64,000 nucleotides of DNA, taken from IMG/VR virus record IMGVR_UViG_3300043313_000346, positions 12,885 to 76,884 of that record; one strand, written 5' to 3'. Made by a program: the position numbers and the translations under genes. Below, one piece after another: positions 1 through 64,000 of the stretch (within the stretch, counting starts at the first letter, position 1; every line of letters starts with the position of its first letter). The notes below the pieces were generated by a model. That model was given only the letters and a program-made list of their open reading frames with translations, was not told where the DNA came from and ran no database searches. The stretch comes from a virus.

Positions 1-241
1 GCTCGGCTTCAGCGACGCTGAAATTCGCGAGATCGCGCGGCGCGGGCTCGCCGATCATCCCGGCCGTGTCGAAGTGCTGATGTATCAGGTCGAAGACGAG
101 AGCGGAGCGCTCACTGCGCATCGCAACATCATCCGCGCGGGCGGCGGCAAGCCCACGCTCGGCCCGCTCACATTCTTTGAGACCAAGGAAAGCGAAGGTC
201 GCTTCATCGGCATGTTGCCTCAACGGGGAACGATGCAATGA
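1..241 (+). CDS. hypothetical protein, 5' partial
   Basis: Open frame from base 2 (LGFSDAEIRE...GTMQ*); stop overlaps the next ATG. Confidence 0.65.
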   Translation, partial: LGFSDAEIREIARRGLADHPGRVEVLMYQVEDESGALTAHRNIIRAGGGKPTLGPLTFFETKESEGRFIGMLPQRGTMQ

Positions 242-456
242 CGCGAGATGAGCATCTGGCTTGGTGCAAGCGGCGCGCTCTCGAATACGTCGACCACGGC
301 AATCTGTTGCAAGCATGGGCGTCGATGGGAAGCGACATGAACAAGCATCCCGAAACACGGAATCACCCGGGCCTCGAACTCGGCATGACGCTGATGATCA
401 GCGGTGACCTATCGCGCAGGGATGCGATGAGACGTTTCATCGAGGGCTTCCAATGA
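238..456 (+). CDS. hypothetical protein
   Basis: ATGA-coupled at both ends. Confidence 0.75.
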   Translation: MTRDEHLAWCKRRALEYVDHGNLLQAWASMGSDMNKHPETRNHPGLELGMTLMISGDLSRRDAMRRFIEGFQ

Positions 457-677
457 CTGACCTACAGCAATTTGTCGAGAAAATGCACTTCGGCGCAATC
501 GCGATCAGTGTCGCCGGATCATCGCCAGTCGTGCATTGCCTGAATCAACTCGCCGCCGCACAGGATGATTGGCAGCGCTGCGAGCTTGCCAACCGCATGC
601 GCGAGTCCATCGAAGCCGATGGGCTGAAGCTCGAACACGGCGCCTATGATTTTCTGTTGGGGATGGTTGCGCCGTGA
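453..677 (+). CDS. hypothetical protein
   Basis: Coupled to neighbours. Confidence 0.7.
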   Translation: MTDLQQFVEKMHFGAIAISVAGSSPVVHCLNQLAAAQDDWQRCELANRMRESIEADGLKLEHGAYDFLLGMVAP

Positions 678-973
678 GGCAGCCGTTCCACTTCGGGCCC
701 GATCACCATCTCAAGCGCGCCGGCGCGTGCCCAAGCTGCAGCCGGCAACTCACCGGCGCGACCGCCATCGGTCAGGGCGACAAGCCGAGCGACAATCGTC
801 CGAAACGTGGTGACGCGACGATCTGCATTTACTGCGGCGCGTTGCTGGTCTTCACGCGCGGGCTGAAGTTGCGCCACGCGACCGAAGACGAGCGCCGTGA
901 GATCGGCGCGATGCCGACGGTGCAAACCATCCTGATGGCGCAGGCTGCAATGAGCGGGAAGAAACCGTCATGA
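674..973 (+). CDS. Zn-ribbon hypothetical protein
   Basis: CPSC and CIYC pairs; coupled. Confidence 0.7.
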   Translation: MRQPFHFGPDHHLKRAGACPSCSRQLTGATAIGQGDKPSDNRPKRGDATICIYCGALLVFTRGLKLRHATEDERREIGAMPTVQTILMAQAAMSGKKPS

Positions 974-1254
974 CCGGAAAGTATTCGCTCGGAGATGGGC
1001 CGATCTCGCCGGAATACGAACGGCAGATGAGCGCGCTCGCAAAAGCGCTCAACGAGATGTTCAACGGCCAGCTTAAAGGTCGCGATCGCAAGACCGGCTT
1101 CGTCCTGATGGTCTATCCGTTCGACGACCACGGCGGCACCGACGGGCGCTGCAATTACATCAGCAACGGTGCCGATCGGCGCGACGTCGTCAAGCTGATG
1201 AAGGAAATGATCAAGCGGTTCGAGGGACAACCAGAAGCCAAGGGAAGAGCATGA
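970..1254 (+). CDS. hypothetical protein
   Basis: ATGA-coupled. Confidence 0.75.
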   Translation: MTGKYSLGDGPISPEYERQMSALAKALNEMFNGQLKGRDRKTGFVLMVYPFDDHGGTDGRCNYISNGADRRDVVKLMKEMIKRFEGQPEAKGRA

Positions 1255-1511
1255 CGAGTCACCCGCCGAAACGGATAGACGCACTCATGGCCTGCGACCG
1301 CTTGATGCAAGTCGCTTCCGCGCTGCGTCTCGATCTTGCGCCGCGCGATCCGGAAGGCCGCTCGCTCTCGTTGGGGGTGTGCATGTTCGTTGGCGTCTTC
1401 CTCTCAACGATCCCCGAGGAATATCGCCAGCAATTCTGTGACGCCGCGAACGGCTACGCGCTCCGCACCCGCGAGCTTCTGCAAGAGATTGAAGAGAAGG
1501 GGAAAGCGTGA
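1251..1511 (+). CDS. hypothetical protein
   Basis: ATGA-coupled. Confidence 0.7.
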   Translation: MTSHPPKRIDALMACDRLMQVASALRLDLAPRDPEGRSLSLGVCMFVGVFLSTIPEEYRQQFCDAANGYALRTRELLQEIEEKGKA

Positions 1512-1741
1512 TGGCGAGCCGCGAGTATTTCGTCGTCGACTGCGAGGGCTATATTTCCATTTCGCCTGAGACGAAGGGGCATGAGCTTGAGCCGGAAGCG
1601 TTCGCGACGCTCAAGGCGGCGACGAAGCGCGCCACCAAGCTCGCCGAGCACGAGCCCGGCCGCACCGTCGTGGTCACGCGCGCGGTCGCTTACATCACGT
1701 GCCCGGTGCTCAAACCGAAAATCGAGATTCGCAAACTGTGA
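1508..1741 (+). CDS. hypothetical protein
   Basis: Coupled; purine-rich RBS. Confidence 0.7.
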   Translation: MMASREYFVVDCEGYISISPETKGHELEPEAFATLKAATKRATKLAEHEPGRTVVVTRAVAYITCPVLKPKIEIRKL

Positions 1742-1754
1742 GGACATTGTGCCG

Positions 1755-2003
1755 ATGAGACGCGCGCCGTGGAGCGATGAAGAGGTCAAGGCCCTGAACC
1801 GTTTTCAGGGATACGGATTCGTTCACCCGTTCACGTGCGGCAACGACCACGGGACTCAGGATGACCGCGTGTTGGTCGCGACCAAAGACGGCTGGATATG
1901 CCCCGGCTGCGACTACAAGCAAACATGGGCCTACGAAATCATGTTCGAACCGCTGGTCAACCCGCTCGACAGCCTTCAACCGGAGAAAGGAAACGACGCA
2001 TGA
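1755..2003 (+). CDS. small Cys-containing hypothetical protein
   Basis: GAGGA RBS; HPFTC and CPGC motifs. Confidence 0.7.
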   Translation: MRRAPWSDEEVKALNRFQGYGFVHPFTCGNDHGTQDDRVLVATKDGWICPGCDYKQTWAYEIMFEPLVNPLDSLQPEKGNDA

Positions 2004-2398
2004 TCATCACCGTTGAGAAGCTCGCCACCGTGCAGACATCGATCGACAAGCTGGTCGAGCAAGGGCAATCGCTGTTCACCGACATCGGCGAAACCGTGCG
2101 AGATCGCGCACGCCTTTTGCAAGAGGTTCTGAACCACGAAAAGACGATCAACGATCTCAACGGCGAGATCGCCGATCTGCAGGCGCGCAACCGTGATCTC
2201 GAACTGCGCAACAGCCGGCTGGTCGACGACCTGATGAAGTTCGAGACGCAGTACAACGAAGCGAGCGCGCTGCTCGACAACGTGCGCGCCACGGTCGCGA
2301 GGCCGAAGCCGAACGGCGGCGCGGCTAAGAACGACACGCATCCGGTGCCGCTGCGACCGCAAGGCATGCTGCCGCGCGACAACGGCACGCTGCGGTGA
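2000..2398 (+). CDS. coiled-coil hypothetical protein
   Basis: AAGGA RBS; heptad pattern. Confidence 0.7.
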   Translation: MIITVEKLATVQTSIDKLVEQGQSLFTDIGETVRDRARLLQEVLNHEKTINDLNGEIADLQARNRDLELRNSRLVDDLMKFETQYNEASALLDNVRATVARPKPNGGAAKNDTHPVPLRPQGMLPRDNGTLR

Positions 2399-2646
2399 CC
2401 ACCATGAAAGCATCAATCGAAGTTGAGAACCGCAACGAAGCCAAGGCGATCACCACCGGGCTCGAAGACCCGGCGACGCGCGCCTTCGTCGTCGTCATGG
2501 GCGCGCTCGCGGCGTTGCCGAGCGATCGTGCCCGCAAGCGCGTGCTGCAATACGTCACCGATTATCTCGACGAGCAGCGCGAGCAAGCCAACGCCGATTA
2601 TACCGAACAGCACAGGGGAACGGCAGCGTCCGATGGTGGCACGTAA
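2395..2646 (+). CDS. hypothetical protein
   Basis: Coupled ORF. Confidence 0.65.
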   Translation: MTTMKASIEVENRNEAKAITTGLEDPATRAFVVVMGALAALPSDRARKRVLQYVTDYLDEQREQANADYTEQHRGTAASDGGT

Positions 2647-2860
2647 AAACACGTTCAATACTTCGTTTCAGGGCAAGCCAAGCCAGCGCCCTGATCGCAA
2701 GGCGCTCGCGCTGATGCGCCGCGCCGACACCGAGCGCGACAGCCACGGCTTCTCGATGACCGGCGAGCGCAAGCGCGGCGTGTTCGTTGACCCGAACATG
2801 AAGGTGACGCTGCCGCGCCTGCAGTTTCTGGAAAAGCCTGACGAGGGCGACCTGCCATGA
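2633..2860 (+). CDS. hypothetical protein
   Basis: Start at MVARKN; coupled to next gene. Confidence 0.6.
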   Translation: MVARKNTFNTSFQGKPSQRPDRKALALMRRADTERDSHGFSMTGERKRGVFVDPNMKVTLPRLQFLEKPDEGDLP

Positions 2861-3132
2861 CCGCACCGATGCGCCGCTACCTGCTCAACAAGCAGATCGC
2901 GATCGAGTCGCGGCGCATCGCCCACGTGGCGACCAAGACATGCAAATTTGCATTTGACGGCACTGATCACGACGACGAGCACACCGGCAACTGCAACAAG
3001 CTCAAGCGCGCGATCGAGACGCTCGCGCTGCAGGTCAAGCTCGCCGCACTGCAGCCGGTGCCGGTCGAGCGTGAGGAAGCGCCGCCACTGTTCGAACAGG
3101 AGGAAGCCGATGACGACGCACAGCGACTCTGA
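2857..3132 (+). CDS. hypothetical protein
   Basis: ATGA-coupled. Confidence 0.7.
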   Translation: MTAPMRRYLLNKQIAIESRRIAHVATKTCKFAFDGTDHDDEHTGNCNKLKRAIETLALQVKLAALQPVPVEREEAPPLFEQEEADDDAQRL

Positions 3133-3394
3133 AGGGCGGCAGAATTACGTTGTCGGCCTCGTCAGCCAGATCAACAACGTGCTCGCGGGTGAGGATATGG
3201 CAGAGGCTGCCACCGCTCTGACGTTGGCGGTCGTCTGCCAGATGGTCACCGTCGCACCAACCAACAGCGAGGAACGTGTGGCGCAGGCTGATGCGTTCGC
3301 CGCTCAAGTGCGCGACTACGTGCGGCGTGACGACATCGTCGAGTGGATCAGGCACTGCACCACGCACATCCAAAGATCGGAGAGAGGGCAATGA
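3110..3394 (+). CDS. hypothetical protein
   Basis: AGGAGG RBS before ATG 3110. Confidence 0.7.
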   Translation: MTTHSDSEGRQNYVVGLVSQINNVLAGEDMAEAATALTLAVVCQMVTVAPTNSEERVAQADAFAAQVRDYVRRDDIVEWIRHCTTHIQRSERGQ

Positions 3395-3648
3395 GCGATT
3401 TCGATCCGATCAAGGCGCAGCGCGAAGAGCTTGTCGGCTGGAACGACTGGCGCAAGCGGCTGAAGGTGATCGCGATGCACAAAGAGGAATTGATCGACGA
3501 AGCCACCACCGAGCGCGATGCGCTCTTGGGCACGGCTTCGCTGCTCGACGGCATGATCGAGAAGGGACAGGCCCGGCTGCGCGCTCTGGAAGATGAGCGC
3601 GACGCCAAGGCGAAGGGCGAGCCGTCGCCACAGGAAGCGCCGCCGTGA
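3391..3648 (+). CDS. coiled-coil hypothetical protein
   Basis: ATGA-coupled, RBS. Confidence 0.7.
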   Translation: MSDFDPIKAQREELVGWNDWRKRLKVIAMHKEELIDEATTERDALLGTASLLDGMIEKGQARLRALEDERDAKAKGEPSPQEAPP

Positions 3649-3774
3649 GCGACCGCGCCATCCGCTGGATTGCCGTGTCCGTCTCGCTGGTCGCGTGGGC
3701 GATGATCATTTGGGCGGTGGCCAGCGCCGTCAACGGTTGCGGGGTGCATGCAGCATGACAAGGGAGTCACACCG

Positions 3775-3996
3775 ATGAAGGGCCACAGCGTCATCCGTCT
3801 GCCCGAAGTCGAGCGGCGCACCGGCTTCTCGCGCCCGACGATCTATCGGCTGATGGACGCCGGCACGTTCCCGCGCTTCGTGCGGATCGGTGCGCGCTCG
3901 ATCGGTTGGGTTGAGGAAGAAATCGACCGCTACGTCGAGAGCAAGATCGCAACGCGCGATCGCGACGCGGTCCACCGGCAAGAGCAGGACCGATGA
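3775..3996 (+). CDS. AlpA-family HTH regulator / excisionase
   Basis: IRLPEVERRTGFSRPTIYRLMDAGTFP..RIGARSIGWVEEEI signature; GGGAG RBS. Confidence 0.9.
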   Translation: MKGHSVIRLPEVERRTGFSRPTIYRLMDAGTFPRFVRIGARSIGWVEEEIDRYVESKIATRDRDAVHRQEQDR

Positions 3997-4181
3997 CGTT
4001 CTCGTCGAAGTTCGCGCTGCGCGATCGCGTGTGGATCGACGGCGACGACACGATCAACGCGACCGTCGTCGGCTTCGCGTTCTATGGGCAGACCACCGAG
4101 GTGCAAATCTCATGGGTCCACGCGGGCGCGATCCAGACGGCGTGGGTCGCGGAGTGGCGGCTGACACACGCGGAGGGATGA
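3993..4181 (+). CDS. small SH3/YorP-like hypothetical protein
   Basis: KFALRDRV start; coupled. Confidence 0.6.
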   Translation: MTFSSKFALRDRVWIDGDDTINATVVGFAFYGQTTEVQISWVHAGAIQTAWVAEWRLTHAEG

Positions 4182-4573
4182 TGAAGCCGGCTGAGATCAT
4201 CGCGCACATCGAGCACGTCGCGCGCATGGGCGGGCCCGGCGCGTGGATGCGCAACCAAGAGCTTCTCGCCGGCCGCTGGCTGGTGAAGCCGGGCTCGGTG
4301 CCGTGGCTGCCGGCGGAAGATTGGGACGATGGCAGCATCATCAGCGTCGACGCTGACGACCGCGTGCGGCTGGTCGCGCTGGCGGCCAAGCGTCCGGGGC
4401 GCGGTGCCTTCAAGCGGCTGGTCGCGCTGATCCGCGCGGCCGGGCTCTCGCCGGTGGTGGTGACGCCGACGGATCGGCTCGCGGCGCATCTCAAGCGGCG
4501 AGGCTGGCGCATGCGCGTGACCGGCAGCGGCGAGGCGGCGCAGACGATCTGGTATCCGCGCAAGCGGCGCTGA
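4178..4573 (+). CDS. hypothetical protein, possibly GNAT-like
   Basis: GGAGG RBS; RPGRGAF resembles the acetyl-CoA-binding motif. Confidence 0.55.
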   Translation: MMKPAEIIAHIEHVARMGGPGAWMRNQELLAGRWLVKPGSVPWLPAEDWDDGSIISVDADDRVRLVALAAKRPGRGAFKRLVALIRAAGLSPVVVTPTDRLAAHLKRRGWRMRVTGSGEAAQTIWYPRKRR

Positions 4574-4603
4574 AAGCTGCGTCAGAGTTGGTGGGTCTTT
4601 GTC

Positions 4604-4792
4604 ATGGGTAAAGCGAACAGCACATTCCGCCAGCGCGACGTTGTCGCAGCGATCCGCGCGGCCAAGCGCGCGGGACAAAATGTGACATCGTTTGAAATTC
4701 TCCCAAACGGCAATATAAAGGTCCACGTCGGCGCTCCCGCCGATGATTCCTCCAACCAGAAAACGGATGCCGATTCATGGGACGACGTTTGA
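4604..4792 (+). CDS. small integrase-associated protein (possible recombination directionality factor)
   Basis: Overlaps integrase start; FRQRDV..AIRAAKRAG..V.SFEI.PNGNI pattern. Confidence 0.6.
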   Translation: MGKANSTFRQRDVVAAIRAAKRAGQNVTSFEILPNGNIKVHVGAPADDSSNQKTDADSWDDV

Positions 4793-5886
4793 AACCGGGG
4801 CTGCCACACGTTGACAGCTTCCCCGACAGGCACGGCAGGCGACGCTATTTCTTTCGGCTCAATCGACAATCGAAGCGCATCCCGCTTCCTGACATCGACG
4901 ATCCGAATTTCATGGCAGCCTATGAGGCCGCGAAGGCCGGCACACCGACTCAACTGCCACCGAAGCCGCTCGGCGCCTCGAAGATCAGACCGGGCTCGGT
5001 CGCCGAAGCGATGGCCGAGTTCTATGCCGATGACACGTGGACGGCGCTCGCCGACACCAGCCGTTCGCAAATCAAGTGCTACCTTGAACCGTTCCGCGAA
5101 GAGCACGGGCACCGCATGATGCGCGAGCTTGCGACGCTCAAGCTGCAGAAGATCGTCGACAAGCTCGGCCCGCACTCGCAGCGTCATCTGGTCGCCGGCA
5201 TCCGCAAGCTCACCAAGTTCTGCCGGCGCGTCGGCTACCTCGACAAGACCACGCCCGATCCGGCGCGCGATCTGGAAATGAAGGACAAGCCGAAGACCGA
5301 CGGATTCTATACGTGGGTTGAGAGCGATCACGTCGCCTTCAAGCGGCGATGGGGCAAGGACACGCGTCCGCGTCTGGTCTATCAACTGATCAACAACTTC
5401 GGCCTGCGTCTGTCGGACGTTCGCAAGGTGGCACCGCGCCACATCGTCAGCGGCGTGATGACGATCAAGCCGCAGAAGACGCAGAACAGCAGCAAGGTCG
5501 ACGTCGACATCGAGGTCTGGCCCGAGACGCTGGAGATCATCGCGGCGAACCGGCAGCGGCAATTCAAAAACGTGGTGATCCTCAACGACGCGAACCTGCC
5601 GTTCGTGTTGACCAACACCAACGCTGCGCCGCGACCGCTGAAGGTGAAGTCGCTCGGCATGGACATGCGCGAGGCTTACGACGCGGCGGGGCTCACGCAC
5701 TGCACCAGCCACGGCATCCGCAAGTCCGGTGCTGCGGTGGCGGCCGAGCAGGGCGCGACCGTCAACGAGTTGATGGCGATGTTCGGATGGGTCACGCCGA
5801 AGGAAGCGATGCGCTACACCGAGAAGGCTGACCGCAAGCGCATGGCCGCAAGCGGCACAAAGAAACGCGCTGCGGCAGAAGGCTGA
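4777..5886 (+). CDS. int: tyrosine recombinase / phage integrase
   Basis: Catalytic R (GLRLSD), K (KTQ), HGIRK, MFGW and Y (MRYT). Confidence 0.95.
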   Translation: MGRRLKPGLPHVDSFPDRHGRRRYFFRLNRQSKRIPLPDIDDPNFMAAYEAAKAGTPTQLPPKPLGASKIRPGSVAEAMAEFYADDTWTALADTSRSQIKCYLEPFREEHGHRMMRELATLKLQKIVDKLGPHSQRHLVAGIRKLTKFCRRVGYLDKTTPDPARDLEMKDKPKTDGFYTWVESDHVAFKRRWGKDTRPRLVYQLINNFGLRLSDVRKVAPRHIVSGVMTIKPQKTQNSSKVDVDIEVWPETLEIIAANRQRQFKNVVILNDANLPFVLTNTNAAPRPLKVKSLGMDMREAYDAAGLTHCTSHGIRKSGAAVAAEQGATVNELMAMFGWVTPKEAMRYTEKADRKRMAASGTKKRAAAEG

Positions 5887-5889
5887 ACA

Positions 5890-6077
5890 TGCGATTCCCA
5901 AACCACAGAACAGGGTTTGGGAATGGGACAATTACCCCAATGATTTCAACGTCAATATTTGCACCAGACAATACGGCTTCTTGTCGCTGGTGCATGGAAA
6001 ATCAAGGGGTTACAAATCCCAAACCGGATAAGATGATCCCACACGCTTATTCGGTGTTCTTTCATCGTTCCCAAACC
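5890..6077. other. putative attP
   Basis: AT-rich gap after int. TCCCAAACC at about 5895, 6016, 6068 and inverted at 5914. IHF consensus AATCAAGGGGTTA at 6000-6012. Central imperfect palindrome at 5960-5994. Confidence 0.7.
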
Positions 6078-6110
6078 GCCGTGCCCCGTGACAGGGTGCG
6101 GCGGTTTTTT
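6073..6110 (+). terminator. rho-independent terminator
   Basis: AAACCGCCGTGCCC...GGGTGCGGCGG hairpin followed by T6. Confidence 0.75.
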
Positions 6111-6124
6111 AATGGAGGATTCTG

Positions 6125-6820
6125 ATGCGCCCATTGAACGCCGCGATCGCCGACATTCCGCTGCCTGATCGGATGCGCCGGCTGCCAGTGAGCGACACCG
6201 GGTTTCCGGTCCCGTGGTTCGTCGAATGGATCGACGACAAGCCGGATTTCCGCGTGATGGATTCACGCAAATGGGTCCGCGCGGTGAAGCTCGATTTATG
6301 TTGGTTGTGCGGCGCGACACTGGGCCGCTTCAAGGTGTTCACCGCTGGCCCGATGTGCGCCGTCAACAGGACGTCGGCCGAGCCGCCATCGCATCGTGGC
6401 TGCGCCGAATACGCCGTGAAGGCGTGCCCGTTCCTGACCAAGCCGCGCATGCGCCGCAACAACACGGACCTGCCAGAGCAGCACCAGAAGCCCGGCGGGC
6501 TCATGCTGGAGCGCAACCCCGGCTGCACGCTGCTGTGGATTTGCCACGACTATCGGGTGATCAAGACCGACGGTGGGCCGATCATCAAGATGGGCGAGCC
6601 GGTCGAGATCGTCGCCTATGCCGGCGGCGGGCTCGCGACGCGCGCAGAAGTCGACGCCTCGATCGCGTCCGGCCTGCCGCTGCTCAAAGCTGAATGCTTC
6701 AACGAAGACGACAGGCGCGTGCTCGCGCGCCAGATGGAGCGCGCCGAAGCGGTGTTCAAAACGAAACTGAAGACGGTGGTCACCGAGAGCGATCGCGCTG
6801 CGCTGGCGGGGCGTGCATGA
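6125..6820 (+). CDS. hypothetical protein (Cys/His motifs)
   Basis: GGAGG RBS; CWLC, HRGC and CPF motifs. Confidence 0.8.
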   Translation: MRPLNAAIADIPLPDRMRRLPVSDTGFPVPWFVEWIDDKPDFRVMDSRKWVRAVKLDLCWLCGATLGRFKVFTAGPMCAVNRTSAEPPSHRGCAEYAVKACPFLTKPRMRRNNTDLPEQHQKPGGLMLERNPGCTLLWICHDYRVIKTDGGPIIKMGEPVEIVAYAGGGLATRAEVDASIASGLPLLKAECFNEDDRRVLARQMERAEAVFKTKLKTVVTESDRAALAGRA

Positions 6821-7041
6821 GCGAGAAATTCACGCTCTCGCCGGCTGCGGCCGGCAACTTCGTTATCGGGCTGTCGAGTCCGATGTATTGCGCGAAGATC
6901 ACCGCCGACGGTGTGGTCTTCATCGACTGGAAGGCCACCGAGAACGCCGCCGCAAATCTCAAGCCCACCGATGCGATGACGCTCGCCATCGTGCGCCTGA
7001 TGCTGGCGATCCGCGACGGCACGTTCAAGCCGTTGGAATGA
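6817..7041 (+). CDS. hypothetical protein
   Basis: ATGA-coupled. Confidence 0.6.
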   Translation: MSEKFTLSPAAAGNFVIGLSSPMYCAKITADGVVFIDWKATENAAANLKPTDAMTLAIVRLMLAIRDGTFKPLE

Positions 7042-7054
7042 AGGGAGCAAGATC

Positions 7055-7639
7055 ATGGACACGCAGAGCATCACCCTCGATCCGTCAAAGGCGCGCGAAC
7101 TCTGGCGTGCCTATCGCAAGCATCAGCACTACAGCGAGCCGATCGACCGCGAGATCATGGCGGCCTATCAGAAGCTCGCGCAGGGCAAGCTGATCATCAA
7201 GGCGCTCGACTCGATCGTGAAGGCCGGGCTCGGTGCCGATCGACTGCCCAAGCTCGCGCTGGTGCGCGCCGACAAGAAGGCGTGCCGCTGCACCATGGAC
7301 GCCAACGGCTCGGCGGTGATGTCGGCTGAAGGCTACGACGTGCCGTGGCGTGGTGATGCGCCGCCGAACTCCTGCTACTTTCGCTGGCCTGCGGGGACGT
7401 TCTCCGGTGCAGCCACACGCTACGGCGGGCGCGCGATCACACCGCTGATCCCGATCGACCATCGGCCCAAGCGCGGGCTCGCGAACTATCACATCTTGTT
7501 CGAGGCCGAATGGTCGCGCGTGCCGCCGCGCGATCCGTATCTGCTGCGCCGCATCGGCAAAAGCGATATGTGGGTTGTGCTGGCTATGTGGGACTTGACC
7601 GAGATCGAGCGCGCGGCGCTGGCGGCGCGGATCGCATGA
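7055..7639 (+). CDS. hypothetical protein
   Basis: GGGAG RBS; coding-like composition. Confidence 0.8.
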   Translation: MDTQSITLDPSKARELWRAYRKHQHYSEPIDREIMAAYQKLAQGKLIIKALDSIVKAGLGADRLPKLALVRADKKACRCTMDANGSAVMSAEGYDVPWRGDAPPNSCYFRWPAGTFSGAATRYGGRAITPLIPIDHRPKRGLANYHILFEAEWSRVPPRDPYLLRRIGKSDMWVVLAMWDLTEIERAALAARIA

Positions 7640-8064
7640 GCGACGACGCCAAGGCGGGATGGGAAGTCGAAGGCTTCATCGAGCGGCTGACCCGGCGCGA
7701 TGACAGCAACAGCGAGCGGCTTGTGCTCGAAGCCGTCTCGCACTTGCGCGCGTTCTCGCGCGACTGCGACGCGCTGCGCGCCGCTCGCCATACCGACTCG
7801 CAGCGCATGGTCGCAATGGCTGATAACTACGAACGGCTCGACGACAGGGTGTCCGATCTCACCGAAGCGCTGCAGCGGATCGCGCAATGGGCCGACGCCT
7901 ATCCGCTCGCCGTGTTTCCCGAACCTGATCTAGCGAAGGCTGCAGCGGTGCTGCGCATGCACGGCATGACGATCGACGGCATCAGCGCGCACGTTGCCCG
8001 CCACGTCGTCGAGGGCGTCGGCAAGATCGCGCGCGAGGCTCTAGGGGAGTCCACCAATGGCTAA
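7636..8064 (+). CDS. hypothetical protein
   Basis: ATGA-coupled. Confidence 0.7.
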   Translation: MSDDAKAGWEVEGFIERLTRRDDSNSERLVLEAVSHLRAFSRDCDALRAARHTDSQRMVAMADNYERLDDRVSDLTEALQRIAQWADAYPLAVFPEPDLAKAAAVLRMHGMTIDGISAHVARHVVEGVGKIAREALGESTNG

Positions 8065-8239
8065 AGCATCATGGACGATCTGCCCGGGCTGCGGACGCGG
8101 TCGCGGCGAGGATCACAAGCGCGACTGCGAGCATGGCAAGCCGCCGCCGATCCGCGACTATAGCAAGCTCGAAAACAATCGCGGGCCAGAGACAATGCGC
8201 GGCGTGCCGGTGCCGCTGCAGCCGGTGACGGAGGAATAG
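8057..8239 (+). CDS. small Cys/His hypothetical protein
   Basis: GGGGAG RBS; CPGC..H...C. Confidence 0.6.
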   Translation: MAKASWTICPGCGRGRGEDHKRDCEHGKPPPIRDYSKLENNRGPETMRGVPVPLQPVTEE

Positions 8240-8243
8240 CCCG

Positions 8244-8837
8244 ATGGCTGAAGACACAAGCATCGAGCCGATCCGCAAGCTCAACCGAAACGAGTCGCAC
8301 GACCTGTCGATGATCATCAAGGATCGCGCGAAAGTTTTGAAGGCGTACATCGAAGAGGAAGCGGCGCGGCACATCGCGGACTTCGAGCAGCACATCTCGA
8401 CGGTCTATAAATTCGATGAGGATGAGGTCTGGCGCGAAGCCGCCGAGAAGGCGGCAGAGGTCGTCGCCGAAGCGAATAAGAAGATCATGGCGCAATGCAA
8501 AAAGCTCGGCATCCCGGCGGCGTTCGCGCCCGGGCTCTCGCTGCAATGGGCTGGCCGTGGTCAGAACATGATGCAGAGCCGGCGCCAAGAACTGCGCGCG
8601 GCTGCGATGACGCGCATCGAGGCGATGAAGCGCCGCGCCGCCACCAAGATCGAACAGCAGTCGCTCGATCTGCGCACGCAGGTCGTCGCGATGGCGATCG
8701 TCTCACCGCAGGCAAAGATGTTTCTGGAGTCGCTCGCGCCGGTGAGCGAAGCAATGGGCTCGCTCGATTTCAAGGCGATCGAGAGCGAGATCAGCAAGCG
8801 CGACGAAGTGCGCCGGCTGCGCTACGGGGAAGACTGA
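8244..8837 (+). CDS. alpha-helical hypothetical protein
   Basis: GGAGG RBS. Confidence 0.8.
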   Translation: MAEDTSIEPIRKLNRNESHDLSMIIKDRAKVLKAYIEEEAARHIADFEQHISTVYKFDEDEVWREAAEKAAEVVAEANKKIMAQCKKLGIPAAFAPGLSLQWAGRGQNMMQSRRQELRAAAMTRIEAMKRRAATKIEQQSLDLRTQVVAMAIVSPQAKMFLESLAPVSEAMGSLDFKAIESEISKRDEVRRLRYGED

Positions 8838-9190
8838 TGGATCACATCGACGCCATCGTGTTCGCGATCGAGGCTCTCGGCTTCAACATCGGCGACAACG
8901 ATCTTGAGCGGCGCGCGAAGGCGAGCTTCGTCGTGCAGGCGTTGACGCTGGTGGGATGCAAGATCGTCACGTCAAAAGAGATCGCGGATTTGATCGAGGC
9001 GCTGCGGCCGTTCACCGAAGTCCCGCCGCATTCTCCACCGGAGCGCAAGCTGTTGGTTGTCGATGCTGGTAATGGACCGTGGCACCTAAAACAAATCGCA
9101 TTCGACAACGCCCGCGCGGCGATAACCGCAGGCGCGCGCAATCCTGATCCGCCCGCCGATCATGGTTCGGTGATCCGGAAGAACCTGTGA
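8837..9190 (+). CDS. hypothetical protein
   Basis: TGATG coupling. Confidence 0.65.
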   Translation: MDHIDAIVFAIEALGFNIGDNDLERRAKASFVVQALTLVGCKIVTSKEIADLIEALRPFTEVPPHSPPERKLLVVDAGNGPWHLKQIAFDNARAAITAGARNPDPPADHGSVIRKNL

Positions 9191-9375
9191 TGAAGCATGC
9201 TTCGAACCGAAACGCTTGGGCGATCGGCACGCAGAAGCGCAACGGCTTCCATGTGCGTCGTGTCGTGTGGGGCATGCTCATGGCTAGCGTCGAGCGCCGG
9301 CCGGACGAAGAAATCCGCAAGGCCGTTATCATCGTCTCTGGAAAACGCTCGCGACCGATCAAGGTATTCGAATGA
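9187..9375 (+). CDS. hypothetical protein
   Basis: Coupled ORF. Confidence 0.55.
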   Translation: MMKHASNRNAWAIGTQKRNGFHVRRVVWGMLMASVERRPDEEIRKAVIIVSGKRSRPIKVFE

Positions 9376-9584
9376 TCGAGACCCTCGCCGTCATCGAATA
9401 CGAGCACACGCTTGGGCACGTCACCGCCGGCATCGTGCTGTTCGACGACGTCGTCGTCGAGGCGGCGCCGATCGTGAACTACATGAAGCGCGGCAAGTGG
9501 ACACGCGCGCGCGTGCGGGCATACTGCGCCGACAAGGGATGGAAGATTAGCGTGGTTCACCAACTCGAACGGGAGAGACCGTGA
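9372..9584 (+). CDS. hypothetical protein
   Basis: ATGA-coupled. Confidence 0.7.
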   Translation: MIETLAVIEYEHTLGHVTAGIVLFDDVVVEAAPIVNYMKRGKWTRARVRAYCADKGWKISVVHQLERERP

Positions 9585-9612
9585 TGCCGAGCGACCGCGA
9601 CGGAGGAACAAG

Positions 9613-9855
9613 ATGAGCACCAGAGCCACGAATTTCGTGTCTTGGCTTCTTGAGGACGTTGACAGCGTTCACGCCGAGGCAGGCACCCCGCGTGATGAGC
9701 AGTTGCGCGAGTTCGAGCGCGACGGGTTTCTCCGGTTCTCGGGCTGCACACGCGGAACGAACAATTACGAAATCGTCACGGGCGGCTTCCGCGCATTTTG
9801 GGAAGCAGCCGCCGTACACGGCCGCGCGCCACACATGGACGAGGAGCGAAAATGA
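9613..9855 (+). CDS. hypothetical protein
   Basis: GGAGG RBS. Confidence 0.65.
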   Translation: MSTRATNFVSWLLEDVDSVHAEAGTPRDEQLREFERDGFLRFSGCTRGTNNYEIVTGGFRAFWEAAAVHGRAPHMDEERK

Positions 9856-10088
9856 TGAAGCCGAACGGAGAGGAGTTGCGCGCCTTCGATGACGCCGGGA
9901 TGCCCGCCTCATGGTCGGCGGGACGGCCAACTGTCGAAATTGTCCGCAACGTTATTCAAGCAGCATGTGATGGCGTTATGAGCGCGCAATCGGCCGCAGA
10001 GGTGATGTTCTCTCTGTTCCGCCGAGAGATTGAGGCGCCCGAAATGTGCTGGCACACGAACGCCGCGCGCATGGACGAACAGCGATGA
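9852..10088 (+). CDS. hypothetical protein
   Basis: GAGGAG RBS, ATGA coupling. Confidence 0.6.
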   Translation: MMKPNGEELRAFDDAGMPASWSAGRPTVEIVRNVIQAACDGVMSAQSAAEVMFSLFRREIEAPEMCWHTNAARMDEQR

Positions 10089-10115
10089 CCGGGCAACGAA
10101 CGGGAGAGACCATAA

Positions 10116-10382
10116 ATGCCGAGCTTGGACTTCAACCTCAACGGCGATAATTGCTGGCCCGATCTTCGCGAGAAGGAAGTGATCGAGTTGATGGGCGACG
10201 GTGCGCCACCGATCGGCGTCGCGCTGCTCGACAACGGCATGACCAGCGGCAGGCCGAGCATCACGCTGCGCCTCGATCTTCCCGATGGCCGCGTCGTGAT
10301 GACCGAGACCAGCGCGCGGCTGTTCTGCACCGCTGCGCGCATGATCATGGCGAAGCATCCCGATCTGTTCGAGGGAGACTGA
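10116..10382 (+). CDS. hypothetical protein
   Basis: GGGAG RBS. Confidence 0.75.
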   Translation: MPSLDFNLNGDNCWPDLREKEVIELMGDGAPPIGVALLDNGMTSGRPSITLRLDLPDGRVVMTETSARLFCTAARMIMAKHPDLFEGD

Positions 10383-10383
10383 C

Positions 10384-10665
10384 ATGCACACGAAAGATTT
10401 TCTCGCGCAGGAATTACAGAAGGCCGGGCTCGACGAAATGGCTGCCAAGGCGGCTGATGGGTACTATCACGATTTCCTCTCGCCGCTCGACACACCGGAG
10501 CTTCAGCTATTGGCAGACTTGCGCGCGATCGGCACGCCGGCAGCCGAAGCGCTCGCGGCTCGCCATCTCACCGGCGAGTTCGATGCGAGCAAGGAAGAGA
10601 GCGACGCATGGGCGCAGAGTCCCGAAGGACAGGACGCATTCGGCAAGCTGATGAGGGGCTCATGA
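10384..10665 (+). CDS. hypothetical protein
   Basis: GGGAG RBS. Confidence 0.75.
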   Translation: MHTKDFLAQELQKAGLDEMAAKAADGYYHDFLSPLDTPELQLLADLRAIGTPAAEALAARHLTGEFDASKEESDAWAQSPEGQDAFGKLMRGS

Positions 10666-10898
10666 TCTTCACCGGCAAAGTGACAGGTCTGGCCGAAGGC
10701 TCGACGTTCATTGTCCGGCGCTACTTTGACGGACGCCGCGACGGCTATCAGCACGGCTGGAGTCAAACAGGCTACCGTGTGACGCGTCGCTTGACGGACA
10801 GTGTCGAAGCCGAAACCACGGTGATCGGCATGGGCGACGCGAGCCTGCCTATCTTTCAGGTCGTGGGTCCGGATCACAGCCGGCTGGCGCCGTGGTGA
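10662..10898 (+). CDS. hypothetical protein
   Basis: ATGA-coupled. Confidence 0.6.
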   Translation: MIFTGKVTGLAEGSTFIVRRYFDGRRDGYQHGWSQTGYRVTRRLTDSVEAETTVIGMGDASLPIFQVVGPDHSRLAPW

Positions 10899-11077
10899 TC
10901 AGAACCGGCGCCGACTGGCTCAAGCTGCCGCTCAAATTGCGACAACGCTGGTGGCGTGAGACGGACTACGGTAAACGCGAGCCGAGCGACGATCTGAAAA
11001 ACGAGATCGAGAAAATCCTTTCAGCGGTTGGGGCAATCCATGAAGCTGACCAAGCGCCAAAGCGAACTGGTGTGTGA
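10892..11077 (+). CDS. hypothetical protein
   Basis: Coupled ORF. Confidence 0.5.
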   Translation: MVIRTGADWLKLPLKLRQRWWRETDYGKREPSDDLKNEIEKILSAVGAIHEADQAPKRTGV

Positions 11078-11300
11078 ACTGTCGAAGGGGCTGTCGAACA
11101 AGGCGATAGCGCGCAACCTCAATGTCACCGAAGGCACGGTGAAAATGATGCTGCATCTTCTCTACGCCAAAACCGGCACCGCCAACCGCACCGCGCTCGT
11201 GATGCAGTGTGCGCTTGCCGAGTCCGGGAAAGCAGCCGAGCAAATCATTGCACTATCACCGGGCCAAGCAGCAACGGCCCCGGCTCGACTTGACCCGTAG
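11040..11300 (+). CDS. LuxR/GerE-type HTH regulator (no receiver domain)
   Basis: LTKRQ.ELV..LSKGLSNKAIARNLNVTEGTVK..L..LYAK.G..NRT. Confidence 0.9.
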   Translation: MKLTKRQSELVCELSKGLSNKAIARNLNVTEGTVKMMLHLLYAKTGTANRTALVMQCALAESGKAAEQIIALSPGQAATAPARLDP

Positions 11301-11481
11301 CTTCGTAGCGCTGCAGCGCGGCGAACGTGGCGGCCGATGTTGCGAAGCGGATGAACTTCGTTTCCAGTTCGATCAGGGTGAAGTGCTCGAACAGATGCAC
11401 GTCGATCACGTCACCCGGGAACGTGCGCTTGATTGACTCTTCGATCGGCTCGCAGCGATAGCGCTTCCCATACTCCGTCAT
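11245..11481 (-). CDS. hypothetical protein (only convincing minus-strand gene of the left arm)
   Basis: GGAG RBS; faces an AT-rich divergent intergenic region. Confidence 0.6.
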   Translation of the reverse strand: MTEYGKRYRCEPIEESIKRTFPGDVIDVHLFEHFTLIELETKFIRFATSAATFAALQRYEATGQVEPGPLLLGPVIVQ

Positions 11482-11512
11482 GGCATGCTGACTCCGGTTG
11501 ATGGCGCGATGC

Positions 11513-11553
11513 TGTCACATGGTGTCGCAAGGCTATTATCACAAAATGTTACA
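11513..11553. promoter_or_regulatory. tandem operator-like sites
   Basis: TGTCACA-TGG-TGTCGCA (11513) and TATCACA-AAA-TGTTACA (11537). Confidence 0.6.
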
Positions 11554-11785
11554 TCGGTGCCATACGGCTTTCTTGAATCGCACTCGCTCAAAACCGTTCA
11601 AGATGTCCAGCATCCATCGCACCTAATGATTTTTTTCTGCGCGAGTTGTCGCTGTGCCACGCGGAGTCGCGTCGGCAAAAACGATCCGATTCCGAAAAGT
11701 TGAAAAGTCGATTTGCTATATTGCTCGTGTCGCAGTCAGAGAGCGACGGGCTGTTTGAAATGCAAAATCTGAAATGGAGACGAAC

Positions 11786-12046
11786 ATGGCGCAAGCCATC
11801 GACACGACGAACTATGTCTACCTTGCAATGACCGCGAACTTTTGGGCGTCCTCGAAAACGAGCGAGGAAGCTGCGGTGCGATCTCTTCGGGCTCAAGCCG
11901 GATCGTCACAGGTCACGAAGTATGGATGGGTCACCTATCACATCCATCCTGACTTCGAGGTCTGCGGGATCAACGGCGACGTGATGACGCCGATCGGTCA
12001 CAAGGCGATCAAGCTCACCGACAAGATCAAACGCAAGGCGGCATAA
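11786..12046 (+). CDS. hypothetical protein
   Basis: AAATGGAGA RBS. Confidence 0.75.
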   Translation: MAQAIDTTNYVYLAMTANFWASSKTSEEAAVRSLRAQAGSSQVTKYGWVTYHIHPDFEVCGINGDVMTPIGHKAIKLTDKIKRKAA

Positions 12047-12115
12047 AGCAAAGAGCCCGGGACGTGGACGCGTCCCGGGCCCCTCACTCGCAACGCAAGT
12101 ACATGGAGACCTAAC

Positions 12116-12616
12116 ATGCAGACCATACCACTACGCGAACGACGCCACCAGCAAGCGCTCAAGGATCGCGCCCGGCTGGAGCGACAACGCGACGACACGC
12201 TCGACAAGCTCAGCCGCATCGCCGCCAAGCTCAAGGCGGTGCGCCGATCGGTCGAGCGCTACGAGCGAACGCCGATGCACCCGGTGAAGCCTGAGCCTCT
12301 CGCGGTGACGATCTTCCGCGAGATGGCAAAGGACGCGCCCGCTGCATCGGTGAACGTCGAGCCGCCGGCGCCGACACCAGCGCCGCAAGCAGCCGCGCCA
12401 GTGCCCGCGCCGGCGAGCGTCGACGATGACATGCCGGACTTCCTTCGGCGCTCGAAGCCCGATGCCGTCGGTGAAGCGATCGCCGCTGAGCAGGAAGCGA
12501 GGCGCAAGGCCAAGGCGCACGGGCGCATCGCGACGCTGAAGGCCAAGAAAAGCGGCGCCACCAAGCAGATGCCGCTCGAAGGCAAGGCCGCGCTCGCCGC
12601 GATCCGGGGCGGATAA
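12116..12616 (+). CDS. hypothetical protein with Pro/Ala linker and DMPDFLRR motif
   Basis: ATGGAGA RBS. Confidence 0.75.
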   Translation: MQTIPLRERRHQQALKDRARLERQRDDTLDKLSRIAAKLKAVRRSVERYERTPMHPVKPEPLAVTIFREMAKDAPAASVNVEPPAPTPAPQAAAPVPAPASVDDDMPDFLRRSKPDAVGEAIAAEQEARRKAKAHGRIATLKAKKSGATKQMPLEGKAALAAIRGG

Positions 12617-12636
12617 AAAACCCGCGCTACCCCAGC

Positions 12637-12665
12637 AAAGCCGCCCTTCGGGGCGGCTTTTTCTT
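12637..12665 (+). terminator. rho-independent terminator
   Basis: AAAGCCGCCC-TTCG-GGGCGGCTTT followed by TTCTT. Confidence 0.9.
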
Positions 12666-12713
12666 GTGTGTTTTCAGCCGCTTGCCAAAGGCAAAAAAGA
12701 TGTGGCTGGCCTC

Positions 12714-12742
12714 TTGTGTCACATCATGTGACATGCCATATA
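12714..12742 (+). promoter_or_regulatory. sigma70-like promoter with a perfect palindromic operator over the spacer
   Basis: TTGTGT-N17-CATATA; TGTCACA-TCA-TGTGACA at 12717-12733. Confidence 0.6.
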
Positions 12743-12749
12743 CGTCTCT

Positions 12750-13134
12750 CGTTACTTGATTGGTTGCTCCCCTGCGGTGCCTTCGGGCGCTCACTTGACG
12801 AGGGGGGTCCGGCACCAGACCCGGTTGATTGATGAGCATCGCTCTCACAGCCGCACCGCTCCCCTCAGAAGGATCGGCTCAGTCACTGCCCGGGGTACCA
12901 GTAAAATGGCCACACCAATTTCACTGCAGAACATGCGGACGCAACGCGTCGCGCGAACACTGCAGCCACCTCCCCGACGAATAGCGGCGCGCACGCACGA
13001 TGCGCGCACGGTGCGAGGACAGACGACGCAATGGTCAAGAGCGCGAGGGCGCGGCCATGACGAAGACGACACGGTCAAGAGCACGAGGGTGCGACCCTGT
13101 TGATGCTGACACTGCGCGGCGCCACGCGCCGCAG
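12750..13134 (+). ncRNA. candidate structured leader / ncRNA
   Basis: About 390 nt with no convincing ORF; cUUCGg hairpin near 12776; imperfect direct repeat at 13021/13063; fragments of the cassette element. Confidence 0.35.
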
Positions 13135-13230
13135 TGACCACTGAAGAGCGGCGACCAGACGAAGGCGCGCCGCTTCACAGTGTTCATGCACTCGCGCCTC
13201 GCAACGGCGCGCCAACAAATGGAGAATGCA
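13135..13230 (+). repeat. conserved upstream structured element, copy 1
   Basis: TGACCACTG..GAGCGGCG..CGCCGCTTCACAGTGTTCATG..GCGCC-TCGCAAC-GGCGC..AAATGGAGA. Confidence 0.9.
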
Positions 13231-14256
13231 ATGACTGCTCTTCTGAACGAAGTTGAATGCACGATCGCGGAAGCGGCTGTGCTGCTCGAAAGGCAACTTG
13301 CCAAGGGCAAGCCCGTGATGATGTGGGGCGCGCCCGGGCTCGGCAAGTCGGCGATCGTCTGGCAGCTTGGCGCCAAGCAGGGCCGCAAGGTGATCGAGTA
13401 TCGCGCCAACCTGCGCGAGCCGGTCGACGTGCGCGGCATCCCGGTGCCCGATCTGGTGAGCGGCACGACACGCTGGCTTGTGCCGGAAGACCTGCCGAAC
13501 GCCGAGCGCGACGGCGAGTTCGGTTACCTGTTCCTCGACGAGATCAACACGGCGTCGCCGCAGATGATGGCGGTGCTGTTCGGTCTCGTGCTCGATCGGC
13601 GCATCGGTGACTACGTGCTGCCGGCTGGCTGGCAGATCATCGCTGCCGGCAACCGCGTGAGCGATCGCGCGGCGGCTCAACGGATGCCGACGGCGCTGCG
13701 CAACCGCTTCTCGCATCTGACCGTACTGCCCGACGTCAACGCGTGGGCGGTGTGGGCGAACGCGAACGGTGTGGCGCCTGAGATGGTGGCGTTCGTCCGC
13801 TTGCGGCGCGAACTGATCCACCGGATGCCGCGCGGCGATGAGAACGCATTCCCGACGCCGCGCTCGCTGACGGCGGCTGCGGAGTTCGTTGACGAGCCGA
13901 GCATCGCGCTGCGGCAAAAGCTGTTCGCCATGCACGTCGGCAATGACGTCGCCGGCGAGTTGAACGGCTTCATCGAGCTTTATCAATCGCTCGGTTCGCT
14001 CGACGACATCGTCGCCGATCCTGCCAATGCGAAGGTGCCCACCGAACCTTCGCAACTCTACGCGGTCTGCACCGGGCTCGCGCGTCTCGCGACGCGAAAG
14101 AACTGGTCGCAGATCGTGACCTATGCCGAGCGGCTGCGCGGCGAGCATCAAGTTCTGCTCGTGCATGACGCCGTGATGCGTGACCCGAAGCTGAAAGAGA
14201 CGTCGGCCTATTCCAAGTGGGCCGTCGCCAATCAGGGCGCGCTGATGCAATCGTGA
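13231..14256 (+). CDS. MoxR-like AAA+ ATPase
   Basis: Walker A GAPGLGKS, Walker B LFLDE, AAGN sensor, ALRNRF Arg finger. Confidence 0.92.
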   Translation: MTALLNEVECTIAEAAVLLERQLAKGKPVMMWGAPGLGKSAIVWQLGAKQGRKVIEYRANLREPVDVRGIPVPDLVSGTTRWLVPEDLPNAERDGEFGYLFLDEINTASPQMMAVLFGLVLDRRIGDYVLPAGWQIIAAGNRVSDRAAAQRMPTALRNRFSHLTVLPDVNAWAVWANANGVAPEMVAFVRLRRELIHRMPRGDENAFPTPRSLTAAAEFVDEPSIALRQKLFAMHVGNDVAGELNGFIELYQSLGSLDDIVADPANAKVPTEPSQLYAVCTGLARLATRKNWSQIVTYAERLRGEHQVLLVHDAVMRDPKLKETSAYSKWAVANQGALMQS

Positions 14257-14346
14257 GCAGTAAGGGCGGCGCCGTGTGCGCCGCCCCATAGTGCCCATGC
14301 ACTGCGCCGTCGCAACCGGCGCCAACCTTTCAAATGGAGATTCCCA
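14254..14346 (+). repeat. conserved upstream structured element, copy 2
   Basis: GGGCGGCGC/GCGCCGCCC stem; GCGCCG-TCGCAAC-CGGCGC; AAATGGAGA. Confidence 0.9.
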
Positions 14347-15243
14347 ATGAACGCGAAAACGAAAGTGATCGCCTCGCCGCTGTCGCGGAAGGCAACGCTG
14401 GTGTCGGTCGACATCAGCCAATGGACGGCACGCAAGCTCGACAAGCGGGTGACGGACAAGGTCAACCGCGAGCACAACGCGGCCGACGACGCCGGCCGCT
14501 ATCACAAGCTGCTGATCGAGGCCAAGCGGCTCGAAGCGATCAACTCGCTGGTCGCGCAGGCACGCCGGCTGCACTACACGATGACGAAGCCGTGGGCCGA
14601 CGAAGGCTTGCGCATCCTGCCGAACAAGCTGCACGAAAAGTTCGCCAGCGAGTTTCGCAAATTGAAGCGCGAGTTCGACGTGGCTGCTGATGACTTCTGC
14701 CGCGAATATCCGACGTTCATTGCCGAGCGCAAGAAAGCTCTCAACGGCTTGTTCAACGCGTCGGACTATCCGCCGGCCGATGAGATCAGGAGCAAGTTCC
14801 GGCTGACGACGAAGACGTTCCCACTGCCTGAGTCGGATGACTTTCGCTCGGACGTGCTCGACGCGGACACGGTCGAAGACATCAAGCGCGAGCTTGCCGA
14901 GACGAACGAAGCGGTGCTTGCCGATGCGATGAAGCACACGGCCAAGCAGATCACCGAAGTCGTCGGGCACATGGCCGAGAAGCTGAAGGCGTACAAAAAG
15001 CCGGGCAAAGGTTCGCGCAGCTTTTTCTCGCACACGCTGGTCGAGAACGTGCGGCAGCTTGCCGAGCTTCTGCCGGCCTTCAATCTCGACAACGATCCGG
15101 CGCTCGACGCGATCGCCGATCGCATCAACAAAGAACTTTGCGTCGAAGACGCAGAGACACTGAGACACGACGACAACGCGAGGAAGTCGGTGGCCAAGAG
15201 CGCCGACGACATCCTGCGCGATGTCGAAAGCCTGCTCGGCTGA
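14347..15243 (+). CDS. helical protein of the AAA/VWA module (DUF3150-like)
   Basis: Lies between the ATPase and the VWA-peptidase; family call is by resemblance only. Confidence 0.65.
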   Translation: MNAKTKVIASPLSRKATLVSVDISQWTARKLDKRVTDKVNREHNAADDAGRYHKLLIEAKRLEAINSLVAQARRLHYTMTKPWADEGLRILPNKLHEKFASEFRKLKREFDVAADDFCREYPTFIAERKKALNGLFNASDYPPADEIRSKFRLTTKTFPLPESDDFRSDVLDADTVEDIKRELAETNEAVLADAMKHTAKQITEVVGHMAEKLKAYKKPGKGSRSFFSHTLVENVRQLAELLPAFNLDNDPALDAIADRINKELCVEDAETLRHDDNARKSVAKSADDILRDVESLLG

Positions 15244-15290
15244 GAGCGCGCCCGGCCGCAACCCGGGCGCTTTTCAAAATGGAGATGACA
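15241..15290 (+). repeat. conserved upstream element, copy 3 (short form)
   Basis: GCGCCCGG-CCGCAAC-CCGGGCGC then AAATGGAGA. Confidence 0.85.
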
Positions 15291-16730
15291 ATGCAGACGA
15301 TCGACACGGTGACGGCACAAGCCGCCGAGCGCGTGAGCAAGGCGCGCCAAGAACTGATCCTTGAGCGCACGTTCTACGGCGTGCTGGTCAGCCAAGTCGA
15401 GGCCAAGCCGTCGCGCGACTTCCCGACGATGGCGACGAACGGCCGGACGCACTTTTTCAATCCGGACTTCATCGCCTCTCTGTCGCAGGTCGAAGTGCTC
15501 GGCGTGCAGGCGCACGAGACCGAGCACGATGCGCGCCGCCATCACACGCGGCGCGGTAACCGCGATCCGCAAGAATGGAACGTGTGCTGCGATCTCGCGA
15601 TCAACCCTGACCTGATCCGCGCGGGCTTCAAGCTGCCGGAAGGCGCCCTGCTCGACTGGCGCTTCGAGGGCATGTCAGCCGAAGACATCTATCGGACGCG
15701 CGAGCTTGAGCGGCAGCCGCCGCAACAGCCGCAGCCCGAATCGGACAAATCGGACAAAGCGGACAAAGCGGACAAATCGGACAAATCGGACAAATCGGAC
15801 GGAACCGATGGAACCGACGGCGACGATGCCGACGGCGACGAAGGCGCTGGCGAGGGCGCTGGTGAAGCCGGCGAAGAGCCGGGCGACACTGGCACCGGCG
15901 AAGGCGCCGGCGACGCTGGCGAGCCCGGTGAGGGCACCGGCGAGGGCTCTGGCGAGGGCGAAGGCTCGGACGCTGGCAGCGATGCCGGCGAGGCCAAGCC
16001 GGGGCCGTCTTCGGGCGATCCCGGCCGCTGCGGCGAAGTGCTCGACGCGGCGGTTGATGCCGCCGAGCGGGCCGACGTCGACGCCAAATGGGAACGTGTC
16101 GTGCGCGAGGCCGCAAGCCTCGCACGCAAGCGCGGCGACGCTCCCGGGCACGTGTCGCGCGAGATCGAGCGGAACGATCATCCCCCGCAAGACTGGCGCG
16201 AGACTTTGCGTGCCTTTTTCGACGGCGGCGCGGTGACCACCGAAACGTGGTCGCGTCCGAACCGGCGCTTCATCGGCGGCGGGCTCTATCTGCCCGGCCG
16301 CGAGCGTGACGGCGTCAACCGCGTCGCCATGCTGGTCGACACGTCCGGTTCGATGGATGATGTCGCGCTTGCGGCGATCGGCGTCGAAGTGCAAGCGGCG
16401 CTCGATGAGAACATCATCGACGAGCTTGTCGTGATCTACGGCGACACGCGGGTGACGCGCGTCGACACGTATCGCGGCGGCGACGAGATCGAGTTCGATC
16501 CGCGTGGCGGTGGCGGCACCCGGTTGATGCCGCTGTTCGATCACGTGGCGAACGAAGTCGATGCTTCGCTGATCGTGTGCTTCACCGACGGTGAGCACGA
16601 GATCACCAGCGCGCACGCTGAGCCGGCTTGCCCGGTCCTGTTTGCGATCACCGGCTTCCCGCAGGACGTTCGCCACTACGTCGCGAATGCACCGTGGGGC
16701 GCCACCGCGATCGACGTCGGATCGCACTGA
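15291..16730 (+). CDS. putative metallopeptidase with VWA domain (DUF2201-like)
   Basis: TMATNG, HETEH (HExxH), acidic Gly-rich linker, MIDAS DTSGS, GGGGT, FTDG. Confidence 0.9.
   Translation: MQTIDTVTAQAAERVSKARQELILERTFYGVLVSQVEAKPSRDFPTMATNGRTHFFNPDFIASLSQVEVLGVQAHETEHDARRHHTRRGNRDPQEWNVCCDLAINPDLIRAGFKLPEGALLDWRFEGMSAEDIYRTRELERQPPQQPQPESDKSDKADKADKSDKSDKSDGTDGTDGDDADGDEGAGEGAGEAGEEPGDTGTGEGAGDAGEPGEGTGEGSGEGEGSDAGSDAGEAKPGPSSGDPGRCGEVLDAAVDAAERADVDAKWERVVREAASLARKRGDAPGHVSREIERNDHPPQDWRETLRAFFDGGAVTTETWSRPNRRFIGGGLYLPGRERDGVNRVAMLVDTSGSMDDVALAAIGVEVQAALDENIIDELVVIYGDTRVTRVDTYRGGDEIEFDPRGGGGTRLMPLFDHVANEVDASLIVCFTDGEHEITSAHAEPACPVLFAITGFPQDVRHYVANAPWGATAIDVGSH
15741..15800 (+). repeat. 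9-bp coding tandem repeat (T/G)CGGACAAA, about 6.7 copies
   Basis: Encodes SDK/ADK repeats in the linker. Confidence 0.9.
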
Positions 16731-16815
16731 CCACTGCAGGGCGGCGTCGCAAGGCGCCGCCTCACAGTGTTCATGACGAACACCCGGCCCGCAACGCCGG
16801 ATCACAAATGGAGTA
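16728..16815 (+). repeat. conserved upstream structured element, copy 4
   Basis: TGACCACTG..GCAA loop..CACAGTGTTCATG..CCGGC-CCGCAAC-GCCGG..AAATGGAG. Confidence 0.9.
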
Positions 16816-17220
16816 ATGACAATGAAAAAGCTTGGTGGAGTTCTGATCATCATCGTCGGCCTGATCTGGCTGAGCAACGGCAAGCCCGCCGACACGACGC
16901 CGGCATCGCCGTGCAAATCCGATTGGACAAAATGCACCGACAACGCCGACATGGCGAACAACTTCGGCGGCTGGTCCGGCGTGCAATATGACTGCAAAAA
17001 ACAGGCGGAAGAACTCGCCAAATACGGCACGCCAGAATGGCCGTGGTTCGCCTTCTCATCCTTCCGCCCCGGCAGCAACTACAGCACCGGCACCGTCACG
17101 GTGATCGAGCCCGATGCCAAATTCCAGAACGGCTTCGGCGCGATGGTGCGCTCGCGCGTGGTCTGTGAATACGATCTGCGCAGCAAGAAGGTGACCAACG
17201 TCGACATCAGCGCGCGATGA
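16816..17220 (+). CDS. exported / membrane-anchored Cys-containing protein
   Basis: N-terminal KK plus hydrophobic stretch; QNGFGA motif. Confidence 0.8.
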   Translation: MTMKKLGGVLIIIVGLIWLSNGKPADTTPASPCKSDWTKCTDNADMANNFGGWSGVQYDCKKQAEELAKYGTPEWPWFAFSSFRPGSNYSTGTVTVIEPDAKFQNGFGAMVRSRVVCEYDLRSKKVTNVDISAR

Positions 17221-17309
17221 GCACCACCGAGCGGCGCTTCGGCGCCGTTCCATAGTGCCCACGACGGACACTGCCGGCGCAACCGGCGCATCAAATGGAG
17301 ACTTTCAAA
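17218..17309 (+). repeat. conserved upstream structured element, copy 5
   Basis: GAGCGGCGC-TTCG-GCGCCGTTC; GCCG-GCGCAAC-CGGC; AAATGGAGA. Confidence 0.9.
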
Positions 17310-17519
17310 ATGGCGAATCTCTACACCTACGAATGCCGCGCTTGCGGCTTCGCTCAAGTCTTCCGCGAAGACAACAGCATGCATTGCCCGCACTGCCGCG
17401 CGTGGCCGATGCGCGAGGCGCTGCCGAGCGTCGACGCGATGCTCGCGACGATCGACACCGTGATCGGCTGCGATGATACCGAGATGGCCGACAAGGCAAC
17501 CCGGAGGGCAGCACGATGA
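17310..17519 (+). CDS. small Zn-ribbon protein
   Basis: YECRAC...CPHC. Confidence 0.7.
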   Translation: MANLYTYECRACGFAQVFREDNSMHCPHCRAWPMREALPSVDAMLATIDTVIGCDDTEMADKATRRAAR

Positions 17520-17683
17520 GCCGGAAGACCGAAAGCAAGAAGGCCGCGCGCGTGCTGCGCGAAGTCTTCGACGCCAAGCTGCCAGTGCCCGGCGTGACCA
17601 CGCGTGATCGCGACGCGGCGCTGTGGCTGGCGATCACGATCCTTGAAGCCCGCGCGCAAGATGCAGACAGTGAGGAAGGATAA
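17516..17683 (+). CDS. hypothetical protein (55 aa, not in ORF track)
   Basis: GGAGG RBS, ATGA coupling; MSRKTESKKAARVLREVF... Confidence 0.6.
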   Translation: MSRKTESKKAARVLREVFDAKLPVPGVTTRDRDAALWLAITILEARAQDADSEEG

Positions 17684-17686
17684 AAA

Positions 17687-18103
17687 ATGAAACATCTGAC
17701 CAAGGCACAGGTAGCAACGCGCGACGAACTGATCGCCGCGCTGCGCGGGAAAGACAAGGCGATCGATGATGCCATCATCGAGATCAACAACAAGATCGAC
17801 GAAGTCAACGTGCTGATCGAAGAGAACCTCAAGCCCGCGATCGACGACTACAACGGTGCGCTCGGCGATCTCGAAGAACTGCGCAATGAGATCGTCGGCC
17901 AGATGGACGACTATGTTAACGCGCGCTCTGAGAAGTGGAGCAACAGCGATGCCGGCGCGAACTATTCGTCGTGGAAGGACGAATGGGAAGGCATCGACAT
18001 GAGCCCGCTCGACGACATCGAGCCGCTTGCACATCTCGAAGCATCGGACCCGGCACACGCCAACGAGTTCGAAGCGCTGTCGAGCGAGGTTCAAGAAGAC
18101 TGA
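17687..18103 (+). CDS. acidic helical hypothetical protein
   Basis: GAGGAAGG RBS; D/E-rich. Confidence 0.8.
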   Translation: MKHLTKAQVATRDELIAALRGKDKAIDDAIIEINNKIDEVNVLIEENLKPAIDDYNGALGDLEELRNEIVGQMDDYVNARSEKWSNSDAGANYSSWKDEWEGIDMSPLDDIEPLAHLEASDPAHANEFEALSSEVQED

Positions 18104-18202
18104 GTGCTGCCAGAGCGGCGCGGGACAACTCGCGCCGCTTCACAGTGTTCATGCTGAGCACTCCCGCCGCAACGCGGGCAAAAATCCAAATGGAGAAAAA
18201 CG
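18101..18202 (+). repeat. conserved upstream structured element, copy 6
   Basis: GAGCGGCGCG..CGCGCCGCTTCACAGTGTTCATG; CCCGC-CGCAAC-GCGGG; AAATGGAGA. Confidence 0.9.
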
Positions 18203-18550
18203 ATGAAGTATCTACTGCCTCTTGCCGTCGCGCTTGCAATGACATCCGGCGCGAATGCCGGCTACACCGCCGGCGAGCTATTGAAGGAATGCAAGGCCGA
18301 CTCGAAGAAAGCGGCTTGCGCGACCTATGTGACGGCTACATGGGATACATTCGAGGCACTGGCTTGGACTCATAAAGAGCTTGTCATTGCCAACATCTGC
18401 ATCCCGCACGGCATCACGGTCGTGCCGGCCGAGATGATCAAGCTCGCTGAAACGCGGATTCAGGAACAGAAGGCGACGCCGGATATGTCCGCTGCGGCGG
18501 TGCTGCTTGCTGGCCTGCGATCCAAGTTCAATTGTTTCGATCGACGCTGA
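18203..18550 (+). CDS. secreted Rap1a/Tai4-like immunity-family protein
   Basis: Signal peptide; TAGELLKEC...ACATYV...D...ICIP...AA.VL..L...FNC Cys pattern. Confidence 0.65.
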   Translation: MKYLLPLAVALAMTSGANAGYTAGELLKECKADSKKAACATYVTATWDTFEALAWTHKELVIANICIPHGITVVPAEMIKLAETRIQEQKATPDMSAAAVLLAGLRSKFNCFDRR

Positions 18551-18626
18551 TCACTGCAGAGCGGTGCCAAATCTGGCGCCGCTTTTCATGCCGGTCGCAA
18601 CCCGGCTCAACAAATGGAGAACTGAA
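18548..18626 (+). repeat. conserved upstream structured element, copy 7
   Basis: TGATCACTGCAGAGCGG..CCGCTT; GCCGG-TCGCAAC-CCGGC; AAATGGAGA; lacks CACAGTG. Confidence 0.85.
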
Positions 18627-19280
18627 ATGAAGACGCTGAAATGCGTCGCGCTCGCTGCCGCACTGCTCGCCAGTGCTTCGAGCGCGCACGCTGCAATGAA
18701 GGCCTACCAGACATCCGGCCTTTGGTCCGCGAATGCCGGCACGGCCAACGACGGCACGCCGATGTGCTCGATGAGCATCCAAGACAAGGAACGCGCGGCC
18801 TTCATCAAGTGGCAGGCGGGAAGCGAAAATCTGTTCGTGCAGGTTTATAAGTCAAGCTGGAATATCCCGATCGGCACAACGATGCCGATGACGATCCAGT
18901 TTGATCGCGCCGAGCCGTTCAAGGGGACCGCGACATCGATTCCCGGTGGCAACGGGCAGATGATCGAAGTGTCTCTCAAAAACGAGGAAGGCAGCACGAT
19001 CCCCCGGTCGTTCATGGAGGAATTCGCATCGGCGGTGAAGATGTACTTCATCTTTCCCGGCGGCAACGAAACGCTATGGTCCGCACCGATGGAAGGCTCG
19101 CGCATCATCGCCGGATCGTTTGCGAAATGCGTGATCGACTATTCCAAATATGCGACGCCCAAGACGCAGCCGCACAAGGGCGGTGGCGGCGGCGGGGCGA
19201 CGCAGCCGCACAACAGCACCCCGGCTGAGCCGGTGGCGCCACCACCACTGAGCGGCAGCGCCAAACGCAACGACATCTAA
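18627..19280 (+). CDS. secreted hypothetical protein
   Basis: Signal peptide ending in AHA; Gly/Pro-rich tail. Confidence 0.8.
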   Translation: MKTLKCVALAAALLASASSAHAAMKAYQTSGLWSANAGTANDGTPMCSMSIQDKERAAFIKWQAGSENLFVQVYKSSWNIPIGTTMPMTIQFDRAEPFKGTATSIPGGNGQMIEVSLKNEEGSTIPRSFMEEFASAVKMYFIFPGGNETLWSAPMEGSRIIAGSFAKCVIDYSKYATPKTQPHKGGGGGGATQPHNSTPAEPVAPPPLSGSAKRNDI

Positions 19281-19283
19281 AGG

Positions 19284-19383
19284 TGACCACTGCAGAGCGG
19301 CGTGCCACAAGCGCGCCGCTCGACAGTGTTCATGCGAACACTCGCCCGCCGCAACCGGGCGCAAAAAAATGGAGAACCTTACA
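19284..19383 (+). repeat. conserved upstream structured element, copy 8
   Basis: TGACCACTGCAGAGCGGCG..CGCCGCTCGACAGTGTTCATGCGAACACT; CGCCCG-CCGCAAC-CGGGCG; AAATGGAGA. Confidence 0.9.
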
Positions 19384-19614
19384 ATGACGATAAAGTCCCT
19401 CATCCTGACGGCGGCGCTCTTGCTCGCCGGCCCGCACATGCTGCGCGCCGATGACGCCAAGGGCGCGGCCGATGACGCATCCCGCGAATGGAGTCCGATC
19501 GAGGTTGTCTACTTCTGCAATCTTCCTCTGGCCGAAGCCAAGATCGAGAACTGCACGGCAGCGCAGCCGAAGCGACAGCGACAAGCGCGCTTGCGCAAGA
19601 AGGTGATCCGATGA
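19384..19614 (+). CDS. small secreted hypothetical protein
   Basis: Signal-peptide-like N-terminus. Confidence 0.65.
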   Translation: MTIKSLILTAALLLAGPHMLRADDAKGAADDASREWSPIEVVYFCNLPLAEAKIENCTAAQPKRQRQARLRKKVIR

Positions 19615-20021
19615 AACCCACCAAGCGCGAATGCGGCGGCTGCACGCTGTGCTGCAAGTTGTTGGCTGTGCCGGCGATCGAGAAGCCGCAAGACAAGTGG
19701 TGCAAGCACTGCACCATCGGTGTCGGCTGCGCGATCAACGGCAGCGAGCAGCGACCAGAGGCTTGCGGCCTGTTCGATTGCCTCTGGCTGCAAGGCTACG
19801 GCGACGACAACATGCGGCCCGACAAATCGAAGGTCGTCATGGGCATGACGTCGGACGGCAAAAGCCTCGTGCTCTATGTCGATCCGTCGCGGCCGGAAGC
19901 GTTCCGCGAACCGGCGATCGACAAGACGATCGACAAGCTGATCGCGAACGGCATGAAGGTGTTCGTCGTATGCGGCGACAAGCGCCGGATGATCTCAAAC
20001 CAAAATGGAGAACCGACATGA
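19611..20021 (+). CDS. CxxCxxCC (YkgJ-like) Cys-cluster protein
   Basis: CGGCTLCC...C..C...GC.I...RPEAC..F.C.W. Confidence 0.85.
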   Translation: MKPTKRECGGCTLCCKLLAVPAIEKPQDKWCKHCTIGVGCAINGSEQRPEACGLFDCLWLQGYGDDNMRPDKSKVVMGMTSDGKSLVLYVDPSRPEAFREPAIDKTIDKLIANGMKVFVVCGDKRRMISNQNGEPT

Positions 20022-20263
20022 CGAACGAAGAGAAAGACCTGCTGCGCCGAATCGCAACGGTGCTGCAACAGCCGCGCAATCGCTTCGGCTGCATTCAAGG
20101 CGGGGCGTCGCACGCGCGCGACGCTGCGCCGGCTGATCTGGTGAAGCGCCTGCCGCACGGCGGCGTCGACGCTGCTGATCAGTGCGCCATGCTCCTGCAG
20201 TCGCTGATCGGCGATCCGGTGATGTCGATCGGCGACATGGGCAACATGAGGACTCGGGCATGA
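20018..20263 (+). CDS. hypothetical protein
   Basis: AAATGGAGA RBS. Confidence 0.65.
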   Translation: MTNEEKDLLRRIATVLQQPRNRFGCIQGGASHARDAAPADLVKRLPHGGVDAADQCAMLLQSLIGDPVMSIGDMGNMRTRA

Positions 20264-20919
20264 CCGACATTTGGCCCGTGATCCATCTCTCAACCGTCGA
20301 CAAGCTCACGGTCGAGAACGCCAGCATGGCCGCGCGCTGCGGCTGTCCCGGCGTGTTTCTCATCTCGATGAGCGGCTACGACGACGCGGTCGATCCTGCG
20401 GCGGCGCTGATCCGGCGCGAAGTGCCGGGGCTCAAGATCGGCATCAACCTGCTGACCAAGTCGCCATCGTGGGCGGTGTGCCACAGCATGAACCAAGGCT
20501 ATGACGCGACATGGTCCGACTTTGCGTGGCAGGGCACCGGCGTTGATGCCTACATCGAGAAGGCCGGCGTCGATCACAAGTTCTTCGCCGCCGTCGCGTT
20601 CAAGGGCGAGACGCACAACGAGCCGGACCCGCACGCGAGCGCGCGCGAGGCCGTGGCGCGCGGATTTATTCCGATGACGAGCGGCAGCGGCACCGGCGTC
20701 ACCGCGCCGTTCGAGAAGATCGAGCGGCTGCGCAAGGCGATCGGTCCCGCCGCGCCTCTCGCGATGAGCGGCGTGCATCCACCGCACGCCGATCGGTTGG
20801 TGCCGCTGGTGACGCACTTCCTCGTCGCCACGTGCATCAGCCGGGACTTCTACACGTTCGATGAAGCGATGCTGCAATACTTGATCGGCAAGACTGCCGG
20901 CGCTTCTGTTGTTGCCTGA
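20260..20919 (+). CDS. BtpA/SgcQ-like TIM-barrel protein
   Basis: PVIHL, IGINLL, VAFKG, TSGSGTG, SGV and LVAT motifs. Confidence 0.7.
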   Translation: MTDIWPVIHLSTVDKLTVENASMAARCGCPGVFLISMSGYDDAVDPAAALIRREVPGLKIGINLLTKSPSWAVCHSMNQGYDATWSDFAWQGTGVDAYIEKAGVDHKFFAAVAFKGETHNEPDPHASAREAVARGFIPMTSGSGTGVTAPFEKIERLRKAIGPAAPLAMSGVHPPHADRLVPLVTHFLVATCISRDFYTFDEAMLQYLIGKTAGASVVA

Positions 20920-21139
20920 ATCAAAATCCCCGGCCGAGCTTCACGCTCGACCGGGGACTCTTGCTCGTGCGATCGCAACTTCGGCAACGAGCCTCGCGAT
21001 CGGACCAAATGGAGAAAGCCCCGATTCGCGAGTGGGTGTCATTTAAGCGCACTTGGAACTTTTTTCAACTTTTGGCCGCTTCGAAGGCACGTGCGGTCTT
21101 CATCGCTTTTGCTTCAATAGCTTGGGGCTGGAAGCATCA

Positions 21140-21188
21140 TGTAACAAGTTGTGACAAATTTTTGCGAACGCCCAACGGAGGTTAGAAT
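21140..21188 (+). promoter_or_regulatory. operator plus putative promoter of the first XRE gene
   Basis: TGTAACA-AGT-TGTGACA at 21140-21156; TAGAAT at 21183. Confidence 0.6.
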
Positions 21189-21224
21189 TTCGACAGGCAA
21201 AAAATACAGTTTCCCAAGGCGGCT

Positions 21225-21449
21225 ATGCGAAGACGAACGGCTCAATTTGTTAGACTCGCGCGCGCTAAGCTCAAGATGACACAAGCAGAATTTGCGAAAC
21301 GGCTTGGGCTCGAACGTCGCAGCATCTTGCGATACGAGAAGGGCGAACCGTTGCCACCGACGGTGTACTTCGCGATCAAATTTCTGGTCGCGCGTGACAG
21401 GCTCAACAAGCAACGAGCCAAAGAGCGGATCAACAAAAGAGCCAATTAA
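21225..21449 (+). CDS. XRE-family HTH regulator, paralog 1
   Basis: ARAKLKMTQAEFAKRLGLERRSILRYEKG. Confidence 0.88.
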   Translation: MRRRTAQFVRLARAKLKMTQAEFAKRLGLERRSILRYEKGEPLPPTVYFAIKFLVARDRLNKQRAKERINKRAN

Positions 21450-21624
21450 AGCGCTCTGCCCTCCCCTTCTCTAGCTTCCTTCCCCTCCCCAAAGCTGTGC
21501 AAGAACTTGCACACCTTCAAAGGTGTTGCGGTGCGACCTTGCGCACTCACGCGGCTTAGTGACATCTTATGACTCGCAAATGCCGGGAGCCCCCGGAAAA
21601 ATACCTGCGATGAAAAGAGGCGAG

Positions 21625-21885
21625 ATGACTACGACGGACTTCGCTACCGACACGATGACTCCAATGAAGAGCACTGCAGGCTTCGTGAAGCGTGCGCGTG
21701 CGAAGCTCCAGATGACTCAGGGTGAATTCGCTGAGCGTCTCGGGCTCGAACGCCGCACCATCATAAGATACGAGAAAGGCGAGCCTCTGCCTCCGACGGT
21801 TTACTTCGCAATCAAGCATCTGGTCTCACGTCATAAGCTCAACAAGCAAAGAGCCAAAGACCGAGCGACCGCCAAGGAAGACTAA
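21625..21885 (+). CDS. XRE-family HTH regulator, paralog 2 (start uncertain)
   Basis: ARAKLQMTQGEFAERLGLERRTIIRYEKG. Confidence 0.88.
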   Translation: MTTTDFATDTMTPMKSTAGFVKRARAKLQMTQGEFAERLGLERRTIIRYEKGEPLPPTVYFAIKHLVSRHKLNKQRAKDRATAKED

Positions 21886-21977
21886 CGCGCCTGATTTTTC
21901 GTTCACCTAACCGCCCGTGCTTCACCGCTTGAAGCGCGACGCGGGACAACGCTGTCTCAGAGAGGACAAAAGCCATT

Positions 21978-22454
21978 ATGCCGAAACCCTTCTTGATCGG
22001 AATCGAAGTCGAGGAAGTCGCGCTCGGGCTGGTGATGCGCAAGCTCAACAGCCTGCCCGGCGTCGTCAAGCTGCACATGGACTTGGACCTGATAGGACCG
22101 AAGGCGAAGTCGAACGGCGCGGACCCGCACGGCAAGCGACGCGGGCGCCCGCCGGGCCGCCCGCACCGAACCTTCGACATGACCGGAGAGCAGGCAATCA
22201 TCGCCATGCTGAAGGGCAAGACGATGTCGATCGGCGAGATGAAGGATGTGTTCGCGGCACAAGGCCGCGCGCCGGGCTCGGTCAACTCGTGCCTGTTCAA
22301 AGTTCAGAAGCAAGGCGCGGTTGTTCGCACGGCCCCGAACACTTACGCGCTGGCGAAGTCGAAGAGCAAGCCGAAGCCGAAGACGAAGGCGAAGAACAAG
22401 CCCAAGCCGAAGACACCGAAGACGAAGCCCACGACAGCACCAGAGGGAGCGTAA
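21978..22454 (+). CDS. basic putative DNA-binding protein with Lys/Pro-rich tail
   Basis: GAGGA RBS; RRGRPPGRP; wHTH-like middle; KPK repeats. Confidence 0.7.
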   Translation: MPKPFLIGIEVEEVALGLVMRKLNSLPGVVKLHMDLDLIGPKAKSNGADPHGKRRGRPPGRPHRTFDMTGEQAIIAMLKGKTMSIGEMKDVFAAQGRAPGSVNSCLFKVQKQGAVVRTAPNTYALAKSKSKPKPKTKAKNKPKPKTPKTKPTTAPEGA

Positions 22455-22457
22455 CCT

Positions 22458-22838
22458 ATGGCCCGCGTGCATCTGTATCGGACCTATCGATGGATCGACA
22501 AAGACCCGATCATAGGGGCGGTGAAGACGATCGTGCAGGATGAGAAGCTGAAGAACAACGCGGTCCACGAAATCACGGGGATCGCGACAGCCACGCTCGA
22601 CGGATGGTTCAACGGCGGCACGCGCAAGCCGCAGAACGTCACGGTGACAGCGGTTGCGTCGGGGCTCGGCTACGTGCGGCGCGATCGATTGTTGCCCGAT
22701 GGCACGGTCGAGGTTGGCTTCGAGAAGGCACGCAAGCTCGACTGGAAAGAGGAAGCCGAGAAACAGACGAAGTTCATGCTGAAGTATAACCCGAAGAAAA
22801 AGCGCAAGGCGAAGCGCAAGAAAAATGGTGCCGGGTGA
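22458..22838 (+). CDS. XRE-like HTH protein
   Basis: VHEITGIATATLDGWFNGGTRKPQ..TV.AVASGLG. Confidence 0.7.
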   Translation: MARVHLYRTYRWIDKDPIIGAVKTIVQDEKLKNNAVHEITGIATATLDGWFNGGTRKPQNVTVTAVASGLGYVRRDRLLPDGTVEVGFEKARKLDWKEEAEKQTKFMLKYNPKKKRKAKRKKNGAG

Positions 22839-23194
22839 TGAGCGATACAGACATGGGACGAACACCAATGACCGATGGCGACATGAAGCGTCTGCTCGAT
22901 TACGTGGCGTTCGTCCCGATCCCGGTGACGGTGAAGGCGAACGACTACGCCTATGACGGCTGGCTGATCGGCGGCGGCGAGAAGCGTCACGGCGAGTTTC
23001 GGGTGATGGTCGAGGACAGCTTCGGCCGCATCTACATCCACAACTGCGGTCAGGTCCGCGTGCGCGACGAGGCCGAGCCGCGCTCGCGCGAGATCGTCAT
23101 GCGCGACGTGATCGCGCTGCTGCCGAACGACCGCGAGGCCGGGCTGGCGGTTCTCGATCTGGCGCGACGCATGGTGGAGAGGTTCAAGCGATGA
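22835..23194 (+). CDS. hypothetical protein
   Basis: Coupled ORF. Confidence 0.7.
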   Translation: MMSDTDMGRTPMTDGDMKRLLDYVAFVPIPVTVKANDYAYDGWLIGGGEKRHGEFRVMVEDSFGRIYIHNCGQVRVRDEAEPRSREIVMRDVIALLPNDREAGLAVLDLARRMVERFKR

Positions 23195-23451
23195 GCGATA
23201 CAGACACGAAGCATCTCGACTGGATCGCCGTGCCCTTGCTGGTCGCCGGCCAGCCGCGATCGTGGGGCGCCGGCGTGTGGCCGTGGACGTTCGCCGTCAC
23301 CTTCAACGGCACCACCTACGCGGCGAGCGCTAACGACAGCCGGGCGCGCGGGACCGGGCACACCAAGCTCGGCGCCGATTTCACGACGCTGGAGTCGGCC
23401 CAGAAGGCGTGCGCGGCGTTTCTCCGCGAGCAGAAGGACGCGCGGTCATGA
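23191..23451 (+). CDS. hypothetical protein
   Basis: ATGA-coupled. Confidence 0.7.
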   Translation: MSDTDTKHLDWIAVPLLVAGQPRSWGAGVWPWTFAVTFNGTTYAASANDSRARGTGHTKLGADFTTLESAQKACAAFLREQKDARS

Positions 23452-23729
23452 CCGGCGACCAGCTTCCGCAGCACGCGCTCGACACACTCACGCGCGGGCA
23501 CTGTCCCGCGTGCGAGTCGCGCGGCTTCATCATCGGCCCGCAGGGCGGTGCGGCGATCAACATCGAATGCGCGTTCCTCGACTGCCGCGCGCGGTTTAAC
23601 GTCGTGATGTTCGGCGGGCGCTGCCTGATGGCGCAGGAGATCGAGCGCGAGGCGCAAGGCGGCAGCGTGTGGCCCAGCGCACCAGCATCCGCCGGTGAGG
23701 GCTCAGGCCACAGCGGGAGCTTCTCATGA
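23448..23729 (+). CDS. Zn-ribbon hypothetical protein
   Basis: CPAC and C....C; coupled. Confidence 0.65.
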   Translation: MTGDQLPQHALDTLTRGHCPACESRGFIIGPQGGAAINIECAFLDCRARFNVVMFGGRCLMAQEIEREAQGGSVWPSAPASAGEGSGHSGSFS

Positions 23730-24205
23730 GCGGCATCGGTCGCGTGCATGAACGCATCAACGCCGACATCAACCGCGTCGGGCGGTCGCTGATGGGCGTC
23801 GGCGACGATCCGCCGTTCTGCTATTCGATCGGCAATTACTTCCAGCGCTGGACCGTTGGTCCTCCCCCGGGCAATGTTGTGATCATGCCCGAACTGCTGG
23901 TGATCGGCACCGCCAAGGGTAACTTCCTCAACGATCTATCAAACATGATGATCGAAGCGCGCCAGCCGTTCGATGATGGTCAGGTCGTCCTGATGCACGG
24001 CGCGCGGCAGCCGGTGAGGATCATCCGCGCCAACAACGACGCGCGCACCAAGTATATGATCCAAGCCGGCGTGATCTTGCGCGTCAACGACTATCCGGTC
24101 ATGCAGGTTCTGATCCCCGACACCGCCGGCAAATTTCCCGGCGAGTCTGGATGCGCGCCGCCGTATTCCTTATGGCCCGTTCTGCACGAGAGGCTGCTGC
24201 AATGA
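23726..24205 (+). CDS. DUF4262-like protein
   Basis: F.YSIG...PELLVIG...QVLIPD..G.FP.E. Confidence 0.65.
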   Translation: MSGIGRVHERINADINRVGRSLMGVGDDPPFCYSIGNYFQRWTVGPPPGNVVIMPELLVIGTAKGNFLNDLSNMMIEARQPFDDGQVVLMHGARQPVRIIRANNDARTKYMIQAGVILRVNDYPVMQVLIPDTAGKFPGESGCAPPYSLWPVLHERLLQ

Positions 24206-24744
24206 ATCGCACGTGCGGCGGCTGCACGCTGTGCTGCAAGTTGCTCGCCGTCAACGAGCTTGGCAAGCTCGCCGGCCAGCACTGCCAGCACCAGAGCGCG
24301 GCAAAGGGCTGCAAGGTCTATCACGACTCTCGCCGCATGCCGGGATCGTGCCGGCTGTGGAATTGCCAATGGATCATCGGGCAACTGCCGCGTGATCTGC
24401 GCCGGCCCGATCGCGCGCACTACGTCGTCGACATGATACCCGACTATGTGAACACCGTGTTCGACAACGAGACGATCAACATCCCGGTGGTGCAGGTCTG
24501 GTGCGATCCGGATTTTCCGAACGCGCACCGTGATCCGGCGCTGCGTGCGTGGCTCGATGCCGAGCGCACGTGCGCGCTGATCCGTTTCAGCGCCAGCTAT
24601 GCGCTCTTCATCGCGCCGCCGTCGGTCAACAGCGAAGGCGTCTGGTACGAAGACGTCCCCCGCGAGAGCGGAGAGAAGCAACACGCGCTCGATGACATCC
24701 TCGCCGTCACCGGCGCGCGCGTGCGCGTGGAGATCGAGCCATGA
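24202..24744 (+). CDS. CxxCxxCC (YkgJ-like) Cys-cluster protein, paralog 2
   Basis: CGGCTLCCKLLAV...GC.VY...P.SC..W.C.W...RPD. Confidence 0.85.
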   Translation: MNRTCGGCTLCCKLLAVNELGKLAGQHCQHQSAAKGCKVYHDSRRMPGSCRLWNCQWIIGQLPRDLRRPDRAHYVVDMIPDYVNTVFDNETINIPVVQVWCDPDFPNAHRDPALRAWLDAERTCALIRFSASYALFIAPPSVNSEGVWYEDVPRESGEKQHALDDILAVTGARVRVEIEP

Positions 24745-25037
24745 TCAGCCACGGCAACGCACCGATCCCGCCCGGCAAAGGCATGTTCGTGTTTGCAGAA
24801 CTTGGCGCGGTGTCGTGCTCGATCTGCGCGCCGGCCGCCGTCACCAAGGATGAGGTTGAAGCCTTCGCGACCGCGACGCTCGGCCGGCCGTTCGGCGGTT
24901 GGGAAGCGGTCGACAAATCGAAGATCAGCATGGGCCAGCCCACACCGAATCCGTGCAACGTCGCGGCCGATCGCAAGCACTGGTTTCTGCTCAACGGCGC
25001 CACGGCGGCCGGGCTCGGGCTGGAGACGAAGGCATGA
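24741..25037 (+). CDS. hypothetical protein
   Basis: ATGA-coupled. Confidence 0.7.
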   Translation: MISHGNAPIPPGKGMFVFAELGAVSCSICAPAAVTKDEVEAFATATLGRPFGGWEAVDKSKISMGQPTPNPCNVAADRKHWFLLNGATAAGLGLETKA

Positions 25038-25246
25038 TCGGCCCGGGAAACACACGCCCGACTGACGGCGATCACAGCCCAACCGCGAAGGCGGCGCGGC
25101 GTCATGCGGTTGCCAGTATGGCCTGTCCGAAATGCGGTTCACTGGCTGGTGATGCCTGCAAGGCGAAGGGCGGCGGCACCTACGATCCGGCTTACACAGT
25201 GCATGCGGCGCGGCTCGATCTCGCCGTGCAAAAGGCATCAATATGA
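25034..25246 (+). CDS. small Zn-finger hypothetical protein
   Basis: CPKC....G..C...H..R. Confidence 0.6.
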   Translation: MIGPGNTRPTDGDHSPTAKAARRHAVASMACPKCGSLAGDACKAKGGGTYDPAYTVHAARLDLAVQKASI

Positions 25247-25464
25247 TCGGCCCCGGGAAATACGACGACGCCTGCACCGCCGCGCGCGAGATGGCGCAAG
25301 CCGAAGCGGCGATCGTGATCATCCTCAACGGCAACAAGGGCTCGGGCTTCTCGATCCAAGGTGACGTCAAGGCCAGCGCCAGCCTCACCGTCGAGAAGGT
25401 CGCCGCCTTGCTGCAGCACGTCGCCGCTGAGATGCTGCGCGATGCCGAGAGGCTGCGGACATGA
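25243..25464 (+). CDS. hypothetical protein
   Basis: ATGA-coupled. Confidence 0.7.
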   Translation: MIGPGKYDDACTAAREMAQAEAAIVIILNGNKGSGFSIQGDVKASASLTVEKVAALLQHVAAEMLRDAERLRT

Positions 25465-25727
25465 GCGAGCGTAAGCGCATTCGCGACAAGCCGATGCGTG
25501 GGCGCTTCTGGCGCGTGAGCGAACTGCGCCACTTCAGGCCACGACAGCGCAAGGCAATGATCGCAGAGACGCACGACGAAAATCTGCGACGGTTCGAAGC
25601 GGCGGCTGAGTATGTCGAATGGGCCAAAGACGAGCGACCATTCGGTGAGATGTTCCACAGGCAGCAGATCATTTTGTGCTGCATCGGATTTATCTATCTG
25701 TTGAAGCGAGAGCGGCTCAGGACGTGA
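25461..25727 (+). CDS. hypothetical protein
   Basis: ATGA-coupled. Confidence 0.6.
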   Translation: MSERKRIRDKPMRGRFWRVSELRHFRPRQRKAMIAETHDENLRRFEAAAEYVEWAKDERPFGEMFHRQQIILCCIGFIYLLKRERLRT

Positions 25728-25731
25728 TGCC

Positions 25732-26070
25732 ATGCTGCGCTATTACGTGCTCGACGAAGAGAACCACCCGGTGCGCGTCAGAGACGTGATCGCGTGGGCG
25801 CAGCAATTCGAGAACCTGAGCAACCGCATTGTCGCATGGACGCAGGTCACCAGCGAGATCACGGTGAGCACGGTTTTTCTCGGGCTCGATCACCGGCACT
25901 TCGGCAAGGGCCCGCCGATCCTGTTTGAAACGATGGTGTTCGGTGGGCCGCTCGATCAGGCGTGCGTGCGCTATGCGTCATGGGACGATGCGCAGACCGG
26001 CCACGCGATCTCGGTGCGCAAGGTGCGCGAGGCGATCGGACAGAAGGTGAAGACCGATGAGACTTGCTGA
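25732..26070 (+). CDS. hypothetical protein
   Basis: VSTVFLGLDH..P.LFETMVFGG motif, common in phage early genes. Confidence 0.8.
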   Translation: MLRYYVLDEENHPVRVRDVIAWAQQFENLSNRIVAWTQVTSEITVSTVFLGLDHRHFGKGPPILFETMVFGGPLDQACVRYASWDDAQTGHAISVRKVREAIGQKVKTDETC

Positions 26071-27163
26071 TCAGATCGCGGCGGTGTGCGGCACCGATCT
26101 CGATCTCGACGACATCATGACGAAGCTCGCGTCGGGCATCGCGCGGGCGCAGCGCTTCAAGATCGACGACGACGTTGCGCGCGCAGCCGTGGGCGTGGTG
26201 CGCTCGAAGCCGTCTTCGCTGGTCGCCGCGCTGCCGCTGTGCCGCCTGCCCTATCCCGTCATGTGGCTCGAATGGGACTGTGCGTCGATGCTTGGGACAC
26301 GCGGCAACGAGCGTGACGAAGACGCACCGACGCCACAGAAGATGGGCGTGCTGATCGAGGCGCTAAGCAACGATCAATTGCAGGTCGGACAAATGACGTG
26401 GGCGTGGGTCCACGCCGATCGTCCGGACGAAAATGTTCTGCCCGGTCTGCCGAACATGACCGTCTGCCCGTTCTCGATCATCTTCGACTGGCGCGAGGAC
26501 GGTAATTTGCTGGAGACGCTTGGCCCGGCCTTCGACAAGATTCACAAGGAACGGCCGAATTCGTTCACGGCCTTCCTTGCGATCCTGCGTGACACGTTCC
26601 TGCGCGAAGGCTCGCTCGATCTGACCGCCAAGATTATGCGCTCGGCCGCAATGACGCGCGGTTGGGACAAGCTCGCGGACAACCCGCGCGAAGTCGAAGC
26701 CGTCCATGAACTGATAAGGCATGCGACGCCGTGGGTCTCGACGCACGCGCAGCGCTTTCTGATGCGCCTTCTCGCGACAATCCCGATCGAGCGGGCGAAG
26801 CATATGCTTGCTTCGTGGCAAGCAGACCTGCAAGGCGAAGAGCCGTTCGCGGCGGCCCTGATCACGATGATGAACTCGCGCAACTGCGTCGACCACGAGC
26901 CGGCCAACCTCGACAAGCTCAATCGGTCACGCCGGCGCGGCGGCAAGCCGGAATTCCTTGCCTATTCGACGACGCGGCTGCGGCTATCGCAGCATCTCGA
27001 TCGCGCCGTCGGCGCTGGCCACATGACACGCGCGCAGGCGCGCGGGACGCTGGTGCGCGGACATTTCAAGCTGCGCAGGACCGGCGTGTTCTGGTGGTCG
27101 CCGCACGAACGCGGCGATCAATCGCATCGCGTCCCACGGCGTGAATATGAGGTTGTGCCGTGA
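26057..27163 (+). CDS. hypothetical protein with C-terminal VRGH..W.PH.RG motif
   Basis: Long ORF with coding-like composition. Confidence 0.8.
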   Translation: MRLADQIAAVCGTDLDLDDIMTKLASGIARAQRFKIDDDVARAAVGVVRSKPSSLVAALPLCRLPYPVMWLEWDCASMLGTRGNERDEDAPTPQKMGVLIEALSNDQLQVGQMTWAWVHADRPDENVLPGLPNMTVCPFSIIFDWREDGNLLETLGPAFDKIHKERPNSFTAFLAILRDTFLREGSLDLTAKIMRSAAMTRGWDKLADNPREVEAVHELIRHATPWVSTHAQRFLMRLLATIPIERAKHMLASWQADLQGEEPFAAALITMMNSRNCVDHEPANLDKLNRSRRRGGKPEFLAYSTTRLRLSQHLDRAVGAGHMTRAQARGTLVRGHFKLRRTGVFWWSPHERGDQSHRVPRREYEVVP

Positions 27164-27279
27164 TACCCGGTGAGCATCATGACGCGCACGTGCGGCTGTG
27201 GCGGGCGTGGCTGATCCTGCGTGATGTGCCGCCTCATCTCCTGCGGGTGCTGCGCTTGTTGCGCGAAAGGCGGTGACCA

Positions 27280-27723
27280 ATGACAGCGCTTGTAATCACA
27301 CCGGAGAAGGAATCCGAGATCAAGGCGGCGATCGTCAAGGCGCGCGCGAACGTGATCCCGTGGGCAAAGACGCGCCACACCGCAGCCGACGCCGACACGT
27401 TCATGCTGACTCTCGCTGACCGCAAACCGGGCAGCGAGAAGCGTCCGGAGTCCGTGGGCGTCATCTTCGAAGGCGGCGTCACCGCCGCGATCAGCTTCGA
27501 AGAGCAGCCCGCCGGCATCATGCGCCACGTCTCGTTTGCGACCGGCAAGCCCGGCAAGAACCATCTCATGAATCCGATCATGGTCGCCGCGCTCTGCGAA
27601 CTGTTCGGCATCCGCGAATTCCCGCCGACGCATGGCAAGGTCTGGATCGAAGAATACAAGCCGAACCATTTTGCGGTGAACGTCATCGAGCTTGAGCACG
27701 AGCGCGAGGCGGGCCACGCATGA
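27280..27723 (+). CDS. hypothetical protein
   Basis: RHVSF motif; coupled to next gene. Confidence 0.75.
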   Translation: MTALVITPEKESEIKAAIVKARANVIPWAKTRHTAADADTFMLTLADRKPGSEKRPESVGVIFEGGVTAAISFEEQPAGIMRHVSFATGKPGKNHLMNPIMVAALCELFGIREFPPTHGKVWIEEYKPNHFAVNVIELEHEREAGHA

Positions 27724-27986
27724 GCACGACGCCGACACCAGAGCAGATGCTGCGCGACGTGCGCCGGTGGGTCTGGCTCGGCTATGCCGCGCAATCGATG
27801 GCCGCGCTCGCCGGCGCGCTTTGCCTGTGGGCCGCGATCGACGATTGGCTGACCGGGCATCCGTTCCGCTCGGCCGTGTTCACCGTCGTCGCGTTCTGGA
27901 ACGGCTACAACTTCGTGAACAGCCGGCTGACGCACCGCAACACTAAGCGCTTGCTGCACAAGCTGCGCGACCTGATCGGGAAATAA
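27720..27986 (+). CDS. two-TM membrane protein
   Basis: Two hydrophobic segments, basic C-terminus. Confidence 0.7.
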   Translation: MSTTPTPEQMLRDVRRWVWLGYAAQSMAALAGALCLWAAIDDWLTGHPFRSAVFTVVAFWNGYNFVNSRLTHRNTKRLLHKLRDLIGK

Positions 27987-27988
27987 AG

Positions 27989-28288
27989 ATGATGCCGAAA
28001 CTGAAGATCACCACCGACAAGAAAGAAATGGCGAGCGCCGACGTGCTGGTCTGCATGCCGGTGACGATGCCGCTGGTGATGCCCGACAACAAGGTCGGCG
28101 ACTGCGCCGCGTGCGGGCGGCGCATCCAGTATCGCCCCTATGCGCCGAAGAAAGTGACGCGGATGTGCGTCGATTGCGTCAAGGAGATCGTCGCCGAGAA
28201 GGAAGCACATGGCATCAAGACCGAGATGCTGGCGACGCCGACGGCGATCGCGGAGTTGATCGACGAATTGAAGAAAGACCGGCAATAA
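27989..28288 (+). CDS. Zn-ribbon hypothetical protein
   Basis: CAAC and CVDC. Confidence 0.7.
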   Translation: MMPKLKITTDKKEMASADVLVCMPVTMPLVMPDNKVGDCAACGRRIQYRPYAPKKVTRMCVDCVKEIVAEKEAHGIKTEMLATPTAIAELIDELKKDRQ

Positions 28289-28314
28289 AAAAGGCGCCGG
28301 GGTGAGCCGGCGCC
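28287..28314 (-). terminator. terminator of the late operon at the arm convergence
   Basis: Minus strand GGCGCCGG-CTCACC-CCGGCGCC-T6. Confidence 0.8.
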
Positions 28315-28340
28315 CAAAGGCGTGCAAGGTGTGGCTGGCC

Positions 28341-29009
28341 TTAGCCGAGCGTCACCGGCACCCGGTTGACCGTCACGACCACGGGCCCGCTGATCTCGAT
28401 GTCGACGTGCGCGACGATCGCCGGCTTCACCGGCTGCGGTGGCGGTGTCGTCTCGCCCACCGGCGGCGGCTCGGGCTCGGTGGTGTCCTGCTTGCCGCTG
28501 AGCACGCCGGCGAGCGCGCGGCAGATCGCATCGAACTGTTGCCCGTAGATGTCGGCATCGGCTTCGCTGTCGACGAAGCACACTTCGAGCAGCACGCACG
28601 GCATCTCGGTGTTGTTCAGCACATAAAGATCGTCGCGATACTTGCCGCCGCGATCGATGAAGCCGCACGACGCGATCGCGGCCGACAGTTCGCTCGCGAG
28701 CGCTGACTGCGTCACGTAGAGAACCTCACAGCCCATCGGCTTCTCGGTCTCGACGTAGGCGTTGAAGTGGACGCTGATGTCGAGATCACGCGTGCGGCTG
28801 TTGTGGAAGTTGGTGATGGTCGCGAGGTTGGTGCTCTGATCGTGGCTCGTGTCGTCGTGGAAGATGTCGACGGCGACGCCCCGGTTCTCAAGCTCATCGG
28901 CGAGATGCTCGACCACGCGGCGGGCTTCGTCGACTTCGTCGAGCACGCCGCTCGCGCCGCGCACGTGCATCCCGTGGCCGGAAGATATGACAACCCTGCC
29001 ATAGCTCAT
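28341..29009 (-). CDS. endolysin, N-acetylmuramoyl-L-alanine amidase (Amidase_3)
   Basis: SSGHG, E, ISVHFNA and LLEVCFVD zinc/catalytic motifs. Confidence 0.92.
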   Translation of the reverse strand: MSYGRVVISSGHGMHVRGASGVLDEVDEARRVVEHLADELENRGVAVDIFHDDTSHDQSTNLATITNFHNSRTRDLDISVHFNAYVETEKPMGCEVLYVTQSALASELSAAIASCGFIDRGGKYRDDLYVLNNTEMPCVLLEVCFVDSEADADIYGQQFDAICRALAGVLSGKQDTTEPEPPPVGETTPPPQPVKPAIVAHVDIEISGPVVVTVNRVPVTLG

Positions 29010-29236
29010 GATGGTGGTCCTTGCTTACAGTCGCGGATGTCTTTGACCAGCGTGCTGATCAATTCGTTCTGCGTCTTGTTGCGTTCAGATGCATTCGCCG
29101 CGACCTGCCCCAACACATAGGCCGCGAACGAAAGGAAGCCGATGTTGACGAGCAACAGCGCGATCGCGAGCGGCGTCGACTTCATCGCCGACAGCGCTTC
29201 GGTAGCGACCTTCCCGGTGGTGTCGATGACCATCAT
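29006..29236 (-). CDS. putative holin (single TM)
   Basis: One TM segment; coupled to the endolysin. Confidence 0.55.
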   Translation of the reverse strand: MMVIDTTGKVATEALSAMKSTPLAIALLLVNIGFLSFAAYVLGQVAANASERNKTQNELISTLVKDIRDCKQGPPS

Positions 29237-29251
29237 GGCAGCCCTCACCAG

Positions 29252-29419
29252 TTAGAGCGCGGCGTGCTCTTTGCTGTCGTCATCGTCGTCTTCATCTTCG
29301 TCGGCGGGCTTGGGCTTCGGCGGCACCGGGGTTTGTCCCGGCTGCGGCGGGTCCATGATCGGCGGTCGCTCGCGTGGCGTTGGTGCTTGGCCGGGTGTCT
29401 GGCCGGGGCTGCTTGCCAT
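29252..29419 (-). CDS. Pro-rich / acidic 55-aa protein (not in ORF track)
   Basis: AGGAGG RBS; MASSPGQTPGQAPTP...DEDEDDDDSKEHAAL. Confidence 0.55.
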   Translation of the reverse strand: MASSPGQTPGQAPTPRERPPIMDPPQPGQTPVPPKPKPADEDEDDDDDSKEHAAL

Positions 29420-29506
29420 CGTGGTGTCCTCCTGTTCTGGGTTGGATCAGGCCGCGCAAAGCTGCGGCAAGTCTGGCTCGCCTCTCAGCGCAAGCGCGGC
29501 ATGGCA

Positions 29507-29743
29507 TCAGGTCTTCTCTTGCCCTGCTGCCTTTCGCTTCGCCGCGTCGGCTTCCGCGCGCCGGCGCATCTCGACGCCATCCATGTGCGCGCGCCACGGC
29601 GCAGCGAACACGCCGAAGTTTCTCATGTTGTCCGGCGTCACCAGTTGCGTGCGCTGTTGCTCTGCCGCCGGATAGAGCGCGATGAATTCCACCATCTCGG
29701 GGACGGGCGGCGGCGGTGGCGGGCGCAGGTCTTCATCAGCCAT
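29507..29743 (-). CDS. hypothetical protein downstream of fibre
   Basis: AAGGAG RBS. Confidence 0.65.
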   Translation of the reverse strand: MADEDLRPPPPPPVPEMVEFIALYPAAEQQRTQLVTPDNMRNFGVFAAPWRAHMDGVEMRRRAEADAAKRKAAGQEKT

Positions 29744-29755
29744 GATGATGCTCCT

Positions 29756-32065
29756 TTATGCCTTGGCCTCAAGCGCCTCGATGCGCGCCTGTGCTTCCTG
29801 CAATGCCTTGGTGAGCGCAGCGATCACCGTCCACGGGTTTGGCTGCTGCACGGTTGCTGGATCATCCTTCACGCCAGTGGCGGCGCTCCCGGTCAAGGTT
29901 TCCTGAAGCTCATGTGCGATGAAGCCCCAGCGCTCGATGTCGTCGGCAGGGATAAATGGCTTGCCTGCCTCGGCCGCGCGGACTCTTTCTCCCGGCGGTG
30001 TGTATTCGGCCTGCGTGAATTTGACCGGGCGCAGCGCCTTGACTGTCTCCCACTTGTCGGGGAGATCGGCGACGTCCTTCTTGATGCGATAGTCTGACTG
30101 ATACGCGATGACGCCAAGATAGGTAGCGTCGACAAAAGCCTCCAGTTGGCCGCTCCACCAGAAATTGACCGCGTTGTTGCTCGTTCCACCAGCCGCCCCC
30201 TGCTTAGAGCCAAGCCCGCTGTGCAGATGGACCGGACCACCGCTCTGGTTCTGCACTCGAACCTCGCCCGATGGCGCGTTCCAGTAGAAGATGGCTCTGG
30301 AAGTGTTGGTGTCCGACAAATAAACGTGGGCGCTTGTGTTGGCTGGCGCCTTGCTGACGATGACGCCGCTGTTGCACGTGATGTCATAGTTACTGGTGAT
30401 CTGGTTGACGATCGTCTGGCCGCCGATGGTCGCGCCGCCGGGGAAAGTGACCGCGCCGTTGGCGGTCAGGCCGTTGTTGATCGTGACGAGCCCGGTCAGC
30501 CGGGCGATCGTGAGCGGCGCGCCGATGGAGTTGCCGTTGTTGTCGTAGTTGTGGAAGTTGAAGCCGCTGGTGTCGTTGCGCAGAAGCCACTGCGCCTTGT
30601 TGCTGACGTAAAACCAAATGTCGCTCAGACTGCCAGCGGCCCCCGCTGTGGCATGGATTTGAATGCCCGGATACTGCGGCGCGTTGATTCCCAAAGTGTT
30701 GGTGACGCTAATTCCTCCGCTGAACGTGCCGCCGGTCACCGGCATCTTGGTGTCAGCATATTGCTTGGTCGCGATGCCGAGCGGCGCAGTCGGATCGCCC
30801 TTGATCGTCGCCAGTCCGGTCGAGCGGCTGATGGTCAAAGGAATGTCGATCGCCGCACCGCTGTCGTTGTAGCGTTGCAGCATGTAATCGCCGCCGAGAT
30901 ATTCGACCCAGCGTTCCAGACCGTTCACCCGGCCGATCACCACGGGGACGCTGCCGGTCGGCGCATTCAGATAAACCCGCGCGTTGCCCGCCGCCTTGTT
31001 GACGTACACATCGCCAGAGAAGGTTGCATCTGCGGTCGCGCGATTGATCCTGAACGGCTTGTCGATGAGCGCGCCCGCATCGGCATAGCGCGCGAGCGCG
31101 AAGTCCGATCCGGTATTGCCCGACGTCTCTGTCGCACCGTCACCAAGCTGCAAGCCCCAGCGCGGCACCAGCGCGTTCGCACCGATCAATGGCGGGATGA
31201 TTGACGGCGAGCTTCCGCTGAGCACCAGCTTGATCTGCGTCCCCGGCTTATTGAGGATCACATCGCCCGCGAAGGTGTCACCCTCGCGCGAGGCGAAGTT
31301 GAGCCGATCGCGCATCAGCAATTGCTTCGGCGCCGTGTCGGCGTCGAGCAGGTTCGGCGTGATCTGGTCGTCGACGATCGACGCGCTGCCGGCCTGCGCG
31401 AGCAAATCCCAATTCGCGCTCGGCGGCTGCGAGTTGGTGTTGACCGCCTTCGCGATATAGCTCGCGCCCGCGAGCGCGACGCCGTCGAGTGTCTGATAGG
31501 TGTCGGTGCTGTTCCAGTTGCCCTTCCAGATCAAGCCAGCCGGGCCGGCTGCGCCGGGCGTGCCGGGCGTGCCGGCCGGACCCGTTGCGCCCGTCGGTCC
31601 TACGGCGCCGGTGTTGCCCTGCGGACCCTGCGGCCCGGTTGCGCCGGTTGCGCCGGTTGCGCCTTGCGGCCCCACCGGACCAATCGGCCCCTGCGGGCCG
31701 CCCTCGATGCCCTGCGGACCTTGCGGGCCTGCGGGCCCGATCGCGCCCGGTTCGCCCGCCACACTGATCGACCAACCCGCGAGCGTGCCGACGCCATGCA
31801 CCAGATCGATGTTCACGATCAGGTCTTGATTTGAGTACGACGTGACGACGCCTTCCTGCCACGAAGCCGCGTCGTGGCTCGCGCGCACGCGCACGCCGGG
31901 CAGGAAGCCGAGACCGAATTGCTGCATCACGTACAGCTTCGGGCCGAGCGAGAACGTCACGGTCGACTGCGACGTGCCGGCGACGATCGGACCACGCGGC
32001 GCGAACGGCGCAGCGACCACCGTTGCGCTCGGAAGCTCGACATCGTTGATTGCGATTATGGCCAC
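29756..32065 (-). CDS. tail fibre with collagen repeats and C-terminal S74-type intramolecular chaperone
   Basis: GXY run; [17 protein letters not shown]..coiled-coil end. Confidence 0.9.
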
Positions 32066-32457
32066 TTCGTCACCCCTTCGATGATCTCAAGCGTCATCTG
32101 GATCACGACTCGATCGATGTTGTCGGCCGATGCCACGACGTCGCCGACATAGATGCCGGCGAACTTTGCCTTCATCGTCTCATAGGGAATGTTGATGATC
32201 AGGAAGCCGTAGTCGGGCGCCGAGCCGATCGACAGGCTGCCGTCGTCGGTCGACGCACTCAGGATCACTTCGTGATCGTCAGCCTCGCGACGCACTTCCA
32301 TCTCGAAGCGGATGCCGCGCAGATCAAGCTGCGGATAGGTGTCGATCGTACCGCCGTCGACCTCGACAAGATATTTGAGACTGTCGATCCAGTCTTCGTT
32401 GTTGCCGGTCACCGCATCCAAGGTGACTTTCGGAATAGCGAGGATGTTCGTCGGCAT
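32056..32457 (-). CDS. fibre adaptor-like structural protein
   Basis: Lies between two fibre genes; beta-rich. Confidence 0.65.
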
Positions 32458-32468
32458 CGGTTAATGCC

Positions 32469-34067
32469 TCACGCGTAGACGCTGCTGGCATCGATGCTCC
32501 CGGGGATATTGCCGGGCAGGAAGTCGGAGCCGCCGCCGCCAACCTTGATGATGGAATTGAACGCGGCGTTGTAGCGCTTGCCGTAGGCGCTGCCGGTGAA
32601 CGTCATCCAGCCATAGGACATGGTGATCAGCCCGCCGTCATAGGCTTGGCAGAACGCGCCATCAAACGAAATGCCGTGCATATTCCACAGATGGAACCAA
32701 AGCGGCGCGACGAATGAACCGCCAAAGCACACGACGCAGTTGCCGATGTTGCTGTACCAGTGGATATAATTTCCCGTGACCACCGAGCCGCCGAACACCG
32801 CAATTCCGATGCCCATCGGAATGCCGGTGAAGGCGATGTCCGAAATGTTGAGCGACGCCTGATCATGACACTCGATGATGTTGGACGCCGAAGCCTGCCC
32901 AGCGACCGAGAGCCCGCTGAGCGTCACGTTCGCGCCGGACCCGGAGACGCTGAGCGTGACCGGATAGGACGACGATTGCGGAAACACCGGGTTGTTTGAC
33001 AGCGTCGGCCCCAACAGCAGATAGGAGAGCATGTTCGCCGGATCGCCGCGAATGACGACACTGCCCGGCATGTTCTGGATGACGACTTGCCCCTGATAGG
33101 TGCCGGGCGTGCCAAGCTGGATCGTGACGGTGCGACCGCCGATCAGAAAGCTGTTCGCAACGTAGGTGACTGCAGCCTGAACCGTGCGGAACGCGGACGC
33201 GGCGGTGTTCGCCGATCCATCGTTCGCGTCGTTGCCGTCGGTGCGAACGTACAGCGTCAGGTCCGCTGTCAGCTTCATGTAGACCTGACTGCGCACCATA
33301 CGCATCACTTGGAAATAGCTGACGTTCCAATTCAGCAAGAGGATTTCGTTGGCGACCAAATCCTGCGACTGCAGATGCGTGCCGTCATTGCGCATCACAT
33401 AGTAGGGCGTGTTCGCGCCAACCTTGAGCGTGACCGGGCCCGTGTTCTTGCTGGCGACGCGGATCAAAAACAGATCGCCGGTGACCCAACTGGTGACGGC
33501 GGGTGCGAAGTTGCCAACCATCGCATTGGCCGCGCCAGTGTCCTGCGCATAGGGAATGTCGACGGTGTAATTGTTGACCGTGCTGGCGACCGCGCCGAGA
33601 TAATTCGTAAGCTGGAACGACGTGCCGTCGTCGACCAGCACCGCGACTTGGCCGGCGCGCATATCGTTCGCTTCAAGCTGCGAACCTGAGCCGCGCTTGA
33701 TCGGGCGGTTGCCGAGCGAGTTGACGTTGATGGTCGACGGGCCCGTGTTGTTGTGCGCCACCAGCACGCGCAGCGGCAGCCCCTGCCGGTATGCCGTGAG
33801 CGACGGATCGAGCATCGTCTGCAGCGCGTTCGCGGCGCCCGTGTCGATGCAGAAGTTGACGCCCTGAGAGCGCACGCCGCGCGTCAGTTGCTTCAGGTCG
33901 GCATCATCCGGCACAAGGCTGCTCGCCTTGATCAGATTGACGATCTCGCGTTGTGGATATTCGATCGAGGCTGCCGGCGGGATGCTGCCTTGCTGACCGA
34001 TCGACGGATCGCCGTTGATGTAAGGATCATCGGCCCCGGGCGAACCGTATGGCGGTTGATATTTCAT
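32469..34067 (-). CDS. baseplate-attached tail fibre / spike
   Basis: Follows the gp48-like gene; YVRTDGNDANDG..F.TVQAA then beta-helix-like C-terminus. Confidence 0.85.
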   Translation of the reverse strand: MKYQPPYGSPGADDPYINGDPSIGQQGSIPPAASIEYPQREIVNLIKASSLVPDDADLKQLTRGVRSQGVNFCIDTGAANALQTMLDPSLTAYRQGLPLRVLVAHNNTGPSTINVNSLGNRPIKRGSGSQLEANDMRAGQVAVLVDDGTSFQLTNYLGAVASTVNNYTVDIPYAQDTGAANAMVGNFAPAVTSWVTGDLFLIRVASKNTGPVTLKVGANTPYYVMRNDGTHLQSQDLVANEILLLNWNVSYFQVMRMVRSQVYMKLTADLTLYVRTDGNDANDGSANTAASAFRTVQAAVTYVANSFLIGGRTVTIQLGTPGTYQGQVVIQNMPGSVVIRGDPANMLSYLLLGPTLSNNPVFPQSSSYPVTLSVSGSGANVTLSGLSVAGQASASNIIECHDQASLNISDIAFTGIPMGIGIAVFGGSVVTGNYIHWYSNIGNCVVCFGGSFVAPLWFHLWNMHGISFDGAFCQAYDGGLITMSYGWMTFTGSAYGKRYNAAFNSIIKVGGGGSDFLPGNIPGSIDASSVYA

Positions 34068-34081
34068 TTTGTGCTTCCCCT

Positions 34082-34771
34082 TTACGGTGTCCCTGCCATC
34101 GGATCGTCGCCGCTCAGCCCGCTGTAGTCGTAGACGATGTCGGTGTGCGCGGGCTTCCAGCGATCGAGCAGACATTCCAAGTCTTCGGCGATGCCGATGC
34201 GCAGATGCGGATCGACGCCGCATTCGGCTTCAGCGCATCGAAACCAAGTGAGCCGCGCGTTGGCGACCGAGACTTCCCAATAGAACCGCATCTCGGGAGG
34301 ACCGATCTCCCAGCGCGGCTTGCCGTTTTCGTCTGGCGTGTTGCCACAGCGCGAGATGCCCACCATGAACGGCGAATGCTCGCTCACGTGGATGGTGACG
34401 CCGAGCCATGACGCGACTTGCTGAAACCACGCTTCCGATTGACCGCCGATCAGCGTCATCCAGAACACGAGGAAGCGCTGCCGCTCGCCGATGCTCATCC
34501 CGCCTTCAAGACACGGATCGGGCAGGCCCCATGCTCTTTCCCAATCGGGCAGAAGCTCGATCGTCTTGCGCGGATCGCTCTCGCGTTCGAGCAGATCGCC
34601 GGCGCGTCCGTCGACATAACCCCAATACTGCGCCAGCCCGTTGCACGCGCGCTCCAGCGTCGAGCCCGGCGATCGCGGCCACGCTTGCCCTTGTGGCAAC
34701 AGGCTGAGAAACGAAACGGCGTAATCATCACCGGATCGTCGCACATGCCGATCAGGGGGCGGTGATGGCAT
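34082..34771 (-). CDS. baseplate protein, Mu gp48/YmfQ (DUF2313)-like
   Basis: LLPQGQAW..E.DP....LLPDWER..GLPD..KPAHT. Confidence 0.9.
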   Translation of the reverse strand: MPSPPPDRHVRRSGDDYAVSFLSLLPQGQAWPRSPGSTLERACNGLAQYWGYVDGRAGDLLERESDPRKTIELLPDWERAWGLPDPCLEGGMSIGERQRFLVFWMTLIGGQSEAWFQQVASWLGVTIHVSEHSPFMVGISRCGNTPDENGKPRWEIGPPEMRFYWEVSVANARLTWFRCAEAECGVDPHLRIGIAEDLECLLDRWKPAHTDIVYDYSGLSGDDPMAGTP

Positions 34772-35861
34772 AAACGATGTCCCCCAACACGCCCATGTGG
34801 CCCGGGCTCGGCATCACGTCGTCGGTGGCGATGCGCAGATTGAACGACACGACTCCCGGCGTGTTCATGATCGCCTGATATTTCCACGCGGCGTAAATCG
34901 TCTGTCCCGGCGCGGCCAAGCGAAACATCATGTCGATCAGGCTTTGCTCGATGCCGGCGCGGATCGCCGGCGTGTCGGGCGACAGGTCGTTGATGTAGAC
35001 GTCGACGCGTCGCGGGATCGGCGCCACGACGAACACATCTTTCACCGCGACCGGGCGCACCGTTTCGAGATAGGCCGCAACCGCTTGCACGTCCGCGCCG
35101 GTCGGGAAGCCTTGGTTGGCGGCGCGCAGTTCATCCATCATGAAGCGCACGGTCACCGTGCCGATGCCCATCTCCAGCGGATAGCACCACGCGCGCGTGA
35201 CGCCCGGGACCGCCAGCGTCCAGTTGACGTAGTCGTGCGCGGCGCCGCCCATCGGCGGCTGTTGGATGCGCAACAGGACGCGCGCGCGCAGATACTCATC
35301 GGTCTCGGTGTCGGTGCCACCGGCGAGCGTGCCCGCCGTCACGGTGACTTCGAATTCGCCGATCTGGTTGACCAGCGTCATCGCAGTGCCGGCCGGCAGG
35401 TTGCCGATCGTGCCGGCGTCGAGCGCGCGCACCGCCGCTTCCGTCGGCGCTGCCCCGATGATGAACTCGGTCAGCGTCTCATAGCCGACGTTCGCACCAA
35501 GCCCGGGCGCTGTCGCGGTCAGTTCGGTGCCGGCCGGCACAGTGACGCCGGCGGCGATGCTCTCGAAGATTGCGGTGCCGGTGGCAAACGTTGCGACCTT
35601 GCGGCCGATCGAGCCGTCGGCGTTCACCAACCAGATGTCACCGTGACGATCCAGCCATTCGGTTTCGGCAGTGTCGGGCAGAAGCTGCAGCGCGAGCCAA
35701 TCGACATATTGCAGCGTGAGATGACAGAGCGCGCCCTGATTGTCCGAGAGCACGCGTAGCACGCTGTTGGGGATCGACGCATCGGCGCCCGGCAACGACG
35801 CGCGGATATAGTCGCGCACGACGCCGCGCACTTCCCGAAGCGTGGGTGTTGCCCAAGGCAT
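34752..35861 (-). CDS. baseplate J / Mu gp47 protein
   Basis: QLLPDTAE..LDRH; GGTDTETDE.LRARV; PP.GG...DY..W. Confidence 0.93.
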   Translation of the reverse strand: MPWATPTLREVRGVVRDYIRASLPGADASIPNSVLRVLSDNQGALCHLTLQYVDWLALQLLPDTAETEWLDRHGDIWLVNADGSIGRKVATFATGTAIFESIAAGVTVPAGTELTATAPGLGANVGYETLTEFIIGAAPTEAAVRALDAGTIGNLPAGTAMTLVNQIGEFEVTVTAGTLAGGTDTETDEYLRARVLLRIQQPPMGGAAHDYVNWTLAVPGVTRAWCYPLEMGIGTVTVRFMMDELRAANQGFPTGADVQAVAAYLETVRPVAVKDVFVVAPIPRRVDVYINDLSPDTPAIRAGIEQSLIDMMFRLAAPGQTIYAAWKYQAIMNTPGVVSFNLRIATDDVMPSPGHMGVLGDIVYAITAP

Positions 35862-35887
35862 ATTTCAAATGTCCTGAAAGTGTTGGC

Positions 35888-36394
35888 TCAGCTTTCGATG
35901 ATGCCGGCCCACAGCACCTGATAGCGAAGATCGACCGCGAGATCGGGCCCGCGATAGAGTCTGATCAGCGCCTGTATGCGCTCGCGCCCGACTTGCTCGA
36001 CCTTGATGTCCATGCGCGACGCGATGCGCCGATCGATGAACGGCTGGATCGCCTCGCGAATGTAGTGATCGACGCGCGCGATCGTCGCGCCCTGTTCAGC
36101 GCCAGCGCCGGTGATCTTCTCGCGCTTGAGCAGCCACAGCCGCGTGCCGATCGGCCAGCCGTTCCAGATCGTTTCGGTTTCGTGGTCGCCCCACCAGCCC
36201 CGCCGGTCGGTCGAGTCGGGATCGGGCAGGCGATCGTTGCGCGTCGCCAGTCGATCGGTGCCGAGCGCGACGATCACGGCGGTAGCCAGCGCCTCGCTGC
36301 TGTCGAGCGTGCCGTCGTCCTGCAACAGCCAGTCGACCGACACTTCGGTCTGATAGGGAAAGATGCCCTGTTGAACTAGCCGGATGTCGGTCAT
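35888..36394 (-). CDS. Mu gp46-like baseplate wedge protein
   Basis: TAV..ALGTD..RRGWWGD..GTRLWLL.R.K. Confidence 0.92.
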   Translation of the reverse strand: MTDIRLVQQGIFPYQTEVSVDWLLQDDGTLDSSEALATAVIVALGTDRLATRNDRLPDPDSTDRRGWWGDHETETIWNGWPIGTRLWLLKREKITGAGAEQGATIARVDHYIREAIQPFIDRRIASRMDIKVEQVGRERIQALIRLYRGPDLAVDLRYQVLWAGIIES

Positions 36395-37467
36395 GCGATC
36401 CGCGCCTCAAGCTCGGCGAGGCGCGCTTCCATCTTCGCAAGACGGGCTTCGAGCGCGTCAGCCTGCGCCTGCTTGCGCGCGACATACGCCTGCACATCGG
36501 GCGGAAGCTCAGCCGGCTCGCCGGCAACTGCAGGGTCGAATAATGACGGCCCGCTGCTCGGCGTGCCGGTGCCCCAATCGCCGTTGCCGGGCTTGAGACC
36601 ATCCATCGCGATCACACGCTTCATCACATGGATGTCTTCGTCGAAATACTGCACGCCCTTGTGGCTGATGCTGCTCGCTTCGTTCTTGATGGTCTTGGCC
36701 TTGTGCTGCCATTCGTCTTTCTGCACGTCGTAATAGCCGACGACCTTGTCGCCGGCGCGAAACTCGATGCGGTTTTTGGTGCAGCGAATCTCGGTGTTGA
36801 CCGTCTCGCCCTCGTGCTTGAAGTCCTCGTTTTTCTTCTTGATCCCGGCGACCTGTGCCGCCCATTGCTCGACGCTCAACGGCGGCTCGCCTCGCGCCTG
36901 TCGCGCCTCGTTGGTCTTTTGCTGCGACTTCTGGCGTTCCTGCTTTTTCTTCTCGACATGGCGCAGCGAAACCATGCGCTCCACTTTTTTCTTTTCGCCG
37001 CCGCCGCCGCCGCTCTCGGCGTGCTGCGTCGCTGTCGCCCCACCACCGCTGCCGCTGCTTTCCTCTTCGCTGTCGAGCGACAACAGGAACAGCCCGGTGC
37101 GGCGCATCAACGTCATCTGCCCGTTGTCGTCATACTGCGAATTCTCGCCCGGCTTGAGACCGAGCGGGCGGAAGCGGCGATCATCCATCATGGCGGCGAT
37201 CGGATGCGAGCGGTTGCCTCCGATGAACGACATGATCGCTTCGGCGCTTTCCTCGATCTGTCCGTCTTTGCCTTTCTTCGCCGGCATCACGACGCTGGAA
37301 AAGCCGTAGTTCTGCGGCGCCTCGACCTTGTCGCGCGTCTCGCCTTTCATGAAGTTGCCGGCCATCTCCTGCATCAGCGTGCCGTCGTCGACCTTGTCGA
37401 CGATCGAGCGGGCGCCGCCGGCGCTGAAGGCGCGGAAGGATGTCATCAGTGGCGTGTAGCGATGCAT
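36391..37467 (-). CDS. baseplate spike, Mu gp45/gpV-like
   Basis: VE.PQNYGFSS..GGNRSH..DDRRFRP.GL.PGE. Confidence 0.88.
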   Translation of the reverse strand: MHRYTPLMTSFRAFSAGGARSIVDKVDDGTLMQEMAGNFMKGETRDKVEAPQNYGFSSVVMPAKKGKDGQIEESAEAIMSFIGGNRSHPIAAMMDDRRFRPLGLKPGENSQYDDNGQMTLMRRTGLFLLSLDSEEESSGSGGGATATQHAESGGGGGEKKKVERMVSLRHVEKKKQERQKSQQKTNEARQARGEPPLSVEQWAAQVAGIKKKNEDFKHEGETVNTEIRCTKNRIEFRAGDKVVGYYDVQKDEWQHKAKTIKNEASSISHKGVQYFDEDIHVMKRVIAMDGLKPGNGDWGTGTPSSGPSLFDPAVAGEPAELPPDVQAYVARKQAQADALEARLAKMEARLAELEARIA

Positions 37468-37474
37468 GGCGTCC

Positions 37475-38632
37475 TCAAGCGCTGCTCAGTTGTTCGGGCG
37501 GGGGCTCTGCCACCTTGGCCGCCGATGGCGATGCCGGCGGCTTGGTATCGGCTTTAGCTTCCTCGGGCGGTGCCGGGGCAGCCCCTACCCTGAAGTCGCT
37601 ATGATCCTTGAGCAGTCGCGGCGACACCAGTTCGAGCGTCGTCAGCGTGCCGCTGTTGCTGTCCTGCGTGAACGTTGCGGTCTCGATCTTCAGCCCCATG
37701 TCGAGCATCGCCATCGGCGACTTGACCGCGATCAGTGAGCCGGCGCGCCACAACCCGCCGCCCGGCATCATCCAGCCCTGCACGGTGATGGTCGCGCGAA
37801 TATCGGTGTACTCGTGCCAGACCGATTCATTCTTGGCGCGATCCTGAAGCTCGGCTTGCGTCTTGACCGGCTGTTCGGCCGGCGTGAGCAATGGGCTGTA
37901 GCGCAACGCGGTGCCGGCGATCCGCGCGCGCATCTCGGTCGCCTGCCGGCCGTGCTGGTCGTCACCCTGTGGCGGCTGCCCGTCGACGATATAGTCGGAG
38001 TGCATCTGCTCTTTGGAGATCGTCGCCTGACACTTCAGGATATTGTCGCCTTCGACAAGCTCGGCCGCGACGTTCGAATTGTGATTGTCGATCAACAGCA
38101 GATTGCCGAGATGATCGCTGCCCATCACGATCCCGCGCGGGCGCGCGATGCGCTCCAGAAAATTCCACAGGTTCTCGCCGTGCTCGACCTGCAGTTTCTC
38201 GAACGGTTCCGCGTTCAGCTTGCCGATCGTCTTCACGCCGACACCGAACGGCGCGATCACCTTGCGCGCAACTTCCTCGAACGTCTTGCCGTCGAAGTTG
38301 CCCTTCTCGTCGATGATGCTGCCGCGTGACGCATACCACGTCATGCCGACGCCCTGCAGCATGACGCCGTGCGCGTTGGCATCGTAGGATGCCTGCCGCA
38401 ACAGGATCACGCCGGTGATCGCGAGGATGCCGCCGAGATAGATCGCGCATTCATCGCCCGGCTGGAATTGCAGTTTCTCCCACAGCGTCGCCGGGCGATC
38501 GCGCTCGGCTGCGGTGAAGCGAAACAACGGAAAGGCTTCCGCCCAGCGGTGCTGCACGAACACCGATTCCCAATCGTAGAACCGGCGCCCGCGAACCACG
38601 AGCGTTGCTGTTTCTTCTGGCTTGATCGTCAT
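37475..38632 (-). CDS. baseplate hub, Mu gpP-like
   Basis: GE....FLERIAR.RG..D..GNL; TVQGW. Confidence 0.88.
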   Translation of the reverse strand: MTIKPEETATLVVRGRRFYDWESVFVQHRWAEAFPLFRFTAAERDRPATLWEKLQFQPGDECAIYLGGILAITGVILLRQASYDANAHGVMLQGVGMTWYASRGSIIDEKGNFDGKTFEEVARKVIAPFGVGVKTIGKLNAEPFEKLQVEHGENLWNFLERIARPRGIVMGSDHLGNLLLIDNHNSNVAAELVEGDNILKCQATISKEQMHSDYIVDGQPPQGDDQHGRQATEMRARIAGTALRYSPLLTPAEQPVKTQAELQDRAKNESVWHEYTDIRATITVQGWMMPGGGLWRAGSLIAVKSPMAMLDMGLKIETATFTQDSNSGTLTTLELVSPRLLKDHSDFRVGAAPAPPEEAKADTKPPASPSAAKVAEPPPEQLSSA

Positions 38633-39297
38633 GCCGACAAAGCCCAGCCGCTCGCTTTCATGAAGGCCGGATGCACGACCTTGTTCTCATCGCGCAGTTC
38701 GTCGGCACGGCCGGCGTCGTCATAGAGCCGATGCGCTGCCACCAGCGTGGTCAGCGGCGCGGCAAACCGAAACATCAGCATGCGCGGCAACGGGCGCGCG
38801 GTCTCGATCAGGAAGCGCATGGTCGCGGCGTGCAGCCGCACCAGCGCCAGATAGGTCGCGCTGTCCATCGCATCGGCGGCGATCTCTTCGACTGTGGCGA
38901 ACTCTTGGTTCACCCGCTGCCTGATCGCCTCGACGTCTTCCCGGCTGGTGAACGTCAGATCGGCGATGATGCGCGCGCCGGTGCCAAAGCAGAAGTTGGT
39001 CAGCCCGTTCTTGATCAGCGTTGCACCGAGCGTCACCGGCGTCTCGGCGGCAACGCCATCATAGATGCGAACGATGCCGGGGAGCTTGGCGCCAGCCTCG
39101 CGCGCCAGATCGAAACAATCCGCGAGCGGCTCGCCGATCTCATCGTTTTGCAGCAGCGCCTTCACGTTGGCCAACAGCGAGCCGACAGCCGCGCGCACGT
39201 CCGAGCCCGGGCGCCCGCGATCAGACACCGTCGACAACAGGATTTTCATCGCCCGTTCGACGATCGGCTCGGCTTCCTCTGCATCATGCTTGAACAT
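38629..39297 (-). CDS. Mu gpN (DNA circularisation protein)-like, C-terminal part
   Basis: LVAAHRLYDDAGRADEL..ENKVVHPAFM. Confidence 0.8.
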   Translation of the reverse strand: MFKHDAEEAEPIVERAMKILLSTVSDRGRPGSDVRAAVGSLLANVKALLQNDEIGEPLADCFDLAREAGAKLPGIVRIYDGVAAETPVTLGATLIKNGLTNFCFGTGARIIADLTFTSREDVEAIRQRVNQEFATVEEIAADAMDSATYLALVRLHAATMRFLIETARPLPRMLMFRFAAPLTTLVAAHRLYDDAGRADELRDENKVVHPAFMKASGWALSA

Positions 39298-39911
39298 CAG
39301 GTCGCCGCGCCGGCGTCGGTGGTCGCGCTCGCGCCCGGGCTCTGCTGGATGCCGCGCGTGAGAATGTCGACGTTGCGATCGCGCAGTTCCTGAAAATACT
39401 TGAGCATCTCATCGCGGCTGCTCGGGGCCGGCTGCTTTGGCGGCGCGCCAAGCTCGACGAACGTCATGTCGAACACGCAATGGCCGCCGGCGCGTTCTTC
39501 CTCGGTGAGCCGATAGCGCGGGCACATCACCAACATCTCGTTGGTCATCGTGCCCCGGCCGGTCGGCAGCCGCAGCGGCAGCGGATCGCCGCTCGACAGC
39601 GCCGCCGACAGGATGTCGCGCGCGACGCGGTAGTCGCGCTGCTTAAGCTGTGGGCCATCGTTGCCGACGCGATCGTGCGGATACTGAATGCAATAGCCGC
39701 GCACGGTGAACTCGAACGCGCGCCGCCCCATGTCCTCGGCATAGGGCAGATTCTTTTTCGGGAATTCGTGCATCACGATGCGTCGACCGTTCTCGATCGC
39801 GTTCGCCTCACAATAGAAATAAGCGTCGCCGATCTGCGCCTGCTGTAGCGCGGCGCGCCACGGGCTTTTGATCTTGCCTTCGCTGTCATAAGCCAGTTCG
39901 GTGATCAGCAT
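39297..39911 (-). CDS. Mu gpN-like, N-terminal domain
   Basis: W...L..A...GRR.V.HEFP.K..PYAEDMGR..F.MTFVE.G. Confidence 0.85.
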   Translation of the reverse strand: MLITELAYDSEGKIKSPWRAALQQAQIGDAYFYCEANAIENGRRIVMHEFPKKNLPYAEDMGRRAFEFTVRGYCIQYPHDRVGNDGPQLKQRDYRVARDILSAALSSGDPLPLRLPTGRGTMTNEMLVMCPRYRLTEEERAGGHCVFDMTFVELGAPPKQPAPSSRDEMLKYFQELRDRNVDILTRGIQQSPGASATTDAGAAT

Positions 39912-39918
39912 GCTTGCC

Positions 39919-42741
39919 TCAGATCGAAAGCTGTTCGTCGTCGCCGCCGCGACGCGGCGCTGACTGCGCCGGTTCCATCTGCGTCTGGCGGTCGATCTCG
40001 GTTTTCTTGAACAGCCCGCCGCCTTCGGCTTCGACCTTGGTGCCACGCGGCGCCTTCACGTCGACGCTGAGCTTGCCGGTGCCGGTGACGCGGGTTTCGT
40101 TGCTGGCGTTGCTATCGAGCACGCTGCGATCGAACGACGATTGCCCTTCGATCCCGCGCGCCATAGCTGAGCGAAACGCGCGCGAGCCCGCATAGGCGCC
40201 GCGCTGGCCACCGCGCCCGCCCGCGATGTCGAGATGAATCTTGTTCGGATCGCTCATGTAGCTGGCGCCGCCACCGATCACGCCGGCGCGCGCCGCTTCC
40301 TCGGTGAACTTCAACGCACGCGGATCATCCGGTGAGACGACGTTGCCCTTCTCATCGAGCAGATTGAAGTCGCCGGCCTTGCCGAAGTTGTGCCGATGGC
40401 TGCCGGTGCGCGGGCCGTGCGGGTCTTGCCCGCCTGACGTGACACGCGCCGTCAATCCGGTCTGCGCCCCCGCATAGTCGAGCGCGCTTCTCAGCCTTGG
40501 ATCGAGCGCGAGCTTGCGAATCCCCGCGACCCTTCCCTGCGCTTCGACGACGTGGCCTGTGTCGCGTCCCGCACCGCCGCCGCTCGCCGGTGTATCGCCC
40601 GCGCCCGCGCCTGTGCCGGGTCCGACGCTCGACGCTTGCGGCGGGGCGGGCTGAGCGGCGAACTGTTCGGCCTGAGCACCGCGCACCGCCATCTCGTGCC
40701 CGGTGCGTTGCGGCCGTTCGTAATAACGGCTGACTGCAGCGCCGGCTTCGCGCGCCGTCTTCGTGCCGCGCAATTTATCGCCGGCGCCCTTCTCGGTGTT
40801 GTTCAATTCCCAATTAACGGCGGCGAGTTGCTCCTGATAGGACATCTGCGAGATCGACTTGCCGAACTGCCGCTCGATCGCGCGCTGTCGATCCGGATGC
40901 CATTGCGCGATGCCGCTCGCTCGGCCGCCGTCGCCTCTCGCCCCGGTCTGGAATTTGCTTTCGGCGTGCAGGTTCGCCGCGATGCCGGCAGCCTGTTCGT
41001 GCGACCAGCCCTGACTCTTGAAGTATTCGATCGCCTCCTGCGCGCGGCTGCCGGGAGCGGCGCCACCACCGCGCGCGCCTGCCGGCGTGTTGCCCGCGCC
41101 CGCGCCCGTGCCGGGTCCGACGCTGCTGCCATTCGGAGCGCCACCACCGCCACCACCGCCACCGCCGCGCCCGCCTTCGCCCGGGATATTGATGTTGCTC
41201 GGCAGACCGCCGCCGCCCGGCATCTGGAAGCCGCTGCTGCCGCCACCGTCCGGTGAATACGATGCGCGCTGGAAGCCGGCCGGCGCACCACCACCACCGC
41301 CGCCACCACCACCGCCGCTCAGATAATTCTTGAAGTCGACCATGCCCTCGAACACGCCGGTGCGGATCGCGCGCGTGAATGCCGACGCGCCGCCGCTGCT
41401 ACTGCTGTAGCCGCCGTCGCCGCCGCTGTAGGACATGCGGTGAAAGTTCGGCGACGTGCTGCCGGGCGCATCGCGTCGCGATGGATCGCTTCCGACGCCG
41501 GGCGGCAACGTGGGGAAACGTTCGTTGAACGATGCCGCTGGCGGTGCGGCTGGCGCGTCTGACTTGGGAAACATCGGCGTGCCCCAGTCAGGCCGCTTGG
41601 TAAACGTATCCAAGACGTTGTAATCGCCGGACGCCCATTTCTCTTCCCACTTTTTCTTGTTCTCTTCCGACGTCTCGACGCCCATCAACTTCTGCCATCG
41701 CGGGTCCATGCCTTCGGCGATGGTCTGCTTGGGATTCGTGATCAGCTTATAAATATAGAGGATTTCCTTCGCGACCTTGGCGATTTCCTTCGATGCGTTC
41801 TCACCGAACGCCTTACCCCAACTTTCGCCGGTGGTGCCAAGCTCGCGGTTCAGCGCTTGCAGCAACGGGATCAGGCCAGCCTGCAGCGCGGTGATGAACT
41901 CGTTATATTCGCGGTCGACCTTCCGCATTTCGGCGTTGAAGCTCTTCGCGATGTCGAGCCGCTTTTTGTATTCCGCTTCCTCGGCTGCGGTCGCGCCCGC
42001 AAAGTTCTCGTTGATGATTTGCGCGGCAACGCTCGGATCGAGCTTCAGGGTGCTCAGGAAGCGATTGGTCAATTCGGCGGCCATTGCCATGTTGGCTGTG
42101 CCGGTCTCCCTTCTGGTGCGCTCCATCTCTGCGGCGTAGACGCTGCGCGCAGCGCGCAGGGCTTCGGTGAGCGCTTGGGCCGTTTCGCCCCGGCCGGCCA
42201 TGCCGGTGATGTTCCGGAGGAACGCTTCCATCGCGGCCGGATCGCTGGTCGTTCGCAGCAAGTCTTCACGCGCCTTGCTGCCGATCCGACTGATTTCGGC
42301 CAGCGCGGTCTGGAAGTTCGCAACGGCTTGCGAGGCGGCATTGGGATCGACGCCCGCTATTTTCATCTGCTCGACGATCGCCTTCAGGTTTGCGCCGCCG
42401 ATGCCGAACGTCCTCGCCGTGTTGTCGAGCCGGATCACTTCGTCGGTGAACTTGCGCAGCCCTTCGATCATGAAGTTGCTGATCAAGCCGCCCGCATAAG
42501 CCGCCATCGCGGCGCCCATCGAACGCGCCATCGACTGCACCGCGCTCGATGTCTTGGCCGCATGCTCGCGCGTTTGGCCCATCTTGACGCCCAGCGCTTC
42601 GACCTCCTTTTGCATCCGCGCGAGCGCATCGCGGTTCTCCTGCCCGCCCAAGGCGCGCAAGTTCTGACGCAGCGTTGCCAGCCCGGTCGACGCATTGTCG
42701 ATCAGGGTGACTGTCAGCCTCAGTTCTTCGAATTCAGGCAT
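39919..42741 (-). CDS. tape measure protein with phage-tail lysozyme and M15-like peptidase domains
   Basis: Helical N-terminus; AAGIAANL.AES..GIAQW..YYERP; VTSG..SHRH..GKAGD..HLD. Confidence 0.88.
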   Translation of the reverse strand: MPEFEELRLTVTLIDNASTGLATLRQNLRALGGQENRDALARMQKEVEALGVKMGQTREHAAKTSSAVQSMARSMGAAMAAYAGGLISNFMIEGLRKFTDEVIRLDNTARTFGIGGANLKAIVEQMKIAGVDPNAASQAVANFQTALAEISRIGSKAREDLLRTTSDPAAMEAFLRNITGMAGRGETAQALTEALRAARSVYAAEMERTRRETGTANMAMAAELTNRFLSTLKLDPSVAAQIINENFAGATAAEEAEYKKRLDIAKSFNAEMRKVDREYNEFITALQAGLIPLLQALNRELGTTGESWGKAFGENASKEIAKVAKEILYIYKLITNPKQTIAEGMDPRWQKLMGVETSEENKKKWEEKWASGDYNVLDTFTKRPDWGTPMFPKSDAPAAPPAASFNERFPTLPPGVGSDPSRRDAPGSTSPNFHRMSYSGGDGGYSSSSGGASAFTRAIRTGVFEGMVDFKNYLSGGGGGGGGGGAPAGFQRASYSPDGGGSSGFQMPGGGGLPSNINIPGEGGRGGGGGGGGGAPNGSSVGPGTGAGAGNTPAGARGGGAAPGSRAQEAIEYFKSQGWSHEQAAGIAANLHAESKFQTGARGDGGRASGIAQWHPDRQRAIERQFGKSISQMSYQEQLAAVNWELNNTEKGAGDKLRGTKTAREAGAAVSRYYERPQRTGHEMAVRGAQAEQFAAQPAPPQASSVGPGTGAGAGDTPASGGGAGRDTGHVVEAQGRVAGIRKLALDPRLRSALDYAGAQTGLTARVTSGGQDPHGPRTGSHRHNFGKAGDFNLLDEKGNVVSPDDPRALKFTEEAARAGVIGGGASYMSDPNKIHLDIAGGRGGQRGAYAGSRAFRSAMARGIEGQSSFDRSVLDSNASNETRVTGTGKLSVDVKAPRGTKVEAEGGGLFKKTEIDRQTQMEPAQSAPRRGGDDEQLSI

Positions 42742-42940
42742 CGTCGCTGTCAGCCGCTTGCTGTTGCCGGCGCATGATCTCGGCAAGCTCGATCGTGCGG
42801 CTCAAGTGAAGCTGCACTTCATCGAGTGGCATGTTCAGGAAAACATCCGGCGCTTGGTGGTAGTGGCGCGCGAGCCGGTAGCAATCGAGAATCAAGTCTT
42901 TCTCGTCGCCTACCAAGCGTCCGGATCGGGAAGAAAAAAA
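42734..42940 (-). CDS. -1 frameshift extension of the tail assembly chaperone (gpE'/GT-like)
   Basis: T7 run at 42934-42940; the -1 frame is open to 42734 (LARHYHQAPDVFLNMPLDEV). Confidence 0.75.
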   Translation of the reverse strand, partial: FFSSRSGRLVGDEKDLILDCYRLARHYHQAPDVFLNMPLDEVQLHLSRTIELAEIMRRQQQAADSDDA

Positions 42941-43332
42941 TTGCGTAGCCGATACGCGCACGATGCCCAATCGCGCGGGTCCATCGTATCGAGAAACGGA
43001 GACATCACGCCGCTCAGCGCGGTCATCATCAACGTCATCTTGCGTTCGTCCATGATGACATCGCCGCCAGCATCGATGCGAACCGGCAGACCGTTGCGGT
43101 TGATGTCCGCGCCGGTTGGCTGCCGGAATGACAGTTCGCGAATCTCGTTGCCCTTGTTGTCGCGGATTGGCTTGCGCGTCAGCTTGACCTTGATCGGCCA
43201 CGTCTCGACATACGGCTCGGGCTCGGGCGGTGCGGACGGCGCCGCCGGCTCGGCCACAGCATCGATGACGACACCTTCCGGCTTCGCCGCCTCATCGACG
43301 GCGACGAAGCCCTCACGAACAGGCTTATTCAT
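42910..43332 (-). CDS. tail assembly chaperone
   Basis: Lies between tube and TMP; EL.FRQPTGADI..MD.RD..FF. Confidence 0.85.
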   Translation of the reverse strand: MNKPVREGFVAVDEAAKPEGVVIDAVAEPAAPSAPPEPEPYVETWPIKVKLTRKPIRDNKGNEIRELSFRQPTGADINRNGLPVRIDAGGDVIMDERKMTLMMTALSGVMSPFLDTMDPRDWASCAYRLRNFFLPDPDAW

Positions 43333-43694
43333 AGCTGGATTTCCTCACACCACAGGCCTTCCCATCGCACGCGCGCCTGCCCGTCGCGGGTGTTGCCCTC
43401 CAGCGCACTTTTGCAAGTCGCGCCGGCGAGCGTGTACTGCTTGTTGTTGGCAAGCTGTGCGACGACGGTGACATCCGTCTGCGCATCTAGGTCTTCGAGG
43501 TTGACTTCCGGCGTGAGCGAGATGTCGCCCTCGATGTACGGGACGCGCGGCAATTCCTGATAGCCGTGAACGCCATCCTGCCCGGCGATCATCGTGCGTT
43601 CCGTCGGGCTCGGCGAAACGGTGAAGTTGCCTCGCAATGGAAGCTGGTTGCCGTCGACCATCACGAAGGCAATGCCAGCAAAGCGCTGTGCCAT
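43329..43694 (-). CDS. tail tube protein (Mu gpM-like)
   Basis: AGIAFV.VDG..G.DGVHGY.E.P..P.IE. Confidence 0.9.
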   Translation of the reverse strand: MAQRFAGIAFVMVDGNQLPLRGNFTVSPSPTERTMIAGQDGVHGYQELPRVPYIEGDISLTPEVNLEDLDAQTDVTVVAQLANNKQYTLAGATCKSALEGNTRDGQARVRWEGLWCEEIQL

Positions 43695-43734
43695 TTTAGA
43701 CTCCTGATTTTAGAGAGGGATGAGCGCGAGGGGA

Positions 43735-45294
43735 TCAGGCCGCGCGCCCGGTGATGCCGACGGTGGGGCCGATGATCTCGGCGTCGATGCCGCGATCGTA
43801 TTGCAGCCGGAATTGCGCCAGCACCGCGAACACACGAAGCTGGTTGATCAGGTCCGGCGGGTACAGCACGTTGAGCCGGTTCGGATCGTTCGGGTCACGC
43901 TCGACGATCAGATGCTTTTTGAAGTTGCGCGTGTCCTCGACGAGCCCGTTGTACTCATCCATGCGGTACTGCGCGATCAGTTCGGCCTTCGCGATGCCGG
44001 GAGTGATGATCGCCTGCCCGGGACCGAAGCGCGTGCCGTCGTTGGCCAGCTTGTGCCTCGGGAATTTGCTGGTGATGGCATGGCGCTGATTGCGCAACAG
44101 CCGCGCCAGCGTCGCCAGCGTGGTGACAAGCTCATAAGCATCGTCGGGGTTGCCATAGAGATTGCGCTGGTAGGTCGTCTGCTCTCGGGCGAGCATCGGC
44201 TGATTGTCCGATCCGGTCTTCTGGATCGCGATGCCGCTGAGCGCGAGGCTGTTAAGCTCGGCGAACTTGAAGCGCTCTTGCAACGCCGCCGGCTTGATCT
44301 GGTTGAGCGAGAGCGACTGCAGCGGACGCGCCGGATCGTTGATCAGTGCGCGCTGTGCCTTCGCCGCATAGGCCGCCGCCCATTCGAACGCCGGCGACGG
44401 GCTGCCGACTTCGAAGCCAAGGATCGAGACCACGCCGGAATTGCGCGTGCCGCCGAACGTGAGCAGATCGGCGTAGATGCCGCGCTTGGCCGAGAAGATG
44501 TGGCCGAACAACTGGCGCTGCCAGCCCCACCGTCCGGAATCCGAGAAGCCGTATTCAAGCTCCCATGCCTGCAGCGACGTCGAGTCGGTGTAGGGCATCG
44601 CGACATATTCGAATTCCATCTCACCGAGATTGTCGATCGCGTCATCCATCTCGGGGACGCCGACGCCGCCGGTGAGGACGCCGCCAACCGGCAACGTGAG
44701 CGCGAGCCCGGGCGGCAGGATTTCACCGCCGATCGAACCGAAGTAGTTCACGCCGACAGCGATCTCGTTGCCGCTGACGCCCTTGAACACCGCAGTGAGC
44801 GTCACGTCGGTCGGCGAACCGACGCTCGTCACCGGCAGATCGATTTGCTCGTTGATCGCGGCCGAGATCGCGACATGGATTTCGTTCACCGTGTCGCTTG
44901 CGCCGACGTTGATCGGGATGTGGTTGCCGCCGACGTAGAGATGGATCGTGCCGGCTTCGGTCGGTGCCGACGCCACCGTGATGACGCCGCTTGCGGCGGT
45001 GCCGGCGGCGGGCTCGGCGAGTGGCAAGCCGTAGACGAGTCCCGACGTGTTGTTGTTGTAGAACGCGCGAAACATGCGGGCCAGTTCAGAGCCGGGCCCG
45101 AACGCTTCATCGGCCTGCGCCTGTGAACCGATCGCGAGCGGGATGTCGATCGGCGCGGCGCCGGCGGTGATCTTGGTGCCGACGAGCAGGGCCGGCTGCT
45201 TGAGCACCGGCAAGCCCGCCTTCGACGGATCGACCTCGACCCAGTAGAGCGGCACTTTGATTTCAGCGGGGATTTGCGAGAACGAAATAGGCAT
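43735..45294 (-). CDS. tail sheath protein (Mu gpL-like)
   Basis: ISFSQIP..VPL...E.D; FG.GS.LARM; DPARPLQ; PPDL.NQLRVFA. Confidence 0.95.
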   Translation of the reverse strand: MPISFSQIPAEIKVPLYWVEVDPSKAGLPVLKQPALLVGTKITAGAAPIDIPLAIGSQAQADEAFGPGSELARMFRAFYNNNTSGLVYGLPLAEPAAGTAASGVITVASAPTEAGTIHLYVGGNHIPINVGASDTVNEIHVAISAAINEQIDLPVTSVGSPTDVTLTAVFKGVSGNEIAVGVNYFGSIGGEILPPGLALTLPVGGVLTGGVGVPEMDDAIDNLGEMEFEYVAMPYTDSTSLQAWELEYGFSDSGRWGWQRQLFGHIFSAKRGIYADLLTFGGTRNSGVVSILGFEVGSPSPAFEWAAAYAAKAQRALINDPARPLQSLSLNQIKPAALQERFKFAELNSLALSGIAIQKTGSDNQPMLAREQTTYQRNLYGNPDDAYELVTTLATLARLLRNQRHAITSKFPRHKLANDGTRFGPGQAIITPGIAKAELIAQYRMDEYNGLVEDTRNFKKHLIVERDPNDPNRLNVLYPPDLINQLRVFAVLAQFRLQYDRGIDAEIIGPTVGITGRAA

Positions 45295-45334
45295 GACGGT
45301 GCTCCTGTGAAAGCTGTGCGAATACTGGCTGGCC

Positions 45335-45649
45335 TTAGGCCGGCTCGTGCGCCTGCGCCCGGCGAGAGCCACTGCGCTCGCCTTCCTTGGACTTCTCTTC
45401 ACGCTTCGGTTCGGCGGTCACCGAGCCTTCCTTGATGCGGCGGCGGGTGAACTGATCGAGTGGCCATTCGACCGAGCCCTCTTTCGGGAAGGCGATGCCG
45501 CCCGACGGATGCTTGAGCGCACGGCGCAGGTCGTCGTTTGCCGGATTGACACGCACGCGCGGTGCGGGCGGGTTGAGCTTCGCCATGTGTTCCTTGCGCG
45601 CTGCGACTTGCTGTTCGCGCAAGCTCTTCTCGCCTTCGTTGCTGGCCAT
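45335..45649 (-). CDS. DUF2635 / Mu gp38-like small protein
   Basis: P.EG.VEW..DQFTRRRIKEGSV; directly precedes the sheath. Confidence 0.7.
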   Translation of the reverse strand: MASNEGEKSLREQQVAARKEHMAKLNPPAPRVRVNPANDDLRRALKHPSGGIAFPKEGSVEWPLDQFTRRRIKEGSVTAEPKREEKSKEGERSGSRRAQAHEPA

Positions 45650-45751
45650 TGGTCGTGTCCTCACGCGGTTCGCGTGCCGACAGGACGCCGGCGCGCTTCG
45701 GTTGCTTCGGTGGTTGGGGGAAAAGTGAAGTTAAGCGGCTTTACTTCAGAA

Positions 45752-46402
45752 TTACGCGGCGGCCTTCAGCTTGGCCGGCGTGAACTCGTATTCGGTGATG
45801 ATGCGCAGCACTTCGTCGACCGGAGGGATGGTGCCGTCGTGGCGCAATGGCACGGTCTCCTGATGGATGCGCAACAGGTCGTCGGTGATGATCGGCGGGA
45901 AAGCGGCGCGGAAGACCACGACCGCCTCATATTGCAGTTCGGCGATCGGCGTTTCGTTCGCCCCGATCTGATCCCAATTGATCTTGTAGCTGCCGCCCTT
46001 GATGCCCTCGATGATGATGCCGTCGGGCAGCGTCACCACGCCGGCGGGCGCGCTCGTGTCGATCAGGTTCATGATGTACTGATCGCGCCACAGCCCGTTC
46101 ATGATCTGCCAAAAAGCCGCGTCAAGTTTTCGCTGGCTCTCGACCGGATCGTTGTTCTGGATCACCACCGAGAAGCCGACGGTCATGTCGTTGATGAAGC
46201 GCACGTCGCCGGCATTGATGTCGCCGTCGGCGCTCATGCTCTGGCGCACGAAGTAGACACCGAGATAGGGCAGCACTTCGGGGATCAGCGGCAGCGCCTT
46301 GGTGCGCCGCGACTTGAAGCCGACGAAGAACGGCAGCGTCACGGTCTTCGCATAGAGCGTGTCGCAGATCACCATGCCGTAGCTTTGCGTGTCGGTGATC
46401 AC
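45752..46402 (-). CDS. putative tail terminator / completion protein
   Basis: Position and size. Confidence 0.65.
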   Translation of the reverse strand: MITDTQSYGMVICDTLYAKTVTLPFFVGFKSRRTKALPLIPEVLPYLGVYFVRQSMSADGDINAGDVRFINDMTVGFSVVIQNNDPVESQRKLDAAFWQIMNGLWRDQYIMNLIDTSAPAGVVTLPDGIIIEGIKGGSYKINWDQIGANETPIAELQYEAVVVFRAAFPPIITDDLLRIHQETVPLRHDGTIPPVDEVLRIITEYEFTPAKLKAAA

Positions 46403-46758
46403 GGTTTGGCCGCCTCATACTTGCGCAGCGCGCACGTGGTCTGCCCGCCGCCGTCCTGATCGGTGTCGGTGATCTCGAACTCGCCGAGCGGCGCGCCATT
46501 GCAGTCGAACGGGATGGTGACGCGATCGCCCTGCATCGGGACCACGGTGTATTCGGCGTCGCGGATGTCGAGGATGGTGCGCTGATCGGAGAACACCGAA
46601 CCATCTTCCATCGTCACGTTGGTGTCGCCAGTGTTGAAGATGCCGCGCGCGCCATACGCGGGCACGCCCGGCTGCGACGCGAGCGGCGTCACAGTGATCG
46701 GCACCGAGAACATATCCTGACACGGCAGCTTCGCCATCGTTGAGAAGTTCACCGACAT
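46399..46758 (-). CDS. head-tail joining protein (FII-like)
   Basis: RGIF..P.QGD.V..D.DGGG. Confidence 0.7.
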   Translation of the reverse strand: MSVNFSTMAKLPCQDMFSVPITVTPLASQPGVPAYGARGIFNTGDTNVTMEDGSVFSDQRTILDIRDAEYTVVPMQGDRVTIPFDCNGAPLGEFEITDTDQDGGGQTTCALRKYEAAKP

Positions 46759-46762
46759 CGCG

Positions 46763-47104
46763 TCACCATTTGATCTCGCGCGTCATCATCAGGTTCATGC
46801 GCGCACGCAGCACGTTGAAAAGCTCGGGCCGCAGGATCGGACGCTTGCCCGGCATCCGCTGCACGCGGCGGCTGATGATGCGCTGGCGCGTGCGTAGCTG
46901 CCGCGTCGTGCGCCCGCGCGGCCATATCCGCGTCTCGGCTGTCGTCGGGTTGATCACTTCGGTGATCGGATGCTTGCGATTCATGTCTTCGGTCTGCCAC
47001 GCCGTCAGTTCGGCCGGCACCGGCACGACCTGCAGCTTCGCCTGCATCTTCTCGATGCGTTCCTCGATCGCCCACGTCTCGATCAGGATTTCGAAACCCA
47101 TCAC
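46763..47104 (-). CDS. neck / tail-completion hypothetical protein
   Basis: Position; basic. Confidence 0.6.
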   Translation of the reverse strand: MMGFEILIETWAIEERIEKMQAKLQVVPVPAELTAWQTEDMNRKHPITEVINPTTAETRIWPRGRTTRQLRTRQRIISRRVQRMPGKRPILRPELFNVLRARMNLMMTREIKW

Positions 47105-47739
47105 ACTTCCAATCGGCTGTAGTGATAGAGCAGCGCATGCACGGCGCGGATCGCTTCGCTGCTGCTGCCGCCGCTCTCGTTGGCGCTCCCCGCTGACTGG
47201 TTCGGATCGAAGAACATCACGCGCGAGTCCTTGTGGCTGATCGAGCGGATGCCGGCGGTGGCCTCGCGCTGCGCCTCGGTGCGGCCCTTGCGCACGAGCA
47301 GCGATGCGGCGTTCTTCAGATCGGCCGGCGCCTCATAGGGTAGATCGAATCCGCCGGTGTAGGTGACGACGATCTGCGCGCCGATCGGCCCGAAGATCGA
47401 GAGCTTGCCGGATGCTTCCTCAAGTTCGTAGCCGGTGACCGGCAACAGCGCGCCGCTCGGTGACTCGACGCTCTCGATGTCCTCTTCTTTCACAGGCCAG
47501 TGCGACAGGAACACGCGCCGATCGTTGGTGTCGCGCCACGTCTCGCGCACGCGCTCGCGCGCGAACACGCGGTTGGTGACCTCGGACACATAGGCCGAAT
47601 ACCAGTCGATCATCTGGCGCAGTTGCGGATCGCTCGACACGTCGGCGGCGCCGATGCCGAGCATGACTTTCAATTCGTCGAGCGACAGCAACGCGAAGCT
47701 GTCGGCCGGCGTGAGAATCTTGATGGTGCGGTCTGCCAT
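47101..47739 (-). CDS. head-tail connector (gp6-like adaptor)
   Basis: LLSLDELK..L; L..WPV; VTYTGGF..P.DLK.A. Confidence 0.85.
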   Translation of the reverse strand: MADRTIKILTPADSFALLSLDELKVMLGIGAADVSSDPQLRQMIDWYSAYVSEVTNRVFARERVRETWRDTNDRRVFLSHWPVKEEDIESVESPSGALLPVTGYELEEASGKLSIFGPIGAQIVVTYTGGFDLPYEAPADLKNAASLLVRKGRTEAQREATAGIRSISHKDSRVMFFDPNQSAGSANESGGSSSEAIRAVHALLYHYSRLEV

Positions 47740-47743
47740 GTGT

Positions 47744-49159
47744 TCAGCCGCCGTCGTTCTGGAATTGCTCGAACAGTTCGCGCAGATCGAGCGGGGCGCC
47801 TTCGGTGCCGTCGCTCAGCACCGGCTTGGCCTCATAGCTGCGCCGATCGATCAGCCAGCGCGCGATGCCCGGGCCGGCGGGCCCGCGCTCGCCGCGCGGA
47901 CCCTGCACGCCCTTCTCGCCCTTGGTGCCGTGCGCCACGAGCAGTTGCCAATCATCGCCCGGGATCGGGCCCGGGTTGTCCTTGCGCGCGACGAAGCTGC
48001 CCTTGTTGAACGCCACGATGTCGAGCGCGCGATATTTCTCGCTCTCGCTATAGGTGCCGCGCACATCCGGCGACGCGCCATCGCGGCCGCCGCGCGCGAG
48101 ACAAATCCAGTCGGCATGCGGCGGCGCATGGCCGGTGTCCTTGGTCGCCTGCCACAGCCCGCCGCCATGCGCGACGACCTGCGCCGCGTAGTGAACCGCG
48201 CCGAGCGCGTAGAGCTTGACGATCGGCAACATCCCGGGCGCGCCTCGATCGCCGACGTCGCCCTTGTCGCCCTTCTCGCCGGGCTCGCCGCGTGGGCCGA
48301 CGTCGCCGGCTTTGCCGACAAGGCCAGCCACACCTTGCTCACCTTTTTCGCCGCGATCGCCGGTGGGTCCGACGTCGCCCTTCAATCCCATTTCGCCACG
48401 CTCGCCGGGCTCGCCGATGAGCCCGCGTTCGCCGGCAGGACCGGAGGGACCGACAGCGCCGGGCTCGCCAGCGAGGCCCGGATCGCCGGCAGGGCCGGGA
48501 TCGCCCTTCAGCCCAATATCGCCTTGCGGACCTGTTCCGCCGTCAGCGCCGCGCTCGCCGGCAGGTCCGGCGGGTCCAGCAGGTCCGATGTCGCCTGCGG
48601 CGCCACGTTCGCCGGTGGGGCCGGCTGGCCCGGCAGGACCGGCTTCGCCGACGGCGCCACGTTCGCCTGCGGGTCCGGCGGGTCCGACGGCACCGATGGC
48701 GCCGCGTTCGCCTGCGGGTCCGCGCTGTCCGATGATTCCGCGCTCGCCCTGCAATCCTTTTTCGCCGCGTTCGCCGGCTGGTCCGGTGGGTCCGGTCTCG
48801 CCGGCCGGGCCGGGCTGTCCGATGATTCCGCGCTCACCTTGCAATCCTTTCTCGCCAGCCGGGCCGGCGGGCCCGCGCTCGCCGTCTTTCACTTCGGCGA
48901 GCCGCGCGCGCACCATGTCGAGCACTTCACCGCGCAGCGTCACGATCGCGGCCTGCATCTTGTCGATCGTGCCATGCGCCTTGGCGATCGCGCTTTGCGC
49001 CTGCGCCTCGATCAGCGCGCGCTCGCGTTCCCAATGCCGGCGCTCTTGCACCAGCACTTCGCCGAGCGCCTCGCGCCATGCATCAAGCAGATCGTCGGCG
49101 GCCAATCCTTGAGGCGGCGCGTAGGATGTTTCTGACTTCCCGTTGGACGTTGTCGTCAT
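47744..49159 (-). CDS. collagen-like virion protein
   Basis: N-terminal coiled coil, long uninterrupted GXY run, two small W-containing domains. Confidence 0.85.
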   Translation of the reverse strand: MTTTSNGKSETSYAPPQGLAADDLLDAWREALGEVLVQERRHWERERALIEAQAQSAIAKAHGTIDKMQAAIVTLRGEVLDMVRARLAEVKDGERGPAGPAGEKGLQGERGIIGQPGPAGETGPTGPAGERGEKGLQGERGIIGQRGPAGERGAIGAVGPAGPAGERGAVGEAGPAGPAGPTGERGAAGDIGPAGPAGPAGERGADGGTGPQGDIGLKGDPGPAGDPGLAGEPGAVGPSGPAGERGLIGEPGERGEMGLKGDVGPTGDRGEKGEQGVAGLVGKAGDVGPRGEPGEKGDKGDVGDRGAPGMLPIVKLYALGAVHYAAQVVAHGGGLWQATKDTGHAPPHADWICLARGGRDGASPDVRGTYSESEKYRALDIVAFNKGSFVARKDNPGPIPGDDWQLLVAHGTKGEKGVQGPRGERGPAGPGIARWLIDRRSYEAKPVLSDGTEGAPLDLRELFEQFQNDGG

Positions 49160-50537
49160 GGCCTTTGCCTTCGACTGGTGACGCGGGCGGCTCGGACGGT
49201 TTCTTTTCGTCGGGCTTGGCGAGCAGCGCAGTCGGCGCGCCGGGCACCGACGGCGGCGCGCCGGGACCGGGCGCTGCCGGGATCGCGCCGGCTGCGGAGA
49301 GCGGCACGACTTGTTGTTGCACGCGCGGCTCGTCGCCGAACTTGACCTCGTCGAATCCTTCACGCACGCGCGCTTCATTCGGAGCCATCACGCCGCCCTG
49401 CACGGCTTTGACCAAACCGTCGATGCGGTCTTTGAAGGCCGAGCGCAGGAGGGCGGCGGTGTCGAATTCGAGATACTCTTCAGGCTGCCCCTTCAATTGA
49501 AACAGCAACCCGAACGCCTCTTCGATGTGGTTGAGCGCAAAGCCGAGCCCGGTGGCGATCCATTGCTGCATCAACGCTTCAGTCGACGTGACGCCGGTGC
49601 CGCCGAGACCGAGCAGCGATAGCGGGATGCGATAGGCCAGCGCGACGTTCTGCCCCGACAACTTCATGATCTCGGCAAGCTCGGCATCCTTCGCGCCCAT
49701 CGCCCACGGCTGCACCTTCAGGCCGGCGGTGAGGATCGGCGTGCCGCCTTGCTGCAGCCCGCGCACCTGTTCGTTCCAGCGATCGCGCAGCGCCTGCACC
49801 TGATCCTTGTCAAGCTGCAGGTCGGTCGACAGCACGGCGCTCGGCCGCGCTTGGTTCATGTAGAAATTGATCTGTTGCTTCAGCATCGCGTTGCCTGCCG
49901 CGATGTCGTTCGCCGCCGCCTCGATCGGTGAAGCGCCGATCAGCGGAAACGGATAGCGCCGCGAGGGATGCAAGCGCACGTGCAGCACGTCGCGCTGCGG
50001 CACCAGCACTTCGCCCAAGCGCTCCATCACGTCATTGCCGCCGAGCCGATAGAACACATCTCCGGTCGAGCGCACGACCTGCGGCGCCGACTCGCGCGGG
50101 CTCATCAGATGAAGCTCGTCGATCTCGTAGCGATCGTTGCGCAGCGCCAGCGCGTAGGCATTGCCGTCGAGAAACAGCGAACGCGTCAGGCTCAGCATGA
50201 AATCGCTGATCGTCTGATACAGGTTTGGCCTGCGCAGAATGCGCGACAGCGCCGATGTGGAGATGCGATCGCGACCGTTCTTGACGTTCATCCGCCAGTG
50301 ATCGCCCGGGCACATCGCCACGGTCTGGCTGTAGGCCGAGAGCGCGGCTTCGACCATCGCCGATGAGCCCGACATATCGATCGGGTCATAGCCAAGCTGC
50401 CACCAGTTGATGTTCTCGCCGACATAGGCAGGCAGAATCCCGCCCGTGACAGGTAGCTGCCACGGGCCGGGATGATAATCGCCCTCGCCCTTCGTGACGG
50501 GCGAGGGCGCGCGGCCTACGAGCGGAACGTGCCTCAT
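49083..50537 (-). CDS. HK97-family portal protein
   Basis: RPN.YQT..DF..L.LDGNAY; DVLH.R; G.SP; P.AVL; G...PNEAR. Confidence 0.93.
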   Translation of the reverse strand: MRHVPLVGRAPSPVTKGEGDYHPGPWQLPVTGGILPAYVGENINWWQLGYDPIDMSGSSAMVEAALSAYSQTVAMCPGDHWRMNVKNGRDRISTSALSRILRRPNLYQTISDFMLSLTRSLFLDGNAYALALRNDRYEIDELHLMSPRESAPQVVRSTGDVFYRLGGNDVMERLGEVLVPQRDVLHVRLHPSRRYPFPLIGASPIEAAANDIAAGNAMLKQQINFYMNQARPSAVLSTDLQLDKDQVQALRDRWNEQVRGLQQGGTPILTAGLKVQPWAMGAKDAELAEIMKLSGQNVALAYRIPLSLLGLGGTGVTSTEALMQQWIATGLGFALNHIEEAFGLLFQLKGQPEEYLEFDTAALLRSAFKDRIDGLVKAVQGGVMAPNEARVREGFDEVKFGDEPRVQQQVVPLSAAGAIPAAPGPGAPPSVPGAPTALLAKPDEKKPSEPPASPVEGKGHDDNVQREVRNILRAASRIGRRRSA

Positions 50538-50539
50538 GT

Positions 50540-50881
50540 TCAGCTTGTCGGTTCAGCCGGCCTCGATTGACGCGTCTGATACCCGCCCGGTGCCGGGCGC
50601 TTCGCTTCCGACTGCTTGGTCTGCTTGGGCGGGAAGCTCTGATCCTGCTCAGGGCTGCCGTCGGGCTCGTGCTCGGGCACATGAACGCCCATCGCAGCGA
50701 GATCGTTTTCCTCCTGCGTCGGTGTCGGCTTGCCGGCTTCCGGCGCTTCCTTGGCTGCCGCCTCGCGAGCTTGGCGCTGCTCGGCGACGACCTTCTTTGC
50801 GTTTTCTTGGCGCTCCTTATCCGCCTTCTGGGCTTCCTGTGCCCGCGCCTGTGCTGCTTGGTCGCTTGATTGATCGGTCAC
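50540..50881 (-). CDS. hypothetical head-region protein
   Basis: GGAGG RBS; PTPTQEENDL. Confidence 0.75.
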   Translation of the reverse strand: MTDQSSDQAAQARAQEAQKADKERQENAKKVVAEQRQAREAAAKEAPEAGKPTPTQEENDLAAMGVHVPEHEPDGSPEQDQSFPPKQTKQSEAKRPAPGGYQTRQSRPAEPTS

Positions 50882-50961
50882 GATGGACCTCCTTGTTTCA
50901 ACGGTGGGGAGTTGAAAGCCCCGCCAGAGTTGGCGGGACTCTCAGACGTCAACGCGTGAGA

Positions 50962-53232
50962 TCACCAAGTGACGCCGGCCATCCACGCGACCACGCCAGT
51001 GCGGCGCAGCGTCCAGTTCAGCGGCATGATCAACCGCAGGGCCAAGCTGTCGGTCTGGTAGAGCGACCGCACCGGAGCGGCGACAACGGCGGGCGTGCCC
51101 GGCGTGCCGATCGCGAGCGGCGTGGTGTCTTCCATATGCAGCGTGGCCTGATCGCTGATCTCGAAGCGGGGAGCTTCGCCGCCGACGGACACGAAGTCCG
51201 CAGCGTCGACCGCGATCACCGTGCCAACCGGCACAGTGCCCGCCGCGATCACCGGATAGGTCAGCAACTGGTTGCGCCCGATCTCTTCCTTGAACGGGAA
51301 CGCGCCAGTGCCCGGTGCGCTGGTCAGCGACAGCGTCAGCTTCTGCGCCGGGTTGATCAGCCACACCAGCTTGCGGATGTTGCCGTTGGTGCCAGTCATC
51401 AGCGCGCCGGCGATCTTCTGCAGATCGCCCACCACCGCGTTGAAGCCGCCGCCCGTCGTCGGCGTCAAACCAGCGACGCCGTTGAGCAGCCCAGCGGGAC
51501 GAACCGTCGTCGCCGGGTTGGTATCGAGCAGCACGGCATCGATCGACACCGCCGTGTCCTGCTTGATCGCATCCCGCAGCAGCCCCTCGATCGCGGGCAC
51601 GCTGTGTTCATCGATCTCGCGAGTCCACGTGGTGATCACGGCCATTTTCTTCGGCGTGAGCAACGCCGCCGTGAACGCACCCTGCCGCACCGGGATCGGC
51701 GCGCCTTCACCAACGAACGAACCGGCGATCGTCGGCGTGAGCGAGCGCGTCGGCACCGAGATGCGACCGTTGCGCCCGAACGACAGGGAGAGCCCCGCCG
51801 CCGAGAGCGACGGAAACACCACGTTGGGATAGAGCGGCTCAAGGAAGTCGGCGTTGACTTGCTGCACCAGTTCAGCGGCCCAGCCGACGACGTTGGTCAT
51901 CGCCGGCGCGGTGGCGGCCTTGGTGGTGAAGTCCATGAACGCCTTGGTCGCTTCGTCGTCGCCGTAGATCGCCTTGCGCATCTCGTCGACGTTGCGCTTC
52001 TCGCGGTGTGCGAACAGCCGCACCACGCCATCGCGCACGAGATACTCGATCGGCTCGATGGTCTTCGGCTTCAAGCCGAAGGGCCGCGACGAGCGCGACG
52101 GCGCGACCGTAATCGTCGAACCGTTGCCCTTGTCGTGACCGTTGCCGTTGCCGTTGCCGTTGTCGGCATCGGACGAAAGCAACAGGCTCTTCTCGGACTC
52201 CTTGAGCGACGCGAGACCCTTTTCTTCCTGCTTGATTCTCGCGTTCAGTTCGTTGGTGGTCTCAAGGTCGGAGTCGCTGACATTGCTGTCGTCGACGTTC
52301 TTGAGATGCTCGGTCAGCTTGTCTCGGTAGGCGACGATGCGCGCCTGCGAGTCAGTGATACGTTGTGCAAAAACAGACATTGACTTGCCCATCATGGGAG
52401 ATGTGTCGGCGGGCTTGCCGGTGAGCCGACGATCGTGTTCGAGCGCGTCCCGGCTGCCGGGCTTGGCAAAGACGCGCTTGATCGTGTCGTCGGAAATGCT
52501 GAGAGACTTGGCGACCGCGAGAGCGTTCGGATTGGCCGGCACCGTCACCAGTGATGTCTCGACCAACTCTTGAGCGAGGTAGCGCGAGCCCGCGAAGGGA
52601 TCGCCCTTGACGATCGGCTCGTGCTGTTTCGGCGCGAAGCCGACGCTCACGGCTTTGAGAATGCCGTGCTCGATCAGCGCGTGAATTTCATCGACGCGCG
52701 GAATCTTTCCTTTGGGCAGGAGATCGAGCTTGCCGCGCAACTTGCCGTCGACGACGCGCAGGTTCGACCATGTGCCGATCGGCCAGTTGCTGTTGTGATT
52801 GAACAGCGCGACCGGATTTTTCTTGAAGTTTTCCAAATCCCAGCCGGTCGACATGATGATGTCGTTCATGCGATCGGGCGTCTCGTCGGACATGACGAAT
52901 TCGCGCTCGATCACCGGCTCGGCGTGTGTCTTGCGAACGACGTTGCCGTTGCTCTTGGTCTTCGTGGCGCTGCGCGTGTCGGCCCAAATCACGCGGCATT
53001 CGTCCGCGTCCTCGCCGTCCTCTTGGCAGCGGTCCATCCAGTCGGCGAACTCTTCGTCGTCCTCGGGCGTGAGCGCCTTTTTCTTTTCCTTCTCGCCCTC
53101 GCTGAACATCGTGAGGCAGGCAGCCGTCGCCTGCTCGTTGTCGCGCTTGCCGTCGCCCATCATGTCGGGCACGCAGCGCTTCATGAAATCGGCTTGGCTC
53201 TCGCCCTTGTTCGGCTTCATCGGCATGGTCAT
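50962..53232 (-). CDS. prohead protease-major capsid protein fusion (HK97 fold)
   Basis: DR.ND, NPV.LFNH, VSVGF, L.E.SLVTVPAN protease motifs; delta coiled coil; FVGEG..IP capsid motif. Confidence 0.95.
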   Translation of the reverse strand: MTMPMKPNKGESQADFMKRCVPDMMGDGKRDNEQATAACLTMFSEGEKEKKKALTPEDDEEFADWMDRCQEDGEDADECRVIWADTRSATKTKSNGNVVRKTHAEPVIEREFVMSDETPDRMNDIIMSTGWDLENFKKNPVALFNHNSNWPIGTWSNLRVVDGKLRGKLDLLPKGKIPRVDEIHALIEHGILKAVSVGFAPKQHEPIVKGDPFAGSRYLAQELVETSLVTVPANPNALAVAKSLSISDDTIKRVFAKPGSRDALEHDRRLTGKPADTSPMMGKSMSVFAQRITDSQARIVAYRDKLTEHLKNVDDSNVSDSDLETTNELNARIKQEEKGLASLKESEKSLLLSSDADNGNGNGNGHDKGNGSTITVAPSRSSRPFGLKPKTIEPIEYLVRDGVVRLFAHREKRNVDEMRKAIYGDDEATKAFMDFTTKAATAPAMTNVVGWAAELVQQVNADFLEPLYPNVVFPSLSAAGLSLSFGRNGRISVPTRSLTPTIAGSFVGEGAPIPVRQGAFTAALLTPKKMAVITTWTREIDEHSVPAIEGLLRDAIKQDTAVSIDAVLLDTNPATTVRPAGLLNGVAGLTPTTGGGFNAVVGDLQKIAGALMTGTNGNIRKLVWLINPAQKLTLSLTSAPGTGAFPFKEEIGRNQLLTYPVIAAGTVPVGTVIAVDAADFVSVGGEAPRFEISDQATLHMEDTTPLAIGTPGTPAVVAAPVRSLYQTDSLALRLIMPLNWTLRRTGVVAWMAGVTW

Positions 53233-53314
53233 GCCCTCCGTGCGCGCGAGCGCGCGTGTGCGCGCACGGGGGTGCGCGCGCGTGCAAGCGTTCAGGTCTG
53301 GTGGTTGGTGCCGG

Positions 53315-53536
53315 CTACTTCGGCTTGGTGCGCGCTAACGTCTTCTCGGCTCTCGCCCGCGCGCGCGTCGCGAGATGCTTGCGATAATGCTTGTCGCGGA
53401 TTCGCTTCTTGCGCTCTTCGTCGGTCTCGTCGGTGCGCTTGCCTTCAGGGCTCAGCCAGTGAGGCGCGCCGGTTTCCATCTCGTGCGCGAGAATGTCGAT
53501 CTCGTGTTTCTCAGGTCTCTCGGGTTTCTTCGCCAT
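53315..53536 (-). CDS. small basic protein (73 aa)
   Basis: Starts right after the ART stop; ends RARARAEKTLARTKPK. Confidence 0.65.
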   Translation of the reverse strand: MAKKPERPEKHEIDILAHEMETGAPHWLSPEGKRTDETDEERKKRIRDKHYRKHLATRARARAEKTLARTKPK

Positions 53537-53538
53537 GA

Positions 53539-55431
53539 TCAATCGTGCTTCTGCAGCGGCGTGCCACCAAGCCCGGGCGCCTGTCCCTGCCACACGTCCC
53601 AGCCCTTCCATGCGGTGCCGGCGATCACGACTTCCTGCTCGCTCTTGATGTTGATGCCGTAGGCCGGGATCGAGATCGCTGCGGTGCGCGGCACGACCGC
53701 CCGAAGCACGACCTTGCCGCCGCCGCTGCCGCCCCATCCATTGGCGACGGTGAGCGCTGTCGTGGTCGACGCGGCGCCGTTGCGCTTCACGTCCATCGTC
53801 GGGAGATGCGTGAAGCTGCCGACGCGCTTGCCGGCCGCCGCATGCTTGGTGAAGATTTTCTCGACCAGCGCCTTGTCGAGCGTCAGCCCGCGATAAAGCT
53901 GCAGTTCGTTCTCGCCTGCCTTGTCGAGCAGATGCTGCGTCGTTTCCCATTTCGCGCGGATCAGCGCCTTGACGCCGGCATAGCCGCCGATGAACGGGAA
54001 GATGCGATCGGCGCGGGCGCGCGCCTTGTCCGGCTCGATCGACGCGCGGGTGTGCGCGTTGAGCCGGCCGCCAAGCTCTTCGGATGTGGCAAGCTGGATC
54101 AGCTTGCCGTCTTCCGACGTCGAGCTTTCCTTCCAGCTTTTCCAAAGCTCGTTGTCGGCCTCGCGCAAATCTTTTTCGTCGGGCTCTTCGATGCCGCGCT
54201 CGGCCATGATTTCCTTCGCGCGCTCGCGCGAGAGATAGCGCGCCAGAATCTGCGTGCGGCGATAGTCGTCGCCGCTGGTGTTATTGAGCGGATCGTATTT
54301 CGTCGGCAGCCGATCGAGCTTGGCGGCGTCGAGGTTGGCGACCGATGCATTGTCTTCCTGCCCGCCGCCCTTGTCCTCGTCGAGGATCGACGTGTTGTTC
54401 TTCGTCCAGTCGAACTTCTGCTCATCGTCCATGCTGTCCCAATACTCGTGAACCGACTCCTTGGCCTGATCCGCGAGATAATCCGGCGGCGACAGATCGC
54501 CTTGCACCTTCTCGGCGCGCTTCTCGAACGCCGCGAGCAGCGAGTCGGTGATGTCCTTGCGCATGTCCTCGGTGAGCATCTCGTGCGGCTCGATCGGCTC
54601 GATGCCGGGCAGCGTCTGCTGATCCGGATCGAAGCCCGCCGGCTTGGTCAGCTTGCTGTCGTCGAACACGATCTCCGGGTCTTTCTTCGGCCATGAGCCG
54701 CCTTGACCTTCCGGATATTCGATGTTGATCGCGTTCACCAATTGCTTGCTGTCGAACGGGTATTTTTCGCCGCCGCTTTCCTCGTGCTCGGCGATCACTT
54801 CATCGAGCGCCTCGACCGCCCATTCGATGTCGTCGGATGCATTGCCCTCGTTAAAATCCTCGGCGACCTTCTGCTTGGCTTCGTCGTTCGCATATTCTTC
54901 GTACCAATTGTTTTGCTCGCTCTCTAAAACCTCTTGGTACGCCTGCGATTCATATTCCTGCTCGGCCATCTGTTGGGCCGTCTCGGTCATCGCCGCCCAT
55001 TCTTCCGGCGGCCCGTAGTATTCCTCTTCGTCTTCGTCATCGCTCGCGCCGGGCTCGACGGCGCCGATCGCCTGTTGCTCCAGCCGCTCGATCGCCGGAC
55101 GCGCGGTCTGAAACTCGCGTTCGAGTTTCTCGGCGGTCTTTTGATTCCACGTGTCGCCGCCGACATTGGTCACCACCGGATCGAGCTTGACGTCGCCGCC
55201 GTCGCCCGCCGCCGGCTTGGCTGATCCGCCGGCAGTGTCACCACCGCCGCCGTCAGTCCATTTGCCGGTCTCGTCGCGCGGGTGCTCGCTCTCGTCATAC
55301 TCACGACGAAGGCGTGCCAATGTTTTCTCAGCTTGTGCCCGCGCGAGCGCCGCGCGCTGTGTCGGCGTCAACCGCGCCAGCGCGTTGCGTTTGGCTTGCT
55401 CCCACAGATAGCCGGTGGCCATCGTCGTCAT
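53539..55431 (-). CDS. putative virion-packaged ADP-ribosyltransferase (R-S-E clade)
   Basis: N-terminal YDESEHPRDETGKWT; C-terminal LYRG..ASTT..SEQEVV. Confidence 0.75.
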   Translation of the reverse strand: MTTMATGYLWEQAKRNALARLTPTQRAALARAQAEKTLARLRREYDESEHPRDETGKWTDGGGGDTAGGSAKPAAGDGGDVKLDPVVTNVGGDTWNQKTAEKLEREFQTARPAIERLEQQAIGAVEPGASDDEDEEEYYGPPEEWAAMTETAQQMAEQEYESQAYQEVLESEQNNWYEEYANDEAKQKVAEDFNEGNASDDIEWAVEALDEVIAEHEESGGEKYPFDSKQLVNAINIEYPEGQGGSWPKKDPEIVFDDSKLTKPAGFDPDQQTLPGIEPIEPHEMLTEDMRKDITDSLLAAFEKRAEKVQGDLSPPDYLADQAKESVHEYWDSMDDEQKFDWTKNNTSILDEDKGGGQEDNASVANLDAAKLDRLPTKYDPLNNTSGDDYRRTQILARYLSRERAKEIMAERGIEEPDEKDLREADNELWKSWKESSTSEDGKLIQLATSEELGGRLNAHTRASIEPDKARARADRIFPFIGGYAGVKALIRAKWETTQHLLDKAGENELQLYRGLTLDKALVEKIFTKHAAAGKRVGSFTHLPTMDVKRNGAASTTTALTVANGWGGSGGGKVVLRAVVPRTAAISIPAYGINIKSEQEVVIAGTAWKGWDVWQGQAPGLGGTPLQKHD

Positions 55432-55506
55432 CGCTCGGGCACCATGATTGACGGTTGATCCGCCTCGGGCGGGCGCGGGCGCGGCAGCGGATGATCTGCG
55501 AACGGA

Positions 55507-55683
55507 TCACCAGCCTCGAAAGGGCACGAGGCCGAAGATCACCAGAATGCCGACGATCACCAGCACCACGACGATGAGCATCAGACCCTTGCCGAGAAAG
55601 CCTTCCTCGACGTTGATGCCCATCCACCACTTGATGACGAATCCGATGATGATGAGCACCGCAGCGGCGATTAGAAAACTCAT
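55507..55683 (-). CDS. two-TM membrane protein, 58 aa (not in ORF track)
   Basis: AGGAGG RBS; MSFLIAAAVLIIIGFVIKWW...LIVVVLVIVGILVIFGLVPFRGW. Confidence 0.7.
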   Translation of the reverse strand: MSFLIAAAVLIIIGFVIKWWMGINVEEGFLGKGLMLIVVVLVIVGILVIFGLVPFRGW

Positions 55684-55692
55684 GACGCCCTC

Positions 55693-56079
55693 CTATCCGC
55701 GCGGGCCCGCGCGCGAGGCACCTGCAGCAACCGGCGCGTCTGGCGTCTCGACCGCGATGCCGAAGCGGCAGTCGACGTTCTGCTGCACCGGATGCGCCTT
55801 CGTGCCGGACCTGAACTTGATGAAGTTGATCGACTTCGTCCAAGCCTCGGCGACCACGATGCCGCTGTCGGGCTTGGCGGTGATGGTGATCGGATCGCCC
55901 TTGCTGTCGTGCAGATCATTGTAGAAGTTGCCGTCGGTCGACACCTGAAAGGTCAGGTTCGCTTCGGTGAATTCCTGCGGCACGGTGATGCGAACGATGG
56001 TGCCGGCCGAGCAGTCGGCGCCGTCGGACAGCGATTCACCAGCGGCAATGGTCGGCCCGTCAACGATCTGCAGCGTCAT
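55693..56079 (-). CDS. beta-rich putative virion protein
   Basis: GGAG RBS; TIAAGESLS..LTFQVS.DG. Confidence 0.75.
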   Translation of the reverse strand: MTLQIVDGPTIAAGESLSDGADCSAGTIVRITVPQEFTEANLTFQVSTDGNFYNDLHDSKGDPITITAKPDSGIVVAEAWTKSINFIKFRSGTKAHPVQQNVDCRFGIAVETPDAPVAAGASRAGPRG

Positions 56080-56095
56080 GGTCGTTCTCCGTTGG

Positions 56096-56377
56096 TTACT
56101 TGGTGCGGCAGCGCAGCTTGCCGGTCTGCTCGCGCGTGCGGCCGGCTGCGGTGGTGATGGTGTTGATCAGCGCGTAGTCCTTGCCGGCGGTGCCACCGCT
56201 CAGCCAGATCGTGCATGTCGTCGGCGTGAACGTCTCTTCGCCGCCGATGAGATCGGTGTCCTCGGGCAATTGCCATACCGACGACACGATGGTGTCGCCG
56301 GCAAGCGGCAACGTCCAATCGATGACGTAATCGAGAACCTCTTCCGGGTCTTTCGGATCGTCCCAAGGCTTCGCCAT
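56096..56377 (-). CDS. fibre adaptor-like protein
   Basis: KDP.EVLDY.IDW..WLSGGT.G..Y...N.ITT..GRT. Confidence 0.75.
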   Translation of the reverse strand: MAKPWDDPKDPEEVLDYVIDWTLPLAGDTIVSSVWQLPEDTDLIGGEETFTPTTCTIWLSGGTAGKDYALINTITTAAGRTREQTGKLRCRTK

Positions 56378-56378
56378 T

Positions 56379-58949
56379 TTATGCTGCCAGCTTTGTCGAT
56401 CGGCGCGGCGTCTCGATCGTCCTGTCGTCGCGCTCGGCGGCGAGCACGCGGTTGCTGCGCTCGACGAAGATGGTGCGGCCTGCCGCCGTCACCGTGATGA
56501 TGCGCCCGACGTCGGGCATCTCGATCGCTCTGCTTGCGGCTTCGACACCGATCGGCAGCGCGGCGCCCTCGGCCGCAATCACCCGGCTGAATGCGTCGGG
56601 CACGAGCACGCGGCTCGCCGCGTAGGCCGCGAGCGTGTTGTTGCTCGCCGCCGGTTCGAGCACCCGATCATCGGCGGCGACTTCGAGCTTTCGATCGTCG
56701 ACGTCGGGATAGAGAATCTGCCCGACGGGCGTTTGCGTGATCGCGCCTTCGCCGGCGATCGATGCACTGCCTGCGGCGAGATCACCGCTGCCGACAAGCC
56801 CGCCGATCGCGACGCCGGAAATGCTTGGCGGCTGCGCGACGAGCACGCCGCGAGCGGCGACGTCGTTGACGCCCTCGATGCCGACGACGATCGCGGCTGA
56901 CGCGGCCAGCGCGCCGCTGCCGTGTGACAGCGACGCGCCGCTGCCGGCAACTGTGGCTTGGCTGACAAGCGCGGCGCTGCCGACAGAACCGGAGAGGCCG
57001 GCGCCGGTGACGGCGGCTTGCCCGGGGTTAAGTGTGCCGGACGCGGCCCAGCTTACAGCGCCGATGCCGTTGAGGCTGGACGCGGAAGCGGACAACGCGC
57101 CGGCGGCGAGCCATTGCGCAGTGCCGGTGCCGATCAGGCGCGCGGCTTGCGCCTGCAGGGCACCGACGGCGCCCCAATCCTTCAGACCGAAGCCGGTGAC
57201 GTGTGCGCCCGCGCACGCGAGCGCGCCGGTGCCGATCGAGAGCGAGAGACCGAGCCCGCTGAGCGTTGCCGACTGCGCGCGCGGCGCGCCGGTGCCCGCG
57301 ATCGTGGTGACGCCCTCGTAACCGGTGACGGATGCGAGCGACGCCTGCAGGATTCCGCTGGCGCTTGATGCCGAGATGCCGCTGCCGGTGATCGTGCTCG
57401 GCTGCGCCTGCAGCGCAGCGGAGATTGACCAGAAAGCGACGCCGAGACCGCTGACGACAAACGGGGAGGAAACGACCAGCGATCCCGACGCCGTCCAACT
57501 CGCAACGCCGGCGCCAGTGAGGGTCGATGCCGAAACGGCGAGCGAGCCGGAACCGTACCAGAACGCAGAACCGAGACCGACGAGACGCGCACCCTGCGCG
57601 ACGAGAATGCCAGTGCCGCCCCAACTCCACGCGCCCGCGCCTATGACGCGCGCGGGACGCGCGATGAGCGCGCCCGACGCGGCGAGCGCGGCAGTGCCGG
57701 CGCCGCTGACGACCGACGGCTGTGCGGCGAGCACGCCGGCCGCGCGCCAGATCGCGAAACCCGCGCCGGTGAGGCTCGATGGCTGCGCGATGAGCGCGCC
57801 AGTGCCGCCCCAACTCTGCGCACCGACGCCGTTGACACGCGCGCCCTGCGCAACCAGCACACCGGCGCCGAGCCATTCGGCCAAAGCCGTGCCAACGATG
57901 ACACCGCTTTGCGCCTGCAGCGCGCCGGACCCGGCGACGATCTCGATGCCTTGAACACCGACGACCGTGGACGCCCCGGCAACCAGCACACCGTTGCCGC
58001 CGGTGCCGACAGCACCGACACCGAGAATGCTGCTCGCGCCGCTTGCCGGCTGGCCTGCGCCGATCGAGCGCGAGAGACCTGCGCCGCTGAGCGTGGCCGG
58101 CTGCGCGGCGAGCGTGCCGCTGCCGCCATATCCTGCAGCACCAGTGCCGGCGAGACTCGATGTCGCCGCGATCAGTGTGCCGCTGCCGTATGCGGTCGGC
58201 TGGCCGGCCCCGAAGATGGTCGCAGGCGGCGCGACCAGCGCGCCGGCGCCGATCGAGCGCGAGATGCTCGCGCCGCTAAGCGTGACACCCTGCGCGGTGA
58301 GCGCGCCGCTGCCGGATGCTTGCGCGAGGCCGCTGCCGGCCAGTGTCGCGGCCGAAGCGCCAAGAGCGCCCAGCCCAAACGAGCGCGAGAGGCCGACGCC
58401 GCTGATCGTGCTGCTCTGCGCGACCAGCGTGCCGGCGCCGAGCGCGATCGTGATGCCGGCGCCGCTGCCGGTGACCGTCGACAGCGAAGCGAGCAGCGCG
58501 GCCGACGTCGAGCGCGAACTTGAGACGCCGGCGCCGGTGACGGCACTCGCACCGCTGAGTGGTGCGCCGGCGCCAACCGATGCGATGCTGCCTGCACCGC
58601 TGAGCGTTGCAGTGCCTGCAGCGAGCGCGCCGACACCGATTGATCGAGAGACGCCAACACCGGCGAGCGTCGCGCCCTGTGCGGCGAGTGTGCCTTGCGC
58701 GATCGAGCGCGCGATGCCGGCGCCCGCGATCGTCGCGGATGATGCAGCCAGCGCACCAGCGCCGAGCGATGCGACGATGCCGCTGCCGGCGAGCGCCGCC
58801 TGCTGCGCCGGCAATGCGCCGGTGGCTTGCGATGACGAGACGCCCGCCCCGGTGATCGCCGCACTGCCTGCGGTCAGCGCGCCGTTACCGGCGACACCGA
58901 GCGCACCGGGCAATTGTCCAAGCGCGAGGCGACCTAGTGCGTCGAACAT
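56379..58949 (-). CDS. Gly/Ala-rich 21-aa-repeat filament protein
   Basis: More than 30 repeats of G.GAL.A..AT..G.G. Confidence 0.85.
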   Translation of the reverse strand: MFDALGRLALGQLPGALGVAGNGALTAGSAAITGAGVSSSQATGALPAQQAALAGSGIVASLGAGALAASSATIAGAGIARSIAQGTLAAQGATLAGVGVSRSIGVGALAAGTATLSGAGSIASVGAGAPLSGASAVTGAGVSSSRSTSAALLASLSTVTGSGAGITIALGAGTLVAQSSTISGVGLSRSFGLGALGASAATLAGSGLAQASGSGALTAQGVTLSGASISRSIGAGALVAPPATIFGAGQPTAYGSGTLIAATSSLAGTGAAGYGGSGTLAAQPATLSGAGLSRSIGAGQPASGASSILGVGAVGTGGNGVLVAGASTVVGVQGIEIVAGSGALQAQSGVIVGTALAEWLGAGVLVAQGARVNGVGAQSWGGTGALIAQPSSLTGAGFAIWRAAGVLAAQPSVVSGAGTAALAASGALIARPARVIGAGAWSWGGTGILVAQGARLVGLGSAFWYGSGSLAVSASTLTGAGVASWTASGSLVVSSPFVVSGLGVAFWSISAALQAQPSTITGSGISASSASGILQASLASVTGYEGVTTIAGTGAPRAQSATLSGLGLSLSIGTGALACAGAHVTGFGLKDWGAVGALQAQAARLIGTGTAQWLAAGALSASASSLNGIGAVSWAASGTLNPGQAAVTGAGLSGSVGSAALVSQATVAGSGASLSHGSGALAASAAIVVGIEGVNDVAARGVLVAQPPSISGVAIGGLVGSGDLAAGSASIAGEGAITQTPVGQILYPDVDDRKLEVAADDRVLEPAASNNTLAAYAASRVLVPDAFSRVIAAEGAALPIGVEAASRAIEMPDVGRIITVTAAGRTIFVERSNRVLAAERDDRTIETPRRSTKLAA

Positions 58950-58962
58950 CTAAGCGCGCCTT

Positions 58963-59148
58963 TTACTCGGCTGGCTTGATCGGCTTTTGCTCCAGTTCGA
59001 ACTTGCCGTTGGCGACGCCTTCCAGCACGTTGATCGCCGGCAGCACCGCCATCCAGTCGGCGCCAGTGGTCGGCACGATCGGCAGCGCGCGCTGGATGTA
59101 CATCAGCAGTGCCATCGCGCTTTGCCGGGTGATCGCTGATTCATCCAT
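58963..59148 (-). CDS. small protein downstream of fibre
   Basis: TGATG coupling. Confidence 0.65.
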   Translation of the reverse strand: MDESAITRQSAMALLMYIQRALPIVPTTGADWMAVLPAINVLEGVANGKFELEQKPIKPAE

Positions 59149-61025
59149 CAGTTAAACGCCAGCGGCGCGCCTTCAAGCGCGGTCACACGCGCGCGCAGCG
59201 CCTTCAATTCCTGCAGGATGACCGGGACATATTTGCTGTAGTCGATGCCCCACCAGTCCTTGTCTTTGTCGTAGGTGACCGCCGCCGGATAAATCTGGTT
59301 GGCCTGTTGCGCGATCACGCCGTAGTTGCGCACGCCGGTCGCCTTCCACGCGAAGTCATAGACCTTGGTGTCGTCGACGATGTTGCCTGCGTCGAACGAT
59401 TTCAAATCTTCCTTCAGCCGCTCGTCCGACGATGTGGCATAGCTGGTCGAGGTGGTGGTGACACCGATGCCGCCGACATTCACGCCGCTGCGGGTCCAGT
59501 AGATCAGGCTGCCATCGACGTTCTGTCCGATGTAGATGCGGCCATAACTGTCCGCGTTCCAATACATCTCCGGGCCGTAGGTCGTGTTGTAGCGATAGGT
59601 CCAGCCCTTTGTGGTGTTGCCAGCGCCGGGGCTTGAGCTTGGTGTCAAGCTTGGTGGGCTGGCCCATCCTGCGCCGAGCAACACATCGCTGTCGATTGTC
59701 ATCGTGCCGGTCACGCGGCTGATGCCAAATGCGCGCGCGGCACCGCCACCGGCGTCGTTGTAGCGGTACAGCGCAAAATCCGAGCCGACGTTGCCGCCGC
59801 TCTCGGCGGAGTTATTGCCGAACTGCATCGTCCAGCGATCGAGCCCGCCCTTGCGCCCGACGATGTGGTTCTGACTGCCCGCCGCACCACCGAGCGCGAT
59901 GAGGGGATTGGTCTTGTTGATCGTGAGATCGCCGGTCAGCGTCATCGCAGCGGTCGCGCGGGTGATCGTCAGCGGCGTGCCGAGAGTAGCGCCCGCGTCA
60001 GTGTAGCTGCGCAGGAGAAAATCCGAGCCCGCGTTGCCGCTGCTCTCGGCGCCCCACCCGAAGATCATGTCCCACCGCACGACCCCGTTCTTGAGCCCGA
60101 CAACAGCACCAGCGTTTGCGAGCGGCGCATCGAGCGCAAGGGCGGGAAAGGCTGCGGTCTTGATCGTGAGATCGGCGGTGAACGTTGCCTTGCCGGTCGC
60201 GCGGCTGATGCTGAGCACGTCGCTGAGCACGTTGCCGGCATCGTCATAGCGCGTGATGTAGAAATTCGAGCCGGCGTTGCCGCCGGTTTCTGCATCGCCC
60301 GCGCCCGGCATGATCAGCCAGCGGTTCAAGCCGTTATATTGGCCCCAGATCGCTCCACCGGCGATGCTGGTCTTGTTGAGGATCAGCGCCGGGCTCGCCT
60401 TGGCGATGCGCAGATCGCCGCCATTGACGGTGAGGCCGTAATAACACGTCACCAGACCGTTCGATCGCGTGATGCCGAACGGGTTGATGGTGTTGATGCC
60501 ATCATCGCGAAACGCGCGCATGATGAAGTCCGAGCCGACGTTGCCGCCGCTCTCGGCGCTGCCGTCGCCCATGAAAAAATCCCAGCGCACAAGGTTGTTC
60601 TTCATGCCCTGCACGATCGGCGAGCCGGCACCGGCGGGGCAATTGATCTGCACCGCCGTGTAGGGCCCGGGCGACGTCACCTTGATGCTGCCCTCGATCG
60701 TATCGCCCTTGCGCGAGACGTAATCTTCCGAGCGCACGCAGATAAAAATCTGTGCCGATCCCGACAGCGCGATCGCCGCGTTGCTGTTGGTCGAGTTGGT
60801 CGGCGTGCGTCCGGTCAGTTGCGGCCCGGTCGCGCTATAGGTCGCGGTGCCGACTTCGCTGTTGGCCCCGTCGGCGATGCCGTAGGAGATCAGATCGCCG
60901 TCGGCGACACCGGAGAGTGCGAACGACAGATAGCCGGCGACCGCAACACCGAGCGCGATGGTCGCGCCGGCGCCGGTGGTCGGCGTCGTCATCCGCGCCA
61001 GATTGGTGAGCTTGGCCGCCGCCAT
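59148..61025 (-). CDS. second fibre protein with S74-type chaperone domain
   Basis: Four RW..G...ESGGN.GSDF repeats; SDERLKED..GVIAQ..IDYSK. Confidence 0.88.
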   Translation of the reverse strand: MAAAKLTNLARMTTPTTGAGATIALGVAVAGYLSFALSGVADGDLISYGIADGANSEVGTATYSATGPQLTGRTPTNSTNSNAAIALSGSAQIFICVRSEDYVSRKGDTIEGSIKVTSPGPYTAVQINCPAGAGSPIVQGMKNNLVRWDFFMGDGSAESGGNVGSDFIMRAFRDDGINTINPFGITRSNGLVTCYYGLTVNGGDLRIAKASPALILNKTSIAGGAIWGQYNGLNRWLIMPGAGDAETGGNAGSNFYITRYDDAGNVLSDVLSISRATGKATFTADLTIKTAAFPALALDAPLANAGAVVGLKNGVVRWDMIFGWGAESSGNAGSDFLLRSYTDAGATLGTPLTITRATAAMTLTGDLTINKTNPLIALGGAAGSQNHIVGRKGGLDRWTMQFGNNSAESGGNVGSDFALYRYNDAGGGAARAFGISRVTGTMTIDSDVLLGAGWASPPSLTPSSSPGAGNTTKGWTYRYNTTYGPEMYWNADSYGRIYIGQNVDGSLIYWTRSGVNVGGIGVTTTSTSYATSSDERLKEDLKSFDAGNIVDDTKVYDFAWKATGVRNYGVIAQQANQIYPAAVTYDKDKDWWGIDYSKYVPVILQELKALRARVTALEGAPLAFN

Positions 61026-61028
61026 TGA

Positions 61029-61406
61029 TCAGACCGGCGCGCTGTAGGTCAGGCTGGTGAGCGAGACCTGTTGCCCGGCCGAGATCACCACGCTGTTCAA
61101 CGTGATGTCGCCGCCGCCGCCGGTGGCGGTGACCGAGCACAGGACGACCGGCGTGGCGGCGCCCTGCCGAAGCTCGGCCTTGGCGATGGTGCCGCCGGCC
61201 GCGTTGGTGTCGGGCGCGATCGCGTTCGCGGTGGCGGTGCCGTTGGCTGCCGCGCCGAATGCCGGATTGGCGAGGGTCAGTGTCGCGACCGGGACGTTGC
61301 CCGACGTCAGAAACACCAGCTTGCCGGGCGGTGTGTTGAGATCGAGTTGATCGACCACCAGATCGCACATCAGGTTGCGGATCGCGGTCGGATGCGTGAC
61401 TGCCAT
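61029..61406 (-). CDS. small structural (fibre-associated) protein
   Basis: GGAGG RBS; beta-rich Gly/Ala/Thr. Confidence 0.75.
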   Translation of the reverse strand: MAVTHPTAIRNLMCDLVVDQLDLNTPPGKLVFLTSGNVPVATLTLANPAFGAAANGTATANAIAPDTNAAGGTIAKAELRQGAATPVVLCSVTATGGGGDITLNSVVISAGQQVSLTSLTYSAPV

Positions 61407-61410
61407 TGGT

Positions 61411-61590
61411 CTATCCCTCCCCTGTCATCGTTGCCTGCGGCCCGCCCTCGCGCACCTTGCCTTGCTCGATCCAGCGCGGAATCAGCGCGCGCAGCGCGAC
61501 ATCTTCCTCGCGCGCCTCGTAGGACAGGCCGGCGACGTATTCACTGCCAAGCTCTTCGCAAAAGAAGCTGTCGATCACCGTGAAGCGCAT
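61411..61590 (-). CDS. hypothetical protein, 59 aa (not in ORF track)
   Basis: GAGGA RBS; MRFTVIDSFFCEELGSEYVAGLSY... Confidence 0.65.
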   Translation of the reverse strand: MRFTVIDSFFCEELGSEYVAGLSYEAREEDVALRALIPRWIEQGKVREGGPQATMTGEG

Positions 61591-61624
61591 GATGTCCTCA
61601 AAGCTGTGCCAGTGTTTGTGGGAC

Positions 61625-62032
61625 TTAGACCGCGCTCAACGCGGCCACGATCAAACCGTAGGCGGCGAGCAGCGCGCCCAAGAGATAGAACGCGCCGTTC
61701 GGTCCCCAGCAAAACGGCAGCGGCAGCGGCGGCAGCATCTGCGCGAGCGGCGGCTGCATCATCAACCGGCGCGCCTCATTCGGCGACAGCACACCGGCTC
61801 GAAGCGCGTTCGCGAGATTGGCGGTGGTGAGGCTCATGTCCGACTCCAAGATCATCACGCGATGCGCGTTGCCCTCGTAGGCTTGCCGCCAGCGCTCGCG
61901 CAGGCGCGCGAGGCCATCGGGCGACAGTTTCATCGTGCTCACGAAAACGGCGTTCGGGCTCACGCGCGCGGGTGCGGGCGGGCGCACGAGCACGCGCGGA
62001 ACGTGGTGCTCGGTGTAGTGCCAGTGTCCCAT
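61625..62032 (-). CDS. mini-portal-like protein (clip + crown motif + C-terminal TM)
   Basis: PNAVF..LSPD..RLRERW..Y.GNA.RV.ILE then GVLSPNEARR and a hydrophobic tail. Confidence 0.65.
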   Translation of the reverse strand: MGHWHYTEHHVPRVLVRPPAPARVSPNAVFVSTMKLSPDGLARLRERWRQAYEGNAHRVMILESDMSLTTANLANALRAGVLSPNEARRLMMQPPLAQMLPPLPLPFCWGPNGAFYLLGALLAAYGLIVAALSAV

Positions 62033-62260
62033 TCACGTCTCGTCGAGCTTCTCGCGCAGTTGGCGCGACGTCATGATCTCGATCTCGGCGCCGCCATCGA
62101 GCACCAGCGCGCGCACGTGCGGCACGATCTCCTTGATCGACTCGCGGATGCGATGCGCGGTCTCGGCGGTGAGCATCTTGTCGGTCTTGAACACGATCAC
62201 GTCGCCCGGCTGCAGTGTCAGCTTGGCGATGCGATATTCGAGATCGGGCTTGGTGCTCAT
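62033..62260 (-). CDS. portal-clip-like small protein B
   Basis: Paralog of 62257-62532; ATGA-coupled. Confidence 0.7.
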   Translation of the reverse strand: MSTKPDLEYRIAKLTLQPGDVIVFKTDKMLTAETAHRIRESIKEIVPHVRALVLDGGAEIEIMTSRQLREKLDET

Positions 62261-62532
62261 GCGGCCTTCGCACGCTCGTCGCGCAGCACCATCAGATTCA
62301 GCCCGCTGGTGAGGATGACGATGTGGGTGCCGGCGGGGAATTGCTCTTGCGCCCGCGCGCGAAGCTCGAAGCACTGATCCTTCGTGAGCATGAAATCAGT
62401 GCGCAGCACAACGATGTCGTTCGGCTGCAGTTCGAGCTTGGCGATCTCCATCGCGGCGATCGTGAACTTGACCGTTTCGGGCCGGTCCCTGCGGCCCGGC
62501 ATCTTGGTCTTCCCTGCCTTCGCCTTGCGCAT
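62257..62532 (-). CDS. portal-clip-like small protein A
   Basis: Aligns by eye with the resident portal segment at about 49704-49847. Confidence 0.7.
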   Translation of the reverse strand: MRKAKAGKTKMPGRRDRPETVKFTIAAMEIAKLELQPNDIVVLRTDFMLTKDQCFELRARAQEQFPAGTHIVILTSGLNLMVLRDERAKAA

Positions 62533-62535
62533 GCT

Positions 62536-64000
62536 TCACCCGATCAGTGCTTCAATATCGATCGGCTTGACGTTCTTGATCAGCGCCAGCGAGAACGCCA
62601 TCGCGAGCGCCTGCACGCCGTCGATGCGCCCGCTGCTCTTGACCTTGTCTAATTTGCGGAAGCCGTCGGCGTTGCGCGTCGCGACCGCGTTGGCCACGTT
62701 CCACGCCAGAATCTGGTTGCCGCCGTGGCGGATGCGCTGCTGAAAGATCAGCCGTTCGAGCACGTCGATCGCACCGTTCATGTCCTTGAAGCCCTGCCCG
62801 TGCGGGGTGAGCAGGACGCGGCAGCCGATCTCGTCGAGCGCGCGCTGTAGCTCGGTGATGCGCCACGCGTCGAACGCGATCGAGGTTATCCGATAGCGTC
62901 CGTTCAACTCGGCGATCTTGTGCGCCACCATCTTCGGATCGGTGCCCTCGCCGGCGGGATACAAGAGACCGTTGCGCACCCACACGTCATAGGGCGCCAT
63001 GTCCTCGTGCGAGCGCTCGATGATGTTGCCGGGCAGCCAGAAGTGCGGCTGCACATGGAAGACGTCGTCGGCATCGGCCCACACCAGCACCAGCGCCGTC
63101 ATGTCGCGCGTGGCGCCGAGATCGACCGCACCGAACACCTTGGCGCCGTCGGGAATGTGCGCTTGCGCGCCGCAGGTCTTCCAGCGCTCGCGCTCGAACA
63201 GCTTGGCTTCGGCAGCGACCCGCTGGTTGAGGATCAGATTGCGGAAGCGGTTCTCTTGGCTCGGCATCGCGCGCGCCTGCTCGGCTTGGCGCTTGACGTC
63301 GGCATAGCTGCGGAAATCCCCCATCGCCGGGTTGGCGAGCAGCCACGTCGCTTCGCTCTCGATGTCGGCGTCGACCGGCGCCTGATACAGCGTGAGATGA
63401 AACGACGGATCGTCGATCTCGCCGTGCTGCACGCGTAAGCCGTGATCGATCAGGGTCGAGAGCGGCGCGTGATCATCCGCCGCTTGCGTCGAGATCACCA
63501 GCATCAGCGGGTTGGCGCGCGCACCCTGCGCACTGTCCATCGCATCATAGAGCTTGCGATCGCGCGCGCTGCCAAGCTCGTCATAGACCACGAAGCTCGG
63601 TGACAAGCCCATCTTGGTGCGCGCTTCGGCCGAGAGCGCCTGAAAGGTCGAGCCGGTGACCATATCGAGCATGCGCTTCTCGTGGCTCACGATGTTGACG
63701 CGGCCCTTGAGTTGCGGATGCTTCAGGATCGACGCCTGCGCCTCTTCGAAAATCTTGGTCGCCTGCTTGCGATCGTTGGCGCAGCTATAAGCCTCGCCGC
63801 GCTCTTCGCTCTCGGGCCCGAACGTGTGGCAGAGCGCGAGCAAAGCGGCGAGCGCGGTCTTTCCGTTTTTGCGTCCCATCGACAGGATCGCGGTGCGAAC
63901 CGGGCGCACGCCGTTCTCGTCGCGATAGACGTCCTCGATGAACCGACGCTGCCACGGGCGCATCTTGAACATCTTGCCGATGTCGGGCCCGCTCGTGATC
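62536..64000 (-). CDS. terL: terminase large subunit, 5' partial
   Basis: GRKNGKT Walker A, VVYDE, ISTQ, AVDLG nuclease motif, RIDG; frame open to the window edge. Confidence 0.96.
   Translation of the reverse strand, partial: ITSGPDIGKMFKMRPWQRRFIEDVYRDENGVRPVRTAILSMGRKNGKTALAALLALCHTFGPESEERGEAYSCANDRKQATKIFEEAQASILKHPQLKGRVNIVSHEKRMLDMVTGSTFQALSAEARTKMGLSPSFVVYDELGSARDRKLYDAMDSAQGARANPLMLVISTQAADDHAPLSTLIDHGLRVQHGEIDDPSFHLTLYQAPVDADIESEATWLLANPAMGDFRSYADVKRQAEQARAMPSQENRFRNLILNQRVAAEAKLFERERWKTCGAQAHIPDGAKVFGAVDLGATRDMTALVLVWADADDVFHVQPHFWLPGNIIERSHEDMAPYDVWVRNGLLYPAGEGTDPKMVAHKIAELNGRYRITSIAFDAWRITELQRALDEIGCRVLLTPHGQGFKDMNGAIDVLERLIFQQRIRHGGNQILAWNVANAVATRNADGFRKLDKVKSSGRIDGVQALAMAFSLALIKNVKPIDIEALIG

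Follow-up and report, generated by a model that had tools for sequence, protein, structure and literature searches.

A clade of temperate, uncultivated soil phages carries a family of structured RNA modules that join the genes of the early/accessory operon, and we propose the name connectors for them. Each module is promoter-free, runs from the stop codon of one gene to the start codon of the next (~85–95 nt), and is arranged in the order of the stop codon with an outer stem, a GC hairpin (H1), a second hairpin (H2, AGUG...CACU), a third hairpin (H3), an A/C-rich spacer, the Shine-Dalgarno (SD) sequence, and the start codon. Across 29 related loci from IMG/VR or metagenomes, approximately 100 sense-strand copies occur, and about two dozen related phages share the module. 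This structured RNA family is new and real, and was previously undescribed. Judging from the sequences, the module probably controls the expression of every swappable gene, and the best explanation overall, to which we assign a probability of about 55%, is that of promoter-free intercistronic mRNA connectors with two folds, serving both per-cassette expression and exchange homology.

The array was analyzed in a 64,000-nt stretch (the window, to which all positions refer) of the 76.9-kb genome of an uncultivated soil phage, which is temperate and myovirus-like. The upstream context of the array (12617..13134, + strand) contains a strong intrinsic terminator (12637–12660) and, 3' of it, a palindromic operator/promoter region (~12715–12734); the remainder is a structured leader of ~400 nt without an ORF, which feeds the array and ends in element 1. 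The terminator follows the gene of an Arg-rich coiled-coil protein of 166 aa, and this gene is preceded by a degenerate relative of the elements (12050..12118, + strand) with a GC hairpin, a CGCAAC without a stem, ACATGGAG, and the ATG at 12116. At the other end, a terminal element (20914..21016, + strand) with a GC hairpin and a CGCAAC within a larger loop closes the array, and its AAATGGAG at 21007–21014 has no ORF after it. The cargo genes are for the most part ORFans and genes of exported proteins. No sigma-70-like promoter was found in any element by a promoter scan of 11300–21400, which gave only two sites, both at ~11512–11563 and outside all elements.

The initial annotation had placed eight elements in the array, and all eight were confirmed in position on the + strand. 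Element 1 (13135..13233) precedes an AAA_5 ATPase gene and scores 65.3 bits with R1, a covariance model built on H1 and H2; it contains the outer stem TGAcCACTG/CAGTGtTCA, the inner hairpin H1, a short H2 (AGTG..CACT), H3 at 13193–13211 (CGCGCC-tCGCAAC-GGCGCG), AAATGGAG at 13217–13224, and the ATG at 13231. Element 2 (14254..14349; 63.7 bits), the first three bases of which are the stop codon TGA, precedes a DUF3150 gene, with H3 at 14304–14322 (GCGCCG-tCGCAAC-CGGCGC), the SD at 14332–14339, and the ATG at 14347. Element 3 (15241..15293), ahead of a DUF2201 metallopeptidase/VWA gene, is a minimal form, as had been proposed, with H3 alone (15248–15270, an 8-bp stem and the loop cCGCAAC), a terminator-like TTTT that is found in no other element of the eight, the SD at 15277–15284, and the ATG at 15291. 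The related loci L006 and L008 also have this minimal form at the equivalent position. Element 4 (16728..16824; 74.9 bits) also begins with the stop codon TGA and precedes the gene of a membrane or secreted protein of 132 aa; its H1 loop is C-GCAA-G, its H2 is AGTGTTC/GAACAC, its H3 lies at 16784–16800, and its ATG at 16822.

Element 5 (17218..17312; 65.1 bits) is a type B form ahead of the gene of a 69-aa Zn-ribbon protein, with the outer stem TGAGCAC/GTGCCCA, an H1 closed by a UUCG loop, H3 at 17272–17288, and the ATG at 17310; its cUUCGg loop and the GCAA loop of element 4 had both been noted correctly. Element 6 (18101..18205; 62.6 bits) precedes the gene of a Rap1a-like exported protein; its outer stem includes three G·U pairs, which are possible on the + strand only, and its H2 includes one. 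Its H3 (18163–18178) carries the 6-nt loop CGCAAC, and the ATG is at 18203. Element 7 (18548..18629), ahead of the gene of a 217-aa exported protein, is a weaker match to R1 (40.4 bits) and possesses H1 and H3 (18590–18606) without the CAGTG segment and H2; its ATG is at 18627. Element 8 (19284..19386; 80.4 bits) is canonical and full and precedes the gene of a 76-aa exported protein, with H3 at 19343–19361 and the ATG at 19384; the actual stop codon here is a TAA located 6 nt upstream of the TGA of the element. The layout TGA-N-CACTG...CAGTG-T-TCA, given in the initial annotation as the general one, is carried by copies 1, 4, and 8 but not by copies 2, 3, 5, 6, and 7; copies 2, 5, and 6 have covarying variants of it (TGAGCAC...GTGCCCA, TGAGTGCTG...CAGTGTTCA).

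H3 is the most regular part of the array. In all eight elements, its stem is entirely Watson-Crick and its loop is (N)CGCAAC, and the stems that had been listed as different and fully paired in every copy are correct or one pair longer. The combination CGCAAC-N5-25-AAATGGAG has eight matches in the 76.9-kb genome, all on the + strand and within the array, where shuffles expect 0.02, and no further CGCAAC-loop hairpin with an SD exists in that genome beyond these. By itself, AAATGGAG has 11 matches against 1.1 expected from shuffles, and it stands 6–9 nt ahead of 10 starts in the operon. Among 22 H3 copies of the window clade, 15 distinct GC stems occur with perfect pairing; 92% of the cells are paired, compared with 52% in shuffles, and six of the six pairs are changed on both sides, a result equaled in 0 of 500 shuffles.

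Across the family, H3 consists of a G/C stem of 5–8 bp and a conserved loop with a GCA core, and the distance from its 3' end to the SD (GGAG) is 7–14 nt; each of the eight sites in the array stands 6–13 nt ahead of an SD. CGCAAC, taken as the defining feature in the initial annotation, is one lineage's local version of this GCA-core loop in a larger family: the ~100 copies in related phages include loop variants such as CUUGCA(A), CUGCAAA, and CUAGCA, beside the YCGCAAC of the present phage, and GCA-core loops were seen in ~19 phage contigs. The loop core is present in 46% of the + strand hairpins that precede an SD and ATG but in 5% of other hairpins, and stems of at least 5 bp are found at 65% of the sites with core and SD but at 4% elsewhere. 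The loop sequence is kept among phages with only ~50% identity in the flanking proteins, whereas their stems change freely; the H3 loop is under selection. The search for a factor that might bind the loop gave no candidate, and no gene family within ±6 kb distinguishes the loci with GCA loops from those without. The SD context is fixed in each lineage, being AAATGGAG here, AACGGAAATGGAGATTTCC in L008, AACGGAGC in L007, and AGGAGTCAGCA in L010.

When 53 sources were searched, R1 gave 108 matches on the + strand (25–84 bits) in 29 of them, and the – strand gave only 20 weak matches, all of ≤36 bits. H3 accompanies 78 of the 95 distinct elements, and 63 have a GCA-type loop. The absence of a named family was borne out by Rfam (release 15), which had no match at the gathering score in the whole window and none on any element at E values up to 5 within 11400–21300.

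The (Y)AGUG segment has two possible partners: an upstream one, which gives a long H1 in which the stop codon is also paired, and a downstream one, which gives H2. These pairings are mutually exclusive, with columns 47–53 in common. The middle hairpin H2 and this conserved two-state fold did not figure in the initial annotation. The long H1 is 96.3% paired, compared with 77.6% in shuffles, with a covariation of 0.523 against 0.172 (0/500); the corresponding values for the H2 fold are 96.5% against 78.6% and 0.486 against 0.164 (0/500). Both alternative pairings are maintained by compensatory change in 15 phages, and even a position used by the outer stem only covaries (AU 30, GC 12). The energy difference between the folds is –1.6 ± 2.5 kcal/mol over 48 elements, so that they are nearly isoenergetic. 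In the inner H1 and H2 of the wider family, 55 G·U pairs stand against 7 A·C mismatches, which argues for selection on the sense-strand RNA. The G-T mismatches that had been read as a + strand signature accordingly hold for these wider-family helices but not for the long hairpin in the window clade, where 21 G·T and 28 A·C show no strand bias and type-B copies have A·C mismatches in the outer stem. A structured element on the mRNA strand, as originally suggested, is well supported by the strong covariation and the G·U bias.

Gain, loss, and replacement of cassettes among relatives have their breakpoints at the modules, and cassette content in related phages differs exactly at the elements. At the element 6 junction, L005 has an extra 78-aa cassette and one more element; this cassette is flanked by element copies. 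The homology to L006 stops precisely at the start codon of element 4 (ATG 16822); homology to L006 and L008 is lost at element 4 or the DUF2201 stop codon and regained at the terminal element, which both loci keep and which bounds the variable cassette region on the right. Both cassette arrangements were found, in different soil metagenomes.

These features can be combined in a model in which the module would allow independent expression of every swapped-in gene within a single long transcript. H1 may act as a 3' stabilizer of the upstream cistron, and the long form of H1 is a candidate substrate of RNase III. H3 may be a 5' insulating or stabilizing hairpin, the invariant loop of which would be read, at the border of the ribosome's footprint, by a factor from the phage or the host. 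When a ribosome terminates at the stop codon, it would melt the outer stem and flip the module to the H2 fold, so the state of the module would report the translation of the upstream cistron. We mimicked such a ribosome by forcing the first 17 nt to be single-stranded; the predicted accessibility of the SD/AUG was unchanged (0.54 vs. 0.55), rising in 8 elements and falling in 10, which suggests that the output of the flip is something other than simple SD unmasking. Because one type of module flanks every cassette, the modules would also provide the homology for cassette exchange.

Some of this evidence would also fit elements that are purely RNA-processing or stability signals, an alternative we consider possible at a chance well short of even. 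As between T7 early genes, host RNase III would cut the long H1, or RNase E the linker, so that every cistron would end up with H1 at its 3' end and H3 at its 5' end; the conserved H3 loop would reflect hairpin stability or nuclease recognition and not a regulatory factor. The geometry of the long fold, with an 8-bp outer stem, a small internal loop, a 9–12-bp inner stem, and H1 loops that include the stable UUCG/GCAA, favors such processing, as does a single-stranded linker of 10–14 nt that exists in the long-H1 state only. The helices fall short of the ~22 bp of classical RNase III substrates, although cleavage is plausible because the long fold reaches ~17–20 bp in total with an internal loop. 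In L029, L032, and L066, a hairpin, spacer, and SD are retained with no conserved loop, so a generic hairpin may suffice for part of the function; however, a loop that is conserved while stems drift makes a stability role alone insufficient as an explanation. It is less probable, and in our judgment rather unlikely, that the modules are evolutionary connectors with little regulation, PeSL-like in bringing along a terminator/insulator hairpin and a ribosome-binding site ready for use, together with homology for recombinational cassette exchange, with sequence conservation arising by concerted evolution within genomes. The breakpoints at the elements, the SD context peculiar to each lineage, and the cargo of chiefly ORFans and exported proteins agree with this, but gene conversion predicts similar stems, and almost every copy has stems of its own, in contrast to the unchanging loop and AGUG/CACU cores. 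The compensatory change in both pairings and the G·U bias, a mark of selection on the RNA strand, also speak against it.

We think it very doubtful that H3 is a boxB-like site of processive antitermination, as the initial annotation had offered by analogy, at which an N-like protein would enable read-through of the hairpins and of the 12637–12660 terminator. H3 is indeed a small GC hairpin with a GNRA-type GCAA in its loop, an Arg-rich protein is encoded just upstream with a strong terminator after it, and U-rich tails follow copy 3 and 25 of the 91 H3 hairpins of the family; the 25 could also be attenuators in place of having the role given to H3 in the model above. Most H3 hairpins have no U-tract, however, no boxA-like conserved segment was found in the variable H3 flanks, and a site stands at every gene instead of one per operon. 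The Arg-rich protein, the only candidate of that kind, has profile matches to coiled-coil proteins only, and its homologues, present in 7 of 41 loci, do not track H3: they are missing from most H3 loci yet present at some without H3, and they are also absent from four related fragmentary records without CGCAAC elements. Action on DNA, with the elements as attC-like folded single-strand recombination sites or as promoters (sigma-54, sigma-70, or a phage-RNAP hairpin), is disfavored and in our view scarcely credible. A cassette array of co-oriented genes with imperfect palindromes that include the stop codon recalls such sites, and the TTGCA of many family loops resembles the –12 box of sigma-54 promoters (TGGCAC-N5-TTGCA). 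Against this, the conserved helices favor G·U over A·C, the position is tightly tied to the SD, and sigma-70-like hexamers are lacking in the elements. The 41 GG-N10-GCAA matches are no more than chance and include none of the eight loops, and none of the genome's large genes was seen to encode a phage RNA polymerase. As to integron attC sites, CGCAAC is unpaired in the loop and has no GTTRRRY partner for RYYYAAC, and no integron integrase lies beside the array; the genome's only recombinase is a phage-type tyrosine integrase (4777–5886), 7 kb upstream, which matches general phage integrase families.

Known systems share parts of the connector architecture. The early genes of T7 are separated by irregular intercistronic hairpins with an internal loop, which RNase III processes in one long early transcript. 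In both systems, the upstream mRNA could be left with a protective hairpin at its 3' end, but the present helices are somewhat short for the irregular duplex of about two turns, and the modules add H2, H3, and an invariant loop whose distance to the SD is fixed. The lambda nut site, bound by N, consists of boxA and boxB, the latter a pentaloop hairpin, and occurs once per operon. The likeness lies in a small GC hairpin with a GNRA-type loop sequence on an early phage transcript with terminators; in contrast, the H3 loop has 6–7 nt, the eight sites are each tied to an SD, and no N-like protein co-occurs with H3.

In the Cluster K mycobacteriophages, start-associated sequences (SAS/ESAS) provide a fixed extended ribosome-binding box before a subset of non-structural genes, preceded by an inverted repeat in about half of the cases and retained at orthologous genes throughout the cluster (Pope et al. 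2011, PMC3203893), in which respects the connectors are similar. Their conserved SD-containing box lies 3–8 nt before the start; AAATGGAG, 6–9 nt before its starts, is an analogue only and is unrelated in sequence to GGGATAGGAGCCC. In ESAS, the inverted repeats have a conserved sequence, with 17-bp half sites and a variable spacer (PMC3203893), whereas the present modules have no such 17-bp repeat, their stems vary and covary around a conserved loop, and they possess further helices and an alternative fold linked to the stop codon. A comparison may also be drawn with the promoter-early stem-loop (PeSL) cassettes of T4-type phages (Arbiol et al. 2010, PMC2839356), with which the connectors share a repeated intergenic module from the stop codon to the SD and start, a GC-rich stem-loop, a concentration before small non-essential ORFans, and indel or replacement breakpoints between close relatives at the modules. 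PeSLs, however, combine a strong sigma-70 promoter with one stem-loop acting as a terminator (PMC2839356), whereas the connectors have no promoter-like hexamers and consist of three helices with a conserved loop and two alternative folds. Among phage intergenic regulatory cassettes, this promoter-free, covarying three-helix RNA module with a conserved loop and alternative folds is new.

Eight intergenic elements, each running from a stop codon to the next start codon, lie between 13135 and 19386 of the window; the modules of their family measure ~85–95 nt. The repeated element described in the initial annotation was found at all of the junctions named there: the pattern CGCAAC-N5-25-AAATGGAG occurs eight times, always on the + strand, against 0.02 expected occurrences. 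The account given there of the outer stem and inner hairpin, of the loops, and of copy 3 as a minimal form is likewise correct, apart from variants among copies. Scanning the whole genome for CGCAAC between complementary arms returned those eight hairpins and no other with a ribosome site behind it. Together with copies from three related contigs, 22 of these hairpins (hereafter H3) were collected; they have 15 different stem sequences, all G/C-only and perfectly paired, and the loop is (N)CGCAAC in 22 of 22. When 17 distinct copies were aligned without gaps, 92% of the H3 cells were paired, compared with 52% in shuffles and 30–41% after sliding of the partner; two-sided changes are seen at each of the six pairs, and the covariation score was reached by none of the 500 shuffles. 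Compensated changes are also present at orthologous junctions in relatives, such as one base pair that is gone from both arms upstream of the DUF2201 gene. Some chance CGCAAC matches outside the array are due to tandem 9-nt repeats, GGCGCAACC, at 31639-31672 (- strand) within a 769-aa tail-fibre gene, whose PHROG matches include collagen-like minor tail proteins.

A common plan was recognized in 48 distinct full-length elements from 15 phages. Each element contains, in order, the stop codon with CACU(A/G), a GC-rich first hairpin (H1) with free loops, (U/C)AGUG, a short CACU-closed hairpin (H2), the GCA-loop hairpin H3, an A/C-rich spacer, and the Shine-Dalgarno sequence (SD); of the 42 elements that were aligned, 32 start with TGA. 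RNAalifold recovers the inner H1 and H2 from these 42 elements, with two-sided changes in 10 of 14 pairs. In the same two helices, G·U cells outnumber A·C cells by 55 to 7, which indicates the sense RNA strand, since a palindrome acting at the DNA level would not give such a bias. The earlier claim that the mismatches are wobble pairs therefore stands across the family, but does not extend to the outer long hairpin of the window clade (21 G·T versus 28 A·C). Whole-element minimum-free-energy (MFE) folds gave a misleading strand call, as the - strand folds slightly better, and the question was resolved by the counts in the conserved helices. A covariance model (R1) was built on the first two hairpins, leaving out the H3 pairs because MAFFT fails to align the shifting arms of H3. 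The covariance search proposed at the outset gave 108 R1 matches on the + strand (25–84 bits), many of which lie outside the seed, from 29 of 53 sources; on the - strand it gave only 20 weak echoes of at most 36 bits. R1 found no matches in more distant phages that carry the AAA_5 ATPase, DUF3150 and DUF2201 genes (the triad). Among the 95 distinct R1 matches with AGUG in place, a third hairpin is present in 78 and a GCA-type loop in 63.

H2, the middle hairpin, was overlooked in the initial annotation. The AGTG(TTC) that closes the long form of H1 can pair instead with the (GAA)CACT located directly upstream of the CGCAAC hairpin. The long fold, consisting of the outer stem (columns 1-9 with 46-54) and the inner stem, reaches 96.3% pairing, compared with 77.6% for shuffles, and its covariation score is 0.523 against 0.172 (0 of 500 shuffles), with two-sided changes at 1-54, 2-53, 3-52, and 9-46. 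The alternative fold, consisting of H2 (columns 47-53 with 60-66) and the inner stem, reaches 96.5% pairing, compared with 78.6% for shuffles, and scores 0.486 against 0.164 (0 of 500 shuffles), with four pair types at both 51-62 and 52-61. Columns 47-53 are common to both, so that the folds are mutually exclusive. The shared core AGUG is invariant, as expected of a segment with two partners, and the sole position that belongs to the outer stem only covaries freely (A:U in 30 and G:C in 12 of the aligned elements; Watson-Crick in 44 of 49 by an independent tally). The predicted energy gap between the folds over 48 elements is -1.6 ± 2.5 kcal/mol, with totals of about -35 to -45 kcal/mol. Judged from these pairing and covariation statistics, both mutually exclusive folds are under selection. 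We conclude that the elements form a genuine family of sense-strand RNAs under selection, characterized by three helices, by conservation of the loop, and by conservation of both folds.

Related loci were collected in two ways: three contigs came from scanning IMG/VR for the exact pattern, and 80 loci from a search with the DUF2201 protein followed by a search with its alignment. In contigs whose DUF2201 protein is 48–62% identical, a GC hairpin of 5–7 bp with a GCA-core loop precedes nearly every gene around the triad. The loop is YCGCAAC in the window clade, CUGCAAA in L023, L027, L028, L030, and L059, CUUGCA or CUUGCAA in L019, L022, L037, L046, and L062, CUUGCAAAC in L020, CUAGCA(A/C) in L026 and L040, and CUUGCU in L050 and L037; one phage, L035, has both CGCAAC and CUUGCA loops. 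Aligned on GCA, the H3 loops are plainly homologous across contigs, and CGCAAC is the window-clade form of a much larger family of GCA-core loops. In most copies, the 3' end of H3 is 7–14 nt upstream of GGAG. The loop core is present in 46% of the + strand hairpins with an SD-ATG behind them, compared with 5% of other + strand hairpins and 7–10% on the - strand, and perfect stems of at least 5 bp flank 65% of the loop-core sites with an SD-ATG behind them versus 4% elsewhere; the loop-core pattern was set after the data had been seen, which makes the exact ratios generous, and the effect is about tenfold. These two enrichments indicate that the loop, the hairpin and the ribosome site belong together. 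L029/L007, L032, and L066 keep the hairpin, a lineage-specific spacer and the SD without a conserved loop; hence, a hairpin in this position may be sufficient for some of the function.

Further junction features were observed in some relatives. In L008 (the same as L035), all five CGCAAC elements at 5190-9950 end in an identical 23-nt box, AACGGAAATGGAGATTTCCAAATG, in which GGAAAT/ATTTCC can enclose the SD GGAG as a tetraloop; such a self-complementary ribosome site is absent from the window. L007 (the same as L029 and L036), a 52%-identical relative, has a second, unrelated repeated junction upstream of four small genes at 10170-11650, with an outer stem cgtttcg...cgaagcg containing + strand G·U, an inner GCGCA/TGCGC hairpin with free loops, and then CCAATCCTTGGTGACTTCAG-AACGGAGC. 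The distant triad-bearing phage L066 (30% identity) has eight GC hairpins at 3500-8000 with unrelated loops, each followed by a fixed spacer, GGTCTTGGCAAACC...AGGAG, and a gene; these hairpins and their spacer are one more family of connectors of that general type.

The virus record is a single sequence of 76,884 bases with a GC content of ~63%, of which the window covers bases 12885-76884. An integrase is encoded at 4777-5886, and the large terminase, a major-head/protease fusion, the tail sheath, the tape measure and tail fibres are encoded on the - strand; from the integrase and these structural genes, the phage is temperate and myovirus-like. DNA comparison found no close relative among isolated phages; at the protein level, the closest matches are at 33% (Vibrio phages) and 43% (lambdoid terminases). 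No prophage copy was found in representative prokaryote genomes by either pattern scan or protein scan. The window stretch is present in runs of 12 metagenome studies of soil, rhizosphere or sediment, and none of these runs is of RNA.

Every gene in 11786-20919 is on the + strand. The operon head consists of a gene for an 86-aa protein and a gene for a 166-aa Arg-rich coiled-coil protein (12116-12616), followed by a strong terminator (12637-12660), a palindromic region, and an ORF-less leader of ~400 nt; the triad comes next. The near-perfect palindrome at 12715-12734, TGTGTCACAT-C-ATGTGACA, between the terminator and the leader, looks like a repressor operator over a promoter that would drive the array. 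Within the leader, a segment CACTGCAG...CGCAAC...CACTGCAG at ~12922-12965 resembles a scrambled element, and 12980-13134, which contains no convincing ORF, has two tandem hairpins (~13033-13056 and ~13073-13096) with a GAGG loop and compensatory changes (GCGC/GCGC versus GCAC/GTGC). The triad (13231-16730) encodes, by Pfam domains, an AAA_5 ATPase, DUF3150, and a DUF2201 metallopeptidase/VWA protein (HExxH and VWA), and stands at the array head in 29 of the 29 sources carrying the RNA family. PHROGs label the DUF2201 protein 'HNH endonuclease', which its Pfam domains do not support. It contains an acidic low-complexity insert (15735-15990) derived from short tandem repeats (cggacaaat/cggacaaag, then GGCGA-rich units), and its length varies among relatives (479, 473, 477, and 485 aa). 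Downstream of the triad are small unrelated genes, several with signal peptides; one encodes a Rap1a-like protein (27.3 bits, just below the Pfam cut-off of 27.7) and one a Zn-ribbon protein (17310). PDB and PADLOC yielded nothing for DUF3150, for the triad genes or for several cassette proteins. Directly after the array, 21225-21449 and 21625-21885 are paralogous XRE-type HTH genes (~79% identical over 170 nt) with matching copies in relatives; they are probably immunity or lysis-lysogeny regulators.

Gene content was compared with three relatives (L005, L006, and L008), and the differences fall at the elements, in agreement with the suggestion that cassettes are swapped there. L005, which is 95% identical, has one 78-aa ORF and one element that are missing from the window, and ~69 nt of the junction element in the window match both flanking copies in L005; among contigs from four soil metagenomes, some have this cassette and others lack it. 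With L006 (71% protein identity), homology continues through element 4 to the start codon at 16824 and resumes only at a terminal element (20914-21016), while the homology break with L008 is at the DUF2201 stop codon. Between the break and the terminal element, each phage carries different genes. As the breaks coincide with the modules and the genes between them differ, the modules are the joints of a variable cassette region. The terminal element, also conserved in the relatives L006 and L008, contains AAATGGAG with no ORF behind it; it may represent either a vestigial junction or a fixed right-hand joint for incoming cassettes.

That the modules act post-transcriptionally on the flanking cistrons is well supported; as the specific mechanism we infer termination sensing, loop recognition or processing. 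The outer stem starts at the stop codon or a few bases from it, and a terminating ribosome would therefore hold it open, favouring H2. The most novel interpretation, tentative and with a probability of roughly one in five, is that the module would sense ribosome termination. A ribosome stopping on the embedded stop codon would flip the module from the long-H1 fold to the H2 fold; in only one of the folds would the adjacent GCA-loop hairpin recruit a factor or the 30S platform, which would start translation of the next cistron or protect it from decay. Candidate outputs of the switch are cleavage of the long duplex, cleavage of a linker exposed only in the long-H1 state, stacking of H2 on H3, and access of a factor to H3. 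Masking of the SD, or translational coupling via secondary structure, was rejected: MFE folds show no consistent pairing of the SD, and forcing the first 17 nt single-stranded, as a block of the stop-codon region, left the predicted SD/AUG accessibility unchanged (0.54 versus 0.55). No promoters were found in the modules; sigma-70 promoters were rejected, as were sigma-54 promoters on spacing.

Several readers of the loop were considered. The Arg-rich protein at the operon head (12116-12616) could act as an N-like binder of H3, but was rejected as the main candidate because it is not co-distributed with H3: its homologues (a family of 54 clusters) are missing from most hairpin-carrying loci and present in some loci without the hairpin. 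It belongs to no Pfam or PHROG family, and Atlas and PDB profiles returned only coiled-coil look-alikes. The Zn-ribbon protein (17310) was rejected as a conserved partner, as the related proteins of L006 and L008 match it over the C-terminal half only and have no zinc ribbon. Within ±6 kb, no gene family was found that separates loci with GCA loops from those without, in a test blurred by shadow ORFs in GC-rich DNA. A host factor is as likely a reader as a phage factor. In our reading, the CUGCAAA and CUUGCAA loops resemble the tRNA-Cys and tRNA-Ala anticodon loops; however, the GCA register shifts between lineages, the window clade has C at the place of U33, and no tRNA genes were found in the phage; the resemblance is regarded as a curiosity. 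CGCAAC, unlike UUGCAA, UGCA, and CUAG, is not a palindrome, so kissing loops were rejected as a family-wide property.

Small accessory-gene arrays of temperate phages swap constantly, and how newcomers are expressed is poorly understood. The present family suggests an answer that laboratory experiments can address, namely a portable RNA junction with its own structure, its own ribosome site and possibly a regulatory handle. For a find made by eye, the support for RNA structure is unusually good, with three compensated helices, ~100 copies, strand-specific G·U, and two maintained pairings; to our knowledge, few natural intercistronic RNAs are both bistable and linked to a stop codon. If termination sensing is true, the module would be a new plug-and-play translational-coupling device that works without SD masking and travels with each horizontally exchanged gene. 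If a host or phage protein reads the loop, a post-transcriptional regulon would extend across a large group of abundant soil phages. Synthetic operons designed for GC-rich bacteria could also make use of the module as a natural insulator part.

The family had not been recognized as a named one, and Rfam indeed gave no match, nor did full-text literature searches return a description of the motif. The closest concepts are the PeSL cassettes of T4-type phages (PMC2839356), the SAS/ESAS of Cluster K mycobacteriophages (PMC3203893), the RNase III sites of T7, and lambda boxB. PeSL cassettes are likewise joints of a variable cassette region, but they carry a promoter, in contrast to the modules described here. 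The modules lack at least one defining feature of each of PeSL, SAS/ESAS, and lambda boxB. The module family itself is new, and it belongs to a general kind that is known but poorly understood, so that it is not categorically new.

Follow-up and report, generated by a model that had tools for sequence, protein, structure and literature searches.

Within one gene array, a temperate soil phage repeats the same structured RNA, an intergenic element of approximately 95 nt, between successive genes. The window, by which we mean the whole stretch of 64,000 nucleotides that was analysed, comes from the 76.9-kb IMG/VR genome of this phage; it contains eight coding-strand copies, all on the + strand and all within the one array. 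The parts run, 5′ to 3′, in the order stop codon/strand A, hairpin P2, strand B, strand C, hairpin P4, the conserved context AAATGGAGA of the Shine–Dalgarno sequence (SD), placed 5-8 nt before the ATG, and start codon. B pairs either with A (helix P1) or with C (helix P3), and this A/B/C switch is present in only six of the eight copies, being absent from copies 3 and 7. The features are as follows.

About 12920-12968: additional A/C-like motifs in the leader.
13135-13233, + strand: copy 1, the leader copy, with no annotated gene upstream; A 13135-13143, P2 13146-13175, B 13178-13186, C 13188-13192 (weak), P4 13194-13210, SD 13217-13224; start 13231 of the AAA ATPase gene.
14254-14349, + strand: copy 2, whose TGA is the stop of the ATPase gene; A 14254-14262, P2 14264-14286, B 14289-14297 (TAGTGCCCA), C 14299-14303, P4 14304-14322, SD 14332-14339; start 14347 of the DUF3150 gene.
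15241-15293, + strand: copy 3, truncated to P4 and SD, with stop TGA; P4 15248-15270 (loop CCGCAAC), SD 15277-15284; start 15291 of the DUF2201 gene.
16728-16736, + strand: copy 4, strand A (TGACCACTG), whose TGA is the stop of the DUF2201 gene.
16739-16762, + strand: copy 4, hairpin P2.
16765-16773, + strand: copy 4, switching strand B (CAGTGTTCA), partner of A (P1) or C (P3).
16778-16783, + strand: copy 4, strand C (GAACAC).
16784-16800, + strand: copy 4, hairpin P4, loop CCGCAAC.
16806-16824, + strand: copy 4, conserved SD context AAATGGAG and the start codon of the next gene.
17218-17312, + strand: copy 5; A 17218-17226, P2 17229-17250, B 17253-17261 (TAGTGCCCA), C 17266-17272, P4 17273-17287, SD 17293-17300; start 17310 of a Zn-ribbon protein gene.
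18101-18205, + strand: copy 6, in which A-C pairing is also possible; A 18101-18109, P2 18113-18140, B 18143-18151, C 18155-18162, P4 18163-18178, SD 18188-18195; start 18203 of a Rap1a-like protein gene.
18548-18629, + strand: copy 7, a natural deletion form without B and C; A 18548-18556, P2 18558-18585 followed by TTTTCAT, P4 18590-18606, SD 18612-18619; start 18627.
19284-19386, + strand: copy 8; A 19284-19292, P2 19295-19321, B 19324-19332, C 19336-19342, P4 19343-19361, SD 19367-19374; start 19384.
20917-21015, + strand: a degenerate terminal element, 3′ of the last gene of the array, with stop TGA, GC hairpin, CGCAAC motif and AAATGGAGA at 21007, but no ORF following.

The first-pass annotation placed the start of copies 2-7 exactly on the in-frame TGA of the upstream gene, and this proved correct; in copy 8, the true stop is an in-frame TAA (19278-19280) two codons before the element TGA, which lies in frame behind it. 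The truncated form of copy 3 was also found in two related loci, L011 and L012, in which the region of the terminal element is conserved as well.

Copies from relatives were collected by a covariance model search of related IMG/VR soil-phage contigs, giving about 70 distinct copies across about 20 contigs, with three to eight copies at each related locus and the gene strand used in every case. A search of the whole window against Rfam 15 gave no matches at gathering score and, at E values up to 5 over 11500-21500, weak chance-level matches only, none of which overlapped an element. No known riboswitch aptamer in Rfam 15 matches the element, and the presence of eight copies in one operon argues against ligand sensing.

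All of the pairings previously listed for the two alternative helices were found in the sequence. P1 is formed by TGACCACTG and CAGTGTTCA in copies 1, 4 and 8, with eight of nine positions paired and a single C·U mismatch. P3 is AGTGTTC/GAACACT in copy 8, AGTGTTCA/TGAGCACT in copy 6, GTGTTC/GAACAC in copy 4, AGTGC/GCACT in copy 2, AGTGT/GCACT (one G·U) in copy 1 and AGTGCCC/GGACACT (one mismatch) in copy 5. The family consensus is TGAnCACTG for A and A-AGUG-UUCA (CAGTGTTCA) for B, and because positions 2-8 of B are common to both helices, P1 and P3 are mutually exclusive, as had been claimed.

All four helices covary across the family. In P2, a GC-rich hairpin, 94.7% of cells are paired, with compensatory changes at all 10 pairs; in P4, a variable GC stem with the conserved loop YYGCAAC (YCGCAAC in the window copies), the value is 91.8%, with compensatory changes at all five. 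For P1, measured on about 50-70 distinct copies from related phages, 85% of cells are paired, compared with 19-62% when the partner is slid, and the covariation score reaches 0.211, whereas shuffles give 0.140 and none of 500 is as high; its pair 11-52 occurs as A-U in 27 copies and as G-C in 26, with two copies unpaired there. The corresponding values for P3 are 74% paired, which is an underestimate because two alignment registers coexist, and a score of 0.259 against 0.110, again with none of 500 shuffles as high. Where B varies, the A and the C of that same copy vary to match it, and these own partners outscore swapped ones (z = -7.0 for P1 and -7.6 for P3); with 13 divergent representatives only, z was -4.3 and -5.7, respectively, and none of 20000 permutations was as good. 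A change in B is compensated in A and C alike at L110:7016, L014:5404, L013:3453, L103:3704 and L108:7868. Counts of G·U against A·C on the coding strand are 69:7 in P2 and 7:1 in P4, whereas the switching helices show no G·U excess (29:25 in P1, 24:27 in P3). Strong conservation of unpaired bases is confined to the GCA in the P4 loop, an A preceding B, and the SD; the AGTG core of B is at least 95% conserved, beyond what pairing alone requires. The covariation and partner-swap tests establish that the two helices are real and that both are under selection, and the family is a candidate new RNA switch, whose two exclusive folds both appear, from these comparisons, to have been kept by evolution within the phage clade.

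Thermodynamic prediction places P1 and P3 close in energy (median ΔΔG -0.65 kcal/mol; 36 of 54 copies within 2 kcal/mol). Copy 1 strongly favours P1 (ΔΔG -6.5), and the lowest-energy fold of copy 6 is a third helix, of A with C, with seven Watson–Crick pairs. The barrier between the two states along the direct path is about 8-9 kcal/mol, which would give sub-second to second exchange, similar to the interval between ribosomes.

The main rival to the explanation that we prefer, set out below, is that the element senses ribosome termination: a ribosome on the UGA would cover A and melt P1, B would flip to C, and the changed fold would relay the translation status of the upstream gene by altering the translation of the next cassette or a nuclease site. 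We consider this rather doubtful, although several observations speak for it. Of 63 copies, 40 have the upstream stop at base 1 of the element and 57 have it within -10 to +8 nt, and the element TGA is in frame far above the chance expectation of one in three. The distance from the TGA to the start of P2 is 10-12 nt in 59 of 71 copies, so that a ribosome with UGA in its A site would unwind exactly P1 and halt at the base of P2, given the footprint and helicase geometry reportedly described by Takyar, Hickerson and Noller in 2005. When the first 13 nt were occluded in predicted folding, P3 formed in copies 1, 4, 5, 6 and 8; in copy 2, the remaining sequence refolded differently. The near-isoenergetic states and a barrier that implies exchange on a scale similar to the inter-ribosome interval also fit, and RNA-unfolding coupling over at least 50 nt is known, for example in rpmI-rplT and MS2 (PMC12548453). 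However, 12 copies without a long upstream ORF ending within 12 nt, array-leader copies included, retain P1 and P3, which are no weaker there than elsewhere and carry private compensatory changes, and most leader copies lack an SD-preceded short ORF ending at the TGA. The TGA is also retained where it is not the stop codon, so its constraint reflects, at least in part, pairing with the TCA of B rather than purely a role as a stop. The earlier proposal that a terminating ribosome flips the RNA is partly supported, by geometry, energies and occlusion, but there is no support for the ribosome as a necessary trigger. The proposed relay to the downstream gene is not supported either: in thermodynamic prediction, the unpaired probability of the SD is 0.39 in the P1 state and 0.38 with A occluded (p = 0.85), that of the whole ribosome-binding site (RBS) is 0.57 and 0.55 (no significant difference), and all downstream genes have their own good SD with good spacing. 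A terminator scan found none in the elements, neither P1 nor P3 being one, and a U run follows a hairpin only in the deletion copy 7 and in orthologues of copy 3; a promoter consensus scan of 13135-19386 found no promoter-like site, sigma-70-type included. The element might still be a portable sensor of upstream translation, which each terminating ribosome would switch from P1 into P3 for roughly a second, so that its time-averaged fold would report upstream translation load and decide what becomes of the next cistron through cleavage, decay or factor binding. This is unlikely in our judgement; if true, it would constitute a new class of ribosome-operated RNA switch, without RBS masking or a terminator, that travels with shufflable cassettes.

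Nearly all related loci retain the AAA/DUF3150/DUF2201 trio, and the genes after it were found only in the window and its near-twin L010, each still headed by an element. These two loci differ by exactly one ORF-plus-element unit, L010 carrying a chimeric element, and the observed junction of this indel adjoins the SD and start codon, not B. The turnover of genes at the elements is of a cassette type, and the elements would mark shufflable cassettes.

Two further explanations would make the switching helices incidental or place them in DNA. A, B and C could be three copies of one motif (TGAACACTG; forward, reverse, forward) for a trans-acting factor, such as a stoperator-type DNA-binding repressor, an RNA-binding protein or a small RNA targeting the conserved AGUG core, with the helices a by-product. 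The excess conservation of that core, the lack of G·U excess in P1 and P3, the extra motifs in the leader and the parallel change of A and C in some copies (L096:7900) would fit, but within one phage the copies differ in B and each is matched by its own A and C, a copy-specific compensation predicted by base pairing and not by one protein recognizing one motif. With pair 11-52 switching cleanly between A-U and G-C, all copies on one strand, and P2 and P4 clearly RNA-level, we regard this explanation as highly improbable. The least probable of those considered is that the element primarily serves recombination, as attC-like folded single-stranded DNA or as a PeSL-like patch of homology, to shuffle cassettes, its hairpins mattering in DNA and not in RNA. 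Cargo genes do turn over among relatives while elements remain, the indel and chimeric element in L010 speak for it too, and A/P2/B recall the attC layout (outer inverted repeat, unpaired spacer, inner repeat, variable tip). Nevertheless, sequence inspection found neither attC core; an integron attC was rejected because the consensus of A and that of B fit neither RYYYAAC nor GTTRRRY, and a bottom-strand attC fold because the coding-strand G·T pairs of P2, in 69:7 excess over A·C, would become A·C mismatches. In addition, the L010 junction lies away from B, P3, P4 and the SD have no attC counterpart, the elements lack the promoter of PeSLs, and covarying helices are not needed for homologous recombination.

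The best explanation, which we favour tentatively, is that the element is an RNA with two states that acts at cistron junctions in processing, stability and insulation, and marks shufflable cassettes as well. In one state, P1 would be stacked under P2, so that the upstream cistron would end in a single long, irregular hairpin; once A was taken from B, B would snap onto C, and the downstream cistron would be headed by P3 and P4, directly before the always-open, strongly conserved SD context. The removal of A could be permanent, by an endonuclease cutting where P1 meets P2, as happens at the RNase III sites of phage T7, or transient, by a ribosome terminating on the UGA. The primary role would be to define, process or stabilize both neighbouring cistrons at the mRNA junction, each shufflable cassette being insulated with a standard leader, and RBS masking would not be the job of the element. 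We infer that both states are populated in vivo; the change would presumably be triggered by one of these routes, with processing or stability as its probable output. The junction role is favoured by an RBS equally open in both states and by the lack of promoter or terminator consensus in the elements, as well as by the single-strand use, the covariation, the close energies and the cassette turnover described above; moreover, because the junction of leader and first gene is a junction too, it predicts that ORF-less copies keep both helices, which a purely ribosome-driven switch does not. Against it, the P1 + P2 composite is at or below the usual RNase III length, the tight abutment with the in-frame TGA as stop is more naturally explained by a ribosome-linked function, two near-isoenergetic helices are not required by a junction or insulator alone, and copies 3 and 7 work without B and C.

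The RNase III sites of T7 and T3 (R0.3, R0.5, R1.1 and others) resemble the element in being irregular hairpins that carry an internal loop and recur as related copies between most cistrons of an early polycistronic phage mRNA, the leader/first-gene junction included; in T7, the hairpin remains on the upstream product as a 3′ stabilizer. The element shares the sense-strand intercistronic position, every copy extending from a stop codon to a start codon on the strand of the genes. A T7-type site, however, has about two helical turns (at least 20 bp) of irregular double-stranded RNA with an internal loop, whereas the P1 + P2 composite is shorter (median 17 bp, range 11-21, with 2×2 to 3×3 loops; 4 of 54 copies reach 20 bp), and RNase III cleavage of the element is putative. 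The T7 sites are also without a competing helix for the 3′ strand, a conserved-loop hairpin or a fixed SD module, all of which the element has.

In RNA-unfolding translational coupling, as in MS2 coat-lysis/replicase, E. coli rpmI-rplT and f1 gene VII-IX (reviewed in PMC12548453), and as would hold for the element, a finishing upstream ribosome opens a helix whose 5′ strand ends that ORF, across an intergenic distance of tens of nucleotides; the stop positions given above place the upstream ribosome over one helix strand. In these systems, the downstream SD or start is masked by the helix that is opened or by its alternative, whereas thermodynamic prediction for the element shows no such sequestration and unchanged RBS accessibility, and the element, unlike those cases, is a portable repeat at many junctions. 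With leader-peptide attenuators (trp, erm, cat) it shares the three-strand logic of 1:2 against 2:3 with a common middle strand and, as proposed here, selection of the 2:3 helix by a ribosome covering strand 1. It differs in having neither terminator nor SD-masking helix, and its upstream ORF is a full-length gene rather than a sensing peptide, leader copies mostly having no short ORF; a transcription attenuator (terminator/antiterminator) was rejected, as the elements contain no intrinsic terminator (GC stem and U run).

The PeSLs of T4-like phages likewise combine an intergenic stem-loop with SD and start codon, flank small variable genes and coincide with insertions, deletions and replacements among close relatives, as we found here. 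They are built around a sigma-70 early promoter, and their stem-loops are simple terminators without alternative helices (PMC2839356, PMC4122927), whereas a consensus scan found no promoter between stem-loop and SD in the element. Finally, the SAS of cluster K mycobacteriophages, a 13-bp consensus (GGGATAGGAGCCC) lying 3-7 bp before the start (PMC3203893), and the associated ESAS share with the element an asymmetric, conserved SD-core sequence a few bases before the ATG of non-structural genes, in one orientation, with conservation exceeding what 16S pairing explains and, in some cases, an upstream inverted repeat. The context AAATGGAGA differs from the SAS consensus in sequence, the logic of position and orientation being the same; and, whereas RNA-type compensation was not seen in the ESAS repeats (PMC3203893), the helices of the element all covary strongly.

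The intergenic element is a new structured RNA family at cistron junctions, in which two competing helices that share one strand are both under selection. It is ~95 nt long and occurs in the window as eight copies (copies 1–8), all on the plus strand and all confined to a rightward gene array at ~13.1–20.9 kb. The record to which the array belongs, a 76.9-kb IMG/VR virus rated complete by CheckV and covered by the window from base 12885 to base 76884, encodes a tyrosine integrase, a capsid–protease fusion, a tail lysozyme, tail-fibre proteins and paired XRE regulators; the integrase, the capsid and tail genes and the paired regulators together indicate a temperate tailed phage. A consensus scan found neither a sigma-70-like promoter nor a terminator consensus within the array. 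In the element, strand B can pair with strand A (helix P1) or with strand C (helix P3), and P2 and P4 are constant hairpins. The features, in window positions or in 5' to 3' order along the plus strand of the element, are as follows.

12637–12660, upstream of the array: strong terminator
Head of the array: genes for an AAA_5/MoxR-like ATPase, a DUF3150 protein and a DUF2201 metallopeptidase–vWA protein
Later array genes: small, several with signal peptides; one Rap1a-like and one Zn-ribbon protein
Element, strand A: TGAcCACTG, starting with the TGA
Element, hairpin P2: GAGCGGCG...CGCCGCTC, tip variable
Element, strand B: CAGTGTTCA
Element, strand C: GAACACT, after a 4–5-nt spacer following B
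Element, hairpin P4: variable GC stem, loop YCGCAAC
Element, SD context: AAATGGAGA, then ATG 5–8 nt further on

Copy 3 consists of P4 and the SD only, and copy 7 lacks B and C. In copy 7 (18548–18629) a U run follows straight after the GC hairpin (P2-TTTTCAT), as it does in the copy 3 orthologues of two related contigs (L011:10015–10088 and L012:9986–10074; P4-TTTTTT), and to judge from their sequences these forms without B and C look like weak intrinsic terminators within the array. Beyond the last gene of the array, a degenerate terminal element (20917–21015) retains a TGA, a GC hairpin, CGCAAC and, at 21007, AAATGGAGA; no ORF follows it, and the region is kept in L011 and L012. A weak relative of the element (model E = 0.01) lies at 12044–12118, in the small operon that precedes the array; here CACTCGCAACG and ACATGGAGA come between a terminator-like hairpin and the gene at 12116. 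Copy 1 is preceded by a long non-coding leader (12714–13134), not conserved in L011 or L012, that contains additional A/C-like motifs at ~12920–12968 (CACTGCAG and GAACACTGCAG) and at its end a perfect hairpin (13109–13135, CACTGCGCGGCG-CCA-CGCGCCGCAGTG), which mimics a fused A–P2–B and whose last bases overlap the copy 1 TGA.

Loci retrieved via the ATPase were searched with a covariance model of the eight copies. The element was present, in three to eight copies per locus and always on the gene strand, in every locus with an ATPase at least 60% identical, and was not detected at E < 1e-3 where the ATPase identity was 49% or lower. Three further contigs came from a second model and from a motif scan of IMG/VR, and the total reached ~70 distinct copies. 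Rfam gave no match to the element at gathering or permissive thresholds, and the cultured-phage databases contained no DNA relative, only AAA ATPases of <36% identity. In bacterial genomes the ATPase relatives reached at most 42% identity, none of them close, and hence no host prophage was found. Soil, rhizosphere and sediment metagenome contigs from 12 studies contained at least half of the sampled words of the stretch; among the sequencing runs listed by sampled-word match, none with the stretch was an RNA run. Within each phage of the clade the SD context hardly varies, and phages have contexts of their own, for example GGAGTCAC in L013, L014 and L102, a pattern suggestive of concerted evolution among the copies of one genome. 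In every L012 copy (7897–8002, 9024–9126, 11978–12082 and 12621–12720) the SD forms the loop of a short hairpin, GGAAAU-GGAG-AUUUCC, with a predicted unpaired probability of 0.82–0.99. The P4 loop in copies from L013, L014, L096, L102 and L105 is CUUGCAA(A)C and includes the self-complementary hexamer UUGCAA, so that kissing of P4 loops between copies on one mRNA is conceivable, as is docking of the GCAA loop of P4 on the conserved GCGGCG base of P2.

The constant hairpins were paired in 94.7% (P2) and 91.8% (P4) of alignment cells, with compensatory changes at every pair of both, and the excess of G.U over A.C combinations (69 versus 7 in P2, 7 versus 1 in P4) identifies them as RNA helices on the coding strand. 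RNAalifold, applied to the eight copies, recovered these two hairpins and missed both P1 and P3, as expected of two helices that compete. The alternative pairings listed in the first-pass annotation were all present in the sequence. Counted on an alignment from a model without P1, P1 was paired in 85% of cells, compared with 19–62% for slid partners, and gave a covariation score of 0.211 against 0.140 when shuffled (0 of 500 shuffles); at its outermost informative pair, 27 copies have A-U, 26 have G-C and two are unpaired. P3 was paired in at least 74% of cells, a lower bound since two registers were left in the alignment, and scored 0.259 against 0.110 (0 of 500). An alignment-free test in which partners were swapped between copies gave the same picture: the A:B duplexes averaged −7.18 kcal/mol with their own partners and −5.79 with swapped ones (z = −7.0), the B+C hairpins −7.32 and −5.64 (z = −7.6), and none of 20000 permutations was as good as the own partners. 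With only the 13 representatives that differ by >20%, z was −4.3 and −5.7, respectively. In individual copies, one change in B is compensated on both the A and the C sides: the B variant CGATGCTCA of L110:7016 is matched by CATCG and by GAGCGTC, CGGTG of L014:5404 by CAGCG and by GAACGCC, TAGTGTGC of L013:3453 by CACACTA and by GCACACT, and TTGATGC of L103:3704 by CATCAA and by GCATC. Because both helices use positions 2–8 of B they cannot coexist, and the mutual exclusivity that the first-pass annotation had proposed thus holds for two helices that both covary. The AGUG core of B is at least 95% conserved, as expected of a switching strand under double constraint.

The predicted thermodynamic ensemble divided the six full copies between the P1 and P3 folds, with probabilities (P1/P3) of 0.70/0.28, 0.18/0.75, 0.32/0.53, 0.20/0.67, 0.01/0.95 and 0.95/0.06; in copy 6 a third fold, A:C, had the lowest energy. 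When the first 13 nt were occluded, mimicking a ribosome on the stop codon, P3 was predicted in copies 1, 4, 5, 6 and 8, and copy 2 refolded otherwise. With each state forced in 54 copies, the median energy of the P1 state minus that of the P3 state was −0.65 kcal/mol, and 36 of the 54 lay within 2 kcal/mol. We do not claim a tuned balance, as the standard deviation of 2.4 is about that expected for two independent helices of ~7 kcal/mol. The direct-path barrier between the states had a median of 8–9 kcal/mol, a heuristic upper bound, which suggests exchange within ~1 s; a long-lived kinetic trap or a translation memory is therefore unsupported.

As noted in the first pass, the upstream gene ends in frame on the element TGA in copies 2–7; in copy 8 the real stop is a TAA two codons before the element TGA, and copy 1 has no annotated gene upstream. 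Of 63 copies near which a long upstream open frame ends, 40 have its stop at base 1 of the element and 57 have it within −10 to +8 nt. The element starts with TGA in 57 of 71 copies, and P2 begins 10–12 nt past it in 59 of 71. By established ribosome geometry, a ribosome with this stop in its A site would open P1 and abut P2. That a terminating ribosome would flip the RNA is consistent with this geometry and with the P3 folds predicted on occlusion; against it, 12 copies, among them the leader copies at the heads of the arrays, lack a long ORF that ends within 12 nt and yet keep both helices at no less strength, with mean energies of −7.9 (P1) and −7.2 (P3), compared with −6.7 and −6.5 in the 53 abutting copies, and with private compensations. 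Copies in which the TGA does not serve as the stop retain it too, and it pairs with the TCA of B. A short, SD-preceded ORF ending on the TGA of the leader copy was found only in the window (26 codons, 13057–13137, with a GAGGG box upstream); such a leader peptide is absent from most relatives. The further proposal, that termination on the TGA relays translation status to the next cistron, found no output: the predicted unpaired probability in the two states was 0.39 versus 0.38 for the SD and 0.57 versus 0.55 for the whole RBS, and on these predictions the idea that the switch acts by masking the SD was rejected; the consensus scan showed no terminator to be involved. The classic RNA-unfolding form of translational coupling (reviewed in PMC12548453) is therefore not applicable. 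The ribosome relay, the best account of the stop-codon geometry, thus has neither an output nor a universal trigger, and we consider it unlikely.

The mechanism that we tentatively favour is a cistron-junction module, in which P1 and P2 would close the upstream cistron; removal of A by cleavage, or transiently by the terminating ribosome, would let B refold onto C, and P3 and P4 would then head the downstream leader, before an always-open RBS. Such a module accounts for the leader copies, for the unchanged RBS and for the resemblance to T7 RNase III sites, and its weak point is the shortness of the composite P1+P2 helix (median 17 bp). That A, B and C form a recognition motif for a trans-factor is very improbable, and that the element is a DNA recombination site is about as improbable; both readings sit badly with compensation that differs from copy to copy and with an excess of G.U on the coding strand. 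No universal phage-encoded trans-factor was found within the array, the gene for a 69-aa Zn-ribbon (FmdB-like) protein (17310–17519) being confined to the window, L010, L011 and L012.

Several other identities were rejected. A sigma-54 promoter, with C as the −24 box and TTGCA of the P4 loop as the −12 box, is contradicted by a spacing that varies between 5 and 8 nt, the lack of GG and the covarying stems. A hammerhead-like core was ruled out by inspection (CUGCAGA rather than CUGANGA, and no GAAA after the stem) and by Rfam, and integron attC identity by the lack of its core motifs. Read-through or bypass fusion of adjacent ORFs was dismissed because each downstream ORF starts from an SD and ATG of its own, signal peptides are encoded behind these starts, and the element contains in-frame stops.

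The ATPase, DUF3150 and DUF2201 trio is kept in nearly all related loci, and the genes downstream of it, each headed by an element, occur only in the window and in its near-twin L010 (98% identical). L010 carries one additional ORF-plus-element unit (L010:12853–13285, against window 18101–18205), with its junction beside the SD and start codon, and the extra element is a chimera with a copy-5-like 5' half and a copy-4-like P4 and SD. This unit and the turnover of genes at the elements indicate that the elements also serve the shuffling of genes as patches of homology, a role described for the PeSLs of T4-like phages (PMC4122927); unlike a PeSL, the element has no promoter by consensus scan. 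The cargo also includes a Rap1a-like immunity protein with a signal peptide (18203–18550). The DUF2201 gene contains seven tandem 9-bp repeats (AATCGGACA and variants) at 15730–15809, which code for a repetitive acidic/lysine linker and are followed by imperfect GC-rich repeats up to ~15960. Two tandem XRE-type HTH genes (21225–21449 and ~21630–21885) share ~80% DNA identity, each with its own upstream region.

Covariation in two mutually exclusive helices is the signature of a functional RNA switch, and to our knowledge few such cases exist beyond riboswitches and attenuators. Here the element recurs at almost all gene junctions in an accessory operon of a phage, with the upstream stop codon inside its 5' strand. 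Should processing, decay or the binding of a factor read out the flip, each exchangeable phage gene would receive a self-contained expression module, a natural counterpart of the insulator parts of synthetic biology and a compact test system for ribosome- or cleavage-driven RNA refolding; even as a processing site and nothing more, the element would establish a new family of structured RNA and, in uncultured soil phages, an architecture of gene cassettes. The closest known systems are the T7 intercistronic RNase III sites, RNA-unfolding translational coupling, leader-peptide attenuators, PeSLs and the mycobacteriophage SAS/ESAS (PMC3203893). For each family open to a full test, the element lacks one or more of the defining features, and we rate it, with no Rfam counterpart, as a structured intercistronic phage RNA with alternative helices.

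Follow-up and report, generated by a model that had tools for sequence, protein, structure and literature searches.

Small phage proteins related to the portal clip and encoded directly behind the large terminase gene

The clip is the docking face of the portal, for the terminase first and for the adaptor later. What, then, is the meaning of three small genes that follow the large terminase gene (terL) of a phage, each with a segment resembling the clip, when a complete portal is encoded elsewhere in the same genome? The question arose in the window, that is, the whole stretch of 64,000 nucleotides analysed here, which makes up the final 64 kb of a 76.9-kb IMG/VR record (IMGVR_UViG_3300043313_000346) and ends where the record ends. 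A first-pass annotation had read the three ORFs as a panel of divergent portal mimics sitting where a portal normally lies. All the genes concerned are on the minus strand:

62536..63999, minus strand: terL, HK97-like large terminase (PF20441, E = 3.9e-31; PF03354, E = 6e-20; phrog_9, E = 6e-121)
62257..62532, minus strand: ORF1, 91 aa, pI 10 (family profile, 148 bits; 91.9 bits in the six-frame search)
62033..62260, minus strand: ORF2, 75 aa, pI 6.1 (blastp against ORF1, E = 5e-10; family profile, 91.1 bits)
61625..62032, minus strand: ORF3, 135 aa (PF04860, E = 1.2e-8, model positions 160-206; phrog_12 portal, E = 5e-10)
49083..50537, minus strand: full HK97-family portal, 484 aa (PF04860, E = 2e-65, 221 bits over model positions 3-321)
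about 49695-49853, minus strand: clip segment of the portal (aa ~229-281), the counterpart of the core of the small proteins

The three ORFs are where they had been placed, intact and tightly coupled behind terL: a spacer of 3 nt separates the terL stop from the ATG of ORF1, the stop of ORF1 and the start of ORF2 overlap as ATGA, and the ORF2/ORF3 junction reads TGAATG. In the called frames their GC3 (0.85-0.90) resembles that of terL and of the capsid gene. A scan of the ORF1-3 region gave no promoter-like site and, at the gene junctions, no terminator-like one; a lone terminator match, inside ORF3, is no more than shuffled sequences give. A longer, GTG-started reading of ORF2 (113 aa, 62033-62374) was rejected, as it overlaps ORF1 out of frame and the homologues begin at the ATG.

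The first ~61 codons of terL are missing, removed by the contig end. The remainder matches residues 62-549 of the TerL of contig L006, the closest relative, with 94% identity, and its product and the TerL of HK97-like coliphages share ~43% identity. Downstream of terL come ORF1, ORF2, ORF3, a 59-aa ORF, a virion-protein-like ORF, a tail fibre with an S74 chaperone domain, an 856-aa Ala/Gly/Ser-rich protein, a 630-aa protein, a protease-capsid fusion, a 113-aa ORF and the portal, followed by the neck and a contractile tail; the adaptor is encoded at 47101-47739. The stretch behind terL is a variable region, and the order terL, variable region, protease-capsid, portal is found also in relatives whose TerL are 60-94% identical. 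Since the relatives have the same order from terL to portal, the portal has not been displaced in this phage, and for this lineage the supposed portal slot behind terL does not exist. In other phages the idea keeps its force, a member of the small-protein family being encoded between terL and the portal. Between terL and the capsid gene lies a hot spot of recombination, occupied by tail-fibre genes here, by other genes in L003 and L004 and by a terL fragment in L031.

The likeness between ORF1 and the resident portal, put at 18 of 39 columns by manual count, proved statistically sound: ORF1 and portal residues 229-275 are 43% identical over 49 columns (E = 1.3e-4), with ORF1 residues 40-86 aligned to portal residues 233-281. 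When the family to which ORF1 belongs was compared with the portal by hhalign, the score was 86.9% with the portal as a single sequence and 92.7% (E = 4e-7) with a portal alignment, and it did not change when the proteins of the window and their close kin were removed. A family HMM without the window copies gave 19 bits on the portal clip, against a maximum of 5.3 bits in 2000 shuffled portals, and 18-21 bits at the same position on each of five portals from this group; among 177,635 PDB sequences the highest score was 16 bits, so that no natural PDB protein attains the score of the portal. Run against the 80 called proteins of the window, the profile without window copies retrieved ORF2 (99.4%), the portal (86.5%, residues 233-281) and ORF3 (82.1%), the next best protein standing at 2.5%. 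A six-frame family search of the whole 76.9-kb record likewise returned only ORF1, ORF2, the portal clip (E = 2.8e-6; record 62594-62719, i.e. window 49710-49835) and ORF3 (E = 3e-5). Through these profile, PF04860 and six-frame matches all three ORFs are seen to carry an HK97-type clip-related segment, as had been claimed.

Single family members lead to the same segment. The member encoded in L028 has 44% identity with one portal across 54 aa (E = 9.5e-11) and 49% with the portal of the window across 41 aa (E = 2.9e-8), and a Bradyrhizobium prophage member matches the portal with E = 1e-6 and retains its Trp. PF04860 is matched on their own by 6 of 109 members, which makes it the commonest Pfam match, and by neither ORF1 nor ORF2. 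The members in L025 and L036, phages with other portal subtypes, do not resemble the clip of their own portal. Judged from sequence comparisons, ORF1 and ORF2 are homologues of the clip, and the likeness of their family to it is real and far beyond chance.

That the matched portal segment is the clip is indicated by topology and by homology to HK97. The best solved relative of the window portal is the HK97 portal 8cez (E = 1e-39). The AF2 model of the portal has a pLDDT of 53, for which reason its element order alone was used: helix 204-227, strand 235-238, helix 244-263, strand 273-276 and helix 282-301 in this low-confidence model. The segment is called the clip because it lies between two long helices, has the order strand-helix-strand and belongs to a clearly HK97-family portal. 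The small proteins have in common with the HK97-family clip (PF04860; HK97 8cez/8fql, RcGTA 6tba) this strand-helix-strand core, the pattern V-L-x-T-D-h-x-L-x-x-[DE]-Q-x-x-x-L-[RK], a Gly/Pro turn and I/V-L-x-x-G-L. They differ from an HK97-type portal in being stand-alone, without wing, stem, tunnel loop and crown, and in falling below the Pfam portal threshold; they possess an additional N-terminal strand and an invariant PGD turn, absent from the portal, and lack, except in L024, the conserved Trp of the portal helix. Most residues common to the small proteins and the portal occupy core or capping positions in the beta-alpha-beta unit, whereas the exposed face of the helix differs. Therefore, common descent is favoured over surface mimicry, and the mimicry part of the initial proposal was not borne out.

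The family was defined by a profile seeded with ORF1, ORF2 and the L003 orthologue, which was searched against 1.84 billion cluster representatives and found 1998 clusters at E<=1e-3. The best 150 of the 1998 representatives are 65-182 aa long, none of them of portal size. Members are stand-alone proteins of roughly 65-120 residues, a range that includes ORF1 and ORF2, with a core of about 65 residues. An alignment of 109 family sequences, too diverse for pattern scans, gave the consensus h-A-K-L-x-L-x-P-G-D, strand, T-D-x-x-L-x-x-x-Q helix, P-G turn, strand, G-x-x-L-x-V-L, in which the Asp is invariant and the Gly nearly so. ORF1 and ORF2 match the profile over its full length (N-terminal motif, strand-helix-strand, G-h-x-L-x-V-L). 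They are paralogues, as had been suspected, with 40% identity over 55 columns (blastp, E = 5e-10). ORF1 begins with a basic tail (9 of its first 25 residues are K/R) and continues with the family core, in which the motif IAKLxLxP[GN]D, with N in the turn where the family has G, precedes the strand-helix-strand unit. Such a tail occurs in about a quarter of the members and is lacking in ORF2; in a few members the N-terminal extension is ribbon-helix-helix-like or zinc-ribbon-like.

In Pfam and NCBIfam scans no model covered the family, nor did any named PHROG, although a few members touch phrog_9736 and phrog_23805, two PHROGs without functional name. Its ESM Atlas neighbours are 'hypothetical protein' clusters, 70-80% of them viral. 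ORF1 and ORF3 occur on 8-10 other contigs. A word-indexed homologue search with ORF1 at near lengths returned the query alone, and of two genome-contig scans for the family the first gave none and the second two loci. When ORF3 and three family members were searched by tblastn against 50,697 phage records, the result was nothing or three weak Vibrio jumbo-phage matches; the family is rare in cultured phages. A literature search found no report of stand-alone clip proteins, of a free-standing clip family or of portal decoys. ORF1 and ORF2 hence belong to a large, widespread and uncharacterised family of phage proteins, new in itself and derived from a well-known domain. Nor do the two genes look decayed: their orthologues are intact in three phages, the ORF2 orthologue of L006 is 99% identical (5 synonymous differences, 1 non-synonymous), and ORF1 and ORF2 together show 6 synonymous and 2 non-synonymous differences from their ~99%-identical L006 orthologues, which, few as the data are, point in the direction of constraint.

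The predicted fold agreed with these results in part. An AF2 model of ORF1, computed from the 109-sequence alignment (pLDDT 81), contains strand 40-44, helix 51-64 and strand 70-74, i.e. the element order of the clip. The conserved stretches flanking this unit are confident but unpaired in the model, as would be expected if their pairing takes place in an oligomer. No significant portal match came from any of the fold searches, and the monomer model of ORF1 is a generic beta-alpha-beta arrangement. Foldseek against the PDB returned nothing below E = 0.7. With VIA-align, run wide, the best Z was 3.8, most of the matches were 4-OT-like beta-alpha-beta units and no portal was listed. Against predicted viral models, portals made up 8 of the top 50 Foldseek matches, all weak, and two PF04860 clusters were among the nearest ESM Atlas structures, an observation weak taken alone. 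The best solved analogues of the ORF1 model are the 4-oxalocrotonate tautomerases (4-OT; Z 3.2-3.6, rmsd 2.0-2.7 Å over ~40 residues), which are likewise small units, folded only as oligomers; they have no sequence relation to the family, which lacks their catalytic N-terminal proline, and such Z values are at the level of a common arrangement. Co-folding of the full-length L006 TerL with ORF1 scored 0.00, which counts neither for nor against binding.

The genomic context was inspected on roughly two dozen distinct contigs, several of them short and uninformative. In six contig lineages a family gene directly follows terL (the window with L006, L024 from Bradyrhizobium sp. SRL28, L029, L043, L044 and L047). 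In L003 one gene intervenes, and in L031 the family gene follows a terL fragment located upstream of the complete terL. It is directly upstream of the portal in the Brocadiaceae-type group (L025, L032, L033, L048), 1.5-3 kb from the portal in L036, L038 and L040, upstream of terL and within 3 kb of a packaging gene in L034 and L037, and directly after the adaptor in L035. About a third of the loci are away from packaging genes, such as that in L009, 8.5 kb from terL, that in L028, flanked by an exonuclease-like and a DNA-polymerase-III-alpha-like ORF (identified by eye and size), and that in L030, among genes judged by eye to be replication-related. The association of the family with the packaging and head module is strong, though not exclusive. 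Many related phages lack the gene, which also differs in copy number.

The position between terL and portal recalls lambda gpW (PF02831), a head-completion protein of 68 aa encoded between terL (A) and the portal gene (B), whose fold consists of two helices and a hairpin. The small proteins are of similar size, and several family-carrying phages have them in that same slot; the family core is strand-helix-strand, however, and in the window no functional portal comes after that slot. Identity with gpW was rejected, as PF02831 matched neither ORF1-3 at E<=1 nor the 109 members at E<=0.01. STAS/SpoIIAA was rejected as well (PF01740 E = 0.21, with 11.8 bits against a cut-off of 22.6, for the long ORF2 reading; family profile against SpoIIAA E = 0.065, over 38 residues only), and so was an AbrB/MazE-like antitoxin, alike only in the L-x-P-G-D turn, with one member at E = 0.009.

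Taking into account that: (i) the small proteins descend from the clip; (ii) their conserved edge strands are unpaired in the model, and (iii) their genes are syntenic with the packaging module, we propose that they make clip-type contacts, i.e. edge-strand pairing together with the clip helix, with a component of head assembly or packaging such as a portal subunit, the nuclease domain of TerL or the adaptor. The decoy, packaging-inhibitor and terminase-regulator roles suggested at first would be special cases of this. ORF1 and ORF2 would be two diverged tandem copies from a widespread family of stand-alone portal pieces, whose core, a strand-helix-strand unit homologous to the HK97-type clip, would have been complemented by an N-terminal strand with the invariant P-G-D turn. 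As a rule, genes of the family would be linked to the packaging module, most frequently adjoining terL on its 3' side or the portal gene on its 5' side, and in this phage they would be co-transcribed with terL in a late operon. Absence of the gene from many relatives and its variable copy number are the reason for regarding the products as putative accessory modulators and not as core parts. To the joint reading, in which ORF1 and ORF2 are clip-derived accessory modulators with predicted clip-type contacts and ORF3 is a portal relic, we assign a probability of about 0.6.

A bolder version, which we regard as tentative and on balance improbable, would have the clip carved repeatedly from portals and kept as a free mini-protein beside terL, ORF1 and ORF2 being old cases and ORF3 a fresh one. 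The free clips would engage TerL, the adaptor, unassembled portal or portal-sensing receptors; if this is true, they would let the phage time or protect its own packaging or sabotage that of competitors.

The step from receptor binding to an immune decoy had already been suggested for this locus. Portal monomers are sensed by Avs4 through direct binding, and the portal is sensed by Avs11 also. Clip proteins might titrate these receptors, or else block the terminase of a rival phage or satellite, and divergence of the tandem copies (40% identity) would widen the range of targets; such a role would agree with the real homology to the clip and with a variable, accessory-like region in which copy number differs among relatives. 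The small accessory proteins known to interfere with packaging, SaPI Ppi and PICI Rpp, target the small terminase. They form the class into which a mimic would fall; they have no portal-like sequence, however, and the window has no satellite context. Avs proteins are described as enclosing much of a fold through complementary shape; of such a surface a unit of 45 residues would be a small part. Moreover, with the conserved positions mainly buried or capping and the exposed helix face different, mimicry of the surface is not evident; members that coexist with other portal types are unlike the clip of their own phage, and a defence-related context was present in none of the inspected loci. We consider a decoy or blocker unlikely.

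The generic character of the fold leads to a different question, whether the likeness to the clip could have arisen by convergence. An unrelated small beta-alpha-beta domain for oligomerisation or regulation, for example nucleic-acid-binding, might share with the clip nothing beyond a widespread succession of elements (strand, capped helix, Gly/Pro turn, strand). The structural neighbours are indeed generic (4-OT, FtsZ_C, OSCP, STAS at 16 bits), the RHH-like and zinc-ribbon-like fusions and the basic tails of about a quarter of the members hint at nucleic-acid roles, and several loci lie among ORFs that are replication-related by eye or size. This does not explain how single members reach 44-49% identity with portals at E values down to 1e-10, why the profile picks the portal and an independent remnant, ORF3, from 80 proteins that otherwise score <=2.5%, why no natural PDB protein equals the portal, or the strong synteny with terL and portal. 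Pure convergence is an improbable account, and descent from the clip is retained.

ORF3 has a different history, and the supposed panel of three divergent versions holds for ORF1 and ORF2 as members of an old family and not for ORF3, a lineage-specific remnant absent from the relative with a 94% identical TerL. Its parts and surroundings are:

61823-61957, minus strand: clip-like segment of ORF3 (aa 26-70)
61763-61816, minus strand: crown-helix segment of ORF3 (aa ~73-90), ending in GVLSPNEAR
61628-61696, minus strand: hydrophobic C-terminal tail of ORF3 (aa ~113-135; Kyte-Doolittle 2.29 over the last 19 aa)
61620..62032, minus strand: 413-bp indel, consisting of ORF3 from ATG to stop plus 5 nt (blastn and alignment with L006)
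62018..62027, minus strand: 10-bp direct repeat ACACTGGCAC, copy 1, inside the 5' end of ORF3 (read from the sequence)
61606..61615, minus strand: 10-bp direct repeat ACACTGGCAC, copy 2, 4 nt beyond the indel (read from the sequence)

Against the 321-position PF04860 model ORF3 scores 35.0 bits, below the gathering threshold of 39.1, so that it does not qualify as a portal. A portal-family HMM matches it with positions 230-262 and 359-390 back to back, ~96 positions being missing between them, and the remainder tracks the portal C-terminus loosely, with gaps, before ending in 23 very hydrophobic residues. A faint N-terminal portal piece may also remain. The family profile matches ORF3 at positions 25-64 only (20 bits) and the N-terminal motif is absent; therefore, ORF3 is not a family member. 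Being only ~35% identical to any of the portals compared, the resident one included, it is not a recent copy of the resident portal. By its sequence, ORF3 is best described as an in-frame, multiply deleted remnant of a portal gene that has kept the clip, a crown helix and a hydrophobic tail. Its slot, directly after the small genes, is the slot of the portal in L025-type phages, and ORF3 may be all that is left of a portal gene formerly located behind the clip-like gene.

The indel that contains ORF3 is absent from L006, in which ORF1 and ORF2 are ~99% identical and the flanks align at 91-98%; there the stop of ORF2 is joined directly to ACAAACACTGGCAC. An origin of the L006 state by deletion between the 10-bp repeats was considered and rejected, since the flanks fit the exact 413-bp indel better. 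Homologues of ORF3 were found neither by word-indexed search at near and longer lengths, nor by tblastn in the 50,697 phage records, nor in a viral-contig scan, and the sequence, identical on 10 contigs, is the single one known. A functional new gene, coding for a tail-anchored membrane protein that displays clip and crown, for instance for superinfection exclusion or as a packaging tether, could explain why the frame has stayed open through two or more in-frame deletion joints, with GC3 of 0.87-0.90 along its entire length, the non-portal tail included, why its start is coupled to the stop of ORF2, why the C-terminus is so hydrophobic and why all 10 contigs agree. Yet long open frames survive by chance in DNA of 68% GC, no homologue of any length came out of these searches, the gene is absent from the nearest relative at an otherwise unchanged locus, and no ribosome-binding site is obvious by eye. 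We hold a function of this kind to be quite doubtful; ORF3 is probably a relic, though still open and coding-like.

That all three ORFs are, as ORF3 clearly is, non-functional leftovers of a portal gene once placed behind terL, ORF3 being dispensable in the nearest relative and the region between terL and the capsid gene prone to recombination, is very improbable and largely refuted for ORF1 and ORF2, which have coding-type GC3 and intact orthologues in three phages with mostly synonymous change. Their family, of ~2000 clusters, has moreover a motif that portals lack, along with an invariant Asp and a Gly that is nearly so; for these two genes pure debris, like pure convergence, is unlikely.

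The family of clip-derived mini-proteins is real and new, and the observation from which it came is stronger than could be shown at the outset. The clip is the docking site of the packaging motor and later of the neck, and it is part of a protein sensed by bacterial STAND receptors. Free-standing homologues of it are hence candidate modulators, be it in the control of packaging, the chaperoning of assembly, competition between phages or immune evasion. The family of ORF1 and ORF2 would illustrate how part of an essential structural gene turns into an independent small gene, and a family profile of its own would give thousands of 'hypothetical proteins' encoded beside terminase genes a testable label.

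The genes from terL, which encodes the large terminase, to the portal gene (49083-63999) are arranged in the order terL, variable region, protease-capsid fusion, small ORF and portal, so that the portal gene comes after the capsid gene and not after terL. This module order is unusual, yet conserved when compared with L003 and L004, two contigs of related phages. The features of the region considered here are the following:

47744-49378 (longest reading), minus strand: collagen-like fibre protein with a G-x-y repeat
50962-53232: protease-capsid fusion, between the variable region and the small ORF
53539-55431, minus strand (L003:9294-11105 in the relative): conserved protein of ~600-630 aa, immediately upstream of the protease-capsid fusion
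56379-58949, minus strand: 856-aa protein, encoded between terL and the capsid genes; degenerate repeats rich in Ala, Gly and Ser make up almost its whole length
59148-61025: 625-aa S74-chaperone tail fibre, grouped with the 856-aa protein in the same interval
61606-61615 and 62018-62027: 10-bp direct repeat ACACTGGCAC, bracketing the ORF3 indel

The block formed by the repeat protein and the tail fibre is present in L006, the closest relative, and lacking in L003. The ~600-630-aa protein, whose middle part is acidic and whose C-terminal domain is conserved, is kept in the phage group; neither this protein nor the 856-aa protein has a PHROG match. At the other end of the module, the collagen-like fibre ORF in its longest reading shares ~300 nt with the 3′ end of the portal gene, and its true start is therefore probably located further downstream.

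The copies of the direct repeat are offset by a few bases from the ends of the ORF3 indel, the segment carrying the portal-gene remnant. Although CheckV rates the record as 100% complete, it stops within terL (window position 63999). Since the first ~61 terL codons are absent from all remaining parts of the record, the break in the contig lies inside the packaging module.

Some members of the small-protein family of ORF1 and ORF2 (P0045, P0089, P0076, P0077 and P0060) have at the N-terminus, as judged by eye, a segment resembling a ribbon-helix-helix or Cys pairs resembling those of a zinc ribbon. In L003 (89% TerL identity) terL and the ORF1 orthologue are separated by an inserted 198-aa Cys/His-rich ORF (L003:7489-8085). 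At another family locus (L031:716-3913), a C-terminal terL fragment of 176 aa and then a family member (138-aa ORF) are placed just upstream of a complete terL, an arrangement suggesting that the terL 3′ end and the small family gene move jointly as a recombination unit.
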